Below, piece by piece: positions 1-64,000 of a stretch of DNA of 64,000 bases. The position numbers were made by a program, and so were the translations under genes. Each line of letters starts with the position of its first letter. Positions within the stretch are counted from its first letter, which is position 1. Source of the stretch: Macrostomum lignano (taxonomy: Eukaryota); NCBI GenBank assembly GCA_002269645.1, contig NIVC01000380.1, positions 310,001 to 374,000 of the forward strand. Direction: 5' to 3'. The notes below the pieces were generated by a model that saw only the letters and a program-made list of their open reading frames with translations, did no database searches and was not told the DNA's origin.

Positions 1-68
1 TGAACGAGTGAATACATGACAGTGAACGAGTGAATCCATGACAGTGAACGAGTGAATCCAAGGCTTAC

Positions 69-3000
69 CTAGACGGTGTAATAGTGGTCAAATCCTCGCC
101 CAGCGTCTTGATGACGCGCCGGCCCCAGACCCACAGGCCGATACTGATACCGACGCCGCCAAACAGCAGAATGTGCACCGGGGTCATTGTCGGCTTGCTC
201 AGAATGTCCAGCGTGGTGGCGATGCTCCACAGTCCGACCAGCGGCCCGATAGCGTTGCTGACGTCGTTGCCGCCGTGAGCGAAGGAGCCGAAGACGGCGG
301 TGAGAATCTGCAGCCAGGCAAAGATGCGGCACTGCTCGGGCTGGTCGCGCATCTCCGGGACTTCCGCGCCTTCGGCTTCATCAGCGGATGCTGGGACCTC
401 CTGGATTGGGAATCGAGTGAACTCAGCCACTCACTCTGTACTCAGCCTTCACTCACTGTGTGCTCAGCCTTCATCAATCACTCTAATCAGCCTTCACTCA
501 CTCTGTAATCAGCCTTCACTCACTCTGTAACCAGCTTTCACTCACTCTGTACTCAGCCTGCACTTACTCTGTACTCAGCCTTCACTCACTCTGTAATCAG
601 CCTTCACTCACTCTGTAACCAGCTTTCACTCACTCTGTACTCAGCCTTCACTTACTCTGTACTCAGCCTTCACTCACTCTGTAACCAGCTTTCACTCACT
701 CTGTACTCAGCCTTCACTTACTCTGTAATCAGCCTTCACTCATCCCTTACTCGGCCTTCAATCATCCCTTACTCAACCTTCACTCACCTCTTCTCCGCCA
801 TTTTCCCCGTCTTGTTTGAACGGCAATTTAATCAGGCTCTTTTTCTGCTTCCGTTTGCCGGCAGCAGACAGCACGGCAACTTTGGGATTGTCTTCATCAT
901 TAGCAGCACCAGCACAAGTCAATACCTTCATCTTGTCTAGCGCCGCCGTAGAGTCGGTCAGTTCGTCTTCCTCCTCGGCGATTTTCTCCGGTATTCGATC
1001 GCCTAATCGACGCTCTCCGTTGCCGGCGGCCAGTTTGACGTCTTGATCTTCATCATCTTCGTTGGCATCGTCCAGCTGCCCGTTGGTCAGGCGTTGCATC
1101 TCTAATTCATTCATTTGGTCTGGGTTGAACAGGAAAAATTCAAATATATGCAAACATTCGAAAAAAGCGCGATCCTGTTCCAAGAAAATTCGTGATTCTA
1201 TTCCAAGAAAGTTGAAAAAACCGGTGATCCCATTCCAAGAAATCGGGGATCCCATTCCAAGAAACCGGTGATCCCATTCCAAGAAATCGGGGATCCCATT
1301 CCAAGAAACCGGTGATCCCATTCCAAGAAACCGGTGATCCCATTCCAAGAAAATTCGTGATTCTATTCCAAGAAAGTTGAAAAAACCGGTGATCCCATTA
1401 CAAGAAATCGGGGATCCCATTCCAAGAAACCGGTGATCCCATTCCAAGAAAATTCGTGATTCTATTCCAAGAAAGTTGAAAAAACCGGTGATCCCATTCC
1501 AAGAAACCGGGGATCCCATTCCAAGAAACCGGGGATCCCATTCCAAGAAACCGGGGATCCCATTCCAAGAAACCGGGGATCCCATTCCAAGAAAACTTGT
1601 GATCAAATTCTAAGAAAACTCGTGATCCCATTCCAAGAAACCGGTGATCCCATTCCAAGAAAACACGTGATCAAATTCTAAGAAAACTCGTGATCCCATT
1701 TCAATAATCCATTTGACGTATTTTCGATGCAAAAAAACATTTCTTAGCGAAAACGTCTGCGAAGATACTCACTTAAAATTCGTCTTCTCTGCCAGGGAAT
1801 GACGAACTGTTTGACAGCCACTGAGCAGATAATTCCCACAGTGTAAGCTATCACGATGGCGCCCCATAATGGAATCAGGTTGAATTTTAGCACTGAAAAA
1901 AACGGAATTCATGGGTATTTAATCTATTACTTTAATAAAGTGAGCTGACGTGCGACTCCTAATGAAGCTGGGGGCGATTCTTGATGAGGCTGGGGGCGAT
2001 ATTTGCTGAAGCTGGGGGTGATTCTTGATGAGGCTGGGGCGATTCTTGATGAGGCTGAGGGCGATTCTTGATGAGGCTGGGGCGATTCTGGATTAGGCTG
2101 GAGCGATTTTTGATGAGGCCGGGGACGATTCTAGTGAGGCTGGGGGATTTTTAATGAGGTCTGAGTCAAGTGGAATCAATATCAAATGATTGGCTCACAG
2201 TCGGGTCCCTCGTACACAATGGAGAACACATTGATGACAACGGTGAAACCGTAGATCAATGGCAAGAATCGAAGTCCCGGTTCCAGCGGGTCTTTCTGCA
2301 GTTTTGGCGTTGAATAAAATATTAATTTAATTTAAGTACATTTTAAATATACTACTACTATGCAACATAAGTAGCAAATGAAGAATTTACCTTAGTTAGT
2401 ACAAATCTCTTAACCAAATAGAAGAAAAACACGGATATTCCTCCGCTAAGAAGTGGCGAAATGAACCAGGAGGCCACTGGAAAAATGGGGTGTATCTGAT
2501 AGTAATATGTGTTTATAAGCTTAAAAAATGCAACTAGTTAAATAAAATGAATGCTAGCTTATGTACGTATGAGTACTTTTCTAATTTCAATTTAAGTATT
2601 ATTTTTAGCCTGCTGTTGTGTCTACACTAGAAGACTCACTATTTGCACTAGAGATAAACAACTAGTTTAATAAGTGTTTGGGTTTCATTTTTCTTTATTG
2701 TATCCATTTTCAGTTTCTCGTCTACGAGTGTTTAAGACTATTATTTTAAGTATTTAGCGTCTAGTTTCGGTTTCCGTATCGCTGCAAAAAATATTATTAT
2801 TATATTCTCGAACTTTTTATTTAAGCCTTTCGGATAAACTTGAATTTAGACAAGAAACGAAACTGTAGCAAAAACGGCAATGACAATAGCTTTGCAGAAG
2901 TACGCTTGTCCTCCCTACTGAGTATTAAAAAAAGTCTAACACGTGACGATAGCGTGGCTTCACTTGTGGCAGGATTACCCGGGGGCGGGTGCTGTCGGGC

Positions 3001-5362
3001 TGCAAAAATAGAGGATTGGCTTGGCTAGCTGAAGGGGACAGACAGGACAGTGAGAGAGAACTGTGTACAGACGGATGGGTTGGCCGTCTTTCCCAAATCA
3101 GCCACCCCAAGCCCCAACCCGCCAGCCCAAACCCGACACGCTGAGCGAAGAGAGCTGGTTAGAATCTTCGGGTCTTTTAGATATTAGAACCTAGCGTGGG
3201 AACTGGGAAACCGGATGGTTGAACGGACAGGGGGACAGGGGCTTAGGAGCTAGCTAAAGCTTCTAGCGTTGATGGAAAGGCACAGGAAAATCGAAGCTCT
3301 CTCAGCTCTCAGCGTCACACTGTCTACGGTCGACTGCGTTTTTTGCACTCTTAATAATACCGTCTGTTAAAGAACTGAAACCTCACCATGTCCCCTCCCT
3401 CCTCCCTCCTCGTCCTCAAGCCATTCCGACCTCACTCCGCGCGCCGTGTTTTGAATTTAATCTTAAATTGATTTTAACTTGATTTTACGACTTTGGCGCA
3501 TGTAATGTTCAATAATAGTTCAATAAGTTGTGTAATAGTAAATAATTCTAATTAACTTACAAAACTTCCAGGCCCCGAACAAAGATAAGAAAATCGAGAC
3601 CTCTGTCAAGAGTCAAAACAAAAGCCTCCCTCGCTCATCTCCGCTTTAAAATCTATTTGCTCAATGGGGGTGATAAAGATCAATTTATTTTTAGATTTTA
3701 AGAAACACGCCAGTTCGAGCTAAACAGAGCTGATAAGGCCGAAGAGTGAAGCTAATAATTACATTGTGTACTTAGCTAAAGTTGAGCTCGTAACCTGAGG
3801 GGGCGGGAACCCATGTAATCTTTGATCTTTGATAAAAACTATAATGAATAACTTTATAATGAATAACGGTCGATGTCATAGATGCCCGGCATCAGTTGAA
3901 ATAGGGAAATTATTCCTATTATTTTATCTTTTATGCTTGAGTATGACTAGTTCATTCTAGTGACGCAGTGGACTAAGCTTATAACTGCTCCCTACGTTAT
4001 GATTATAATTATAAATATACTCGATTCTCGATAGTATATAAATATACGTCAAGGACGACTAAAGTAACGTACTTAAGTAGTCCTTGAATATAGTATGTTC
4101 TATAATTATACGAGCGTATGCACATGAACTTAAACAAATATACTAATAACACACTAACAAAGTAACCGAGTTACAGTTCCTCATAATAAATCATATCTTT
4201 GGGGAAAGGGTTTCCGGTTGGGTTAGGAATGGAGTCAGTCAAGCAGTGGTCTTTACATGCGTAAATACAGAGGACAAGTTGAATAAAACAGAGTCACGAT
4301 CCCACACAGACCGGGCTCTCTAGAAATGGCTATGGGAAAAAAGAGGGAAAATTGGAAACAGCAAGTCAAGCCTGACTTCTCTGCTTCCTGGGCCTGCGAA
4401 CAGCACAAAACGCTATAAGGCCAGGCTTGATGACAAAAAAGGTCGACAAACATAAACTCGCTAGATAAGTTTTTTTCTGGGCTAGCTAGTTCCTTCCTCC
4501 TTGCTCCAGGAGTCCAGTGGTTTCATTTAAAAAAAAGAGCCAATTTAAACTCACCAATTAAGCCAAGCTTCATCCAGTCAACGCCTTGAGTGCCCTTGGC
4601 AACCAGAGAGAAGCCGACTGTTGCTCCAACAATTGAATGGGTACCGGACACGGGTACACGGAAAAATGTAGCAACCAGGAGCCAGATGCAGGTACCTTGG
4701 AATTCGGTCAGCAGTCACAGTCATTAGTTATTTATTATGTGGTACTTTTAGAAATCCCACATTTCATATTCTCAAACAATTTAAAATTTAAAATAAATTT
4801 CCAAAAATTTCGTTAACTAAAAAAATTGAAATAGCATTTGAGACATTGAATCACTTGAATGTGAAATCTGGAAATGTGAAGTCTGGCAAGTGGGAATTGT
4901 GAAGCTTTGGGATTGGCCGATTGGAAAGTTTGGAGGATTGTGAAGCTTGGCCTTGGCCCTTGGGTTGGGGATTGTTAAAAGTGCAGTACATTTCCTGATT
5001 TCCAACGAAAAGCGCTGAACCTTACCAGCAAGGCTACTCAGCTGTCCAAGCATCATCAGTTGAGATCCGTCGCCAATAGTACCATTAGTTTGATTGACAT
5101 TGTCTTTAATATACAACTCTGGCGTAATAATACCCTTTCGTATAGTTTCGGACACTTTAGCGCCCAGTAGTACCGAGCCCAAGGTCTCAAAGATTGTAGC
5201 CAGAATGCAGGCCTGACGCAAGGTGAGCACTTTCGAGCCAACCGAGGTGCCAAAACTATTAGCGACATCGTTAGCGCCAATTCCGAATGCTAGCACAAAT
5301 GCGATAATAAAGCCGAGAACAACTATCCAGATTTGCTCTTGAGGTATTTGCACGTCGAACAT
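69..5362 (-). CDS. SLC20A: Sodium-dependent phosphate transporter, SLC20/PiT (PHO4) family; 3' end lies before position 1
   Basis: Exons 5362-5026, 4695-4555, 2476-2391, 2295-2199, 1892-1773, 1119-788 and 400-69 all have GT..AG boundaries and consistent phases (1445 nt). The joined protein has both PHO4 signatures, [11 protein letters not shown] and [12 protein letters not shown], plus [11 protein letters not shown] and SWFISP. Confidence 0.95.
418..786. repeat. ~22-bp minisatellite (actcagccttcactcactctgt) in SLC20 intron 6
   Basis: Tandem units visible; fills most of intron 401-787. Confidence 0.9.
1188..1705. repeat. ~22-bp minisatellite (gatcccattccaagaaaccggt and variants) in SLC20 intron 5
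   Basis: Tandem units with variant blocks; intron is 1120-1772. Confidence 0.9.
1960..2160. repeat. Degenerate ~21-22-bp minisatellite (gaggctggggcgattcttgat) in SLC20 intron 4
   Basis: Tandem units visible; intron is 1893-2198. Confidence 0.85.
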
Positions 5363-7145
5363 TTCGTTGCCGACCGGTTTTTAGTCCGTTAGCGTTAGCT
5401 TCTTTTCGACTCGACTCGACTGAGCAGCGACAGCGTGACAATTTTAACTGAACTGACTGGATGGAGTTCTTTTTCTCGCCTAAAAAGCAGACCGAGAGGC
5501 AGAAACTAACTGAATAGAATGCTTTTATTGTTTTCAGGGTAACAGAGGGGCAGCCAGGAGTTTTTAAGATTTTTTTAAATGGAGAAGGCTGCAGAATCCA
5601 AATACACTGAGATATATTTAGAGTTCACAGGCGGGCCTTAGAAGACAATTATAATAAATCGGCTCGTAGTAGTAGCTTTAGTTTGTTTCGGGCTAGTGTG
5701 CGAGCGAGCGCGCGGTAGCTCCTCCCCTCTCTTCTCTTTCACTCCTACCTCACCCCACCCCCTAGTCCTACTCCAGTCAGTGCACCCACCCCCCTGCCCC
5801 CTCGACCCAGCCAATTCTAGCCATCCAAAATGAACGCCGTAAAATCATGGGGCGGCGGGTGCAAGGGGGTGGCTGCGCGTTCACTTGTGCTAGGGGTGTT
5901 TTCTCACTGTAAGGGGGGTAGAGGGACGTACCCTGAAAGGATGAAACTCCGGGGAAGAGAGGAAGGGGTTCAGGAAAAAATGGCTGGAACCTGGCAATGG
6001 CCTTTTCCCCGATTCCCCTTTCCTTTCCCAAGTCGGCCTCTCAGTGTTGTCCTCTCCAGTCCTCTCCAATCCTCTTGCTGTAAGTCAGTCGGTTTCTGTT
6101 ATCGTCTGGACTTCTTATTTCTTCTATGTAATTACTAGACCTGCAGTCCACAAAGGGACGGGGCGGGGCTAGCTAGACGATATTGCAGCGCTGCCCTCTA
6201 AATAAAGGATAATTATCTGACACTACACTCGTGGGAAGAAAGCGACTCGATCACGCTACAGGCTCGTGGTCTTGTAGTAGGGGCGGGGGTTGAATAGTCG
6301 TAAAAATAAGTTAAAAATTATGACAATACCACATAATACTAATTAGCAAAACGCAACGAACACTGAGCTGACCTGTATCACCTAAGTACATTTCGTACGC
6401 TCGTACTTGTTTTGCTCTTCTCTGCTATAATTCGTTATACTATCTTGAATTAAGAATTTTTTATTTACAGCAATTTTGAGAATTACAAGCAAAACGCCAA
6501 AAGACGAATCATATTTCAAGTTTCTAGTTTTTTGCGCAGACTCTTTAGTTGCGCGCTTCGCTTTATCAAAAGTTAGTCATATTTTCTATGTAGTACGCTC
6601 GTTTGCAGAAAATAGTGTTGATGCATACCACGTACGCTATTGTATCAATAGTATGCATATCGTTTAACTACATTTAAGCTTCGAAATTTCGAATGCGTCT
6701 CTGAATTTTTTTGTAAATCCAGTTAAATAGGCATCACATTATATTCTGACTAATACGAGCGTAGCTACTTCCAAGAAAAAAATAGAAAGAAAACTGTTTT
6801 TAACTTCGCATGGTTTCATAGTAACAATTAACTTTCATATTCTTACTAAATTAATTCTATTAATTTTGCCTACCCAAAGAGTAGACCCTGTTTTCGAATA
6901 TTGAGAAGAGAACACTGCCATCAAGTTGGGACTTGGGAGTTCTTAAGATGATTCAAAGACAGACGAAGCAAATTAATTATCGATGTTGCTAAGCCTTACT
7001 TTCAGTAGCATGTGAAGTAAGTTGACATTTAAAATCAATTTAGATGCGCGAGAATTCATGCGCAGTAACCATTTTTCGCTTAGCTTTGCCAGCGAAAGGT
7101 TTGCCACATGCTCTGAATACATTCTAAAGATGTCAGCTGCAGTAG

Positions 7146-8570
7146 GGGCGCCGCCAGAGGGGACAGCCATCTACAGAGGGGACACCATCTACAGAGGGGA
7201 CACCATCTACAGAGGGGACACCATCTACAGAGGGGACACCATCTACAGAGGGGACACCATCTACAGAGGGGACACCATCTACAGAGGGGACACCATCTAC
7301 AGAGGGGACACCATCTACAGAGGGGACACCATCTACAGAGGGGACACCATCTACAGAGGGGACAGCCATCTACAGAGGGGACACCATCTACAGAGGGGAC
7401 ACCATCTACAGAGGGGACACCATATACAGAGGGGACGCCAGCTACAGAGGGGACAGCCATCTACAGAGGGGACAGCCATCTACAGAGGGGACACCATCTA
7501 CAGAGGGGACAGCCAGCTACAGAGGGGACAGCCATCTACAGAGGGGACAGCCATCTACAGAGGGGACAGCTATCTACAGAGGGGACAGCCATCTTCAGAG
7601 GGGACAGCCATCTACAGAGGGGACAGCCATCTACAGAGGGGACAGCCATCTACAGAGGGGACAGCCATCTACAGAGGGGACAGCCATCTACAGAGGGGAC
7701 AGCTATCTACAGAGGGGACGCCATCAGCTACAGAGGGGACGCCATCAGCTACAGAGGGGACGCCATCAGCTATACAGAGGGGACGCCATCAGCTACAGAG
7801 GGGACGCCATCAGCTACAAAGGGACGTCAGCTACAGAGGGGACGCCATCAGCTACAGAAGGGACGTCAGCTACAGAGGGGATAGGGGACGCCAGCTACAG
7901 AAGGATGTCAGCTACAGAAGGGATGTCAGCTACAGAAGGGATGTCAGCTACAGAAGGGATGTCAGCTACAGAAGGGATGTCAGCTACAGAAGGGATGTCA
8001 GCTACAGAAGGATGTCAGCTACAGAAGGGATGTCAGCTACAGAAGGATGTCAGCTACAGAAGGGATGTCAGCTACAGAAGGGATGTCAGCTACAGAAGGA
8101 TGTCAGCTACAGAAGGGATGTCAGCTACAGAAGGGATGTCAGCTACAGAAGGGATGTCAGCTACAGAAGGGATGTCAGCTACAGAAGGGATGTCAGCTAC
8201 AGAAGGGATGTCAGCTACAGAAGGATGTCAGCTACAGAAGGGATGTCAGCTACAGAAGGGATGTCAGCTACAGAAGGGATGTCAGCTACAGAAGGGATGT
8301 CAGCTACAGAAGGGATGTCAGCTACAGAAGGGATGTCAGCTACAGAAGGGATATCAGCTACAGAAGGGACGCCAGCTACAGAAGGGACGCCAGCTACAGA
8401 AGGGATGTCAGCTACAGAAGGGATGTCAGCTACAGAAGGGATGTCAGCTACAGAAGGGATGTCAGCTACAGAAGGGATATCAGCTACAGAAGGGACGCCA
8501 GCTACAGAAGGGACGCCAGCTACAGAAGGGACGCCAGCTACAGAAGGGATGTCAGCTACAGAAGGAACGC
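7146..8570. repeat. 17-18-bp tandem array changing from ctacagaggggacaccat to agctacagaagggatgtc
   Basis: About 1.4 kb of tandem units; source of ORFs 7022-8596, 7905-8573 and 8047-8640. Confidence 0.95.
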
Positions 8571-11249
8571 TAGCTTACATTCGCAAACTACAGTGATCCC
8601 TACGACTGCTAATGGAAGCTGGATGCGACAAGCTGCTTGACAGCGAATGCATGACGACTGTAAGCTTGTCCGCTTAATACCTCATTATGAGATATAGTAA
8701 TGCAGTCAGGCAAATCTCCCGCGGGAAATTCTCGTGCTTGATCCATTTATGATATCGTAAAATGGATGGGCAAATGGGCATCTTAAGATGCACGTACAAA
8801 GAACATATCATAAAAGATTTAACCAATAAATTTATTTTCGAACTGTGCAATCCCAGCTCTTAGCCTAACCATAAAGCAGTGTAAGCCTATAGCCAAATTT
8901 ACTGTGGCATGAGCAGATGGAAAAAATATGCGCTCGCATTAATTTTATCAGCGAGCTGGCTGCCTTTTTCAGCCTGAATCCTGATGCGAGCGCACATGTA
9001 CATGTATAACGCTGTTTCCTTTCGTTCGCATTGGCAGAGTTTGCTATAGGAATTAATTTGCATAGCATATTGATGAAAACGCGCTGTTTATACAGACGCA
9101 AAACACTGTATATCCTGGAAGGATGATGCTTGATATGCATACTATTCGGCATGTTTCTCGGGCATGCTTCGTCCCCAAGTCCGTATAGTTTAGGTCTTTA
9201 ATCCCATGGGAGAAAAACACATTGCGGAACTAGCTATATACTGAAGCACGGCTGGGAGCAGTGCACAAGTATCCAATGGGAATTATTCAATTCTACCATT
9301 TTGAAACCGGGAATCCACAATAAAGTCTATGGAAAAAGTTATCACTTTTAATGAGAATTAAATCATTTTATGGATCCGATATCAGGAGCATTAAAACGAT
9401 TTAATTATCTTCAGAAGTCAACTACTCTTTACCATAGACTACGGACTGATAAGTGATAACAAACATTGTATATATTTCTTCTTAATTTTCGTGATGGAAA
9501 TATGTCTATGGTTGACATGGTTAACTTCCCCCAGTGGGGCTCTACCCCCCACACTCACCGACCCATCCACAGGCTGTTCTACAATTGCGGCTGGAGCTAA
9601 GAGGATGCTCTCCTGCAGTCTGCATGTCCCTGCAGTCAGTTAGTTGGTCGAGAGTCGAGGACCTCGTGTCGACTGTAGTACAACTCCAAGGCTTAGAAGT
9701 TGACGACCCAGCTGGACTTCACGAGAGCGTTGCGGGACCGCGCTGAAAAAATAAGCAATTGAATTTGATATACGATAAAGGCCGTAATCTTGGTCTATGG
9801 CTAAGAATTCCGAGGCTGCATTTTATATTTTCACTCGTCTCGAGACCATAAACTTAACTCAGATGTGTCACTCCAACATTCGCTAATGTATTTAGCTAGT
9901 GGTCGTCTTTGCAACCCCGAAAACCCCGAGGGGTTTGGGCCACAGACACTATACTAGCTGCTGCTGCTGCAAAGCGACTATGTCAGTCACAGATAGTAAG
10001 GCTTTTCTAGTGCTTTTCTTCGAGTGCTTGCGAGCAACAGAAGCTATAGTCTATGGTCTTAACCTCGCGGGGTTACGAAGTTAGAAAGCCTAGAGTAGAC
10101 TGTAAAAAGTTTTTAATATCCTCTGATAAGTCAGAAAAGTCGAGGACTAATCATTTGAAGATTTCCCCTATCGTGAATTCCTTCGCAGCTGTGATTTGAC
10201 TTTGTTAGCTAGATATAGCTAGCTAACTCACTCATCCTGCTTAGTCGCTCTTGGCTTTCCCTGGCGAAATCGGTCTATACTCAGCATAAAATACCGCGCA
10301 CTGGGTCTGCCCATTCCGCCAAGCATAAAAGTTATGCCAACCGAACTGCTCGAGGGCTATAAGGATTAGAAAACTTTGAAGCCACTTGTCGAATGCTGGC
10401 GGGGAGCTACTCAAAACTGGTTCATTACTCTGGTAGCGTAGGTCTCAAGCTCGATCTCGAGGGCTCTCCATTGCTTCGCTCGCTTCCTTTCCTCGGCATA
10501 TTTTTTCCTGTTTTCTGTATAGAAACTTTCTCCAAATTCTATCCAAAACTGCTTGTTGCTTCTGATAGATTCCCCGATAATCCGGGATCTTATCTCGAGT
10601 CTTCCTTTATCAATCGCAGTTCCCCCGCTGTTATTAGTTTTCTACCATCGTCTGTAAATGTAGAAAAAATCGATTCTATTCATCGCAACGGTTTGGAAAT
10701 TGGACGTCATCAAGAGTTATAATGCGCATATATTTTCTAGCTCTAGAATATCAGCGACAGGAATGGGTAGCGGCACAACATCAAAGCAGTTAACGTTGAT
10801 ATAGCTAATATAGCTTTCTAATAAACTGTATAGATACCCTAGCTACTAAACCAGTGTCTTTATTTGTCAGAAACTATGCAAAAAAGAATTACGAGCCTAC
10901 TTTAATTAATCAACGATACAATGCGTTGAAATACCAAACTGACAAGCAAAATCTAATTCTGATCGATGGGTAAACATTCAACACAAATGGGTTTTATTAT
11001 AACACATAAAGTTCAATATGCAGACAGGTTTATAAGAGTAAATTTGGCTACAACCGTTATTAATAGTTAAGATAAGCAGATCACCATCAATGGTGATTTA
11101 CGAGCGTATTTGGTCCTGATAAACCAGGTTTCCTTTAGGCGTTGAAAAGTGTTAAGTAAAGTTTACGTTCTAGGCCATGCATATCCTGCAAGCCATCCAG
11201 ACTGAATTCGAATTCCATTAAATGCAGCAAAAGCTGAGCGTTGCCGACG

Positions 11250-12422
11250 TCACTGCCGAGGAATGTAGATGGCGTGAAGACGCGACTGCCAGGTCAGAAT
11301 GTCGGCATCAAACAGTCTGCGATCGCGCAGCCGCAGCCGCAGGCGGGACACGAACGGATAGAACCTTCGCAGACTGGCACACGTAGTCACCTTCTGTTCG
11401 CAACGAAACTTGTCGCTGTGAATCTCGAACAGGCAGCTGCTGTAGTAATTATCGCTGTAACCCTTCGCCAAGAACTCGTCCGGTTTATTCGGCGCCGCAA
11501 ACAGGTACGGCCCGAATGGGCGCTGGCTTAGCGGATAGACATCCGCCAGATCGAAGCTGAACTGCCACTCAGGCCGGTAGAAGTACTGGCCCAGTACCTT
11601 GCCAAAGAACAAGTCAACAGAGAAGCGACAGCGCTTGCTGTTGGGATTCGAAGAGTCAAGTCGTTGACAGAGAATGTCCAGCCGCCAGTGCTGATTAGTC
11701 TGTTCGGTATCAACAAATTGGAACTCATCCAGTTCGGACAGTTCGGTTAGCAGTTTGCGAACTTCGTACTTTTGATCCTCGCGGACCATGAAATCAACGT
11801 CGTCGTCCCACGGTATGACGCCAAAGTGTCGTCCAGATCCGATCAGACTGCCGTCCGTGAGGAAAAGCTCCAATCCTCGTTGGGAAAAATTCTGATTGAG
11901 CCTGTTTAGAAGATGGTATATCTTTGTCAGTTCGGCTTCGGAATACGATTGATTGAAACAACCAGTCAGGCCGGTCCCGAATTCCTTCTCTGTCAAGGAT
12001 GCATCGTCGGCATTTGAAAACAGGGCATTCTGACAAGCCAGCGACACACCGACGGGAGAGACGGGCTCCGCCAGTCTAACGTAGTTGGGCCCCTCGGAAA
12101 TTTTCAGTTGCTTCTCACTTTCTCGATTGTCGCCTATGCGAAGCAGTTTGAGCAGTGTCTCCGTGTCGTTGACGCAATCCTCTCGTCTCAGCATGCCCGG
12201 CGAGGGGGCGTCAACTCGGCCCGTCAGGTAGAGCATCAGGCGGTGCATGATGGAGCCGCACGACGGTACGCAACCGTTGTTGGAGAAGCTTCTGCCACCG
12301 CCGACTCCAAGCCTCCAAGACACCGCGACGCTGGCTAGCCGCAACTGCACCATCCAGTAGAAGACGACAAGGCCCGCTGTGCAGGTCAGCATTAGCGACA
12401 AACGCGACCACCTGCGGCCCAT
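11250..12422 (-). CDS. LicD/fukutin-related nucleotidyltransferase, predicted type II membrane protein, single exon, ~390 aa
   Basis: LicD motif DGSLIGSGRHFGVIPWDDDVDF; N-terminal hydrophobic anchor LSLMLTCTAGLVVFYWMV after basic residues; first ATG at 12422 (the track starts at an upstream TTG). Confidence 0.85.
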   Translation of the reverse strand: MGRRWSRLSLMLTCTAGLVVFYWMVQLRLASVAVSWRLGVGGGRSFSNNGCVPSCGSIMHRLMLYLTGRVDAPSPGMLRREDCVNDTETLLKLLRIGDNRESEKQLKISEGPNYVRLAEPVSPVGVSLACQNALFSNADDASLTEKEFGTGLTGCFNQSYSEAELTKIYHLLNRLNQNFSQRGLELFLTDGSLIGSGRHFGVIPWDDDVDFMVREDQKYEVRKLLTELSELDEFQFVDTEQTNQHWRLDILCQRLDSSNPNSKRCRFSVDLFFGKVLGQYFYRPEWQFSFDLADVYPLSQRPFGPYLFAAPNKPDEFLAKGYSDNYYSSCLFEIHSDKFRCEQKVTTCASLRRFYPFVSRLRLRLRDRRLFDADILTWQSRLHAIYIPRQ

Positions 12423-13360
12423 TTCGCGGTTGATGATAACCAATTTTTCAGCGTTTATTTCCAGCAAAAGCGGTGCGCATTGGCAAAAAGCCTGGTTACT
12501 AATACAGATGCTTCATTCTTGATCTACATGTACTGGTAGAGTTCTGGTCTGAATCTTTAACGGGTCTTAGAGGGAGAAAGAGCAACTCGACCGAACCAAC
12601 GCCCAGCCAATCAGGCACAGCCGACCAAGCGAACAAAGTCGGAGCGCTGGAAATGCTTGACAGAACTAGCCGGCATAACATCAGACAGATGTTTATGTGA
12701 TAGCTGGGTTTATTTGTGTCACACCATGTGTCCTGACGCATCAACTGAGAGTTTAAAGTCAGAGAATTTTGCCATTGGCAATTAAATAGTCTGCATACTG
12801 GGATGGCCCTTACTGATAGGAGCTATTCTGCAAACATTTAAACTTTATAGTGCCCTGGGCGAGCTGGCAGAGCTAAAAAAGCACCAAATAAAAAATCTTT
12901 AGCAGGCCGACATACATATACCGGGTACGACGCAGAAAAGTCGCTGACTGGAGCAGATCGCGTACCACTAGATGCACATCTGTTGCCAGAAATTCGCGAA
13001 TCTGAGCCTACAGCCTACGATAGCCGGCTGTTGGCCAGAATTCAGTTCGGATTTTTCTCCCCCCAGCTGCCCAGCTCCCCAGATAGAGCAGTGGGAGAAT
13101 CCCCTTGCAAAGGCTCCGCTATCGTGGCAGCGTTCCAGGACCCGATAAATTGTTTATGAAGCTATCAGCACTGACTCGAACTGGGGTTTTGCGACGCACG
13201 CCGGAGAGCAGGCTTTGCGTGCTGTGCGAGGTTCAGTTCGAGGCATGGGACACGAACTCGGCTGCGGTACAGTAGGGGTCAGCATTCTAGACGGCCGCTG
13301 AAAGATAGATAGATAGATAAATAAATATTAGATAAATAAATATTAGATGGGTAGATATCA

Positions 13361-13853
13361 CCAGGGGCGCCAGCACCAGGGGCGCCAGCACCAGGGGCGC
13401 CAGCACCAGGGGCGCCAGCACCAGGGGCGCCAGCACCAGGGGCGCCAGCACCAGGGGCGCCAGCACCAGGGGCGCCAGCACCAGGGGCGCCAGCACCAGG
13501 GGCGCCAGCACCAGGGGCGCCAGCACCAGGGGCGCCAGCACCAGGGGCGCCAGCACCAGGGGCGCCAGCACCAGGGGCGCCAGCACCAGGGGCGCCAGCA
13601 CCAGGGGCGCCAGCACCAGGGGCGCCAGCACCAGGGGCGCCAGCACCAGGGGCGCCAGCACCAGGGGCGCCAGCACCAGGGGCGCCAGCACCAGGGGCGC
13701 CAGCACCAGGGGCGCCAGCACCAGGGGCGCCAGCACCAGGGGCGCCAGCACCAGGGGCGCCAGCACCAGGGGCGCCAGCACCAGGGGCGCCAGCACCAGG
13801 GGCGCCAGCACCAGGGGCGCCAGCACCAGGGGCGCCAGCACCAGGGGCGCCAG
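13361..13853. repeat. Perfect 15-bp tandem array (ccaggggcgccagca), 32 full copies plus a partial copy
   Basis: No variant units seen; GATA-like microsatellite on the left. Confidence 0.97.
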
Positions 13854-14549
13854 ACAGACAGCCCTGTTTATACTCATTACTCCATGGCATCAGCTCCAAC
13901 AATATCCCAGCCTCCCAGCAGGCTAATCATCCGCTATCGAGAGAGTGGGAGGCGGGTTGGCGATGGCCTCCCAAGTCTCGCGGCCAATTTCGCATCGCGC
14001 AAGTAAGGCTGCCAGTAGAATATCGGCAACAGCTGTGTGCGGAGCTGCGGAATTTGGCGGCATCGCAATTCAAGCCAGACCCAGCCAGCCAGCCAAGCCA
14101 GCTAGAAAATTGTGCTCCATCCGGGATGGGCTAGATCGGCTGGGGTAAGTGAGGATAAAAATTCGAAGATGGACAGACATTCTGCCTCAGCAGCAGAGTT
14201 ATATTATACTCGGCTGTGTTGTTTGGGGCGGATATTTCTGGGAATAATTTAATTTTCATTCCCCTTTCCCCAGCTGTAATACCAGGACCTATTTAGTAAA
14301 ACAGTGAAAATACACTGCGGAGATAGGGAAAATCATTTTTCATCACAAAATGAATCATTGCGTTTGAACTGGGACAGTGTGAAGATTACCATAATTACTT
14401 AAAATTTATTGTTTGTTGCTTCTTGAATCAAGTGTATTTCCCTTCTTATCCTCTCCTATCTCCGTACTGCACTTTTTGTCCAGGAAATCGGCCTCCTAAA
14501 AATTGCACTCTTTGACTTTTGCGTCCTATTATACTACAGTAGTCCATTT

Positions 14550-15095
14550 TTCATGTCAGGGACTACGATTCTTTATGTCAGGGACTACGATTTTTCATGT
14601 CAGGGACTATGATTATTTATGTCAGGGACTATGATTTTTCATGTCAGGGATTATGATTATTCATGTCAGGGACTATGATTTTTCATGTCAGGGACTATGA
14701 TTATTTATGTCAGGGACTATGATTTTTCATGTCAGGGACTATGATTATTTATGTCAGGGACTATATGAGTTTTCAAGTCAGGGACTATGAGTTTTCATGT
14801 CAGGGACTACGATTTTTCATGTCAGGGACTACGATTTTTCATATCAGGAACGATGAGTTTTCATGTCAGGGACTATGATGTTTCATGTCAGGAACTTTAA
14901 TTATTCATGTCAGGACCTCTGATTATTCATGTCAGGACCTCTGATTATTCATCTCAGGGACTTTATTTATTCATCTCAGGGAATTTATTTATTCATCTCA
15001 GGGACTATGATTATTCATCTCAGGGACTATGATTATTCATCTCAGGGACTTTAATTATTCATGTCAGGGACTTTAATTATTCATGTCAGGGACTA
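14550..15095. repeat. ~21-22-bp minisatellite (catgtcagggactatgatttt)
   Basis: Tandem units visible. Confidence 0.9.
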
Positions 15096-15744
15096 TGCAG
15101 TGCCAGCAGTGCTATGCTAATAAACACTGGGATGTCAGTAAAGTGTCAACATCCAGAGGTTAAATCGTCAAGGCAGTTGATATTCAAGGCCACCCAAGCA
15201 GCCCACGCTGACACACAAGATCTAGATAGATAGAGACGCACATTAGCAAGCCCCATTAGCGCCGCAGTTGCAGGCCCAGCTATATGTAGAGGCCATTAAT
15301 TTCCCAACTTCTTTTTGCTTCAACCGCGAGATCAAGACATGGCTAAACCGAACTGACTGACTGCTTAGTTAAAGAGCTGAAATCCCGGGAAAGTCAAATG
15401 GAAATTAGCTATTATATATGCAATCTGGAAGCGAGCAGAGTGCTGCATGGGCTGTGTCTTCTGCTTGTAGGATACAGGGAATAGATGAAGAGGAGAGAGA
15501 GAGAGACGATAGCTGCTCTCTTCTTCCCTAAGAGCCGCAGCTCTTCAGTTCCAAACCAATTCCTTTTGGGGTGGAAACATTAGCCAGTCATTCAGTACCA
15601 GTTGGCCACTTCACTTGAACGGCGCCTCTCTGATGAACTGTCAATCAGCTGAGCTGTTGAAATTATCCACCGGCTCGAACAGCGCCACCATTATAAATAA
15701 ATACGAGCATTTACTAAGATTTTATTTAAAGCATTTCATTCGTT

Positions 15745-17440
15745 AATCCATAGTAGCTATAGATTAGCAATCCATTCTGTTTCTTAATCCATAGTAGATG
15801 TAGATGTAGATTAGCAATCCATTCTCTTTCTTAATAATCCATAGTAGATGTAGATTAGCAATCCATTCTATTCCTTAATCCATAGTAGATGTAGATTAGC
15901 AATCCATTCTATTCCTTAATCCATAGTAGATGTAGATTAGCAATCCATTATATTCCTTAAGCAATAGTAGATGTAGATTAGCAATCCATTCTATCCCTTA
16001 ATCCATAGTAGATGTAGATTAGCAATCCATTATATTCCTTAAGCAATAGTAGATGTAGATTAGCAATCCATTCTATTCCTTAAGCAATAATAGATGTAGA
16101 TTAGCAATCCATTCTATTCCTTAATCCTTAGTAGATGTAGATTAGCAATCCATTATATTCCTTAATCCATAGTAGATGTAGATTAGCAATCCATTCTATT
16201 CCTTAAGCAATAGTAGATGTAGATTAGCAATCCATTCTATTCCCTAAGAAATAGTAGATGTAGATTAGCAATCCATTCTATTCCTTAATCCTTAGTAGAT
16301 GTAGATTAGCAATCCATTATATTCCTTAAGCAATAGTAGATGTAGATTAGCAATCCATTCTATTCCTTAAGCAATAGTAGATGTAGATTAGCAATCCATT
16401 CTATTCCTTAATCCTTAGTAGATGTAGATTAGCAATCCATTATATTCCTTAATCCATAGTAGATGTAGATTAGCAATCCATTCTATTCCTTAATCCTTAG
16501 TAGATGTAGATTAGCAATCCATTCTATTCCTTAATCCATAGTAGATGTAGATTAGCAATCCATTCTATTCCTTAAGCAATAGTAGATGTAGATTAGCAAT
16601 CCATTCTATTCCTTAAGCAATAGTAGATGTAGATTAGCAATCCATTCTATTCCTTAAGCAATAGTAGATGTAGATTAGCAATCCATTCTATTCCTTAAGC
16701 AATAGTAGATGTAGATTAGCAATCCATTCTATTCCTTAAGCAATAGTAGATGTAGATTAGCAATCCATTCTATTCCTTAAGCAATAGTAGATGTAGATTA
16801 GCAATCCATTCTATTCCTTAAGCAATAGTAGATGTAGATTAGCAATCCATTCTATTCCTTAAGCAATAGTAGATGTAGATTAGCAATCCATTATATTCCT
16901 TAAGCAATAGTAGATGTAGATTAGCAATCCATTCTATTCCTTAAGCAATAGTAGATGTAGATTAGCAATCCATTATATTCCTTAAGCAATAGTAGATGTA
17001 GATTAGCAATCCATTATATTCCTTAAGCAATAGTAGATGTAGATTAGCAATCCATTCTATTCCTTAAGCAATAGTAGATGTAGATTAGCAATCCATTACA
17101 TTCCTTAAGCAATAGTAGATGTAGATTAGCAATCCATTCTATTCCTTAAGCAATAGTAGATGTAGATTAGCAATCCATTCTATTCCTTAAGCAATAGTAG
17201 ATGTAGATTAGCAATCCATTCTATTCCTTAAGCAATAGCAGATGTAGATTAGCAATCCATTCTATTCCTTAAGCAATAGTAGATGTAGATTAGCGATCCA
17301 TTCTATTCCTTAAGCAATAGTAGATGTAGATTAGCAATCCATTCTATTCCTTAAGCAATAGCAGATGTAGATTAGCAATCCATTCTATTCCTTAAGCAAT
17401 AGTAGATGTAGATTAGCGATCCATTCTATCCCTTAATCCA
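15745..17440. repeat. 41-bp tandem array (cattctattccttaagcaatagtagatgtagattagcaatc), about 40 copies
   Basis: Head-to-tail units with no spacers; TTAATCC variant enriched on the left, TTAAGCA on the right. Confidence 0.95.
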
Positions 17441-17909
17441 TGTTGGCTTTAGATTATAAATCCATTTTGACACTGAAATCAAATAGAAGAGATTTTCTAT
17501 AAAGACGTGTTTCAATTGTGCAATTACAGATTTGGGAAGTCTATGGACTGTTGCTTATTGAAGACATTGCAATTTATTTTAGTTGAATATTTATATGGAA
17601 TTTACTATTTTTATGCAAACAATAGTGCCGCAGAATCATCACTATTAAACAAGTAAACAAGTACACACACAAACAAGCAAAACAAATGGTTATTAATAAT
17701 GATTACTACAAAATAATATTACGCATACAGTATATACGAATAGAAATTCCATAATAAACAAAACTCACAATTTAAACATAAAAATATAGGCATTTAAGCC
17801 AGTTTAACCAGCTCTTGAATGTTTCAATTACAAGTCATCAGCTCCGACTTTTAAGCTAGTTAGCGAGCAACTGACAGCGAAAATGGCAATGACAATACGA
17901 ACGAAACTT

Positions 17910-18255
17910 GGTGACAGTGGTAGTGGAAATCGGGGTGACAGTGGAGTGAACATTGGGGTGACGGTAGAGTAACGTAGTGGACATCAGGGTGACAGTGGAG
18001 TGACAGTGGTAGTGGACATCAGTTTGACAGTGGAGTGACAGTGGTAGTGGACATCAGGGTGACAGTGGAGTGACAGTGGTAGTGGACATCAGGGTGACAG
18101 TGGAGTGACAGTGGTAGCGGACATCAGGGTGACAGTGGAGTGACAGTGGTAGTGGACATCAGGGTGACAGTGGAGTGACAGTGGTAGTGGACATCAGGGT
18201 GACAGTGGAGTGACAGTGGTAGTGGACATCGGGGTGACAGCGGAGTGGACATTGG
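17910..18255. repeat. 35-bp minisatellite (gacagtggagtgacagtggtagtggacatcagggt)
   Basis: Tandem units visible. Confidence 0.9.
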
Positions 18256-18841
18256 GGCGCTATTTCGCGGACATTATCATAAAAGCTGCAGCAAGGTGAA
18301 ACGTGATTAGCAGAAGATAGAAAAAATGCGCCAGCCACGAGCGAGTCACGGGCTAAATATAAACTGTCAAAAATGTTTTACTTCGTATTAACCTGGGGAC
18401 GCGGAGGGCACGGCCAGTGACTATATAATTAACAATTTTATTATTAGCAATAACAAGTAGTAGCTAAGGCATTTATTACAGCATACTGAATATTGGCACG
18501 GAACCATGGTTGCTAAAGTGATTCTTGCAACACTTCTTTCTTCGAGAGAGACAGGAGAGGAGATGGAGACAGGGGAAAGGAGAGAGTGGAGAGAGGAGAG
18601 AAGAGAGGAGAGAGGGGAAAGGGGGAGGAGAGGGAGAAGGGAGGTGGAGAGGAGGAGAGGAGAGGAGAGGGAGAGGAGAGAGGAGAGAGAGAAGGGAGGA
18701 CGGAGGGGGAGAGAGGAGACGGAGGGGGAGAGAGGAGACGGAGAGGAGAGGAGAGTGGGGAGGAGAGACGGAGAGGGGAGAGGAGGGAAGTGAGAGAGAT
18801 CAGAGAAGCGGGATTGCCATGTTAAAAGATTTCAAAAGACC

Positions 18842-19208
18842 CTAGGGCAGGATAGAGAGGCTTAGCGCGGGACTCTATGGCAGGATAGAGAGGCTTAGCG
18901 CGGGACTCTAGGGCAGGATAGAGAGGCTTAGCGCGGGACTCTATGGCAGGATAGAGAGGCTTAGCGCGGGACTCTAAGGCAGGATAGAGAGGCTTAGCGC
19001 GGGACTCTATGGCAGGATAGAGAGGCTTAGCGCGGGACTCTAAGGCAGGATAGAGAGGCTTAGCGCGGGACTCTAAGGCAGGATAGAGAGGCTTAGCGCG
19101 GGACTCTAAGGCAGGATAGAGAGGCTTAGCGCGGGACTCTAAGGCAGGATAGAGAGGCTTAGCGCGGGACTCTAAGGCAGGATAGAGAGGCTTAGCGCGG
19201 GACTCTAC
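18842..19208. repeat. 33-bp minisatellite (taaggcaggatagagaggcttagcgcgggactc), about 11 copies
   Basis: Tandem units; source of the ESRAKPLYPAL ORF. Confidence 0.92.
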
Positions 19209-19351
19209 CGTCTCTGGTGCAGAAGAAACGCTTGTGGAACCAGAAAAGCGCAACTTAAATTTGGCCAGGGAACCGAACCGGGCACACCAATATGAACAGA
19301 AAATGCAAACGGAAAAAACATTTGTCAGTTTAATTGATTTAATGAATTCAT

Positions 19352-22300
19352 CTAAGAGGCCAGAAATCTTCTTATGCCGAGATCGCGCCTAGCGCTCAGG
19401 CCGCAGCCGCCGGTCAGCAGCTGGGACAACCCGTTGGCCAGCGACAGCTCGCTACGACGCTGCCAAGGCGTCAACGATTCTTCAATTCGACCGTCGATTA
19501 AGCCGAACAATTCGTCGCCGGCGAATCGGCGAGAGACGCCGAGACGTCGAATCAGCTCGTCTGGACGCTGTTTGACGCGTTGACAGTCGGGCGGCGTCGG
19601 CGGAGGCGACGGGGCCAGTAGGTGCCAATCGACGCCAAGACAACGCAGCGCGCTCTGATGCCGCGGGTGTCGCGGCGACAAGCTGGAATCTTTGACTGTA
19701 TCATCGGCGTCGTCGACATTCGAAGGCGACATTGGCAGCGGCGAAGTTTCGACGTCGGACACCGGGACGGCGTCGGCTAGAAGGGTCTCTTCGATGCCAG
19801 GCATGGCGTAACGCTGAGGCGCCAGACGATACTCTTCGTCCAGTGACGACGGAGGCGGCAAAGGCGGCTGGACGGCGCGACTGTCGATTTGACGGCGTCG
19901 ACGTTTGATGACAGCGGCGGCGTCTGGTTGCGGCAGAATTCGGCGAACCAGACGGTCGAGGAGCCACGCGTCGCTGCTACCATTGGCGGCGGAGTGACGG
20001 TCCAAGCTGTCGCTGCGGATTGCGAAGGGGTGAGATAGGAGTTTTAAAGGGTGAGATTGGAGTTTGAAAAGGTGAGATAGGAGTTTGAAGGGGTGAGATA
20101 GGGGTTCTAAAGGGTGAGATTGGAGTTTGAAAGGGTGAGATTGGTGTTTGAAAGGGTGAGATTGGAGTTTTAAAGGGTGAGATTGGAGTTTGAAAGGGTG
20201 AGATTGGTGTTTGAAAGGGTGAGATTGGTGTTTGAAGGGGTGAGATTAGAGTTTGAAAGGGTGAGATTGGAGTTTGAAAGGGTGAGATTGGAGTTTGAAA
20301 GGGTGAGATTAGAGTTTGAAAGGGTGAGATTGGTGTTTGAAAGGGTGAGATTGGTGTTTGAAAGGGTGAGATAGGAGTTTGAAGGGGTGAGATAGGGGTT
20401 CTAAAGGGTGAGATTGGAGTTTGAAAGGGTGAGATTGGTGTTTGAAAGGGTGAGATTGGAGTTTTAAAGGGTGAGATTGGAGTTTTAAAGGGCGAGATTG
20501 GAGTTTGAAAGGGTGAGATTGGTGTTTGAAAGGGTGAGATTGGAGTTTGAAAGGGTGAGATTGGTGTTTGAAAGGGTGAGATTGGTGTTTGAAGGGGTGA
20601 GATTAGAGTTTGAAGGGGTGAGATTGGAGTTTGAAAGGGTGAGATTGGAGTTTGAAAGGGTGAGATTAGAGTTTGAAAGGGTGAGATTGGTGTTTGAAAG
20701 GGTGAGATTGGTGTTTGAAAGGGTGAGATTGGTGTTTGAAGGGGTGAGATTGGTGTTTGAAGAGGTGAGATTGGCGTTTGAAAGGGTGAGATTGGTGTTT
20801 GAAGTGGTGAGACTGGTGTTTGAAGGAGTGAGAATGGTGTATGAAGGGGAGATTGATGTTTGAAGGGGAGATTGATGTTTAAAGAGGTGAGATTGATATT
20901 TGAAGGGTCATATTGGTATTTAAGAGGTGAGATTACAGTTTAAAAGGAGTGGTGAGATTTGTGTTTGAGGTATTAAGGGGATTTGGTGCTATGTTTGGAT
21001 GCACGATTAGCGTCTTAAGATTAGTGCTCAGGGGCAAGAGAGTGAGGCTATCTTTACTGAGTATCCCTGAGCCGGAGACTTACCCGCTATCGCTTCCGTC
21101 GCTGCCATCCCGGCTCAAATCGCTAACTGAGCTGCTGCCGCTCTGAAGCAGCAGCCTCCGACGCCGCCTGCTCTGGCCGTCGGCTTCAGCGGCGATGGCT
21201 TGGCGCGCCCGACGGGCGCTGGACGTTGCAGTTGACGAGCTTTCAGACACTTTCCTGCGGTGCTTGGAGTCCCTGATTCGGCTGCGCTCCCGACTTCGGT
21301 TCCGACTTCGATCCCGACTTCGGTTTCGACTTCGATCCCCACTTCGGTTGCGACTTCGATCCCGACTTCGATCTCGACTTCGGTTGCGACTTCGATCCCG
21401 ACTTCGGTTGCGACTTCGATCCTGACTTCGGTTGCGACTTCGATCCCGACTTCGGTTGCGACTTCGATCCTGACTTCGGTTGCGACTTCGATCCCGACTT
21501 CGGTTTCGACTTCGATCCCGACTTCGGTTCCGACTTCGGTTCCGACTTCGGTTTCGACTTCGATCCCGACTTCGGTTCCGACTTCGATCTCGACTTCGGT
21601 TCCCACTTCGATCTCGACTTCGGTTCCGACTTCGATCTCGACTTCGGTTCCGACTTCGATCCCGACTTCGGTTGCGACTTCGATCCCGGTCCCGATCTAG
21701 ACTTCGATTTTGAGTTCTATCACGATCCTGACTTCGGTCACGTTCACGGTCCCGACTTCGATCACGTTCACGGTCCCGACTCCGATCACGATCACGTTCA
21801 CGGTCCCGACTCCGATCACGATCACGTTCACGGTCCCGACTCCGATCACGATCACGTTCACGGTCCCGACTTCGATCACGATCACGGTTCCGACTAGTGT
21901 TTAGAATAACGTCCTGACTTCGATTATGACCATGATCAGGACTGTGATCCGGACTTTGATCATGGTTTAAGCCCCGACCTTGATTCTCTGCTCGAATAGC
22001 TAATCGATCGTGGCTTTCATCACCTTGACAGTTTTCTTTAGATTCTTTGACATCTTGGCGGTCGACACTATTAACTTTGTCTTGATCTTCGATGTCATGA
22101 CAAGTTTCAACAAACTGTTTATGGTTGATGTCTTGAGGTCCTGCTTCGTTGCCGCTGTACATAGCAATCTGCTCCAGATTCGTTGCATCGTAATTATCCA
22201 TTCGATCCTCCGCTTCGTTCGGCTCAAGCTTCACCTCTCGGCGCGTACTTTGATCTTTAACTTGTTCCCGGTTTTTCTGTAGACATTCTGGCCACTCCTT

Positions 22301-24208
22301 TTCACTTTGGGTGTCATTCGGCTTGATTTTCTTGTCTTCGTGTTCACAACTTCGAGTATAGACATGCTCACTGTTTCTAGACCTTTGTTCATCATGATTC
22401 TGGCTTTCAACGTTCACTTGCTCAGTTTCTTTCTTTTTTCGTTCAGTTTGATCTTTGCTTTGATTGTCTACATTATCGCTGCTCTTGTCTTTGCGATCGC
22501 GACTATGGGTGTCCACCTTGTCGCTGCTCTTGTCTTTGCGATCGCGACTTTTGGTTTCCACCTTATCGCTATTCTTGTCTTTGCGATCGCGACTTTTAGT
22601 GTCTACCTTATCGCTGCTCTTGTCTTTGCGATCGTGACTTCGGGTGTCCCCTTTATCGCCGCTCTTGTCTTTGCGATCGCGAATTTGGGTGTCGACCTTA
22701 TCGCTATTCTTGTCTTTGCGATCGCGACTTTGGGTGTCCACCTTATCGCTATTCTTGTCTTTGCGATCGCGACTTTGGGTGTCCACCTTATCGCTATTCT
22801 TGTCTTTGCGATCGTGACTTCGGGTGTCCCCTTTATCGCCGCTCTTGTCTTTGCGATCGCGAATTTGGGTGTCGACCTTATCGCTATTCTTGTCTTTGCG
22901 ATCGCGACTTTGGGTGTCCACCTTATCGCTATTCTTGTCTTTTCGATCGTGACTTCGGGTGTCCCCTTTATCGCCGCTTTTGTCTTTGCGATCGCGAATT
23001 TGGGTGTCGACCTTATCGCTATTCTTGTCTTTGCGATCGTGACTTCGGGTGTCCCCTTTATCGCCGCTTTTGTCTTTGCGATCGCGACTATGGGTGTCCA
23101 CCTTGTGGCTGCTCTTGTCTTTGCGATCGCGACTTTCGATTTCCATTCTTCCACCTTTGTTATCCTTGTGTTTAGCAAGATCAAACTCGAGGTCCTCCTG
23201 GTCATTGCCTTTCTCTTTGTGCTTACTATGAGAGTCCTTTTGTTTACTGATTTTATCACTGTGCTTACCGCGATCATCACTTTGACTGTCCACTTTGTCA
23301 CTGCTCTTGTCTGCGCGTTCATCTTGTTCACGACTTCTAGACTCGACTTTTCTACTGTTCTTATCTTTGCTTTGATCTTTATCGCTACGTTGGCTGTCTA
23401 CCTGTTTACTGTTCGTACATTTGAGCTCAACTAGATTGAGAGTTTCAGAACTTATTTCTTCGACACAGTCTTCGGATGAAATTGCAACTGTACCTGACAG
23501 CTGGTGGCTATTAAGCGTCTCAGGTTCAGGTTGGCTAACGCTTTTAACAGGAATTGCATCGAGTTGACTGCTTCTAGGCAGTTCATCAGCTTGCAGCTGG
23601 TTTTTACTATTTGGCTCAGTGGCTTGCAAATGCTGCAAGTCATCGGCACAGTTCTGAGCGTTGAGCGACTCCCATTCTGGATCAACCAGCATCAACTCAT
23701 CCTGAGGCGGCTCCAGCTCATCTTCATCGCTATCGCTGCTATCTTCGTCCTCTACAACTGATTGATCTTTTTCAACGCGCCGTTTGCGATCCTTTTTCTC
23801 GTCGCTTTTAGATCGCTTCGCTTTCTTGGCGGATTTCTTGTGACTTGACTTTTTCTTTTTCTTCTTTTTTTCCGAAGGCGACGGGTGTTCGACTTTGGAA
23901 TTTTTCGACTTTTTAATATCGCCGCTACCGCTTAAGCCGCCGCCGTCAGTTCTGCGCCGCTTCTCCCGCGGCCTTGATCTGTCGTCGTCAGCGTCTAGAG
24001 TACGACGCGGCGCCGTTGGCGACAAGGATCGATCCTTACCAGTTGATTTCTTTGCTTTCAAATCGTCTTTAACTTTTGTCTGACGCTCTTCATGACGCTG
24101 GTGATGGTGGCGATGATGAGATGACGATCGTGGATTGGTGGGTGACGACGAATGGCCGATGCGCGATTCGCGACGCGAAGACTTGTCTTTGTCCGGCTTG
24201 CCCGACAT
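19352..24208 (-). CDS. ZC3H13: RS/RD-repeat nuclear protein with a ZC3H13/Flacc-like C-terminal domain, 2 exons, 1261 aa
   Basis: Exon 24208-21084 ends GG|GTAAGT; exon 20012-19352 follows ccgcAG; phase 2 joins the 1042-aa and 217-aa ORFs (3786 nt). The C-terminus VDWHLLAP..PDELIRRLGVSRRFAGDELF..CGLSARRDLGIRRFL resembles, from memory, ZC3H13 LDWSGLMP..PGAVMLRVGISKKLAGSELF..CKALCFRRDSAIRKQL. The CDS is secure; orthology is less so. Confidence 0.7.
20027..20960. repeat. 21-bp minisatellite (gggtgagattggagtttgaaa) filling the ZC3H13-like intron
   Basis: Array starts about 13 nt from the acceptor; intron is 20013-21083. Confidence 0.93.
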
Positions 24209-24576
24209 GAATAATCATGAATAAAAAACTAATAAATGCGAGCATACAGATACGTCGCGTTGGTTGGTAGCGCTTGGACCAAATTATGCACTAAAGCAGG
24301 GTCGGAAAACTCCGGCCCGCGAGCCTCTCTATCCTTTGAAACTTCACAATAGCAAACTACTCGATGTTTGTGTCTCTTCTCAATTCCCTTGTCTCCTATC
24401 CATTCTCTATTCTCCTTTCTCCCCTCCCCCGGCCCGCAGCCATGCACTGGGTTGTCTATCTGGCATTAAAATAAAACGAAAACAAAACAAAAGAGCCAGT
24501 GTTTTTTAACACACAAGTTTTATGATCCGAATATTCTAATTAGCGAGTATATTTCATATTTAATCCATGCTTACAT

Positions 24577-24607
<31 letters not shown>

Positions 24608-25231
24608 GGTTTATGTAACAGGGCATATTGTGAATCAATCGTGACAACAAACAGACCTAACCGTATTTCAGTAAAGATAGTCAGTAGTATGCAACAAGAC
24701 AGATGCCGCATGATCTATTATGCACTTATTTAAATGATTAAACATATCAAAAACAGTAGGTAGACTTGAATAAGAACATATAGGAGAGAAATTCACAATC
24801 ACAATGCCACATTCACGTATACTGAAGCGTAAAAAGTGAATTATTCTGCAGCATGTCAATTTTTTATTGAAAAAAGAGAAAGTTTCTTCGATAATAGTAA
24901 AACTGCATTTATTATGACAGCTTTGAGACACATAATGAAGATTCTCATACAAAAAACACGCTAATGAGTTTATTAAAAGTTTTGTCATAGTTTTTTCATA
25001 CTGCGCTGATGGTAACTTTTAAAAGTTGCGTACATCCTTGAGGGCGGGTGATGTACAGACAAGCGTAGCTTACATCCTTGAGGGCGGGTGAGGTGCAGAC
25101 AAGCGTAGCTTACATCCTTGAGGGCGGGTGAGGTACAGACAAGCGTAGCTTACATGCTTGAGGGCGGGTGAGGTACAGACAAGCGTAGCTTACATGCTTG
25201 AGGGCGGGTGAGGTGCAGACAAGCGTAGCTT

Positions 25232-27861
25232 CCCGACCGGAAATAATTGTTCTTTAAATGCGTCAAATAGCACATAAAAAATGAATTGGGGGGAATCCCA
25301 AAATAACTGTCGAAACGACACGAAATTTGTGAGAATCGACAATTGGTGGCACAGCTTGGCACAAATATAACTGTGCCAAGCTGTGCCAATTGGCACATGT
25401 GACACAATTAAGAATCAAATTTTTAATTGTGCACTGCTGTGCCACAACTGTGCCAGTTGTCTCAGCTATTTTTGAGTGCTTATAATTGTGCACAACTGTG
25501 CCATAAATGTACCATTTGGCACCATACGAGTAAATGTGCAGCTAGAAGCAGTTAAACTAGCGCGTACTGTGCCATTTGGCGTAAATTCGCCAGACGAGTG
25601 AATTTGCAGTTTAAAGCAGTTGAACTAAGCGCATAATGTTCTATCTGATGCTGTTACAGTTGACCCGTTAGTCAACTACGAGTTATGAAGTGTATGAAGT
25701 AGCTAAGATTTGCGAGAGGTCCTTCTCATGTTTAAATGAGGGAAGACAAATTGAAAAGAGTTGTTAATGTAAATTTAACTTTAAAATGTTAAGCGCGAAC
25801 ATAAACAGATTAAAACAGTTGGAAAAAGGGATGTTGCATAAATACGTATATATTTAATGGGAAGTAGCAAATAGGACAAAAAACATGTATAAAACAGGAA
25901 AAAGGGGAGGCTGCGGAATTAAAAAATGCATACTAGAAGTTAACGGAAAGAAACATAACAGACAGCGGACATTGGACAGGAAACAAAAAACAACGTAATT
26001 AAAAAGCGCGGTGCATGAAAATTGTGGTGCCAGCCAAAGAGTTTACACTTCTAATACATTTGAAACCAAAACATGCAATGTAACAAATTAACTACTGAGT
26101 CGACTACACGTGGCACAGGATTTTAATGTAACAACATGTATACATCTAATAATGTATTAATTTAAAAAGCACAAACAAACAACTAGATAAAAAACAAGCA
26201 ATTAGTGAAACCAACTCCAATACCTCTGTTCCCCTATACTTTTCTAGTTAGACAACAAGTCTGATTCCTGGTGCTATTGTAATTTACGAGTCTGGAACTA
26301 ACTATAGTAATGTAGTTGGTTACTTTATGTGGGAAAGAGCATATTTCCAGGGGAAAACAAAACCAGAGACATGAGGGAGACAGGCCAAGCTAGACGGGTC
26401 CCGCATCTGCCAAACAAGTTTAGTTTTGCTAGATGCAACAGCAGATATCCCGCGCTCAGTCCTCGCGAGTGCATTAGCCGCCTCCGACTGCACAGTGTCA
26501 GTGACATTGGCAGCCGCACCTTGACGAAGTTTCTTTACAGGCAAACGTCCGGATTGCTTTTCACGCCGACTGACGGTGATGGAGCATCGGACGTAGGCCT
26601 TTTCAATCGCATTCATTGGTTGGGATGTCGATTCCAGCCAGGTAGCAGGCGTGGCCGACCAGGCTCAGTAGCGCGACCGCTCAACGACGTTACCAAAATC
26701 TCGTCGTCGCTGAAGCACGCCCGCACCATCTCGCGGAGAAGTGCATTGAGGTTGGCCGGAGTCGTTGGTTTTTTGATATATCCTTACTGGCCGTGACCCT
26801 GGTCCGAGCGACGTTGGACGTAAAGGCAAAACCGATTGGCTGCAGAGGTGTTTTTAAGGATTGAAGAGCGTTTGAGAGTAACAATAGGATATTTGCGCGA
26901 TCATAAATGAAGGACTATTAATTTCTTACCGTAGTATAATTTCTTTCCATTGTCGTCGACCAGCATGTTGTCAACTGTGACGGCTGGGTCCACGAGCTGA
27001 TCTAGATGGACGGCGAAATGCTGCGTAATCTGCTGCTTTAGTTCTTTTGTAATGGCGTCAATCAAACGCGGTTGCGCCATTTTCGAGCGTCTGAGCAGAT
27101 CATGCCGCAAGTTGGGAGTGAAAACCTGCCGGTCATCTGCCGAAATCGAAGCTACTGACGTCGCAGCCTCAGTGCAAGTTGCACCAGGTGTGTGCCAAAT
27201 AGTTTTGTTAGTAATTAGCAATAAAAAAGGTTATTTGAGCCAAGTGTGCCAAGAAGGACAAATACATATAACTGTGCCAATTATGTCATAGCTGTGGCAC
27301 AACTGGTACAATTGTAGCAAGTGTGCCAAGTGTGCCAGTCTGTTTTAATAACCAATTAGCTATAAAAAGGATATTCGTGCCAAGTGTGCCAAGAAGGACA
27401 GTCCAAGACATATACAACTGTGTCAAATAGTATAGCTGTGGCACAACTGGTACACTTGTAGTAAGTGCGCCAAGTGTGCCAAATGGTTTCCAAGGGGAAT
27501 TAGCTATAAAAAGGTTATTTGTGCCAGGTGTGCCAAATGGGACATACAAAGACATTTATAACTGTGCTAAATGGTATGGCTGTGGCACAACTGGCACAAT
27601 TGTAGCAAGTGTGTTAAGTGTGCCAATTGGTTTCATTGGCCAATTAGCAGTAAAAATACTATTTGTGTCAAGTGTGCCAAATAGGACATACATCGACATT
27701 TACAAACTGTGCCAAATGGCATAGCTACGGCACAATTGGTACAATTGTATCAAGTGTGCCAAATATGACATACAAAGACATTTATAACTCTGTCAAAGGG
27801 CATATTTGTGGCACAACTGGCACACTTACTGTTTTTGAAAGGACAAATATTTTCGGTCGGG
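25232..27861. mobile_element. Non-autonomous DNA transposon, CMC/EnSpm-like, 2630 bp
   Basis: Terminal inverted repeats (TIRs) CCCGACCGGAAATAATTGTTCTTTAAA and CCCGACCGAAAATATTTGTCCTTTCAA match 23/27; TT TSD at 25230-31 and 27862-63; many subterminal GGCACA/TGTGCC motifs at both ends. Confidence 0.85.
26320..27080 (-). pseudogene. Decayed two-exon gene with a BEN-domain-like segment inside the CMC-like element
   Basis: Exon 27080-26930 (G|GTAAG) joins in phase to an exon starting at 26839; in-frame TAA at 26784-86; then LNALLREMVRACFSDDEILVTSLSGRATEPGRPRLL, resembling the BEN core; then a frameshift into ORF 26320-26616. Confidence 0.5.
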
Positions 27862-29598
27862 TTACATCCTTGAGGGCGGGTGAGGTGCAGACAAGCGTAG
27901 CTTACATCCTTGAGGGCGGGTGAGGTGCAGACAAGCGTAGCTTACATCCTTGAGGGCGGGTGAGGTGCAGACAAGCGTAGCTTACATCCTTGAGGGCGGG
28001 TGAGGTACAGACAAGCGTAGCTTACATGCTTGAGGGCGGGCGAGGTACAGACAAGCGTAGCTTACATCCTTGAGGGCGGGTGAGGTGCAGACAAGCGTAG
28101 CTTACATCCTTGAGGGCGGGTGAGGTGCAGACAAGCGTAGCTTACATCCTTGAGGGCGGGTGAGGTGCAGACAAGCGTAGCTTACATCCTTGAGGGCGGG
28201 TGAGGTACAGACAAGCGTAGCTTACATCCTTGAGGGCGGGTGAGGTGCAGACAGGCGTAGCTTACATCCTTGAGGGCGGGTGAGGTACAGACAAGCGTAG
28301 CTTACATGCTTGAGGGCGGGTGAGGTGCAGACAAGCGTAGCTTACATCCTTGAGGGCGGGTGAGGTACAGACAAGCGTAGCTTACATCCTTGAGGGCGGG
28401 CGAGGTACAGACAAGCGTAGCTTACATGCTTGAGGGCGGGTGAGGTGCAGACAAGCGTAGCTTACATCCTTGAGGGCGGGTGAGGTGCAGACAAGCGTAG
28501 CTTACATCCTTGAGGGCGGGTGAGGTGCAGACAAGCGTAGCTTACATCCTTGAGGGCGGGTGAGGTACAGACAAGCGTAGCTTACATCCTTGAGGGCGGG
28601 TGAGGTGCAGACAAGCGTAGCTTACATCCTTGAGGGCGGGTGAGGTACAGACAAGCGTAGCTTACATCCTTGAGGGCGGGCGAGGTACAGACAAGCGTAG
28701 CTTACATCCTTGAGGGCGGGTGAGGTACAGACAAGCGTAGCTTACATGCTTGAGGGCGGGTGAGGTACAGACAAGCGTAGCTTACATGCTTGAGGGCGGG
28801 CGAGGTACAGACAAGCGTAGCTTACATCCTTGAGGGCGGGCGAGGTACAGACAAGCGTAGCTTACATCCTTGAGGGCAGGTGAGGTACAGACAAGCGTAG
28901 CTTACATCCTTGAGGGCGGGTGAGGTACAGACAAGCGTAGCTTACATCCTTGAGGGCGGGCGAGGTACAGACAAGCGTAGCTTACATCCTTGAGGGCGGG
29001 CGAGGTACAGACTTGAGGGTACAGACGTAGGGTAAGGTACAGACAAGCGTAGCTTACATCCTTGAGGGCGGGCGAGGTACAGACAAGCGTAGCTTACATC
29101 CTTGAGGGCAGGTGAGGTACAGACAAGCGTAGCTTACATCCTTGAGGGCGGGTGAGGTACAGACAAGCGTAGCTTACATGCTTGAGGGCGGGCGAGGTAC
29201 AGACAAGCGTAGCTTACATCCTTGAGGGCGGGCGAGGTACAGACAAGCGTAGCTTACATCCTTGAGGGCAGGTGAGGTACAGACAAGCGTAGCTTACATC
29301 CTTGAGGGCGGGTGAGGTACAGACAAGCGTAGCTTACATCCTTGAGGGCGGGCGAGGTACAGACAAGCGTAGCTTACATCCTTGAGGGCGGGCGAGGTAC
29401 AGACTTGAGGGTACAGACGTAGGGTAAGGTACAGACGTAGCTTACATCCTTGAGGGCATTCCTTATTTTAATAGTTCTATTGCTAGTTATAAATAGACAA
29501 AGCATACTGAAAAATACACTTTGCATTAGTGATCGCATATATCTTTTATGATAATCAGCTTCAGTAAGATGTGCATTAATCTAGTCCAACAATTTGTT

Positions 29599-30147
29599 TT
29601 AAACTGCTTTCTTATATTCGATTCGTTCAACTGACACATCGTCCAACAGCTTGTAGACGTAACAGACCACGGTGGCAGCCTGAATGTCTAGCAGGGCAAA
29701 GGACGGCACAGACTCACACTGGGTAGGCGAGAAAGCACCTGTAGCGCTGCCGGGATTCAAAAAGAATCTGCCATCCTTTTCGAACGCCTCAAACCGGTGC
29801 GTATGACCGCTAATAACAATATCAGCGCCTAGTTGGCGTTGTAGAGCGCTCAATGGGGCCGCGTCGCCCCACGGGATCAGCTGGTGACCGTGGGTGACGC
29901 CGATTTTAAACTGGCCAACTGTCACAACTTTAGTATCGGGCCATTGGGCATTGTCGTCGAATTCGCCGCGGACAATGTGCACATCGGTGGCTAGAGATTT
30001 CAAATAGTCGTACATATCCCGGCTAGACAGATTGCCGGTGCATAGAATGTGCTGAATTTTGCCGGGCACCAATAGCTTTTTAAATTTGGCTGGCAAAGCC
30101 TGCGCTCTGTAGGGCACATGGAAATCGCCGATAACTAATACCAGCAT
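29599..30147 (-). CDS. VPS29: Vacuolar protein sorting 29 (retromer subunit), 182 aa, intronless CDS
   Basis: [52 protein letters not shown]; length matches the canonical 182 aa from the ATG at 30147. Confidence 0.97.
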
Positions 30148-30336
30148 TGCGACGGCGGCTGTACTGACTGGGCAGGTGCGATCCAAACAAACTAAACAAG
30201 AATTTTCCCGTAAATTTGCTGCTTTTTTGGATAGCACTGAAACCATCAATTCACAAGCAAATATCTTTAAAACACGACGTTTTACGATTGTTTTTTAGAA
30301 ATAAAAACCAATTTATTTTGCTTTAATATCAATCAA

Positions 30337-31162
30337 AGATGGAAGATGGTGAACGGATGGATAAATATGGTGATCGCATAGATGGAGATGGTGAACGGAA
30401 AGATGGAGATGGTGAACGGATAGATGGAGATGGTGAACGGAAAGATGGAGATGGTGAACGGAAAGATGGAGATGGTGAACTGAAAGATGGAGATGGTGAA
30501 CGGAAAGATGGAGATGGTGAACGGATAGATGGAGATGGTGAACGGAAAGATGGAGATGGTGAACGGAAAGATGGAGATGGTGAACGGAAAGATGGAGATG
30601 GTGAACGGATAGATGGAGATGGTGAACGGAAAGATGGAGATGGTGAACGGAAAGATGGAGATGGTGAACGGAAAGATGGAGATGGTGAACGGAAAGATGG
30701 AGATGGTGAACGGATAGATGGAGATGGTGAACGGAAAGATGGAGATGGTGAACGGAAAGATGGAGATGGTGAACGGAAAGATGGAGATGGTGAACGGAAA
30801 GATGGAGATGGTGAACGGATAGATGGAGATGGTGAACGGAAAGATGGAGATGGTGAACGGAAAGATGGAGATGGTGAACGGAAAGATGGAGATGGTGAAC
30901 GGAAAGATGGAGATGGTGAACGGATAGATGGAGATGGTGAACGGAAAGATGGAGATGGTGAACGGAAAGATGGAGATGGTGAACTGAAAGATGGAGATGG
31001 TGAACGGAAAGATGGAGATGGTGAACGGATAGATGGAGATGGTGAACGGAAAGATGGAGATGGTGAACGGATAGATGGAGATGGTGAACGGAAAGATGGA
31101 GATGGTGAACGGAAAGATGGAGATGGTGAACGGATAGATGGAGATGGTGAACGGATAGATGA
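30337..31162. repeat. 21-bp minisatellite (gatggagatggtgaacggaaa), about 39 copies
   Basis: Tandem units; source of the DGDGERK, SPSPSFR and FTISIFP ORFs. Confidence 0.95.
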
Positions 31163-31949
31163 AGTGAAAAGTCGACCCATTAACAGAGATAAAAACAAGC
31201 GAGCACACAGAGTACAGTATAGGCCCATCCAAAACTACCACCATTAGGCAGCATCACCCCACAGTGACTATGTATATAATATCTATAGAAAATTCAACTA
31301 AAAGCAAAACTTTCCAGAATCGGGGGCACTCCGGCCCTCCCCAGATTCCCCAAAAGAGGAGAGCGCCCGCGCACAAGCACACAATCACAACGACCCTTTC
31401 GTCAATGCGATCAATAAAATTTGATACCAAACTGCCAGCAGATTAAGCGATTTGGGGAAGGGAAAACGGAAGAGAGAGAAGGCGGGAAAAGGGAAAACCA
31501 TGAGCAAAAATCGAGGACGAAAAAGTTTTTCTCCCCAAAACTCCAACGGGTTGCTGGGAGAAACTTAGCTAGCTACTAAGTAAAAATAAAGCACAGTGGG
31601 TCGCCGGGCAGATGGGGACAACAGACGCAATTCGCAGCATATAGCCGCCGGGACAATTAGAGGTCAAAGAGCAAAGCCTCCAATTCCAAGTTCCAGACCA
31701 GACAGCTGTTCCCTGGGCTGTGGATACCCCAAAAAGCAAGCAGACGACCGCACCCGCATGCAGATAAGATCGAGAGGCAAAAAAATCGAAAAAAGAGAGA
31801 AAATCAGATTGGTTCGAAGCGTCGGGTTCTGCATACCAATTGGCAACACGGCTCTAACCTCGAATAAGCTATGAGCTCAATTCCAAGCTGTCTGCCCTCC
31901 TCCCAAAAATGCTAGAAGAAAAATTTCTATACTTTTCTATCTACAGTAG

Positions 31950-32720
31950 ATGAAGGGATACTGTGCGATGAAGGGAGACTCTGAAATGAAGGGATTGTGA
32001 AATGAAGCGAAAGATTAAAGGATATTGCAAAATAAAGGGAAAGAGATGAAGGATATTCTAAAATGGAGGAAGAGATGAGAGATTCTAAAATGAAGGGAGA
32101 GATGAAAGAAGACTCTGAAATCGAGAGATAAAGGGAGATTCTGAACTGAAGGGAAATGAAGGGAGATTCTGAACTGAAGGGAGAGATGAAGGGGATTCGT
32201 AATGAGGGGAGAGATGATGGGAGATTCTAAACTGAAGGGAGACTCAGAAATGAAGGGAGAGATGAAGGGAGATTCTGAACTGAAGGGAGAGATGAAGGGA
32301 GATTCAGAAATGGAGAGATGATCAGATTCTGTAATGAAGGTAGAGATGAAGGGAGCTTCTGAAATGAAGGGAGAGATGAAGGAGATTTTGTAATGAGGGG
32401 ATAGATGATGGGAGACTCAGAAATGAAGGGAGAGATGAAGGGAGATTCAGAAATGGAGAGATGACCAGATTCTGTAATTAAGGAAGAGATGAAGGGAGAT
32501 TCAGAAATGAAGGGAGATGAAGGGAGATTCAGAAATGGAGAGATGACCAGATTCTGTAATGAAGGAAGAGATGAAGGGAGCTTCTGAAATGAAGGGAGAG
32601 ATGAAGGCAGATTCTGAAATGGAGAGATAAAGGGAATTTTTGCAATGACGGGAGAGAAAAAGAGAGATTATGTAATGATGGGAGACAAAGGGAATTATGA
32701 ATCGAATGGAGATGAAAGGA
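31950..32720. repeat. Degenerate purine-rich repeat (gagatgaagggagattctgaa-like)
   Basis: Recurring motif with many variants. Confidence 0.75.
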
Positions 32721-33569
32721 TGATGGGAAGATAAAAACTTAGGAACATAACTAAAGACAAACAAAAGAAATGAATAACCAAAAGGCCTTATTTACTCTTT
32801 TTATAAAAAAATGTTATTGATAAAATCTTAAGAAAACAAAATATTCAAAATTTCTGCAACAAAACCACGACTGACGATATAAAATTTGAAACAAACTCTT
32901 TCGTGTACACATCAGCAGTATCGGCAGGGGGGGGGTTAGTGCGCAAGGAAAGAAAACAAAGGAAAGAATCGGTGACAACTAAATTAATTATTCAAATTGG
33001 CACAGATACGCAGACAGAAAAATATAAAATCTACTCTAATAATAGCAACAACCAAAATGTTTACAAGCGACAACTATAAAGAAATCAGCATCGGATTGTC
33101 TCCACAAGATCACGGACGCTGAAACAACCTTAGTTGTTGAATTCTACAACTTTCAACGCATAAAAACATTGGTGCGTTAGGCGAGAAATTAAAAACTAAA
33201 ATTAGCAGAGAAGCAGACGGATTACTGAGCGAATGATACTACTGTCCAGTAAGTAGATAGGTAGCAAAACAAACAAAAAATCACAAGCTTGAAAGATACA
33301 GAACGTTAGAAAAGAAACTACTTATGTGCGCAAAAGTAAGTAGTTAACAAGCGCGTTAACAGGAAAAATATATGATTCGCGTTACAAAAAAGTCAGCCTT
33401 CATCATACTACTTATAGCTTCGAATTGAGTAGAAAGTAAGACAAATTACTTCTTAAATTGTTTTTCAAAAATTCTGCCCTTATTTATACTACTTGTTGCT
33501 GCAACTAAGTAGCAAGTAGCACATTTTTTGTCAGATTCTTTTGAGTTTTAAATCTGATTCATTTAGCTT

Positions 33570-34660
33570 TCAAACAATTTCCACCTGGCTATGAAACGAA
33601 GCTTTCGGCCGCATACGCCGTTGACTGCGCTGCCTGACCGGACTGTCAATCTGGGCTAGGCGCATCCCACGCCAAGCTGGCCAATTAGCGGCAGCGGCTC
33701 CGACATTAGCGGGAGTCGGGGCCAGCGGCAAAGCCGGCAGTCTGGCCCGATTAGCAATGGTTTCAGCGTCCCGAATAGGGTATGACTCGCCCGTGCTGCA
33801 GCGCAGCAGAAGCTGCTGCTCGGCCGCTGTAGACGAACTAGGCGCCAGAGGACCCGGAGCCGAGACAGACGGACGAGAGCGCGGAACCGGACAGTGTCCA
33901 GAGGGACTGTACGTGTCCATCGGGTGAAAACCGCGACGGTTGATAGTCTCCAGGTATTCGGTGTGCATTCGGGCGCGTTCCAGGCTCCACTGGGCGCCCT
34001 CTGCGTGTACAAGAGACTCAATGCGGTCCTTTGAATGAGGGGAGATTTACTAGGTTTAGGGATAGCTGGGAGGGATAACAGTCTCAGGGGAGAATGGGAA
34101 CACACAGACTGGGGGGAGAATGGGAACACACAGACTGAGGAGAGAATGGGAACACACAGACTGAGGGGAGAGTGGGAACACAGACTGGGGGGGGTGAATG
34201 AGAACACAGACTGGGGGGAAAATGGGAACACAGACTGAGGGAGAATGGGAACACAGACTGGGGGGGAGAATAGGAACACAGACTGAGGGAGAATGGGAAC
34301 ACACAGATTGAGGGGAGAATGTGAACACAGACTGAGGGGAGAATAACAGAGTCACACCTGCAGTGGTTCGTAGACTTTCCGATTCCATCGCTCCGATGCG
34401 ACCTGGCGACGCCTCAGCCGAGCAAGGCCAGCGTCAAACAGCAAGCCATTGATTTTAGCGGTAAGCGCTCGCTCAGTATTCTGCAATCGGTCGCAATCCT
34501 CGGCAGTAGCTAACAGCTCAGCATTGGACCGGGCCTCAATCACTGTCACCATTCGTTCGCTAATCCAATTCTGCAACTGATCGGTGTGGCCGATGCTCTT
34601 CTGCGAATCGACTCGAACAGATCGCGTGGAGGTGGCTGAGCTGGCTCGTGAACAGGACAT
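33570..34660 (-). CDS. FAM228-like protein, 2 exons, ~253 aa
   Basis: Exons 34660-34358 (CAG|GTGTG) and 34028-33570 (tcaaAG|GAC) join in phase 0. RRRQVASERWNRKVYEPLQDRI..YLETINRRG..DTYSP resembles, from memory, the FAM228 core [30 protein letters not shown]..EHYDP. Confidence 0.6.
34080..34345. repeat. ~25-bp minisatellite (gggagaatgggaacacacagactga) filling the FAM228-like intron
   Basis: Intron is 34029-34357. Confidence 0.9.
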
Positions 34661-35669
34661 TGTATTGGCTTCTTGAATGACGATTACCTCTATGACATGA
34701 ATGTATCTACCTAGTATGTAGTAGTGTCTAAGCCCAAGCGAGGTCTAAAAAGGACTAAAAAAATAGAAGGCCATTTTTATCAGAATTCTAAGAAATTCTG
34801 AACCCTGATGCCAAATTAAAAACTAAGATGCTAAGTGGAATAAATAAAGTTTAAAATTAAGAAAATTTGCTATATCTTTAACCTACCCCTCACACTGTTC
34901 TAACTTTAAGCCTTTGACCCAAGTCATAAATTCTCAATCTAGGCATACTTACATAGCTATTTTACTGAATTTTATTTTATTTTATATCAATGAGCAAATA
35001 GGGCTTTGGCCTAATTTAATCTGCTACAGGTTTGGTAAGTTGGCATAAAAAATAGAAACCTATCAATTTGGCATTGGGGGTCCAAATCCAAGATTGGCCT
35101 ACCAAAATGAAAGTTGGGATGCCATGACTATGGCACCTATATCAGTGGCGTAGGCAAGGGGGGATACGGGGATATATCCCCCCGTGGGCCTGGTCATTGG
35201 GTTTATTTGCCCAGTCAATACTGATTACTGTAGTAATAATGTTGTCGATATATATACTATAGTACTACATTATTTGATTCTTATAGCTGAACAGAATTCT
35301 AATCCAAAAACTGTCTAATAATACACATGTAACATGAATATGGAAGATAGCACAATAAAAACTCCTTCCTAGTTTTGCCTCTGCCTCTGGCTTAGTGTGA
35401 GCCAGAGTGTGAGTGTGAGGAAGAGTGAGGCTTAGGAGGGAGTCAGAGTGAGAGGCTGAGGGGTGAGGGCAATATAGTCGTATATGTACATCCTATATAC
35501 GACTCCTATTCCTATATGTACATCTTCAGTTCTTCACCCTCCCAAGTCCCAACCCAAGGCCCAAGGCCCAACCCCAAGTGAAATAAAACTGAGACATTAA
35601 GCATACTCTCAGCCAGGAACCCTCACTCCTTATAGCCACCATAGTATTCTGGAGCCACTATAGTATAGT

Positions 35670-38600
35670 ATGGCCCCACCTCCAACAAAACAACCGAAGA
35701 TAGATCGGTTTTTTATCTCGCAACAATTGCTGCACAGGCAGCACAGCCAGAACTCATCTGTATCTACTACAACGTCGACTACAAAAATAATGACTACTGC
35801 TACTGTTTTTGCTATCTCTGGTTTACATGGAGATGGAAATGCAGAGTGCCCAGGCCCGGACTCTGTCCCTGTCGCTGCTCCTGCTTTGGAAGTGTTGCGT
35901 GTGAGTATAAATTCTGTCTCTCCACCTAAGCCGCCACTACCATCCACTGAGATTGCTGCTCCAGATATATATGATGCTGTGCAGCTTCGAATGCAAGGCA
36001 AGCTATTTGCTGAACATTGTCGTTTTTTGTGAAAGAAGTATTGAACGTTTATGAGAGCTACAAGCTTCCTTTCACTGAGGGAAAGAGGCAGAAGTATAGG
36101 CTACACCATCATCATCTCAATGGAGTGAACAGCTGTTTCTACTTTTCACCAAAGCAGCAGGGAGTCTTCTGTCTGCCTTGTGTACTTTTTGCACCCTCAA
36201 CTGGCATTGGTGAGAGAAACAAACAAGAGCTTGAGCTTGGTCAGCTCGTAACAACACCAGCTACCAACTTCAAGAAGATTACCGAGATTTACACTAAGCA
36301 TCGTAATTGTCACTACCACCAGCAGGCATGCGATACATTCCACCAGGTTGAATTGCAAGCAGCCACAAATGCTGCTGATGTGTCAGCGCAAATGAAGACA
36401 TCAGCTAGTGTAGCTCCCTACTGGATAACCAGTATATATTTGAGGCTGTCATCCAGGCAATCGAATACCTTGGGCGCACAAACCAGGGTCTGCGTGGCCA
36501 TTGAGAAGATGCAGGAAGATTAAAGGTTCCTGACGGATGTGAACATGTCAAATACACACAAGGAAATTTGCAAGCTCTACTTCAGAGAGATGCTATCAAA
36601 GATAAAAAGCTAGCAAGTCTCCTGGAGAGTAGACCTCTCACTTATACTCGCCTTTCACCTGGGGAGCACGAGAAATGCCCGCAGACGAATTGCCCGCCGA
36701 GATTTGCCCGCAGGAGATTTGCCCGCCGAGCTTTTCCCGCGGAGATTTGCCCACAGTGCATTTTGCCCGTGAGCGAATTGCCCGTGGAGATTTGCCCGCC
36801 GAGAATTGCCCGCCGAGATTTGCCCACAGTGCAATTTTCCCGCGAGTGAATTGCCCGCGAGCGAATTGCCCGCCGAGTTTTTTCCCGCCGAGATTTGCCC
36901 GCAATCCTTTTTCCTGCAGCGCATTTGGCAGCTAGATTCTGTCCATACATTGCTCCCCCCAAAATATGCATTTGATATGCAGTTACTATCAAAACGTTTT
37001 GATCGTGTAAATCTCTTTATTAAGATTAACACGTACTAAGCATTGGGAAGGCAATGCAGACAAAATCTGCCGCGTGGCCAAATGCGCTGCAGGAAAAAGG
37101 ATTGCGGGCAAATCTCGGCGGGAAAAAACTCGGCGGGAAATTCGCTCGCGGGCAATTCACTCGCGGGAAAATTGCACTGCGGGCAAATCTTGGCGGGCAA
37201 TTCTCGGCGGGCAAATCTCCACGGGCAATTCGCTCACGGGCAAAATGCACTGCGGGCAAATCTCCGCAGGAAAAGCTCGGTGGGCAAATCTCCACGGGCA
37301 AATCTCCTGCGGGCAAATCTTGGCAGGCAATTCGTCTGCGGGCAATTCTTATGGACCCTTTCACCTGCCGTACAAAATACGCTGATAGACTGCATTAACA
37401 CTGTAATGACTCGCGCAGTTGTTCAGCCAATTAAATTGTTCTATGCCATTATTGTCGATGGAACAAGTGATATTGCACGTTCTGAGCAACTCTCAATCAC
37501 AATTCGCTATGTCAACAACGATGAAGATGTTCAAGAGCACTTTGTTGGCTTTGTAGAACTAAAGGAACAAGATGCTCCTGCAATCGTTGATACCATTGAT
37601 GCAAAGCTGGAGCTTTTGCAACTGGACAAGTCACTTCTTGTTGCGCAAGGCTACGACGGTGCTTCGGTTATGAGTGCTGAAGGTGGTGTTCAAGGTCAAA
37701 TTCGAAGAACATGCCCTAATGCTATCTACATCCACTGCTCCAGTCACTGTCTCAACCTGTGTACCAGGGCAACAGTAGACAGCAAGCGAGGCATTCGGGA
37801 ACTGAAGAGTGTCTATGCCACACTTGATGCTGCATCCAAGCACTTCTTGCATTCAGCAGTCAGGACAAAGAAGTTTGCTGAACTTGTTGCAGCTAAGCAG
37901 TGATGCCACAGACAGAGCGCCTCAAGATGCGATTGAAGCCATTCTGCCCAACACGGTTCGTGGACAGTATAGATTGTGTCTCTGACTTCCTGGCTGTCTT
38001 TGATGTGGCTGCAGAGTACTTTTATTCCGCGGACCTGTCTGTGTACAACAACGTCAACTCAGTGACTATCGTTGGCATTCATGTCCTTCAATCACTGCTC
38101 GGTTCAATGAGTGGTCTTTCAGTCGTACTTCAGGCAAGTGCTTCTATCAGATTAATGTGATGATATGCCTGAAACGATGTCAAGTTCATGTCATATTAAT
38201 ATTTATGATTTTTTGTGCATGTGCGGTCGGCTAATCTAATCTCATTTTAAACCTTTTTCATCGAAGGGGAAGGCCATGGACCTCATCGTTGCTAGTGAGG
38301 AGGCTGATCGAGTTCTCCAACTTCTAAGGACTTGGAGAAGTGACAGTTCGAATGCAAAATTCAGAGAGCTGTTTGAAGCTGCCGACAGACTTCACAAGCG
38401 ACATAATGACGATCAGTCAATTCCCAATAAGTACAAAGCACTTCCTTCGCAGCGCAGCCAACATCGCAGCAATTCACATAGTGGTGATACTTTTGAGAAC
38501 TTTAAAGTGAATGTCTGGTATCTTACACTAGATCTCGTAATTTCCGAGCTCAGTGAGCGCTTTTCAAGATCAGCCAAGATTGTCATGAAAATGACCAAGC

Positions 38601-39050
38601 TTTTACCTGCTAACTGTGTCAATGCAGAGGCCACTCTGGCTGCAATGGAGGCATTCAATGAGTACAGCTTCTTTCTGGAGCCAGTCGCAATATGCGCTTA
38701 GCTGAATTTGAATGCTGGCAAGCATTCTGTAGGAGCCTGCCATCAGCTGAGCAAAGTACCATGACCATCTCCAACAGGACCAACATAATCAAGCACTGCA
38801 ATAAGGGTCTTTGGCCAAACATCCATGACCTACTGACGATCTTTCTCACCATCCCAGTGGCAACCTGCACAGCTGAAAGATCATTTAGTATGCTTTGTTT
38901 TTTGAAGACACATACCAGGTCAACCATGGGCAAGAGCCGGCTGAATGGACTTGCAATGCTGTAAGTGCACAAAGACATTCAACTGCCATACAAGCGTGTG
39001 GTTGAGGAATATTCACAGCATTTCGACTTGCGCCTGCGGCTGTTGTAATT
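35670..39050 (+). pseudogene. hAT transposase pseudogene (TTF-type zinc finger, DUF4371, catalytic core, hATC dimerisation domain)
   Basis: VFCLPCVLF, LRGH*E (TGA at 36502), YTRLSP|AVQNTLI, IVDGTSD, QGYDGASVM, HCSSHCLNL, PTRF, IPVATCTAERSFS; has frameshifts, stops and one insertion. Confidence 0.9.
36661..37357. mobile_element. Foldback/MITE-like element, probably MULE-related, inserted in the hAT transposase
   Basis: About 280-bp inverted arms built from gcccgc subrepeats around an AT-rich loop; flanking direct repeat (c)ctttcacct of 8-10 bp, boundary ambiguous; removal restores L-S-P-A-V-Q-N. Confidence 0.85.
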
Positions 39051-39606
39051 GTGAGCTATCTACCTTTATTGTGTCAGACTACCATGAGTCTCCTATTATA
39101 ACTCCTTTGAGTATAGTCACTCATTGTTGTTTTTATTTTGCATATATTGCACTAAAAATATATTGGTTCTGACTATGGAAAGCATAGTGCATGCTAGTGC
39201 ATGCTACGCTCATAGTGCAATTCAAAAACAATTTTCATTTACTAAAGCATTTAGTAGAAAGATTTTTTTTTTTTTTTTCATTAAATTATGAATTTGAATA
39301 TGTATTTTCATAGAATTGGAAACTTGACTAGCCATTCAAAGCTATCAAGCACTTATGTATTTGATTTATAGCACTTAATTTTCCTGTGACCTGCCCATTA
39401 GGCCAGCAAATACAAGTAGCAACAGCTACTCACATCCCTGCATCCCCCATGAGAAATTCCTGGCTATGCCCCTGACTTATATATTACAGAAAAACTTACA
39501 TAGGTCCTAGGGTCTAGTCTATTATATTTTGCACGTATTGTCTATATATGTATATATCCTTTGATATATATGCCTATAATATATATATATAGGCATATAT
39601 GAAGGG

Positions 39607-39671
<65 letters not shown>
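39607..39671. repeat. (TA)n microsatellite
   Basis: Seen directly. Confidence 0.95.
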
Positions 39672-39675
<4 letters not shown>

Positions 39676-41664
39676 ATTAAGAATATATATTCAATTGACA
39701 ATTTTATCTATACCTCTAGTTCCACAACCAATACCAAAAAATAAAGGTAAAAAGTATAGAGGATAATCAAGAAAAAAGTCTAAAACACTAATATAAAATA
39801 GTACAAATTCACATCTAGAAATTATTATGCATTAATAAGCTTACTAAGCCTAAGGTTTAGTTAGTTAGGGTTAGGCCCTATTGTTAGGAAGGTGTCTAGT
39901 ATATGCTAGAATTTTTTGGGCAAAATTTTAAGTAAATATGCCAAATATGCCAAAAATTAGAAATGTTATTGTTACAATAAAGCACTTTTTTCCATTGTTA
40001 CATTAATATTTATATGTATATTATAACAAAAAAGTGTCATGTTTAATACTCCTATATAAAAACTTGCAATTACTTAAAGTTATAATAGGCCTACCTGAAT
40101 TCTCTAAAATAATACTATCATGTTCAATAACTTTTTATTTGCATTTTAATTACCTCTTAACCCTTTGTCTTTTTTGAAATGTTCTATGTTTTATCTTTGT
40201 TACAGAAACTAGAAACTAGATTTCCACTTCTACCTATTTTAAATTTTTTTATATCACTTTTCATATGCCAAATACAACTTCTTTAAGATTCAAGCATACA
40301 AAATATGTAGGGGCCTATACCAATAAGCTATGTCTAGCCTATGAAGGGCTAGGCCTAATGCATGCCAAAAAATGTTAGCATATTACTAACATTACTAGCA
40401 AGACTGCAGCGCTAAAATGAGTGTCTGCAGCACTAAAATGAGTGCCTGCAGCGCAAAAATGAGTGCTTATGCCTTATGGTGCCAAAATTAGTGCTTGCAG
40501 GCTGCAGCACTAAAATGAGTGCCTGCAGCGCAAAAATGAATGCTTGCGGCGCAAAAATGAGTGCCTGTGGCACTTTATAAAATGAGTGCTGACAATATGG
40601 ATTCTGAAAATAATTGGTACATGATAATGTGCATTTTCCATATAAAAAAATCTAACTCAACAGGGGCATGTGCCGCGTGCCCCCCCTTTAAATCCGTCAC
40701 TGAACCTGCTACCTGCCCCCCCCCCCAGTTTTTGAAACGTTCCTACGCCTATGCCTACTTATTGTACATCCGATGTATTGTACATGTATTGTAAATAGCC
40801 TACTAACATACTCTGCTACGAGCGCGTAGCAGAAGTACTATTGCTTTACTGTATGTTGAGTCCTATCGTATTTCAAACGCAAATGCGCTGTTTTTGGTGA
40901 TAGGCTTCGTGCTCGTTGTCGTGGTAGCCGTTAGATTAGCGTAGCCATCCCATTCCTTAATTTACTTATCGAGTTAGTTAATAGTTAGTTAAGATAGTCC
41001 ATCCGCATCCAGTATAAATAATATCAGGAAATAATTCCGCATCCAGGCCTAGTCTTATAGGCTTTAATTATACACAAAGACAAAAAATATACAATTATAC
41101 GAATCAAATAAAGGCAAATTACACCCACTAAAGGTGCATTTGTTTATCAATCATTACAATGAAGTTAATTTAAATTATTCGATTTCAAGGAACTAATATG
41201 ATCGATCGACATTCGACACTGACGGCCGCCCGCACGCGATCATGTTATTGTTATTTTAAACCCTAATTTTAATTGTGTAACTAGTATTTAGGATTTATAA
41301 ATTATTTCAATACTTAACTCATATATATATTTCTTTTAATATTACTTAATATTTTTAATTTGTGATGAATATTAAAGGCTGTTTTCTTTTAAAAACTTCC
41401 TAACATTGTTGTTAAATTGCGTTAGTTACCTGCTTCCGGCAAAAATTAAACTTTACTTTTTATTAATTACGCACTGTTTATATATGTTAGGATGAACATC
41501 AAGTCAAAGATTCTTATAGAACTAAAATGATTGATATCTAAATTTTCTATTAATTTGGTCTTTTATGGGGTGCACATAAATAAAAAATCTTCGATAGAAT
41601 AGAATATAATGACTACCAATCGCGGTGTCACTTTTTCTGCTTTCACTTTAATCTCTGAGTTTGA

Positions 41665-44951
<3,287 letters not shown>

Positions 44952-45665
44952 TTGACTACTGTCTGTGCCGTAGGCTTACATGTAGGTTAGACCAACACAA
45001 AACTAACCTGAATAGAAAGTAACTCACTTCCCAACCTTGAATACCACTGCTGTTCGTTGCAAAAGTCATAAAAATACTGTAAGATGTCGCTTCGCAGTTT
45101 TGTTTAACATGTAGGAGCATCTCTAACGTCTCATTTGGATATGGCGCAAGTCTCGTTTACATATAGCCAAAAGCGATACTGTATGTATGTGGTGCCTATT
45201 AGTTGTGTACCGATCAAGTTTGAGCCGAGACCATCCGCTGGCCGGTCATGCAGATTTTTCTGCAAATTCCCACAGCGACCGTCTATCTTCCCTAAGGAAG
45301 AATATTCTATTAAGCAAAAAAACAAAAAACTTTGTTTAGCCAGTCAAGCGTGGGACAATGTCACAGGGCGCGTCTTCAAGGCCTAGGCGCAAACGTAGGC
45401 CGCAACGCCGGCAGTTTCCGGGGCCAGGGGTGTCGGAACCGGGGGCACATGGGGGGGGGCTGGAGCCCCCGACCCCCCGACTTTTTAGCAATGTTCCTGC
45501 AAGTGCCCTTTTTGAATTTCAAGCAAGTGTCGGCCGGTTTTCGGCTTTGGCTTTTCTGAGTCTTGGAAGCTAACTGCTAAAGGTATACCAGCTGATTTAA
45601 TGTTGTTCTCAATCCCATTCCACTACAGTTTTTAACTAATGCGGCTAAGCCTAGTGCTTTTAGTG

Positions 45666-47073
45666 CAGGGGTCAGCAAACTTTTTACCTCAAGGGCCAGA
45701 TTGAGAACAGCGCAGGACTGCCCTTCTTGGTCCGCTTTGCTGGGCCCCCTAAGAAGACTGCGGGCTATAGGGAGACAGGATAAGGAATAGAGAAGAGAAA
45801 TACGAGCGCAGGAGAAAGGAGAGGCGAAGGATTAAATGAGAAGAGAGTAGACGAGAAGAGAGATAAAATAGGAGAGGAGAGAGGAGAGGGGAGATGAATG
45901 AGGAGAGGAGAGTCGAAATATAAGAGAGAGGAGGGAGAAGAGAATGGAGATGAAACGGGAGATGAGAGGAGAGGAGAGAGGAGAGGAGAGGAGAGGAGAA
46001 GAGAGGAGAGGAGAGGAGAGGAGAGGAGAGGAGAGGAGAGGAGAGGAGAGGAGAGGAGAGGAGAGGAGAGGAGAGGAGAGAGGACAGGACAGGAGAGGAG
46101 AGGAGAGAACAGGACAGGAGAGGAGAGGAGAGGAGAGGACAGGAGAGGAGAGGACAGGAGAGGAGAGGAGAGGAGAGGAGAGAGAGGAGAGGAGAGGAGA
46201 GGAGAGGAGAGGAGAGGAGAGGAGAGGAGAGGAGAGGAGAGGAGAGGAGAGGAGAAGAGAGGAGAGGAGAGGAGAGGAGAGGAGAGGAGAGGAGAGGAGA
46301 GGAGAGGAGAGGAGAGGAGAGGAGAGGAGAGGAGAGGAGAGGAGAGGAGAGGAGAGGACAGGAGAGGAGAGGAGAGGACAGGAGAGGAGAGGAGAGGACA
46401 GGAGAGGAGAGGAGAGGAGAGGAGAGGAGAGGAGAGGAGAGGAGAAGAGAGGAGAGGAGAGGAGAGGAGAGGAGAGGACAGGAGAGGAGAGGAGAGGACA
46501 GGAGAGGAGAGGAGAGGAGAGGAGAGGAGAGGAGAGGAGAGGAGAAGAGAGGAGAGGAGAGGAGAGGAGAGGAGAGGAGAGGAGAGGAGAGGAGAGGAGA
46601 GGAGAGGAGAGGAGAGGAGAGGAGAGGAGAGGAGAGGACAGGAGAGGAGAGGAGAGGAGAGGAGAGGAGAGGAGAGGAGAGGACAGGAGAGGAGAGGAGA
46701 GGAGAGGAGAGGAGAGGAGAGGAGAGGAGAGGAGAGGACAGGAGAGGAGAGGAGAGGACAGGAGAGAACAGGAGAGGAGAGGAGAGGAGAAGAGAGGAGA
46801 GGAGAGGAGAGGAGAGGAGAGGAGAGGAGAGGAGAGGAGAGGAGAGGAGAGGAGAGGACAGGAAAGGACAGGAGAGGACAGGAGAGGAGAGGAGAGGAGA
46901 GGAGTTTATGAGCAGAGAGAGGGGAGGGAAGAGTGCTGAGAAGAGACGCGAACATCGAGCGGGATGGATTGTTGCTATTGATAGCGGAAGATTCAAATTA
47001 AGGACCCAAGTGCCGGATAGAGAGGCTTTGCGGGCCACATTTGGTCTTCAGGCCGGAGTTCGCCAAACCCCTG
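45666..47073. mobile_element. Nested non-autonomous hAT-Charlie-like element
   Basis: Ends CAGGGGTCAGCAAAC and CAGGGGTTTGGCGAAC with subterminal gggcc motifs; TSD ttttagtg/ttttagta (7/8). Confidence 0.8.
45880..46910. repeat. ~1-kb (GGAGA)n microsatellite with GGACA variants
   Basis: Seen directly; source of the SSPLL and ERRGE ORFs. Confidence 0.97.
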
Positions 47074-47524
47074 TTTTAGTATTCAGCCCTTTTACTTTGG
47101 CATCTCTGATCGAAATTCCGAGTCCGCCGCAATCCCAAGACTTAAATAACCGCTGCTGGCGCTTTAAGTCTAGCTTAGAATAAAGAGACAGCGCCAAGAG
47201 GAACTGAGAAGGAGGCAGCCAAGAGATCCAGAAAATTACTGGTCTTGCCCTGGCAATTTTCATTCATTTGAGATATTTACTAAATACATGTAAATTGATA
47301 GTGCACTGCAGTTGCGCAATGTTTGAATTAGTTGAAAATTCGAACATTTTTCAAACTTTTGGCCACTTCCAACACAGAATTGAATATCGGCCTGGTTGTC
47401 ACAATTAATGTCACAAACTGACATAACAGCAGGAGTTTGGGTGCCCTTGGATTGAAAAAAAATCATGTGCAATGTGCGCTCCCACCATAGCCCCCCCACT
47501 TTGAAATATGTTCAGACACCGCTG

Positions 47525-47860
47525 TCCGGGGCCGTCAGCAGCCGCACCTCCTGCACCGGCTGCGGGCAAGTACGACTCGGCTCAGATGAAATGGCCTGCC
47601 AGCTAGAGTCGCCGACGGCGCAACAGTTCGCTGGGACGGTGCGGCGATAGAGTGCCGCATTGGTAACTCGCTCGATAGCCGATCTTGAAGGCGGCACGCA
47701 GCAGGCCAGCGTGCGCCGCATCGACCAGCTGTTCGAGCGATTCCGTCAGCGTCCAGGTCAAGGACCTGAAGTACATGTATAGGATGCTTCTCGTTTGGGG
47801 TTGTCTTGAGGTGGCCTGGCAGGTTTTCAAACCCCACCGCTGCCACCAGTGTTGTACCTG
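47525..47860 (-). mobile_element. Decayed RTE-like LINE fragment (post-RT region), the apparent target of the hAT at 45425-47524
   Basis: TWTLTESLEQLVDAAHAGLLRAAFKI..RPSELLRRRRL and AGH-like remnants typical of the LINE ORF2 C-terminal region. Confidence 0.55.
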
Positions 47861-48629
47861 TGATTCTCAGGTTGTGCTAGCACAGAGCCCTTGGGTTGTC
47901 TCAGGCTCTCTCTTGCCAGGAGCCTACTTATTAGAGGCTCTCAGAACGGAAAGCACCCAGTCAAGCAAATTATGAAATGCCCAGGCGCGGTGAAGGGCGA
48001 TGCAGAAAAGCACAATGGAACGCCTAGAGCTATTTGAAGGGCAAATAGAAGCAGCATTAAGACAATTAATAAACTGTCAAGTCAAATTTGAATGACCGAA
48101 TCTAATAAAGCCTCTTTCCATTCCAGTGAGTAGCAACACCCCACCGCAGGCACAATGGCGCTCAAACCGGCCGGGAGAAGCAAACCGAGGAGAGGCCCGA
48201 ATTAGACAGCAATGACGTCAAAGAGATCAATCGGCCTGTCAGAACCTGGCGAACATTGGAGGAGAATCGCACGGCCCGCCCGCGGACTTCTATCCAACCT
48301 GAAGCTGCTCAAGAAGGCGAGATCAACCCCAAGTAGCTTGACAACCTAGGGGTTTCGGGGTTCGGGGTCGGTTCGGGGTTCGGGTCGGGTTTTGGTACCG
48401 GGTTCGGGATTCGGGGTAGGGTACGTATTCTGGTCGGTATCGGGTTCGGGGTTAGGTGTTCGGGTTCGGGTTTTCGGGTGGGGTTTAGGGTCGGGTTTTC
48501 GGGGTTTTCGGGTTCAAATTAGAAAAAAACTTAAGCTATTTTTAAAAAAAGTTCATAATTTTCTTCTAATCTCGTAATGTAACGATTTTAAGTATAAAAA
48601 GGGGAATATTTAAACTTCGAAAACAGAAA

Positions 48630-48670
48630 TAACTAGCAATCTAGTGCGGCCCCCCTTCGGGGCGCCCAAT
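48630..48670 (-). mobile_element. Possible Helitron 3' end (GC hairpin followed by CTAG)
   Basis: Minus strand reads GGGCGCCCCGAAGGGGGGCCGCACTAGATTGCTAGT. Confidence 0.35.
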
Positions 48671-49304
48671 AAGAAAGGAGCAAAAATAGTTCATGGAAAA
48701 CAATAAAAAACACATTTTCTTAAACACTAATTCCTTCTTCACATTTTAAAAATCACCTTATTCGTGTAAAATTGTCACGGACTAAGATGTTTGCAAAATT
48801 AAAAAATCACTTTTTCTCTAAAATTAACAAACAGTCAACAAAATATCGTTTCACTAAATAGAAAATATTCCCAAGACAGCAAGCAACCCCCTCCAAAAGT
48901 GAACAATCGCAGATAGCAAGCATCCTCTAATGCTCATAGCAAGAATCACCACAGATAGCAAGCATCTGCAGATTAGCAAGCACCCCCCAGATATTATAGA
49001 AGCATCCACCCAGATAGCAAGCATCCTGCAGATAGCAAGAATCCCTAAATAGCAAGCATCCTGCAGATAGCAAGAATCCCTGAATAGCAAGCATCCCTGG
49101 ATAGAAAGAATCCCATGCATGTAGCCAGTACCCCCTCTCCCAAATAGCAAGTATCCCCCCTCGAGAGCAAGCATCCACGAGACAGCAAGTAGCTAGTGCA
49201 AATGTTACTTCCGCTAATGCAATAATCGCTTTCTCAGGTTGTGCAACAATCCACGTCTCAGCGAGCGCAATAATCTCTTTTTTAGACAGCGCAGTAATCA
49301 GCTT

Positions 49305-51718
49305 CTCAGCTAGTGCAATAATCCTTGGTTTATTAATAGCAATAATCCTTGATTAATCAAGTGCAATAATCCTTGGTTTATCAAGTGCAATAATCCTTGG
49401 TTTATCAAGTGCAGTAATCTTTGGCTTATCAAGTGCAATAATCCTTGGTTTATCAAGTGCAATAATCCTTTGTTTATCAAGTGCAATAATCCTTGGTTTA
49501 TCAAGTGCAATAATCCTTGGTTTATTAAGTGCAATAATCCTTGGTTTATCAAGTGCAATAATCCTTGGTTTATCTAGCGCAGTAATCCTTGGCTTATCAG
49601 GTGCAAAAATCCTTGGTTTATCAAGTGCAATATTTGTTTATCAAGTGCAATAATCCTTGGTTTATCAAGTGAAATAATCCTTGGTTTATCAAATGCAATA
49701 ATCCTTGGCTTATCAACTGCAATAATCCTTGGTTTATCAAGTGCAATAGTCCTTGGTTTATCAAGCGCAGTAATCCTTGGCCTATCAAGTGCAATAATCC
49801 TTGGCTTATCAAGTGCAATAATCCTTGGTTTATCAAGTGCAATAGTCCTTGGTTTATCAAGCGCAGTAATCCTTGGCCTATCAAGTGCAATAATCCTTGG
49901 CTTATCAAGTGCAATAATCCTTGGTTTATCAAGTGCAATAATCCTTGGTTTATCAAGTGCAGTAATCCTTGGCCTATCAAGTGCAATAATCCTTGGTTTG
50001 CCAAGAGCAATAATCCTTAGTTTATCGAGTGCAGTAATCCTTAGTTTTCCAAGTGCAGTAATCCTTGGTTTATTAAGAGCAATAATCCTTGGCTTATCGA
50101 GTGCAGTAATCCTTGGTTTGCCAAGAGCAATAATCCTTGGTTTATCAAGTGCAATAATCCTTGGTTTATCAAGTGCAATAATCCTTGGTTTATCAAGTGC
50201 AATAATCCTTGGTTTATCAGATGCAATAATCCTTGGCTTATCAACTGCAATAATCCTTGGTTTATCAGATGCAATAATCCTTGGCTTATCAACTGCAATA
50301 ATCCTTGGTTTATCAAGTGCAATAATCCTTGGTTTATCAAGCGCAGTAATCTTTGGCCTATCAAGTGCAATAATCCTTGGTTTATCAAGTGCAATAATCC
50401 TTGGTTTATCAAGTGCAATAATCTTTGGTTTATCAGATGCAATAATCCTTGGCTTATCAACTGCAATAATCCTTGGTTTATCAAGTGCAATAATCCTTGG
50501 CTTATCAAGTGCAATAATCCTTGTTTTATCAAGCGCAGTAATCTTTGGCCTATCAAGTGCAATAATCCTTGGTTTATCAAGTGCAGTAATCCTTGGCCTA
50601 TCAAGTGCAATAATCCTTGGTTTATCAAGTGCAATAGTCTTTGGTTTATCGAGTGCAGTAATCCTTAGTTTTCCAAGTGCAGTAATCCTTGGTTTATTAA
50701 GAGCAATAATCCTTGGTTTATCGAGTGCAGTAGTCCTTGGTTTATTAATATCAATAATCCTTGAATAATCCAGTGCATTAATCCTTGGCTTATCAAGTGC
50801 AACATTCTTTACTATCAAGTGCAATAATCCATGGCTTATCAAGTGCAATAATCCTTGGCTTATCAAGTGCAATAATCCTTGGTTTATCAAGTGCAATAAT
50901 CCTTTGTTTATCAAGTGCAATAATCCTTTGTTTATCAAGTGCAATAATCCTTTGTTTATCAAGTGCAATAATCCTTTGTTTATCAAGTGCGATAATCCTT
51001 GGTTTATCAAGCGCAATAATCCTTGGTTTATCAAGTGCGATAATCCTTGGTTTATCAAGCGCGATAATCCTTGGTTTATCAAGTGCGATAATCCTTGGTT
51101 TATCAAGCGCAGTAATCCTTGGCTTATCAAGTGCAATAATCCTTGGTTTATCAAGTGCAATAATCCTTGGTTTATCAAGCGCAGTAATCTTTGGCCTATC
51201 AAGTGCAATAGTCCTTGGTTTATCGAGTGCAGTAATTCTTGGTTTTCCAAGTGCAATAATCCTTGGCTTCTTGAGTGCAGTAATCCTTGGTTTGCCAAGA
51301 GCAATAGTCCTTGGTTTATCGAGTGCAGTAATCCTTGGTTTTCCAAGTGCAGTAATCCTTGGTTTATTAATAGCAATAATCCTTGGCTTCTTGAGTGCAG
51401 TAATCCTTGGTTTGCCAAGAGCAATAGTCCTTGGTTTATCGAGTGCATTAATCCTTGGTTTTCCAAGTGCAATAATTCTTGGCTTCTTGAGTGCAGTAAT
51501 CCTTGGTTTGCCAAGAGCAATAGTCCTTGGTTTATCGAGTGCAGTAATCCTTGGTTTTCCAAGTGCCGTAATCCTTGGTTTATTAATAGCAATAATCCTT
51601 GATTAATCAAGTGCAGTAATCTTTGGTTTGCCAAGAGCAATAGTCCTTGGTTTATCGAGTGCAGTAGTCCTTGGTTTATTAATAGCAATAATCCTTGGCT
51701 TATCGAGTGCAGTAATCT
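49305..51718. repeat. 24-bp satellite (aagtgcaataatccttggtttatc), about 100 copies, with higher-order blocks
   Basis: Tandem units; a variant block recurs at a 120-bp period (tttgccaaga at 51291 and 51411). Confidence 0.96.
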
Positions 51719-51787
51719 AAGTGTTTTTATTTAGTCCTTTAATAAAACCTTTTAATAAAAAATTTTACACTACTACTTTTAAACTAC

Positions 51788-51850
51788 TTAGATTCGAACC
51801 TAGGTCGCTGCATTAGCAGTCTGGTCTGTTCAGCTCTAGGCTAGCTCTCA
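51788..51850 (-). other. tRNA-derived relic or possible SINE head (tRNA-Ser(GCT)-like)
   Basis: Box A-like TAGCCTAGAGCTG, GACTGCTAAT anticodon-loop match, and box B GGTTCGAATC; cannot form a full cloverleaf. Confidence 0.35.
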
Positions 51851-52269
51851 TCGAAGTTATCAGTGATGTTGTACCACTTATATAATTCAACACTCACACC
51901 AAGTCAGGTAGAGTAAAAAGTCTCACGAAGCAGTTATGACATAATCAATTTCTTAGGCAAGTCAGTACCAGTGTCTATGAAAGTTTACAATATGGTTACG
52001 TAATATAAATTCAGTACTGCGCTATGCTTTCACACTCAAAGCTGTGACGCAATTCAATTGAGTGTCAAATTCAGCCAGTACACAGACGATAAATAAAGTG
52101 TATTGTGATGCAATCTATTTCAGAATCAGAATTCAACCAGTCAGTTTTTCTGCTAGCATTCTTACGATGCATTTCAAGTCAAAAGAGCTGCTTGACCTTT
52201 GCAAAAAAGCATGTTTTTCGAATATTTAATCCCTTTAGCATCAAGCAATTTCTTAGCCACGATGCATGT

Positions 52270-52405
52270 ACTGTCACGGGAAAATTTCTGATCGAACAGT
52301 GCAAGTTCGAAGAAAATCGGTTGAGCCGTTTTTGCTAAAATCGATCACACACACACACATACACACACACATACCGACAGACCATTTTTAGTATATTGGA
52401 GGATG
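52270..52405 (+). mobile_element. Possible end of a non-autonomous Helitron-like element
   Basis: aaaatcggttgagccgtttt hairpin followed by a (CA)n/cagac tract and an AT-rich end, an arrangement seen in such elements; other end not found. Confidence 0.3.
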
Positions 52406-53962
52406 CTTGAATTTAAGCTTTCAATTACAAATTTAGGGTTCTACGGATGAAATCTATGAATCTATATGGATTCTGGCTGGCCGCTGGACTATGCTTGTGG
52501 CTTTAAAAATCCCTTTTAATTATAATTGCATACATTTTTATTAAACACATGAATTGCTGATGCCAATGGCTATAGCACATCGACCAGTGACATTTCTGCT
52601 TTCAAAGATGTCAGAGGAGTCAAATTATAGGGAGGAGAGGAGTGAAGACTTGAAATTGCTAACTGATGACCAGAAATAGGAGTTGTGGAGTCAGGACTGC
52701 AAAGAGAACGAGAAGTAGACTGCTAGAGGTACCTCAGGACGAGTAACTCCCTTCAGTCGTCACTTTTGGAAAAAAAGATCATCACAGAAAGCCTGAGATG
52801 AAGCGTTCTCCTTTCACGGAAATTTCGGGGTCGGGTACATATAGGGTCGGGTTTCGAGTTGTGGGTACAGGGTCCGGGTCAGGTTTCAGGTTCGGGGTCA
52901 GTGTTTCAGATTTGGGGCTTACCCCGAACCCGGAAAAAGTGGAAACCCAAACACCCCTACTATGGACAGAGCTTTTTCTTTACTTTTTCTGTAATCTCTC
53001 TATCCCAAAATTTATCCAACTCAACACATAGATTTGCAAAACCCCAAAAAATCTCTAACCCACACACTTAGCAACCTAAATTCGTGTACAACTAGGGCAC
53101 TGAGTCCCAGATTTTTAGTGCTTAAAAGCCCCCGCCGTTGCTAACCACGCGTCGGTTTTATCTGACTGTCTGATAGAAGAATTATAGGAGCTGTAAGAAC
53201 CTTCGATCGCTAGACCCACATCATAGAAAGTGAGAACACAAACGATAAGGTAACCAGAAGAAATAGAGATAAACTGAAGTGATAGTGTGCCAGCAGATCC
53301 CTTTTAGATTCCTTTGGGATGCCAAAGCAAATTATCCGTTTATTTTTTTATTGAAGCTTGTACTACATTACTGTAATGCAAGAAGATGAGCTCCTGGAAA
53401 GAACCGTAAAGCGAGTCTTATTAAGGAAGTAGCTGCAATCTGCACAAAATAATTTCGAGTATTGTTTGCATTGAATCCTGGCTTATGACTATGACCGACG
53501 AGGCTTAGTCTACAGCGAAGTACACCATGAAATACTTGGCTCCAAATGCCTTTCTCCGTCTGGACCTTCGCAGGCTGAATTCCCTCCTTAAACTTTGCAG
53601 CTTACTTGCTAATTAGGATATATTTGTTTTACCACCTACAAAGCAGCGGTTTTAACCCATAACTAAAAAGATACCATTCCCTTATGGCAATGTCGCTAGA
53701 CTCTGTACTCTGAGAATGGGCGTACCTTAAACAATGCTTTATCCACGACTTTACATAAAATTTTTCTGTTATATAAAATTACATAAAAATCTATTTACAT
53801 CATCTGTTCCTTTTGTCATTGGCATTGATTTCTTAAGCAAGACATCATGCTCGACAATTTTCATCTAAAAGTCTTTCCTTACTTTTAAAAAGTAATGAAA
53901 GTTACTAAAAATACAAACGTAAATCTCATATAAATGAAATAATGACTCCAAAGTTCTAAATA

Positions 53963-55910
53963 CGAGTGGGGTGGTCACAAAAGTAGTGTCGCTTTGCTTT
54001 CCATCATGATTCTGATGGGCTGCTAGAAATGAATTATGTTAGCTCTCTAGGGTTAAAAGTCCCATTGTTTCGTGTGCTAAAGATTTACACAGACGTAAAG
54101 TCCACTACGACTCTGGGTAGAAGCAAGTATTGGTGGAGATGAGGCAGCACAGACTTGTAGAGCACAAGCGACTGAGATTTATTAATGTCACGGACGCGAG
54201 TATTAATTCACTCTGCAGAAGGGCAACGACACGCCACATTCACCCTTAGGAATCTTGGTCAAAAGTGCCCAGAGACCCATGGGAATCTGATTTGCGTCCA
54301 ACCAGAACAAGAACGGTCTACCGGTGGATGGAGCAGTTTGAGGCTGGTCGACAAAGTGTGTGTGAGGCCATCTTGCCCGAGTGGACGCCCCAGGACATCC
54401 GCATCAAAAGACCTGCCTGACAGCATTTTGGATTTGCTGGAAAAGGATCCCCGCTACACAATCAGGCAGATTGCTGGCAGACTGGATGCCACCAGGTCCT
54501 GCGTACACCGCTGCATAACAGACAGCATGGGACAGGTGAAGTTGAGTGCCCGTTGCGTCCCGCGGCTCCTGACTGAGGACCTGAAAGCACAACGTGTAGA
54601 GGTCTGCAAGTCAAACAAGCATCAGGCCGAGCACCATGAGCTTTAGGGAGCAAATTGTCACTGGTGACGAGACGTGGATTCCCCACTTCGCTCCTCTCAC
54701 CAAGTCGCAATCAATGGTCTGGACAATCAAGGGATCCGATCCGATAGAAGCACGGCCACAATTCCAGAAGGTAATGGCTTTGGTCTTCTTCGACTGTCCT
54801 GGTCCATTGATGATTGACTTCCAGGAGCCCAACACGGCAGTGAAATCTGACCGTTACATGCAAGCCCTTACCAGACTGCGTCGCGACATCAGTAATAGGA
54901 GACGCTCTGGTCGACAGCCCTGCTGTTGCTCCATGACGTAAAGTCCACATATATTGTCACAAACTCGACAAAGATGGATGATTGACAAGGAGCGCTGGCG
55001 GGTCTTGCAGGCTTCGATGACAGAGCGGATGGTGGCAATCTGCTCGGTGGTGGACCTGCCCGGGCGGAAGCCGCTTTGGTCCTGTGCTCGCCTGCAGTGA
55101 TGGGGCCGGTGTTGAAGGCTGGAGCGAAGTCCGGGATCGGCAGAAGAAAGAGGCGCAGTTGGAGCAGGCGCGTTGAGCACCTCGCGGTAGTGGGTGGCCA
55201 GCAGGGCCTTGCGTTGCTCGGTGGAATCAGCGCCGACGATGGTGTTGGGCCTGGGCTTCCTGCCACTCAGCTGGTTGATGGCCCTCCAGGCAGCACTATG
55301 GCGGCAGTTGTCAGTAACGAGTTGGATTTAGGTCACAGCCTCTTCGATGAAGGCTTCAGTCCGCTGCAGCGCATCTACGCTCCATTGACAATGCCAGACC
55401 ACATACCGCCAAGAGGACCCAGGAGGCCGTAGAGAAGTTGCATTACAACATGTTGCCACACCTGCCCTACTCACCAGATTTGGCTCCATCGGATTACGCC
55501 TTGTTTCCTCATCTGAAGCAATTGCTGCGCGGGGTCGCGTTTATGAGGTGAGGATCGGGACTGCAGCATGGACGCTGTTCGCCACATCCTGGTCTACGAG
55601 ATTTCTCCATAATTCTACGATCGATGCACTCCGCCCCCGATGGCAGAAGTGTGTCCAGCTGAATGGAAACTACGTTGAGAAGAGGACAACGCCCATGGAT
55701 GAGGATGAGTAGTTATGTACCTCGCACTGTATAAAACTATGTCCTTGGCCCAATGCTAAATCCTTCATCACTTTTTCACTTTTTTCAATTGCAAAAGTTT
55801 TGGTGACATTTTGTTAAAGCCGCTATTCAGTAATTATTCCCTGTGTTTCAATTTATGATCATGGAAGGTAGTGCAAGCAAATGTGACAATACTTTTTCGA
55901 ACACCCTTCG
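53963..55910 (+). mobile_element. Tc1/mariner (mariner-type) transposon relic
   Basis: TA TSD at 53961-62 and 55911-12; TIRs CGAGTGGGGTGGTCACAAAAGTAGTGTC and CGAAGGGTGTTCGAAAAAGTATTGTC; transposase motifs SARCVPRLL, IVTGDETW, KVMALVFFD and PYSPDLAPSDYALF. Confidence 0.88.
54940..55430 (-). mobile_element. Decayed RTE-like RT fragment inserted antisense in the mariner
   Basis: QSGFRPGRSTTEQIATIRSVIEACKTRQRSLSI followed by IFVEF; interrupts the mariner just after the HD of the HDN motif. Confidence 0.7.
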
Positions 55911-56332
55911 TAGTTGCTGTCGATACTTCGTTTTCATTTTTTTCTGAATTTTTTGCATTTTTGAATTTCTGAAGACGTTCTGAATTTTTTTAAGAACGCA
56001 GAAAATAAAATTCTAGTATTGGAATTGGAGTTTCAACTTCATGAAATTTAAAATAAAAATGAATTGAAAAACTTCGGAGAAAAACGAAAATTTTAAAATA
56101 GAAATGAATTGAAAAACTTGAACGAAAACTTTTAGCCACTCACATTCTAAAATTCAATTTCTACGTGGTAGTTGATGTAGGAATTTGCAACGTGGCACAA
56201 ATTTATTTCAAGAATTTGCATTCGAGCTCTATAAAAGAAAGAGAGGCTCGAGGCTGCCGAATCAAGTTTTCGACGATCACAGAGAAGTCTAGTAAAACAA
56301 ACTCTCGAAGCAAAAAAGCAATTGAAGCAATC

Positions 56333-57934
56333 ATGCAGTTTGCAACTCTTGCTCTGTTCCTTCTTGTTGCGGTTTCAAGCGTCTTCGGAGGTAAGTCTCT
56401 ATACCCTGGATGGATTAGTATGAATTTAATTGAAATAGTATTAGTCTTATCTTATGTGTATTTGTATTAAAAATTATACCGGGCTCTGCCTTTACTTTCA
56501 GGCTACGTCAGTAAGTGCCTACGCGTCATTCCAAAGCAAAATTGATATTTATTCATAGATTAATTACTAGCTGAGAGTAAAAATTTACGCATTTATTCAA
56601 TTTTGGCTTTGCAATTAGGATGTATTTCACTGATTTCGTATTTTAATTCTGGGTATTTAGTGTGCTATTTTACCAACAATAATCGAGTTCCCATATCTCA
56701 ATTTCAGATATACCAGGTAAGTATCTACGACTACGAGTATTAACCCCAAAACCTATAAACAGCTAGGCTAAATAGGCTAGATGTTAAATAGGTGTACGCA
56801 TTTATAAAGCAAGCATTCTCCAGCTAATTAGATTGAATGCATCTTAATTTGGTCCGTTATGCCAGGTGACATTTTGACTCGACTCGCTGACTTCCTTGTC
56901 CTTTTGAGTCTGTTGTGCATTTGTGCGCTACTTCAGCTTCTCTCTCGTGTTGACCATTATCTTCCTCACGCCTTTGCGAGAGTGCCTTACCTTCATAATG
57001 CGTCTTGCTTTCTGATGACCATAATTTGTTTCATAGTGAAGCTGCAAAACCAATGCATATGCCTGACTATTCGAATCAATAGTTAGCCGCCACAGCGACC
57101 ACTCCCTGGGCTTCGCAGCGACTAACACTACCTGATATGCGGCCAAGTTGATCTGCTTGCAGATGTGTTGTGACTCGGTAGCCTTGGAAATTGTATTCAT
57201 ATGTATTTATAATGCACTGGCGTACATTTCCTACCAACAATAATTGAATTTTTACTAAAAAATTTCAGGAACATATTATAAGGGTTGTTTTTTGCATTTT
57301 GAGCATGAAAGTGCTCTAATTAGATTCGCCAAAGAGGACTCCAACATGTTTCTTCGTTCATGCATTTGGGCATGTCGAGACAGTAAAAAAATATATTTTG
57401 GAGTACAAGAAACAAACTGCTATTGCGGAGACCAGATCATATCAGAGCCGATTTTGCCATCACAGTGCGATCGCAGGTGTCCGGGAAACAACCGGGAAAC
57501 TTGTGGTGGCAATTTTGGTATGAGTATCTACGAAGTGCCACCTACTACGGCTGTAATAGTGCCGGGTAAGTGGACAGCCGTAGCCGTATGATTTATTAGC
57601 TGTCAAAAATTTACAGAGTCACACTTTTGTCGTTTTTTCAGCACCGTCAAAGGGATGTTATTATTATAAAAAAGATTTAGTCTTGGACTTCAAGTTGAAA
57701 AAAAATTTTGCGGCTATGAACCAAAGAATGTGTGCTGAAGGCTGCTTGCAATGGTCATACAAATATTTTGGTCTAGCAAATGGCAACGAGTGCCACTGTG
57801 GCAATAGAATACTGCAAGGAAAAGCAGCGCCTAACAGGCTCTGTAACGCTCGATGCAAGAAAGGCATGGAAAATGAAACGTGTGGTGGCGCTAAGGCAAT
57901 GGAAGTATTCAATTTGCTTACTACACATATCTGA
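56333..57934 (+). CDS. Secreted protein with two WSC domains, 5 exons including two 9-nt micro-exons, 221 aa
   Basis: Exons 56333-56390 (signal peptide MQFATLALFLLVAVSSVFG), 56502-56510, 56708-56716, 57269-57565 and 57642-57934; all introns phase 1 with AG/GTAAG ends; 666 nt. WSC patterns YKGCF..C..C..YFG..CYCG..C..C.G..ETCGG occur twice; AATAAA near 58016. Confidence 0.88.
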
Positions 57935-59289
57935 GCCGAACAGCTACTGACTAGCTGGAATTTGACCAAAACTTTAAACACACTATCTAACAGCAGAATG
58001 TAAAAGTTCAAGCTCAATAAACATTGTTTAGTGAAAAATCTAAGATCTGCATAAAAATTGATGCAATGAAAACTGACTCTGTCATTTCTTACATATTTTG
58101 CAACTTACATATCATTACGCCAGGGATAATATGAATTCATTAATGCACAAGAGTTAAAAACATCAAAATCATCAAACAATTTTCTCGTGCGAGGGAAAGA
58201 TGAAATGTAAAAGTTTTATAGCAAATTCGGAAGTGGTTGCAAACAAACCGAAGCACATTTCTTCTTTCTGAATAACTTAAATCTCGTATATTAACCATCG
58301 CCTCGCACTGATAGTCTTTAAGTGAAAGTGGCAGAATATTCAAAGAGGCGCTTTGTCCATATGGGAAGAAATTGATGTCATTATTATATTCAGAAGCCTT
58401 CGAAGCAGCCTTCTCATCACAGTCTTCACTCGCAGCAACACACTTCTCCCATGGCTTAAGCATTCTTTCATCTTCCCCTGTTGCAACTAACTTGCGATCT
58501 TCTGATCTCCGTCGAGCTTTTTTTGATCTGCGAGCTCTGGCCGGTTCTTTGAGCTTAGAGCTCGCAAGGTTCTCTTTGATCTACTGGCAAGGCCGGCATG
58601 TTTTCAGGTATCTTTAGTTTTATGGCTCCAGTTGGATCTGCAAGCAGACCCTGTCAGTTCTTGTTTTTTTCAGTTCTCCATGGTTGAGTCAGTCGGTTGG
58701 GATCTGCCCGTAGAGCCGGCCGGTCTTTCGGACCGAGGTTGGGTTTAGAAAGGTCCCCGTCCCTAGTTTGAGTGCATTATCCACAGTCGGCTCGAAGCCA
58801 TGATACAAGTTGATGAGTTACCCACGAGGGCCACGATACCTATCTGGCCGCTCCACCTGACCAGGCAGGATGCCAAAAAAAGATTCCTCAAGGCTGGCTT
58901 GACACCAGAAGGTGGACCACTAGCGACCGGACTACTCCCCGGCCTTCCAGCCTAGCAGCGCAGAGAACGCCTCAGGCGTTAGAGGGCCGCGTACGTTGGG
59001 CAGAACCAAGGCCTGCAAGCCACATACCCCAGTTCGGCCGGAGCTACTGGATGGGTCGCCAGCACCAGAGACCGAGGGTCTGCCTTGCACACCAGTGGGG
59101 AAGAGTTCTCTAAGTTGGCTAACGAAACAGCTTGGGGGAGTCTGCGGCTGCCAGAGACAAATAGATGGTGCAGATCTCTCACCAACCTTGACGTGCACAG
59201 TAGGGGGGGGGGCGTGAAACATCGCAGACCATAGCCCATAGGCCTAGTGTCTCGTACTACAGGGACATTCTGAAACGCCATCAGGGGCC

Positions 59290-59645
59290 CTCTCACCGAT
59301 CACCAACCATGAGTCACTTGTGCCCCTCACCGATCACCAACCATGAGTCACATGTGCCTCTCATCGATCACCAACCATGAGTCACTTGTGCCCCTCACCG
59401 ATCACCAACCATGAGCTACATGTGCCTCTCACCGATCACAAACCATTAGTCACTTGTGCCTCTCACCGATCACAAATCATGAGCTACATGTGCCTCTCAC
59501 CGATCACAAACCATGAGCTACATGTGCCTCTCACCGATCACAAACCATTAGTCACTTGTGCCTCTAACCGATCACAAACCATAAGTCACTTGTGCCTCTC
59601 ACCGATCACCAACCATGAGTCACTTTGTGCCTCTCACCGATCACC
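59290..59645. repeat. 35-bp minisatellite (ctctcaccgatcaccaaccatgagtcacttgtgcc)
   Basis: Tandem units visible. Confidence 0.9.
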
Positions 59646-59689
59646 TACCAAGAGGCGCTTGTAATTTGGATGCAGAAGGTACCTTGCTA

Positions 59690-60245
59690 TGTGTGCAGGT
59701 GTTTCAGTGGGTGTCTGCCATGTGTGCAGGTGTTTCAGCGGGTGTCTGCCATGTTTCCAGGTGTTTCAGCGGGTGTCTGCCATGTGTGCAGGTGTTTCAG
59801 TGGGTGTCTGCCATGTGTGCAGGTGTTTCAGCGGGTGTCTGCCATGTTTCCAGGTGTTTCAGCGGGTGTCTGCCATGTGTGCAGGTGTTTCAGCGGGTGT
59901 CTGCCATGTTTCCAGGTGTTTCAGCGGGTGTATGCCATGTGTGCAGGTGTTTCAGCGGGTGTCTGCCATGTGTGCAGGTGTTTCAGCGGGTGTCTGCCAT
60001 GTGTACAGGTGTTTCAGCGGGTGTCTGCCATGTGTGCAGGTGTTTCAGCGAGTGTCTACACCATGTGTGCAGGTGTTTCAGCGGGTGTCTGCCATGTGTG
60101 CAGGTGTTTCAGCGGGTGTCTGCCATGTGTGCAGGTGTTTCAGCGGGTGTATGCCATGTGTGCAAGTGTTTCAGCGGGTGTATGCCATGTGTGCAGGTGT
60201 TTTAGCGGGTGTATGCCATGTATGCAGGTGTTTCAGCGGGTGTCA
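59690..60245. repeat. 31-bp minisatellite (gtgtgcaggtgtttcagcgggtgtctgccat)
   Basis: Period 31; ORFs rotate through all three frames. Confidence 0.92.
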
Positions 60246-61321
60246 ATCCGGTGTGCAGTTTACTTTATTTTAAAATGTATCTAGCTATTAGCTCGTAATG
60301 AGCACAATAGACCGTTAAACAATAATTAAATTTTGAATTGGATCCATTGCAATTTTTTTATTTTTGGAATTTGTTTTACGTAAAAGACTTTGGATTCGAA
60401 AGTTTTCAAATGATTTGAATGTTTCAACCAAGAGAATGAGAGGTCGGATTACATTTTTTTCTGAGCGATTTCTTGGAGGTTTTGTCAATGCCCTGAGTGC
60501 TTTGAAAATTCAAAAAAGTGAAATGGTAAATACTACCTTTATGGAATTAAAAAAATTAAAATAAAAACTTTTCAATTTGTAAAGACATTCCTGCGATTCC
60601 TGTGATTCCTGCCGTCAATGTGGTCCGCCGACTGCTTGCTTTACTTTTTCATCATTCCAATATTCACTACCCCCTTGAGGACCCCCTCTTTATTCTGGTT
60701 TCCCCTCTATGAACCAGTGCGAGTATTTTATCACCCAAATGCACACACCAAAACCTCATTTCGAATTCACAATCTTTTTATTCTTCGCTAATCCAATATT
60801 TTCGCTGATACGAGTATATTATAAGCCCGGGCTGACCCGAGGGTCCCTTCCAGACCTAATCGTTTAAAAAACAGAAAAGACATTCCTAACTGAGTGCAAA
60901 AATAGTAAGTTTTTGTCTCTTGATAGTGAAAACAAAACTCAAATAGCTCGTATTATTCTCACAACTTTCATATGAAGAGATTGGATATGTGAGGGCTCTG
61001 CCCCTGCAAAAAAGGGCTAACCCATAGATCTTATATTCCCTAGATAGGCCACTTGTATGGCGGCAATAGGGAAAGTGCGACCGCTGTTTTTCGTCCCTTG
61101 TGCGAAAAAAGCCGACATGGGTTGCTTCAATTTTGAGTTCAGTAGCTTAGGGACAGGGACGCTATTTTGAGAATTGAATAAAACTTCTCATGAATTTATT
61201 AAACAGCTACTCAATTAAACTAAGAATGATGCAATTCACATGAATTCACTGCAGAGACTACTGACTAAATTGAGTTCAGTAGTTGATTTTCGCGCTGTTG
61301 CGAGATGAAAAAATTTTCATC

Positions 61322-61767
61322 TCGCCGATTCCTGGTTCGCCGGAATTCCTGATTTGCCGAAGTTCCTGATTTGCCGAATTCACTATTCGGCCAATTCGTA
61401 CTACGTCGAATATCTGGTAATGCCTGTAGCCTGTGCTAGCTAATACAATAGATAGGCCATTCTTTGTTTGAACTTTTTGTACATTTTTGCTTGTTATTTG
61501 ACTCGGGAATTACGGCGAATCAGGAATCGGCGAATCGGGATTCGGCAAAAGAGGAATTTCGGCAAATCGGGAATAGGCAACTCGGGAATTCCGGCGAACC
61601 AGGAATCGGCGAATCGGGATTCGGCAAAAGAGGAATTTCCGCAAATAAGGAATTTCGGCAAATCGGGAATAGGCGACTCGGGAATTCCGGCGAACCAGGA
61701 ATCAGCGAATCAGGATTCGGCGAGCTGGGAATCGGCAAATCGGGATTCGGCGAATCGGGGGTAGACC
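61322..61767. mobile_element. Asymmetric foldback/MITE relic (ggcgaatcgggattc subrepeats)
   Basis: Left arm tcgccgattcctggttcgccggaattcc is the reverse complement of sequence in the right arm; right end gggggtagaccc; left terminus missing. Confidence 0.6.
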
Positions 61768-63149
61768 CTTGCTAATTGGTTCGGCAATAATGTACATTGG
61801 CCAGTCCACTGAAATGTACATGGCCGCTTTAGGCTGGAATTTCCGATAAAGGCAATTAAAATTGGGGTGGGGCGGGGCTGGGCGGGGTGGGGTGGGACGG
61901 GGATGAGCGGGGTGGGGATGGAGTGGAAAGAAAGGCGCGGTTGGTTTTATTGGGGTCGGGGGGCAAGAGCCAATAAATGAACCTTGACTTTAAAATTAAA
62001 AATACATTAAAATGCTTCCGTTTAACTTGCTACTGAACTGAAAGTAGCTTACACGCAAATGTGCTGAGTGGCCCATCTAGTCTAGTTATTCTAGAATCTA
62101 TGATACAGATCAAATGCTATCAACCTAAAAGTGCCTCTCAGTCTCAACTTAAGCTCAAAAAGTGGAGCCCGAATAACCAATGTACACAAATGATACGTCA
62201 TTCTGCTCACAGTGACACCAGGAAGCTGGGTTGGGCAAAAATATTACAAAAAGTTGGACCTGGGATAGTTAGGGACAATTAGGGACTGCTCGAAAAAGGA
62301 AAAAAAGATAGTAATAACTACTTTTCCCTTTGAAAAATATTAGCTAATTATTTTGGGAGATAGTCGATTGTAAGTCAACAGCACAAGATTTTAATTTTTA
62401 TAGGCATAGATATAAGCTAACAACAGAATAATTCAGTTTATTTGTTGGCCAGGTGAGTTAAATTAATAGCGTCAAAAGTAACCTTATGTGCGCACTTTAA
62501 TGTTCGTAAATGGACCTAATGCAAAATGTTTTTACAATTGTTGATACAAACCAGCTATAGATAATTAATAGATATAGATAGTTAATCTATGAAGTTCGCG
62601 TGGAAATGATTGAAAGCGTTTAAATATTAACTGACGCAATATGAAGCTTTTCTGCAATTTAATATTTGAAAAGGACTTAACAAAATTGAAATAGTCGAAG
62701 GGACAAGACTAATAATATTAACATGTACAAATCTGAAGATAAGCGCTTAATTCATTATCTAAGCTAACACATGATATGATAATGACAATACGTGCTAATG
62801 TCTATACAATAATACTCAATACTAATGAACAACTCAAAATTTTTTTTATAAAGTTCTTCACTACTGAAAAATAGCAAAACAATTTAATAACAGGAAAGAC
62901 AAACAAAATGTTCAACGTGCAGACAGAGAAGTCAACACCTCCATTAAAATCTGCAATTAAGTCGACCAACAACAATGAATCTTATTTTAGCAGTGATTTA
63001 TCCTACGGAGATAGCAATTTCTTTTTTAACGTTAACGAAACAAAGCTAACAGACCTAAAGACTAGTTCATATTTGTTAGTTGCGACCAAGTTATTAGATA
63101 GTCAATAGACAGAACTAGTTATATATTGACTATCTATTAGGACTGCTTG

Positions 63150-64000
63150 TTAGACAGAGGACCCACTTTCTAAACGCAGGGGCCACTGTTAGACACAGAG
63201 GACCACTTTCTAGACACAGAGGACCACTGTTAGACACAGAGGACCACTTTCTAGACACAGGGGACCACTGTTAGACACAGATGACCCGATTGTTAGACAC
63301 AGATGATCCACTTGTTGGACACAGATGACCCGATTGTTAGACACAGATGACCCACTTGTTGGACACAGATGACCCGATTGTTAGACACAGATGACCCACT
63401 TGTTGGACACAGAGGACCCACTTGTTGGACACAGAGGACCCACTTGTTGGACACAGATGACCCGATTGTTAGACACAGATGACCCACTTGTTGGACACAG
63501 AGGACCCGATTGTTAGACACAGATGACCCACTTGTTGGACACAGAGGACCCGATTGTTAGACACAGATGACCCGATTGTTAGACACAGATGACCCACTTG
63601 TTGGACACAGAGGACCCACTTGTTAGACACAGATGACCCGATTGTTAGACACAGATGACCCGATTGTTAGACACAGATGACCCGATTGTTAGACACAGAT
63701 GACCTGATTGTTAGACACAAAGGACCCCCTTGTTGGACACAGAGGACCACTTTCTAGACACAGAGGACCCGATTGTTAGACACAGAGGACCCACTTGTTG
63801 GACACAGAGGACCCACTTGTTGGACACAGATGACCCGATTGTTAGACACAGATGACCCACTTGTTGGACACAGAGGACCCGATTGTTAGACACAGATGAC
63901 CCACTTGTTGGACACAGAGGACCCGATTGTTAGACACAGATGACCCACTTGTTGGACACAGAGGACCCGATTGTTAGACACAGATGACCCACTTGTTGGA
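63150..64000. repeat. 22-bp minisatellite (ttagacacagatgacccgattg / ttggacacagaggacccacttg), runs off the window end
   Basis: Tandem units with two interleaved variants. Confidence 0.93.

What the first reader, a model, noticed from the sequence alone, without database searches (positions are those of the whole stretch)
19352..24208. Hidden ZC3H13/Flacc-like m6A-writer subunit lacking an obvious zinc finger
The two ORFs look like low-complexity noise until spliced across a satellite-filled intron. The last ~100 aa then match my recollection of the conserved ZC3H13/Flacc C-terminus, which bridges WTAP/Fl(2)d and RBM15/Nito in the m6A writer complex (established). No CCCH finger is visible at the N-terminus, as in Drosophila Flacc. 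Divergent orthologs like this are easily missed and could be scored as gene loss.
Basis: partly seen in the sequence, partly recalled or inferred. Interest (0 to 1): 0.7.

Follow-up and report, generated by a model that had tools for sequence, protein, structure and literature searches.

The report
Flatworm ZC3H13/Flacc-like m6A-writer scaffold gene
The two low-complexity reading frames are one real two-exon gene of the flatworm Macrostomum lignano, and the last 100 residues of its product match the conserved C-terminal VIRMA-docking ("Barding") domain of ZC3H13/Flacc, so it is a divergent, zinc-finger-less and C-terminally shortened member of a known m6A-writer subunit family.

Summary

- **Source and gene model.** The window is Macrostomum lignano contig NIVC01000380.1. 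Minus-strand ORFs 21080-24208 and 19352-20005 join in frame through a consensus GG|GTAAGT...CGCAG|C intron (20013-21083). The intron is filled by a 21-bp satellite. The product is 1261 aa.
- **Support for the model.** Public transcript-based models join the same two ORFs at two other copies of the locus. At this locus the public model is a 391-aa stump.
- **Negative single-sequence searches.** Pfam, 5.8 billion clustered proteins and 1.84 billion cluster representatives all found nothing.
- **Positive targeted and profile tests.**
  - phmmer of the last 101 aa against PDB gives ZC3H13 (7VF2_B) as best hit, E 0.0014.
  - A profile of 6 vertebrate and 3 divergent, probably invertebrate, ZC3H13 C-termini (no Macrostomum sequence) matches residues 120-218 of exon 2: hhalign probability 96.3%, E 1.8e-9.
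  - The same profile picks this ORF alone out of 2451 six-frame segments: E 2.5e-8, next best 0.65.
  - Two motifs are colinear: LGVDW...RLGVSRRFAGDELF and LSARRDLGIRRFL.
- **Differences from the family.** There is no CCCH finger. About 19 residues are missing mid-domain. The terminal helix is absent. The aromatic WTAP-contact position is Gln.
- **Function.** A role in m6A writing is inferred, not shown.

It is a new member of a known family, of modest interest.

The parts
21084..24208 (-). Exon 1 coding sequence. It runs from the ATG at 24208 for 1041 codons plus 2 nt. The product is an R/S/D/K-rich low-complexity region with no CCCH finger.
   Evidence: ORF. An in-frame stop lies 9 nt upstream of the ATG. 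The whole protein is 60% R+S+D+K+E and has no Cys in the first 186 aa. Against homeolog L001 the first 1069 nt are 98.0% identical with no indels, and dN/dS is 0.41 versus 0.91 and 0.97 out of frame.
22458..23136 (-). Coding 45-bp tandem repeat (15.1 copies), encoding 15-aa units of the type SRDRKDKNSDKVDTQ.
   Evidence: Tandem Repeats Finder; translation. ORF lengths differ among the three copies (1042, 1046 and 1064 aa), consistent with in-frame repeat-number changes.
21290..21895 (-). Coding 24-bp and 30-bp tandem repeats, encoding RDRSRNRS and RDRERDRDRS arrays (Arg-Asp/Arg-Ser dipeptide repeats, as in ZC3H13).
   Evidence: 21290-21688 with period 24; 21720-21895 with period 30; translation.
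20013..21083 (-). Phase-2 intron of 1071 nt. The donor is GTAAGT and the acceptor is a pyrimidine tract followed by CGCAG.
   Evidence: The identical splice-site sequences are present in L001 and L003. Against L001 the non-satellite part of the intron is 96.2% identical with 10 gap columns in 136 nt.
20024..20947 (.). 21-bp satellite (44 copies, consensus GAAAGGGTGAGATTGGAGTTT on the + strand) that fills the intron.
   Evidence: It sits at the same place in the L001 and L003 introns with different copy numbers.
19352..20012 (-). Exon 2 coding sequence: 1 nt plus 219 codons plus the TAG stop at 19352-19354.
   Evidence: Against L001 it is 98.8% identical with no indels.
19358..19654 (-). Barding-like domain, exon-2 residues 120-218. 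This is the segment homologous to human ZC3H13 residues ~1491-1608.
   Evidence: hhalign aligns 95-97 columns; hmmsearch; phmmer against PDB. Fifteen columns are invariant across the window sequence, 3 divergent (probably invertebrate) and 9 vertebrate sequences.
19496..19648 (-). Motif 1: LRCLGVDWHLLAP...PDELIRRLGVSRRFAGDELFGLI. It corresponds to human LDVIDVDWSGLMP...PGAVMLRVGISKKLAGSELFAKV, the start of the Barding domain including helix alpha1.
   Evidence: BLASTP 19/53 identical, pairwise E 8e-8; HMMER domain 1.
19361..19399 (-). Motif 2: LSARRDLGIRRFL. It corresponds to LSARRDLAIRRHL in the divergent (probably invertebrate) fragments and LCFRRDSAIRKQL in human.
19329..19343 (-). Two ATTAAA polyadenylation-signal variants 9-24 nt after the stop codon. 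They mark exon 2 as the terminal exon.
   Evidence: Read directly from the sequence. Public gene calls in L001 and L003 end at this stop.

Best explanation
This is a two-exon gene of Macrostomum lignano that encodes a 1261-aa divergent homolog of ZC3H13/Flacc, the scaffold subunit of the regulatory half (MACOM) of the m6A mRNA methyltransferase. The first ~1140 residues are an intrinsically disordered R/S/D/K-rich region. The last 100 residues are a shortened version of the family's conserved C-terminal 'Barding' domain. By analogy with the human complex (PDB 7VF2), these C-terminal helices would lie along the ARM-like repeats of the VIRMA ortholog and stabilise the WTAP-VIRMA core. The disordered region would supply RNA and RBM15/Nito contacts and nuclear-speckle targeting. 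Shown here: the gene structure, its maintenance in three copies, and sequence homology to the Barding domain. Inferred only: VIRMA binding, complex membership and any effect on m6A.
For: - Gene model: consensus splice sites join the ORFs in frame. The same structure exists at L001 and L003, where public gene calls span both ORFs. That annotation was built with RNA-seq guidance (PMC5730564).
- Constraint: exons are 98.0-98.8% identical to homeolog L001 with no indels. The flanks and intron are 96-97% identical with 10-56 gap columns. In-frame dN/dS is 0.41 for the first 1069 nt of exon 1, against about 0.9-1.0 out of frame.
- Homology, pairwise: BLASTP against human ZC3H13 residues 1461-1668 gives 37 bits, E 8e-8. 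That human sequence was verified 100% identical to 7VF2_B.
- Homology, database: phmmer of the last 101 aa against all of PDB ranks 7VF2_B first, E 0.0014.
- Homology, profile: hhalign gives 93.4% (vertebrate profile) and 96.3%, E 1.8e-9 (profile without Macrostomum). hmmsearch of that profile against 2451 six-frame segments scores 30.9 bits, E 2.5e-8, with the next best at 0.65. The maximum of 5000 shuffles is 8.9 bits, against 32.2 bits for the real sequence.
- Motifs: two are colinear, and LSARRDLGIRRFL matches LSARRDLAIRRHL in the divergent fragments at 11 of 13 positions.
- Architecture: R/D/S repeats precede the domain, as in human ZC3H13 (my own recollection of its sequence) and in the contig that carries P0115.
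- Residue changes: the three amino-acid differences from L001 within the domain all avoid the 15 invariant columns.
- Precedent: zinc-finger-less orthologs exist in Diptera and Ciona (PMC5900714). Planarians have a working m6A writer with METTL14 and KIAA1429/VIRMA (PMC9627665).
Against: - Single-sequence searches found nothing at database scale: Pfam, a word-indexed search of 5.8 billion proteins, and phmmer against 1.84 billion representatives.
- phmmer of the whole exon 2 against PDB did not list ZC3H13.
- In one search an unrelated protein (OutC) scores almost as well (E 0.0038), through the Pro-rich linker plus part of motif 1.
- The domain is incomplete. About 19 residues (human ~1556-1574) are absent. 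The protein stops 2 residues after motif 2, so the stretch after motif 2 (human ~1609-1643, including the terminal helix alpha8) is missing. No exon for it was found.
- Human F1521, Trp in the divergent fragments, is a WTAP contact. It is Gln here (PMC9652331).
- The AlphaFold2 model is low-confidence (pLDDT 55.7), and Foldseek found nothing.
- dN/dS for the last 100 codons cannot be interpreted because there are only 4 substitutions.
Confidence: 0.75

Rival explanations
1. The gene descends from ZC3H13 but no longer works, or works differently, in the m6A writer. Loss of the terminal helix, the mid-domain deletion and the F-to-Q change could have weakened VIRMA/WTAP docking, leaving a generic RS/RD-rich nuclear protein.
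For: The protein stops right after motif 2, and no tail exon exists in the window. The aromatic WTAP-contact position is Gln. In the last 100 codons there are 3.5 nonsynonymous against 0.5 synonymous differences from the homeolog.
Against: Both core motifs and all 15 family-invariant columns are kept. None of the differences between homeologs touches them. All three copies keep the frame without indels. There are too few substitutions to claim relaxed selection.
Confidence: 0.15
2. It is an unrelated SR/RD-type low-complexity protein, and its C-terminal similarity to ZC3H13 is chance.
For: Database-wide single-sequence searches were empty. An unrelated PDB protein scores similarly to ZC3H13. 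Identity to human is only about 34-36% over about 95 columns.
Against: Two separate motifs occur in the right order at the extreme C-terminus behind an RD/RS-rich region. The profile E-values are 1.8e-9 and 2.5e-8. No shuffle out of 5000 exceeds 8.9 bits, against 32.2 bits for the real sequence. The match improves when the three divergent, probably invertebrate, family members are added to the profile.
Confidence: 0.07
3. The gene model is wrong: the two ORFs belong to different transcripts, or the long ORF is a non-coding by-product of tandem repeats.
For: At this very locus the public gene call covers only 22442-24199 (391 aa). Tandem repeats hold open several overlapping ORFs on both strands.
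Against: Public models at both other copies run from the same ATG region to the exon-2 stop. The non-repetitive parts of exon 1 are also open and free of indels between homeologs, with in-frame dN/dS below the out-of-frame controls. The splice sites are consensus and conserved.
Confidence: 0.03

Closest known systems
Human ZC3H13 (Barding domain, residues 1492-1643; PDB 7VF2 chain B)
   Same: Both have a long R/D/E/S-rich disordered body followed by a conserved C-terminal helical segment. Motif 1 (VDW..L.P...R.G.S...AG.ELF) and motif 2 (L..RRD..IR..L) are colinear. It is the best PDB hit.
   Different: The flatworm protein has no N-terminal CCCH finger. It lacks about 19 residues mid-domain and the roughly 35 domain residues after motif 2, including the terminal helix alpha8. 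F1521 corresponds to Gln. It is 1261 aa against 1668 aa.
Drosophila Flacc/Xio (CG7358)
   Same: It is a zinc-finger-less ZC3H13 ortholog that is only weakly similar to the mammalian protein (21% identity) and still functional in the m6A writer (PMC5900714). The flatworm protein has the same overall layout. The Barding domain is reported to be conserved in flies (PMC9652331).
   Different: The Flacc sequence itself was not available here, so no direct alignment was made. Whether Flacc keeps the terminal helix that the flatworm protein lacks was not checked.
Unnamed divergent ZC3H13-like C-termini P0115, P0118 and P0127 (Logan assemblies; taxon unknown, probably invertebrate)
   Same: They carry LGVDW..L, LGVS..FAG..L and ALSARRDLAIRRHL, and an RD-rich ORF lies upstream on the same contig. 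They are the closest sequence match to motif 2.
   Different: They keep Trp at the WTAP-contact position. They have a longer acidic insert mid-domain. They also have a 28-31-residue tail with the final helix (D.ELL..A..LF.RCL), which the flatworm protein lacks.

Membership tests
ZC3H13/Flacc | Barding-domain motif 1 (..VDW..L.. then R.G[VIL]S...AG..L) | tested here: met
   LGVDWHLLAP...RRLGVSRRFAGDELF. V, D, W, L, G, S, A, G and L are invariant across 13 sequences.
ZC3H13/Flacc | Barding-domain motif 2 (AL..RRD.AIRR.L), placed C-terminal to motif 1 | tested here: met
   GLSARRDLGIRRFL (ALSARRDLGIRRFL in homeolog L001), colinear with motif 1.
ZC3H13/Flacc | Significant profile match of the C-terminus to the family | tested here: met
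   hhalign 96.3%, E 1.8e-9. hmmsearch E 2.5e-8 against 2451 segments, with shuffles reaching at most 8.9 bits against 32.2 bits. PDB best hit 7VF2_B, E 0.0014.
ZC3H13/Flacc | Complete Barding domain, including the terminal helix alpha8 (D.ELL..S.RLF) that stacks on the VIRMA Chest domain | tested here: not met
   The protein stops 2 residues after motif 2. There is no GT donor between the RRDL codons and the stop codon. A tail-only HMM finds nothing on the minus strand downstream of the gene. ATTAAA signals follow the stop.
ZC3H13/Flacc | Conserved WTAP-contact residues of helix alpha1 (human R1512, F1521) | tested here: not met
   The F1521 column is Trp in the three divergent (probably invertebrate) fragments and Gln in the flatworm protein. 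R1512 falls in an alignment gap (residues named in PMC9652331).
ZC3H13/Flacc | Long R/S/D/E-rich low-complexity region upstream of the C-terminal domain | tested here: met
   R 16.3%, S 14.5%, D 14.4%, K 9.3% and E 6.0% of 1261 aa, with RDRS/RNRS arrays.
ZC3H13/Flacc | N-terminal CCCH zinc finger (gives the family its name; absent in Diptera and Ciona, so not universal) | tested here: not met
   No CCCH pattern in any minus-strand frame of the window. There is no Cys in the first 186 aa. An in-frame stop lies 9 nt upstream of the ATG. A finger split by an intron, or lying beyond the window, is not excluded.
ZC3H13/Flacc | Acidic [YF]E.IS[DE][DE]EL[DE]E patch just upstream of the Barding domain | tested here: inconclusive
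   MAFFT aligns MSPSNVDDADDTV with YEPISDDELDEIL, with 3 of 11 identical in the core PSNVDDADDTV/PISDDELDEIL. The profile alignments do not extend into it.
ZC3H13/Flacc | Reciprocal best hit: no better ortholog elsewhere in the genome | not testable with these tools
   No searchable copy of the M. lignano genome or proteome was available. The large protein databases evidently lack even the public 1019-aa and 1202-aa models of this gene.
ZC3H13/Flacc | Physical association with WTAP/VIRMA/RBM15 and requirement for mRNA m6A | not testable with these tools
   This needs co-immunoprecipitation, multimer modelling with the flatworm partners, or RNAi with m6A quantification.

The most novel reading that the evidence does not exclude
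Macrostomum, and perhaps flatworms generally, run the m6A writer with a minimal ZC3H13. It has no zinc finger, no terminal helix alpha8 and no aromatic WTAP contact. If so, helices alpha1-alpha6 would be the sufficient VIRMA-docking core. Lineages now scored as lacking ZC3H13 would then deserve a profile-based re-search.
Probability: 0.3. Interest if true: 0.5.

Novelty: new member of a known kind. Interest (0 to 1): 0.35.

Why it matters
ZC3H13 is the least conserved subunit of the m6A writer. It is reported absent from nematodes and was not found in plants. The planarian m6A papers I read name ZC3H13 only as a generic writer component and report no flatworm ortholog (PMC9627665, PMC10542940). 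No paper in the searchable library pairs ZC3H13 with Platyhelminthes.

A recognisable flatworm ortholog has three uses:
- It gives a knock-down target in a transgenic and RNAi-tractable regeneration model.
- It shows which parts of the Barding domain survive extreme divergence.
- It illustrates how repeat-rich genes with satellite-filled introns are truncated in annotation and then counted as gene losses.

It does not change what is understood about the complex.

Tried and rejected
- Pfam on both ORFs gave nothing, apart from a sub-threshold KIX hit at E 0.17. The precomputed Pfam field is also empty for the genuine ZC3H13 C-terminal fragments, so the negative says nothing.
- Single-sequence searches of exon 2 found no hits among 5.8 billion clustered proteins or 1.84 billion representatives. 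The first search also did not return the public Macrostomum models, which points to database incompleteness as well as divergence.
- phmmer of the full exon 2 against PDB gave no ZC3H13 hit. Only the trimmed last 101 aa did.
- An exact-sequence look-up of the spliced 1261-aa protein found it absent from the collection.
- AlphaFold2 of the last 129 aa with a 13-sequence alignment gave pLDDT 55.7 and pTM 0.24, predicting four helices. Foldseek against PDB returned only a meaningless E 9.3 hit. This is expected for a domain that is ordered only on VIRMA, and I dropped it as evidence either way.
- dN/dS on exon 2 alone rests on 8 substitutions and is uninformative.
- The search for a missing 3' exon encoding the terminal helix used a tail-only HMM (an earlier run, crashed after a motif regex printed no match) and found nothing on the gene's strand downstream.
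- The search for a CCCH finger in all six frames found only a spurious antisense match inside the repeats.
- I did not try to recover the exact public 1019-aa and 1202-aa products. Their shortfall against the full splice (263 and 60 aa) probably reflects collapsed coding repeats, but this is untested.
Full report
**Where the window comes from**

The intronless VPS29 gene at 29602-30147 (-) is an exact match to a protein of NCBI assembly GCA_002269645.1. Locus L002 from contig NIVC01000380.1 is 100% identical to window 19599-40225 over 20,627 bases. GCA_002269645.1 / NIVC00000000 is the Mlig_3_7_DV1 assembly of the free-living flatworm Macrostomum lignano (PMC11641670; PMC5730564). That genome is more than half repetitive, with 15% simple and tandem repeats, and its assembly is highly redundant. 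The species is a hidden polyploid (abstract of PMC10468722). This explains both the satellite-rich window and the extra copies of the locus described below.

**The observation**

Two minus-strand ORFs lie exactly where stated: 21080-24208 (1042 aa) and 19352-20005 (217 aa). Reading the sequence:
- Exon 1 ends ...GAT AGC GG at 21084, followed by GTAAGT.
- A pyrimidine-rich tract ends in CGCAG at 20013.
- Exon 2 starts with C at 20012, which completes a Gly codon and continues in the frame of the second ORF.

A script confirmed a single open frame of 3786 nt, or 1261 aa. The 1071-nt intron is nearly all a 21-bp satellite (20024-20947, 44 copies). Two ATTAAA signals follow the stop codon within 24 nt, which fits a terminal exon.

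**Independent support for the gene model**

The assembly holds two more copies of the locus. Both lie downstream of VPS29 and FAM228, as in the window.
- L003 (NIVC01004941.1) is nearly identical to the window.
- L001 (NIVC01000084.1) is a homeolog whose flanks are about 90-93% identical.

Both have the same two ORFs, the same donor and acceptor sequences, and the same satellite in the intron. Public gene calls span both ORFs: L003 13106-17860 with a 1202-aa product, and L001 11876-16500 with a 1019-aa product. That annotation was genome-guided by RNA-seq (PMC5730564).

At the window's own locus the public call covers only 22442-24199 and gives a 391-aa product without the conserved C-terminus. 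The gene is therefore hidden here, but not at the other two copies. None of the three products has a Pfam hit on record.

**Coding constraint**

Window compared with L001:

| Segment | Length | Identity | Gap columns |
|---|---|---|---|
| First part of exon 1 | 1069 nt | 98.0% | 0 |
| Exon 2 | 661 nt | 98.8% | 0 |
| 5' flank | 1000 nt | 96.0% | 56 |
| Non-satellite intron | 136 nt | 96.2% | 10 |
| 3' flank | 144 nt | 97.0% | 24 |

Nei-Gojobori dN/dS is 0.41 for the exon-1 segment, against 0.91 and 0.97 in the two wrong frames. It is 0.51 for both exons combined. Exon 2 alone has only 8 substitutions and cannot be tested. ORF lengths differ among the three copies (1042, 1046 and 1064 aa), and the frame is kept in all.

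**Homology to ZC3H13/Flacc**

Simple searches failed:
- Pfam.
- phmmer of the whole exon 2 against PDB.
- A word-indexed search of 5.8 billion proteins.
- A full phmmer scan of 1.84 billion cluster representatives.

I then recalled the human ZC3H13 C-terminus and verified it against PDB. It is 100% identical to 7VF2 chain B residues 356-563, which is human 1461-1668.

Targeted and profile tests succeeded:
- BLASTP of exon 2 against that segment gives 37 bits, pairwise E 8e-8, with 19 of 53 identical over LRCLGVDW...AGDELFGLI. A second, weaker colinear match lies near the end.
- The human fragment retrieved vertebrate orthologs. Their profile matches exon-2 residues 120-218 with hhalign probability 93.4%, E 2.5e-7.
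- As an HMM, that profile picks this ORF alone from 2451 six-frame segments of the window: E 3.6e-5, next best 2.5.
- A profile search (the profile included the window sequence) added three divergent C-termini: P0115, P0118 and P0127. They are 27-30% identical to human, with database E-values from 5e-17 to 4e-12. P0115 sits downstream of an RD-rich ORF on its contig. Their taxon is unknown, but they look invertebrate.
- These fragments carry ALGVDWASL, LGVS.KFAGE.L and ALSARRDLAIRRHL. The flatworm's LSARRDLGIRRFL matches the last motif at 11 of 13 positions.
- A profile of 6 vertebrate plus these 3 sequences, without any Macrostomum sequence, gives hhalign 96.3%, E 1.8e-9 over 97 columns. By hmmsearch it gives 30.9 bits, E 2.5e-8, with the next best at 0.65. 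The maximum over 5000 shuffles of exon 2 is 8.9 bits, against 32.2 bits for the real sequence.
- phmmer of only the last 101 aa against all 177,635 distinct PDB sequences ranks 7VF2_B first at E 0.0014. An unrelated protein (OutC) follows closely at 0.0038, so this test alone is weak.
- In a 13-sequence alignment, 15 columns are invariant from flatworm to human. The three amino-acid differences between the two homeologs in this region avoid all of them.

**What the domain is, and what is missing**

The cryo-EM paper defines residues 1492-1643 as the eight-helix 'Barding domain'. It is the most conserved part of ZC3H13, including in flies. It wraps VIRMA over an interface of about 4435 Å². It touches WTAP only weakly, through R1512 and F1521 (PMC9652331).

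The flatworm segment aligns to about 1491-1608, with these differences:
- About 19 residues corresponding to human 1556-1574 are absent.
- The protein stops 2 residues after motif 2, so the stretch after motif 2, including the terminal helix alpha8 (D.ELL..S.RLF), is missing.
- There is no GT donor between the RRDL codons and the stop.
- A tail-only HMM finds nothing downstream on that strand.
- In fish genomic ORF fragments the matching sequence breaks off directly after ...RRQLLKNDK/KNEK, which suggests an intron there. Loss of a last exon is therefore a plausible but untested history.
- The F1521 column is Trp in the three divergent fragments and Gln in Macrostomum.

**The zinc finger**

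No CCCH pattern exists in any minus-strand frame of the window. The first 186 residues have no cysteine. An in-frame stop lies 9 nt upstream of the ATG. All three public models start within a few codons of that ATG. Flacc and Ciona ZC3H13 also lack the finger (PMC5900714), so its absence does not bar membership.

**Structure prediction**

AlphaFold2 on the last 129 aa gave four helices at low confidence (pLDDT 55.7). Foldseek against PDB gave nothing usable. This is uninformative for a domain that is ordered only on its partner.

**Verdict**

This is a divergent ZC3H13/Flacc-family gene, shortened at the C-terminus and lacking the finger. Its role in m6A writing is inferred from homology only. 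Planarians do have an active writer that requires METTL14 and KIAA1429 (PMC9627665). The planarian m6A papers I read mention ZC3H13 only as a generic writer component, and I found no paper that names a flatworm ZC3H13. I could not test whether a better ortholog exists elsewhere in the genome. It is a new member of a known family, useful for flatworm epitranscriptomics and as a caution about inferring gene loss, but not a new kind of system.

Noticed in passing
window 22442-24199 (-): The public gene call at this locus is a 391-aa stump that ends inside the coding 45-bp repeats. The same gene at two other copies is called at 1202 and 1019 aa, both shorter than the full 1262-1283 aa expected. 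Coding tandem repeats appear to be collapsed or treated as introns in the annotation.
   Followed up: partly
window 29602-30147 (-): An intronless, complete VPS29 gene (182 aa, Metallophos_2). The public model at this locus and at L003 is a 208-aa N-terminally extended version (P0046). The 182-aa form is called at homeolog L001.
   Followed up: partly
window 19874-19960 (-), exon-2 residues ~14-42: AWLLDRLVRRILPQPDAAAVIKRRRRQ gives weak sub-threshold hits to the CBP KIX domain (Pfam E 0.17; PDB E 0.8-1.4). This is probably noise, but it lies in a non-repetitive segment that is conserved between the homeologs.
   Followed up: no
window 41851-44862 (+): A 1003-aa ORF with reverse-transcriptase and RNase H domains. 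I read it as a non-LTR retrotransposon copy with an intact long ORF.
   Followed up: partly
window 36017-38701 (+): Fragments that look like a domesticated or decayed transposase. One ORF carries DUF4371; the others have no Pfam hit. The hAT/ZMYM1-like assignment is my own impression. They are split over several ORFs.
   Followed up: partly
window 11250-12467 (-) and 4817-5362 (-): A 405-aa ORF of the LicD family and an exon of a PHO4/PiT-type phosphate transporter. These are neighbouring host genes.
   Followed up: partly
window 17000-17436, 17935-18255, 18838-19207, 25031-25231, ~27860-29400, 30330-31250, 45750-47040, 49570-51690: Many distinct tandem arrays flank and separate the genes. Measured periods are 41, 35, 33 and 40 bp, with offsets of about 40 bp at ~27860-29400 and 21 bp at 30330-31250 in self-BLAST. 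Several hold open long spurious ORFs in multiple frames on both strands. Copy numbers differ between the three copies of the locus.
   Followed up: partly
window 23650-23730 (-), protein residues ~160-186: The N-terminal stretch DSDEDELEPPQDELMLVDPEWESL loosely resembles the family's acidic patch plus VDW motif (FEEISDEELEEE...LGVDWASL). It did not score with the family HMM.
   Followed up: no
protein databases: All ZC3H13 hits returned were fragments of at most 371 aa. Full-length human ZC3H13 and the public 1019-aa and 1202-aa Macrostomum products never appeared. The large protein collections seem to lack long low-complexity proteins, which weakens any 'no homolog found' result for this kind of gene.
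   Followed up: no

What the first reader, a model, noticed from the sequence alone, without database searches (positions are those of the whole stretch)
56333..57934. Secreted WSC protein with tandem symmetric 9-nt micro-exons after the signal peptide
Two 9-nt exons (GCTACGTCA and ATATACCAG) each have a pyrimidine-rich tttcAG acceptor and GTAAGT donor, are both phase 1-1, and add GYV and NIP at the mature N-terminus. Either can be skipped without a frameshift. This layout (signal exon, symmetric micro-exons, secreted product) recalls the micro-exon genes (MEGs) of schistosomes, here attached to a glycan-binding WSC pair. The acceptors before exons 3 and 4 share taccaacaataat.ga.tt..aatttcag, hinting that the micro-exons arose by duplication of intron ends. 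It may be a variable secreted lectin-like system in mucus, adhesion or immunity (inference).
Basis: partly seen in the sequence, partly recalled or inferred. Interest (0 to 1): 0.75.

Follow-up and report, generated by a model that had tools for sequence, protein, structure and literature searches.

The report
Two real micro-exons, flatworm WSC gene
The two 9-base exons are genuine, RNA-supported parts of a secreted sugar-binding (WSC) protein gene of the free-living flatworm Macrostomum lignano; the gene belongs to a family that includes prostate-gland and seminal-fluid genes, so this is an ordinary though previously undescribed and mis-annotated gene architecture, not a schistosome-style micro-exon gene.

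Summary
The window is Macrostomum lignano contig NIVC01000380.1. TTCAG-N9-GTAAGT occurs only twice in the 64 kb, both times here (0.02 expected). Four near-identical genomic copies keep both micro-exons. Two deposited, purely RNA-seq-derived protein models equal the translation with both micro-exons. A de novo transcript of a 37%-identical paralog, RNA815_80.4, which is prostate-gland-specific by in situ hybridisation, contains its own two 9-nt micro-exons.

The layout "signal exon, micro-exon(s), WSC exon" runs through the family, but the micro-exon complement varies: 9+9, 15+9, one 12-nt micro-exon before each of six WSC exons (Mlig011622, the Mlig-pro46 gene), or none. About 35 nt of intron upstream of the second micro-exon is conserved across subfamilies.

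The window's own deposited CDS is truncated to 170 aa, and an aligner artefact at the micro-exons would explain this.

The gene fails every quantitative criterion for a micro-exon gene (MEG). No skipping isoform is on record, and alternative splicing remains untested. The most likely role is a fast-evolving seminal-fluid lectin-like protein, which is an inference from paralogs.

The parts
56228..56332 (+). Conserved 5' module (5'UTR/promoter-proximal sequence, including TATAAAAG at 56231-56238)
   Evidence: It is 77% identical over 91 nt to the 5' end of the prostate-specific transcript RNA815_80.4 (E 8e-14). It is 93% identical to the Mlig001771 locus, where the WSC exons are only 65% identical. 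Some transcript models extend upstream of the TATA-like motif, so the transcription start is not fixed.
56333..56390 (+). Exon 1: start codon and signal peptide MQFATLALFLLVAVSSVFG, ends in phase 1, donor GTAAGT
   Evidence: It is invariant in all four close genomic copies and 88% identical to Mlig001771.
56502..56510 (+). Micro-exon a, 9 nt GCTACGTCA (adds G-Y-V), phase 1-1, TTTCAG acceptor and GTAAGT donor
   Evidence: It is invariant in 4 copies. It is included in the deposited RNA-derived models P0002 and P0004. Homologous micro-exons of 9 or 15 nt exist in Mlig001771, Mlig005381 and Mlig026601.
56668..56707 (+). Conserved intronic element directly upstream of micro-exon b (ttttaccaacaataatcgagttcccatatctcaatttcag)
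   Evidence: Positions -40..-7 are significantly similar across subfamilies (window vs L007 z=8.5; L008 vs L007 z=10; p<0.002). Neighbouring intron sequence is not (sequences). A role as a splicing signal is an inference.
56708..56716 (+). Micro-exon b, 9 nt ATATACCAG (adds N-I-P), phase 1-1
   Evidence: It varies among close copies: ATTTACTAG gives NLL and ATATAACAG gives NIT, and all 3 changes are non-synonymous. It is included in P0002 and P0004.
57226..57268 (+). Second copy of the TACCAACAATAAT-containing element, upstream of the exon 4 acceptor
   Evidence: 23/25 nt, p<=0.001, same 37-nt distance to the AG. It is present in the window subfamily, partly present in L008, and absent from L006 and L007.
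57269..57565 (+). Exon 4: first WSC domain, phase 1-1
   Evidence: Pfam WSC. The AlphaFold model of the 94%-identical copy has pLDDT >=92 in the cores. Foldseek matches yeast Wsc1 7PZ2 (TM 0.78, rmsd 2.0 A) and the Kremen WSC domain.
57346..57934 (+). The CDS as deposited for this locus (PAA84349, Mlig011934g4, 170 aa from the internal Met51): truncated
   Evidence: The truncation would follow from the aligner artefact demonstrated for Mlig011934g1.
57642..57934 (+). Exon 5: second WSC domain and stop codon (TGA 57932-57934)
58016..58021 (+). AATAAA polyadenylation signal about 80 nt after the stop codon
   Evidence: Read directly from the sequence.

Best explanation
This is one of several near-identical copies (Mlig011934g4) of a Macrostomum lignano gene for a small secreted protein with two WSC (carbohydrate-binding, PAN/apple-like) domains.

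The two 9-nt exons are bona fide micro-exons that are spliced into the mRNA. They encode a six-residue linker (GYVNIP) between the signal-peptide cleavage site and the first WSC domain.

They are an old, family-wide architectural feature. The building block is 'phase 1-1 micro-exon(s) plus phase 1-1 WSC exon'. Because everything is in phase 1, evolution has duplicated, resized or deleted these pieces without breaking the frame.

Their recognition most likely rests on three things, all inferred: consensus splice sites (TTTCAG / GTAAGT), short flanking introns, and a conserved intronic element upstream of micro-exon b.

By homology to characterised paralogs, the protein is most likely made in the prostate gland cells and transferred in seminal fluid. 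It evolves fast in its mature part, while the promoter, 5'UTR and signal exon are conserved.

Shown here: exon structure, inclusion in RNA-derived models, family conservation, paralog variation, the WSC fold, and elevated dN/dS.

Inferred: prostate expression of this copy, constitutive inclusion, and the splicing role of the intronic element.
For: - Organism and locus: the window is 100% identical to NIVC01000380.1.
- Gene model and statistics.
- All four close genomic copies retain both micro-exons with their splice sites.
- The deposited proteins PAA85598 and PAA91566 equal the translation with both micro-exons. That annotation was built only from RNA-seq and de novo transcripts, with no ab initio predictor (PMC5730564).
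- The frameshifted PAA54186 is reproduced exactly by exon 1 + 'G' joined to 'CAG' + exon 4. This is an aligner that failed to place an 18-nt insert beginning with G and ending with CAG, which matches the two micro-exons.
- De novo transcript RNA815_80.4 maps to Mlig005381. Its nt 157-174 are exactly two 9-nt micro-exons flanked by aatttcag/gtcagt and aatttcag/gtaagt. That transcript is prostate-specific by ISH, and its RNAi removes MPr-1 prostate antibody staining (PMC4490696).
- Exon structures in the family: Mlig001771 is 58/9/9/297/299 and Mlig026601 is 64/15/9/294/305. Mlig011622 has a 12-nt micro-exon before each of six WSC exons and carries the Mlig-pro46 primers. Mlig020751 has lost both micro-exons in frame.
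- The intron upstream of micro-exon b is conserved across subfamilies.
- dN/dS is about 1 to 4.6 among close copies and 0.43-0.84 among paralogs. The upstream 100 nt is 93% identical and the signal exon 88%, against 65% for the WSC exons.
- WSC fold.
Against: - There are no expression data for this particular gene. Mlig011934, Mlig016501 and Mlig022002 are absent from the searchable full texts, and those three plus Mlig005381, Mlig001771 and Mlig026601 are absent from the two supplement sets searched.
- Reads cannot be assigned among the near-identical copies, so this copy could be silent.
- The CDS deposited for this very locus lacks exons 1-3, and the full 221-aa product is not in the 15-billion-protein collection.
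- Constitutive inclusion is assumed only because the few available transcript models contain the micro-exons. GenBank holds one model per gene.
- The role of the conserved intronic element in splicing is untested.
Confidence: 0.75

Rival explanations
1. MEG-like diversification. The two symmetric micro-exons are cassette exons. They are included or skipped in different cells or individuals, giving up to four N-terminal variants of a secreted lectin, as in schistosome micro-exon genes.
For: - Both micro-exons are 9 nt and phase 1-1, so all four combinations stay in frame.
- Micro-exon b is the most variable stretch among near-identical copies: 3 of 9 positions, all non-synonymous, and one variant creates an N-I-T sequon.
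- Paralogs differ in micro-exon number and size.
- An older UniRef model of the multi-WSC gene (P0154) reads exactly as an in-frame skip of its 12-nt micro-exons.
- The gene is secreted and probably gland-expressed.
Against: - No skipping isoform of this gene or three paralogs is found by exact look-up, and none is present in the 90% cluster.
- Every RNA-derived model that resolves the region includes both micro-exons, as does the de novo transcript of the paralog.
- The splice sites are consensus-strength and the flanking intron is conserved, which is more typical of efficient inclusion.
- P0154 comes from a different, older annotation and may simply have missed 12-nt exons.
- The gene fails the MEG criteria.
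Confidence: 0.15
2. The gene is real and the micro-exons are included, but the protein acts outside reproduction, for example as a mucus, adhesive, eggshell or immune lectin, rather than as a seminal-fluid protein.
For: - WSC domains are generic glycan-binding modules. The best non-flatworm hits are multi-WSC proteins of fungi, Diplonema and oyster.
- No direct expression evidence exists for Mlig011934.
Against: - The closest characterised relatives are prostate-limited.
- The 5' module is conserved with the prostate-specific RNA815_80.4.
- dN/dS is high, as expected for reproductive proteins.
Confidence: 0.2
3. The 9-mers are chance splice-site look-alikes inside one long first intron, and exon 1 splices directly to exon 4.
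For: - Direct splicing would also be in frame.
- The deposited CDS of this locus does not contain them.
Against: - Chance expectation is 0.02 against 2 observed.
- The micro-exons are conserved in four copies and in position, size and phase in paralogs about 40-49% identical.
- The encoded residues are present in deposited RNA-derived proteins and in a de novo transcript.
- The truncated deposited CDS is explained by an alignment artefact.
Confidence: 0.02

Closest known systems
RNA815_80.4 / Mlig005381 (Arbore et al. 2015, PMC4490696): prostate-gland-specific two-WSC transcript of M. lignano
   Same: - The architecture is the same: signal exon, 9-nt micro-exon, 9-nt micro-exon, WSC exon, WSC exon, all phase 1-1.
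- The 5'UTR/promoter-proximal sequence is homologous (77% over 91 nt).
- The size is similar (223 vs 221 aa), and VPAPSKGC and FGLANGN motifs are shared.
   Different: - The WSC region is only about 37% identical in protein.
- Exon 1 is 3 nt longer.
- The micro-exon sequences are unrelated (CCGAATTCA / ATCAAATCA).
- It has no TACCAACAATAAT copy before the WSC exon.
- Its expression and RNAi phenotype are known, while those of the window gene are not.
Mlig-pro46 / Mlig011622 (Weber et al. 2018; Patlar et al. 2019 preprint): multi-WSC seminal-fluid candidate. From memory it was later named suckless-1; the texts read here do not state this.
   Same: Secreted WSC protein of the same species. Every WSC exon is phase 1-1 and preceded by a symmetric micro-exon.
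   Different: It has one 12-nt micro-exon (AGCACCCGAACT, EHPN-F) per WSC exon, repeated six times in a 29-kb, 13-exon model. The window gene has two 9-nt micro-exons before the first WSC exon only.
Schistosome and tapeworm micro-exon genes (MEGs; DeMarco et al. 2010; Olson et al. 2020, PMC7653826)
   Same: Flatworm gene with a signal-peptide exon followed by symmetric micro-exons whose length is divisible by three. The product is secreted and probably gland-made, the sequence evolves fast, and the family is expanded by duplication.
   Different: In MEGs, micro-exons make up most of the coding sequence and occur in long runs, and exon skipping is documented. Here they are 2.7% of the CDS and 2 of 5 exons, the bulk of the protein is two ordinary domain exons, and no skipping is documented. 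There is no sequence homology to any MEG.
Conserved short micro-exons of bilaterian genes (3-27 nt; e.g. neural micro-exons, Irimia et al. 2014; from my own knowledge)
   Same: Very short in-frame exons with strong splice sites and unusually conserved flanking intron sequence. They encode a few surface or linker residues.
   Different: Those are typically tissue-regulated cassette exons in intracellular neuronal proteins. Here they sit at the N-terminus of a secreted lectin-like protein, and regulation is unknown.
Accelerated-evolution secreted families with a conserved signal/UTR and hypervariable mature regions (conotoxins, snake venom PLA2, many seminal-fluid proteins; from my own knowledge)
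   Same: The 5' module and signal exon are far more conserved than the mature-protein exons (93% and 88% vs 65%), and dN/dS approaches or exceeds 1.
   Different: The fold and biology are different. Positive selection was not formally tested here.

Membership tests
WSC-domain proteins (Pfam PF01822) | Significant match to the WSC profile | tested here: met
   E 2e-27, 95.7 bits against a cut-off of 27.8, two domains.
WSC-domain proteins (Pfam PF01822) | Cysteine-rich PAN/apple-like fold resembling solved WSC domains | tested here: met
   AlphaFold model of the 94%-identical copy P0002 has mean pLDDT 85.4. Foldseek matches Wsc1 7PZ2 (TM 0.78, rmsd 2.0 A) and Kremen 5FWU (E 6.5e-7). The cysteines are invariant in the family alignment.
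WSC-domain proteins (Pfam PF01822) | Carbohydrate binding | not testable with these tools
   Needs a glycan array or binding assay.
M. lignano prostate-limited / seminal-fluid WSC proteins (Arbore 2015; Weber 2018) | Homology to characterised members and shared gene architecture | tested here: met
   The window gene shares its five-exon architecture and 5' module with RNA815_80.4. The profile search returns only M. lignano WSC proteins plus one unnamed JGI metagenome protein (P0167) at E<=1e-10.
M. lignano prostate-limited / seminal-fluid WSC proteins (Arbore 2015; Weber 2018) | N-terminal secretory signal peptide | tested here: inconclusive
   MQFATLALFLLVAVSSVFG has the n/h/c regions and a small residue at -1, judged by eye. 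No SignalP was available. pLDDT is <50 for residues 1-15.
M. lignano prostate-limited / seminal-fluid WSC proteins (Arbore 2015; Weber 2018) | Prostate-gland-limited expression (ISH) and transfer in the ejaculate | not tested
   No data for Mlig011934 were found. This is shown only for paralogs.
Micro-exon genes (MEGs) of parasitic flatworms | Micro-exons symmetric (length divisible by 3) and following a signal-peptide exon | tested here: met
   9 + 9 nt, phase 1-1, after the signal exon.
Micro-exon genes (MEGs) of parasitic flatworms | [quoted passage not shown] 2020 operational definition) | tested here: not met
   The gene has 5 exons, 2 of them micro-exons (40%), in a run of 2, and 18 of 666 coding nt. 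Even the 13-exon Mlig011622 has 6 of 13 micro-exons and no run longer than 1.
Micro-exon genes (MEGs) of parasitic flatworms | Protein variants generated by skipping of micro-exons | not testable with these tools
   No read-level RNA data were available. No skipping isoform is in the protein collections.

The most novel reading that the evidence does not exclude
The phase-1 micro-exon cassettes in front of the WSC exons are alternatively included. Macrostomum would then diversify the N-termini and inter-domain linkers of its seminal-fluid lectins by exon skipping. This would be a 'proto-MEG' system in a free-living, early-branching flatworm. It would show that MEG-type organisation predates parasitism and was first used in sexual conflict rather than in host interaction. 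The conserved intronic element upstream of micro-exon b would be its regulatory switch.
Probability: 0.1. Interest if true: 0.7.

Novelty: new member of a known kind. Interest (0 to 1): 0.38.

Why it matters
1. Annotation. At three of the ten loci examined (Mlig011934g4, which is this window, Mlig011934g1 and Mlig005381g2) the deposited protein is truncated or frameshifted, because 9-nt exons were not placed. The correct 221-aa product is absent from the protein collection searched here. Studies that test M. lignano seminal-fluid candidates for signal peptides or evolutionary rates would be affected. Weber et al. could not find an ORF for 11 of 76 transcripts.

2. Biology. The work ties an unannotated gene to the expanded WSC family, which includes prostate and seminal-fluid candidates. 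It also shows that the family's unit of evolution is a phase 1-1 'micro-exon + WSC exon' module that has been duplicated, resized and deleted in frame.

3. Evolution. Laumer et al. 2015 (PMC4398949) asked whether micro-exon gene organisation is a parasitic novelty or has a deeper 'turbellarian' history. This family is a concrete, testable case with some but not all MEG features in a free-living flatworm that has transgenesis and RNAi.

4. Splicing. A 35-nt intronic element is conserved across paralogs whose coding sequence has diverged to about 40-49% protein identity. It is a candidate splicing signal for a 9-nt exon.

Tried and rejected
- The first word-based homology search found only the gene's own 90% cluster. 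The family had to be reached through the literature and a profile search.
- A full-text search for Mlig011934, Mlig016501 and Mlig022002 found nothing. Searches of the supplements of PMC7336406 and PMC5816591 for Mlig011934, Mlig005381, Mlig016501, Mlig001771 and Mlig026601 also found nothing. The gene could therefore not be matched to a numbered Mlig-pro transcript.
- The Mlig-pro46, Mlig-pro63 and RNA815_80.4 primers do not match the window, so the window gene is none of these.
- Exact look-up of full-length and skipped isoforms of four family members found none of them.
- Rejected: a tandem WSC paralog inside the window (tblastn).
- Rejected: an Rfam RNA in the gene or its introns. The only hit was a chance match at E 0.21.
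- Rejected: intron 3 as a dispersed repeat. It matches only the orthologous or paralogous introns.
- Rejected: the loose micro-exon pattern as a window-wide feature.
- TACCAACAATAAT does not look like a branch point by eye. TACTAAA at 57254-57260, 9-15 nt upstream of exon 4, looks like a better branch site. This was not tested.
Full report
**Where the window comes from**

The predicted protein hits a single 90% cluster of Macrostomum lignano proteins. Window 53346-61934 is 100% identical to GCA_002269645.1 contig NIVC01000380.1, positions 363346-371934. M. lignano is a free-living, regenerating, hermaphroditic flatworm with a recently duplicated and redundantly assembled genome (PMC5730564).

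**Check of the observation**

- Exon 1 is 56333-56390 (58 nt) and encodes MQFATLALFLLVAVSSVFG plus one base.
- Micro-exon a is 56502-56510 (GCTACGTCA).
- Micro-exon b is 56708-56716 (ATATACCAG).
- Exon 4 is 57269-57565 (297 nt) and exon 5 is 57642-57934 (293 nt, ending in TGA).
- All four acceptors are TTTCAG. All four donors begin GTAAGT.
- Every exon boundary is in phase 1.
- The product is 221 aa with two Pfam WSC domains (E 2e-27).
- Skipping either or both micro-exons keeps the frame.

The strict configuration TTCAG-N9-GTAAGT occurs exactly twice in the 64 kb, both inside this one gene and in the same phase. The expectation is 0.02. A permissive micro-exon scan is at chance level elsewhere in the window. 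The repeated TACCAACAATAAT motif, 37 nt upstream of both the exon 3 and exon 4 acceptors, is also real (p <= 0.001). An AATAAA lies about 80 nt after the stop codon.

**Are the micro-exons used?**

Three independent lines say yes.

1. Conservation. Four genomic copies that are 92-97% identical (window; L001 = Mlig011934g3; L003 = g1; L002 = Mlig016501g1) all keep both micro-exons and their splice sites. Micro-exon a is invariant. Micro-exon b reads NIP, NLL or NIT.

2. RNA-derived models. The GenBank annotation of this assembly was built only from RNA evidence: STAR and StringTie, BLAT-mapped de novo transcripts, TACO and TransDecoder. No ab initio predictor was used (PMC5730564).
- The deposited proteins PAA85598 (g3) and PAA91566 (Mlig016501g1) are letter-for-letter the translation that includes both micro-exons.
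- The odd, 5'-partial PAA54186 (g1) is reproduced exactly by joining exon 1 plus one base (G) to CAG plus exon 4. That is what an aligner does when it cannot place an 18-nt insert that begins with G and ends with CAG, and the two micro-exons have exactly those ends. So this model too derives from a transcript that contained them.
- The same frameshift would explain why the CDS deposited for the window's own locus (PAA84349, 170 aa, window 57346-57934) starts at the internal Met51. In the shifted frame the window's 5'UTR has stop codons.

3. An independent de novo transcript. RNA815_80.4 (Arbore et al. 2015) was found through a literature search for Macrostomum and WSC. It maps to Mlig005381 (L006). 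Transcript nt 1-156 map to exon 1 and nt 175 onward to the first WSC exon. The 18 nt in between are exactly two 9-nt pieces of the intron: CCGAATTCA (aatttcag|..|gtcagt) and ATCAAATCA (aatttcag|..|gtaagt). This paralog is only about 37% identical in protein. Its deposited CDS is again truncated to an internal Met.

**The family**

A profile search of 1.8 billion representatives finds 4022 WSC proteins at E <= 0.001. The best non-flatworm hits are large multi-WSC proteins of Diplonema, basidiomycete fungi and oyster. The word-based profile search returns, at E <= 1e-10, nine M. lignano WSC proteins and one unnamed metagenome protein.

Exon structures were recovered by exact spliced back-translation:

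| Gene | Exon lengths (nt) |
|---|---|
| Mlig001771g1 | 58 / 9 / 9 / 297 / 299 |
| Mlig026601g1 | 64 / 15 / 9 / 294 / 305 |
| Mlig011622g1 | 109 / 12 / 297 / 12 / 300 / 12 / 297 / 12 / 297 / 12 / 285 / 12 / 278 |
| Mlig020751g3 | 64 / 297 / 296 |
| Mlig001653g2 | 58 / 33 / 638 |

- In Mlig011622g1, a 12-nt phase 1-1 micro-exon AGCACCCGAACT (or a one-base variant of it; four of the six copies are identical) precedes every WSC exon.
- Mlig020751g3 has no micro-exons. Its single first intron keeps a relic of the micro-exon a acceptor region, followed by the homolog of the Mlig005381 third intron. This indicates an in-frame deletion of both micro-exons.
- In Mlig001653g2, the 33-nt exon is the remnant of the 3' end of a WSC1 exon.

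The phase 1-1 'micro-exon(s) + WSC exon' module is therefore ancestral in this family. The number of micro-exons varies between paralogs, even though it is constant (two) among the four two-WSC groups that retain them.

**Expression and likely function**

- RNA815_80.4 is tail-specific in positional RNA-seq and confined to prostate gland cells by ISH. [quoted passage not shown]
- Weber et al. 2018 list many WSC-type proteins among 76 prostate-limited, putative seminal-fluid transcripts.
- The RNAi primers published for Mlig-pro46 match Mlig011622g1 exactly.
- The window gene is none of these. However, it shares with RNA815_80.4 a 5' module that is more conserved than the coding sequence (77% over 91 nt).

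I therefore infer, but have not shown, prostate expression and a seminal-fluid role. No text or supplement I could search mentions Mlig011934.

**Mode of evolution**

- Among the four close copies, non-synonymous changes outnumber synonymous ones. For the window against g3 the counts are 17 vs 1 (dN/dS about 4.6). Against Mlig016501, dN/dS is about 1.05. Intron divergence is 4-6%.
- Between paralog groups, mature-region dN/dS is 0.43-0.84.
- Between the window and Mlig001771, the 100 nt upstream are 93% identical and the signal exon 88%. The WSC exons are 65% identical and the micro-exons 44-56%. Synonymous divergence is 0.07 in the signal exon against 0.52 in the mature part.
- This is the familiar picture of a conserved secretion and regulatory module joined to a fast-evolving mature protein. 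Gene conversion of the 5' module is an alternative that I did not test.
- All cysteines are conserved and all copies keep open frames.

**Splicing signals**

Excluding the TTTCAG itself, positions -40 to -7 upstream of micro-exon b are significantly similar between subfamilies (window vs Mlig026601 z = 8.5; Mlig001771 vs Mlig026601 z = 10). The micro-exon sequences of these subfamilies differ. The regions further upstream, downstream of micro-exon b, and around micro-exon a are conserved only within subfamilies.

Its second copy, before exon 4, is present in the window subfamily, partly present in Mlig001771, and absent in Mlig005381 and Mlig026601. A duplication of an acceptor region is therefore possible. 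If it happened, it is old or has been followed by divergence. An equally good reading is a shared cis-element needed to define a 9-nt exon. I cannot separate these two readings.

**Structure**

An AlphaFold model of the 94%-identical copy P0002 (20-sequence alignment) has mean pLDDT 85.4. The two WSC cores are at >= 92 and the signal peptide is below 50. The block containing the micro-exon residues (21-30) is at 76. The hexapeptide therefore lies at the edge of the confidently folded domain and not in its core. Foldseek matches yeast Wsc1 (7PZ2, TM 0.78) and the Kremen WSC domain.

**Comparison with MEGs**

Olson et al. 2020 define micro-exons as shorter than 70 nt and divisible by three. They define MEGs as genes with at least 7 exons, at least half of them micro-exons, and at least four micro-exons in a row. 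They also stress exon skipping as the source of protein variation.

The window gene shares the signal exon, the symmetry, secretion, rapid evolution and family expansion. It fails all three quantitative criteria. No skipping isoform is recorded, either in the cluster members or by exact look-up of eight possible skipped isoforms and two unrecorded full-length forms.

The one hint of skipping is the older UniRef model P0154. It reads as Mlig011622 with its 12-nt micro-exons skipped (G|TT = V in place of EHPNF). It comes from a different annotation and may simply be a missed exon.

Searches for 'Macrostomum' with 'micro-exon' or 'microexon' found no description of this architecture. Laumer et al. 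2015 explicitly leave open whether micro-exon gene organisation predates parasitism.

**Verdict**

The micro-exons are real and the paralogs vary, but the gene is not a MEG. Alternative splicing is unproven, and the likely biology is seminal fluid, not mucus or immunity.
- I file it as a new, mis-annotated member of the known M. lignano secreted WSC family, which includes prostate-limited members. The family-wide micro-exon module has not been described before.
- Interest is moderate. It would rise substantially only if read-level data showed regulated skipping.

Noticed in passing
window 57346-57934; L003 4001-5654; L006 10001-10615: Deposited CDSs are wrong at three family loci because 9-nt exons were not placed. 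PAA84349 (this window) and PAA... Mlig005381g2 start at internal Mets. PAA54186 (Mlig011934g1) reads the signal exon out of frame through a non-canonical G/CAG junction.
   Followed up: yes
L009 3001-32023 (NIVC01000040.1 1207529-1236551): Mlig011622g1 is a 13-exon, 29-kb model in which a 12-nt phase 1-1 micro-exon (AGCACCCGAACT) precedes each of six WSC exons. The Mlig-pro46 RNAi primers match it exactly. The Mlig-pro63 primers also map inside the same model: the forward primer lies in 'intron' sequence about 100 nt upstream of several WSC exons, where no ORF continues. The two published seminal-fluid 'transcripts' may therefore come from one gene or tandem array.
   Followed up: partly
L010 3065-3427; L011 3901-3933: Mlig020751g3 has lost both micro-exons by an in-frame deletion that leaves a relic of the micro-exon a acceptor region. 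Mlig001653g2 has a 33-nt phase 1-1 exon that is the leftover 3' end of a WSC1 exon, followed by one 638-nt exon carrying two WSC2-type domains. This suggests that small symmetric exons can arise by erosion of domain exons.
   Followed up: partly
window 56488-56490 and the homologous sites in L006, L007 and L008: A UGC trinucleotide lies 13-17 nt upstream of the micro-exon a acceptor AG in all four two-micro-exon paralog groups. In vertebrates, UGC motifs near the 3' splice site act as micro-exon enhancers (from memory). No test was done.
   Followed up: no
L003 4438-4446 (micro-exon b of Mlig011934g1): The variant ATATAACAG turns N-I-P into N-I-T, creating a potential N-glycosylation sequon in one copy only. 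All three substitutions seen in micro-exon b among near-identical copies are non-synonymous.
   Followed up: no
window 56228-56390 vs L008: The 5' module (upstream 100 nt 93% identical, signal exon 88%, dS 0.07) is far more similar between paralog groups than the mature-protein exons (65%, dS 0.52). This points to strong constraint on the regulatory and signal sequence, or to gene conversion or swapping of the 5' module.
   Followed up: partly
window 56783-57014 vs L011 3647-3891: A 232-nt stretch of intron 3 is 71% identical to intron 1 of the divergent paralog Mlig001653. This is about as conserved as, or more conserved than, the coding exons. It is not a dispersed repeat among the fetched loci and has no Rfam match.
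   Followed up: partly
window 59289-59662 and 59685-60244: Two minisatellite arrays (34-bp x11 and 31-bp x18) lie 1.4 kb downstream of the gene. They are shared with the paralogous loci, with very different copy numbers; the 31-bp array is much longer in L002.
   Followed up: no
window, e.g. 7155-8575, 13359-13853, 15738-17436, 27862-29404, 45838-46904, 49312-51717, 63183-63997: The window is dense in minisatellites (periods 15-45 bp, up to 100 copies) and holds a (GAGAG)n tract of 1 kb. These account for the GC-skew spikes in the composition profile.
   Followed up: no
window 41851-44862 (+); 11250-12467 (-): A 1003-codon ORF carries reverse transcriptase and RNase H domains (retroelement). 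A 405-codon ORF has a LicD-family match. An unexplained 1042-codon ORF at 21080-24208 (-) has no Pfam hit and overlaps tandem repeats.
   Followed up: partly
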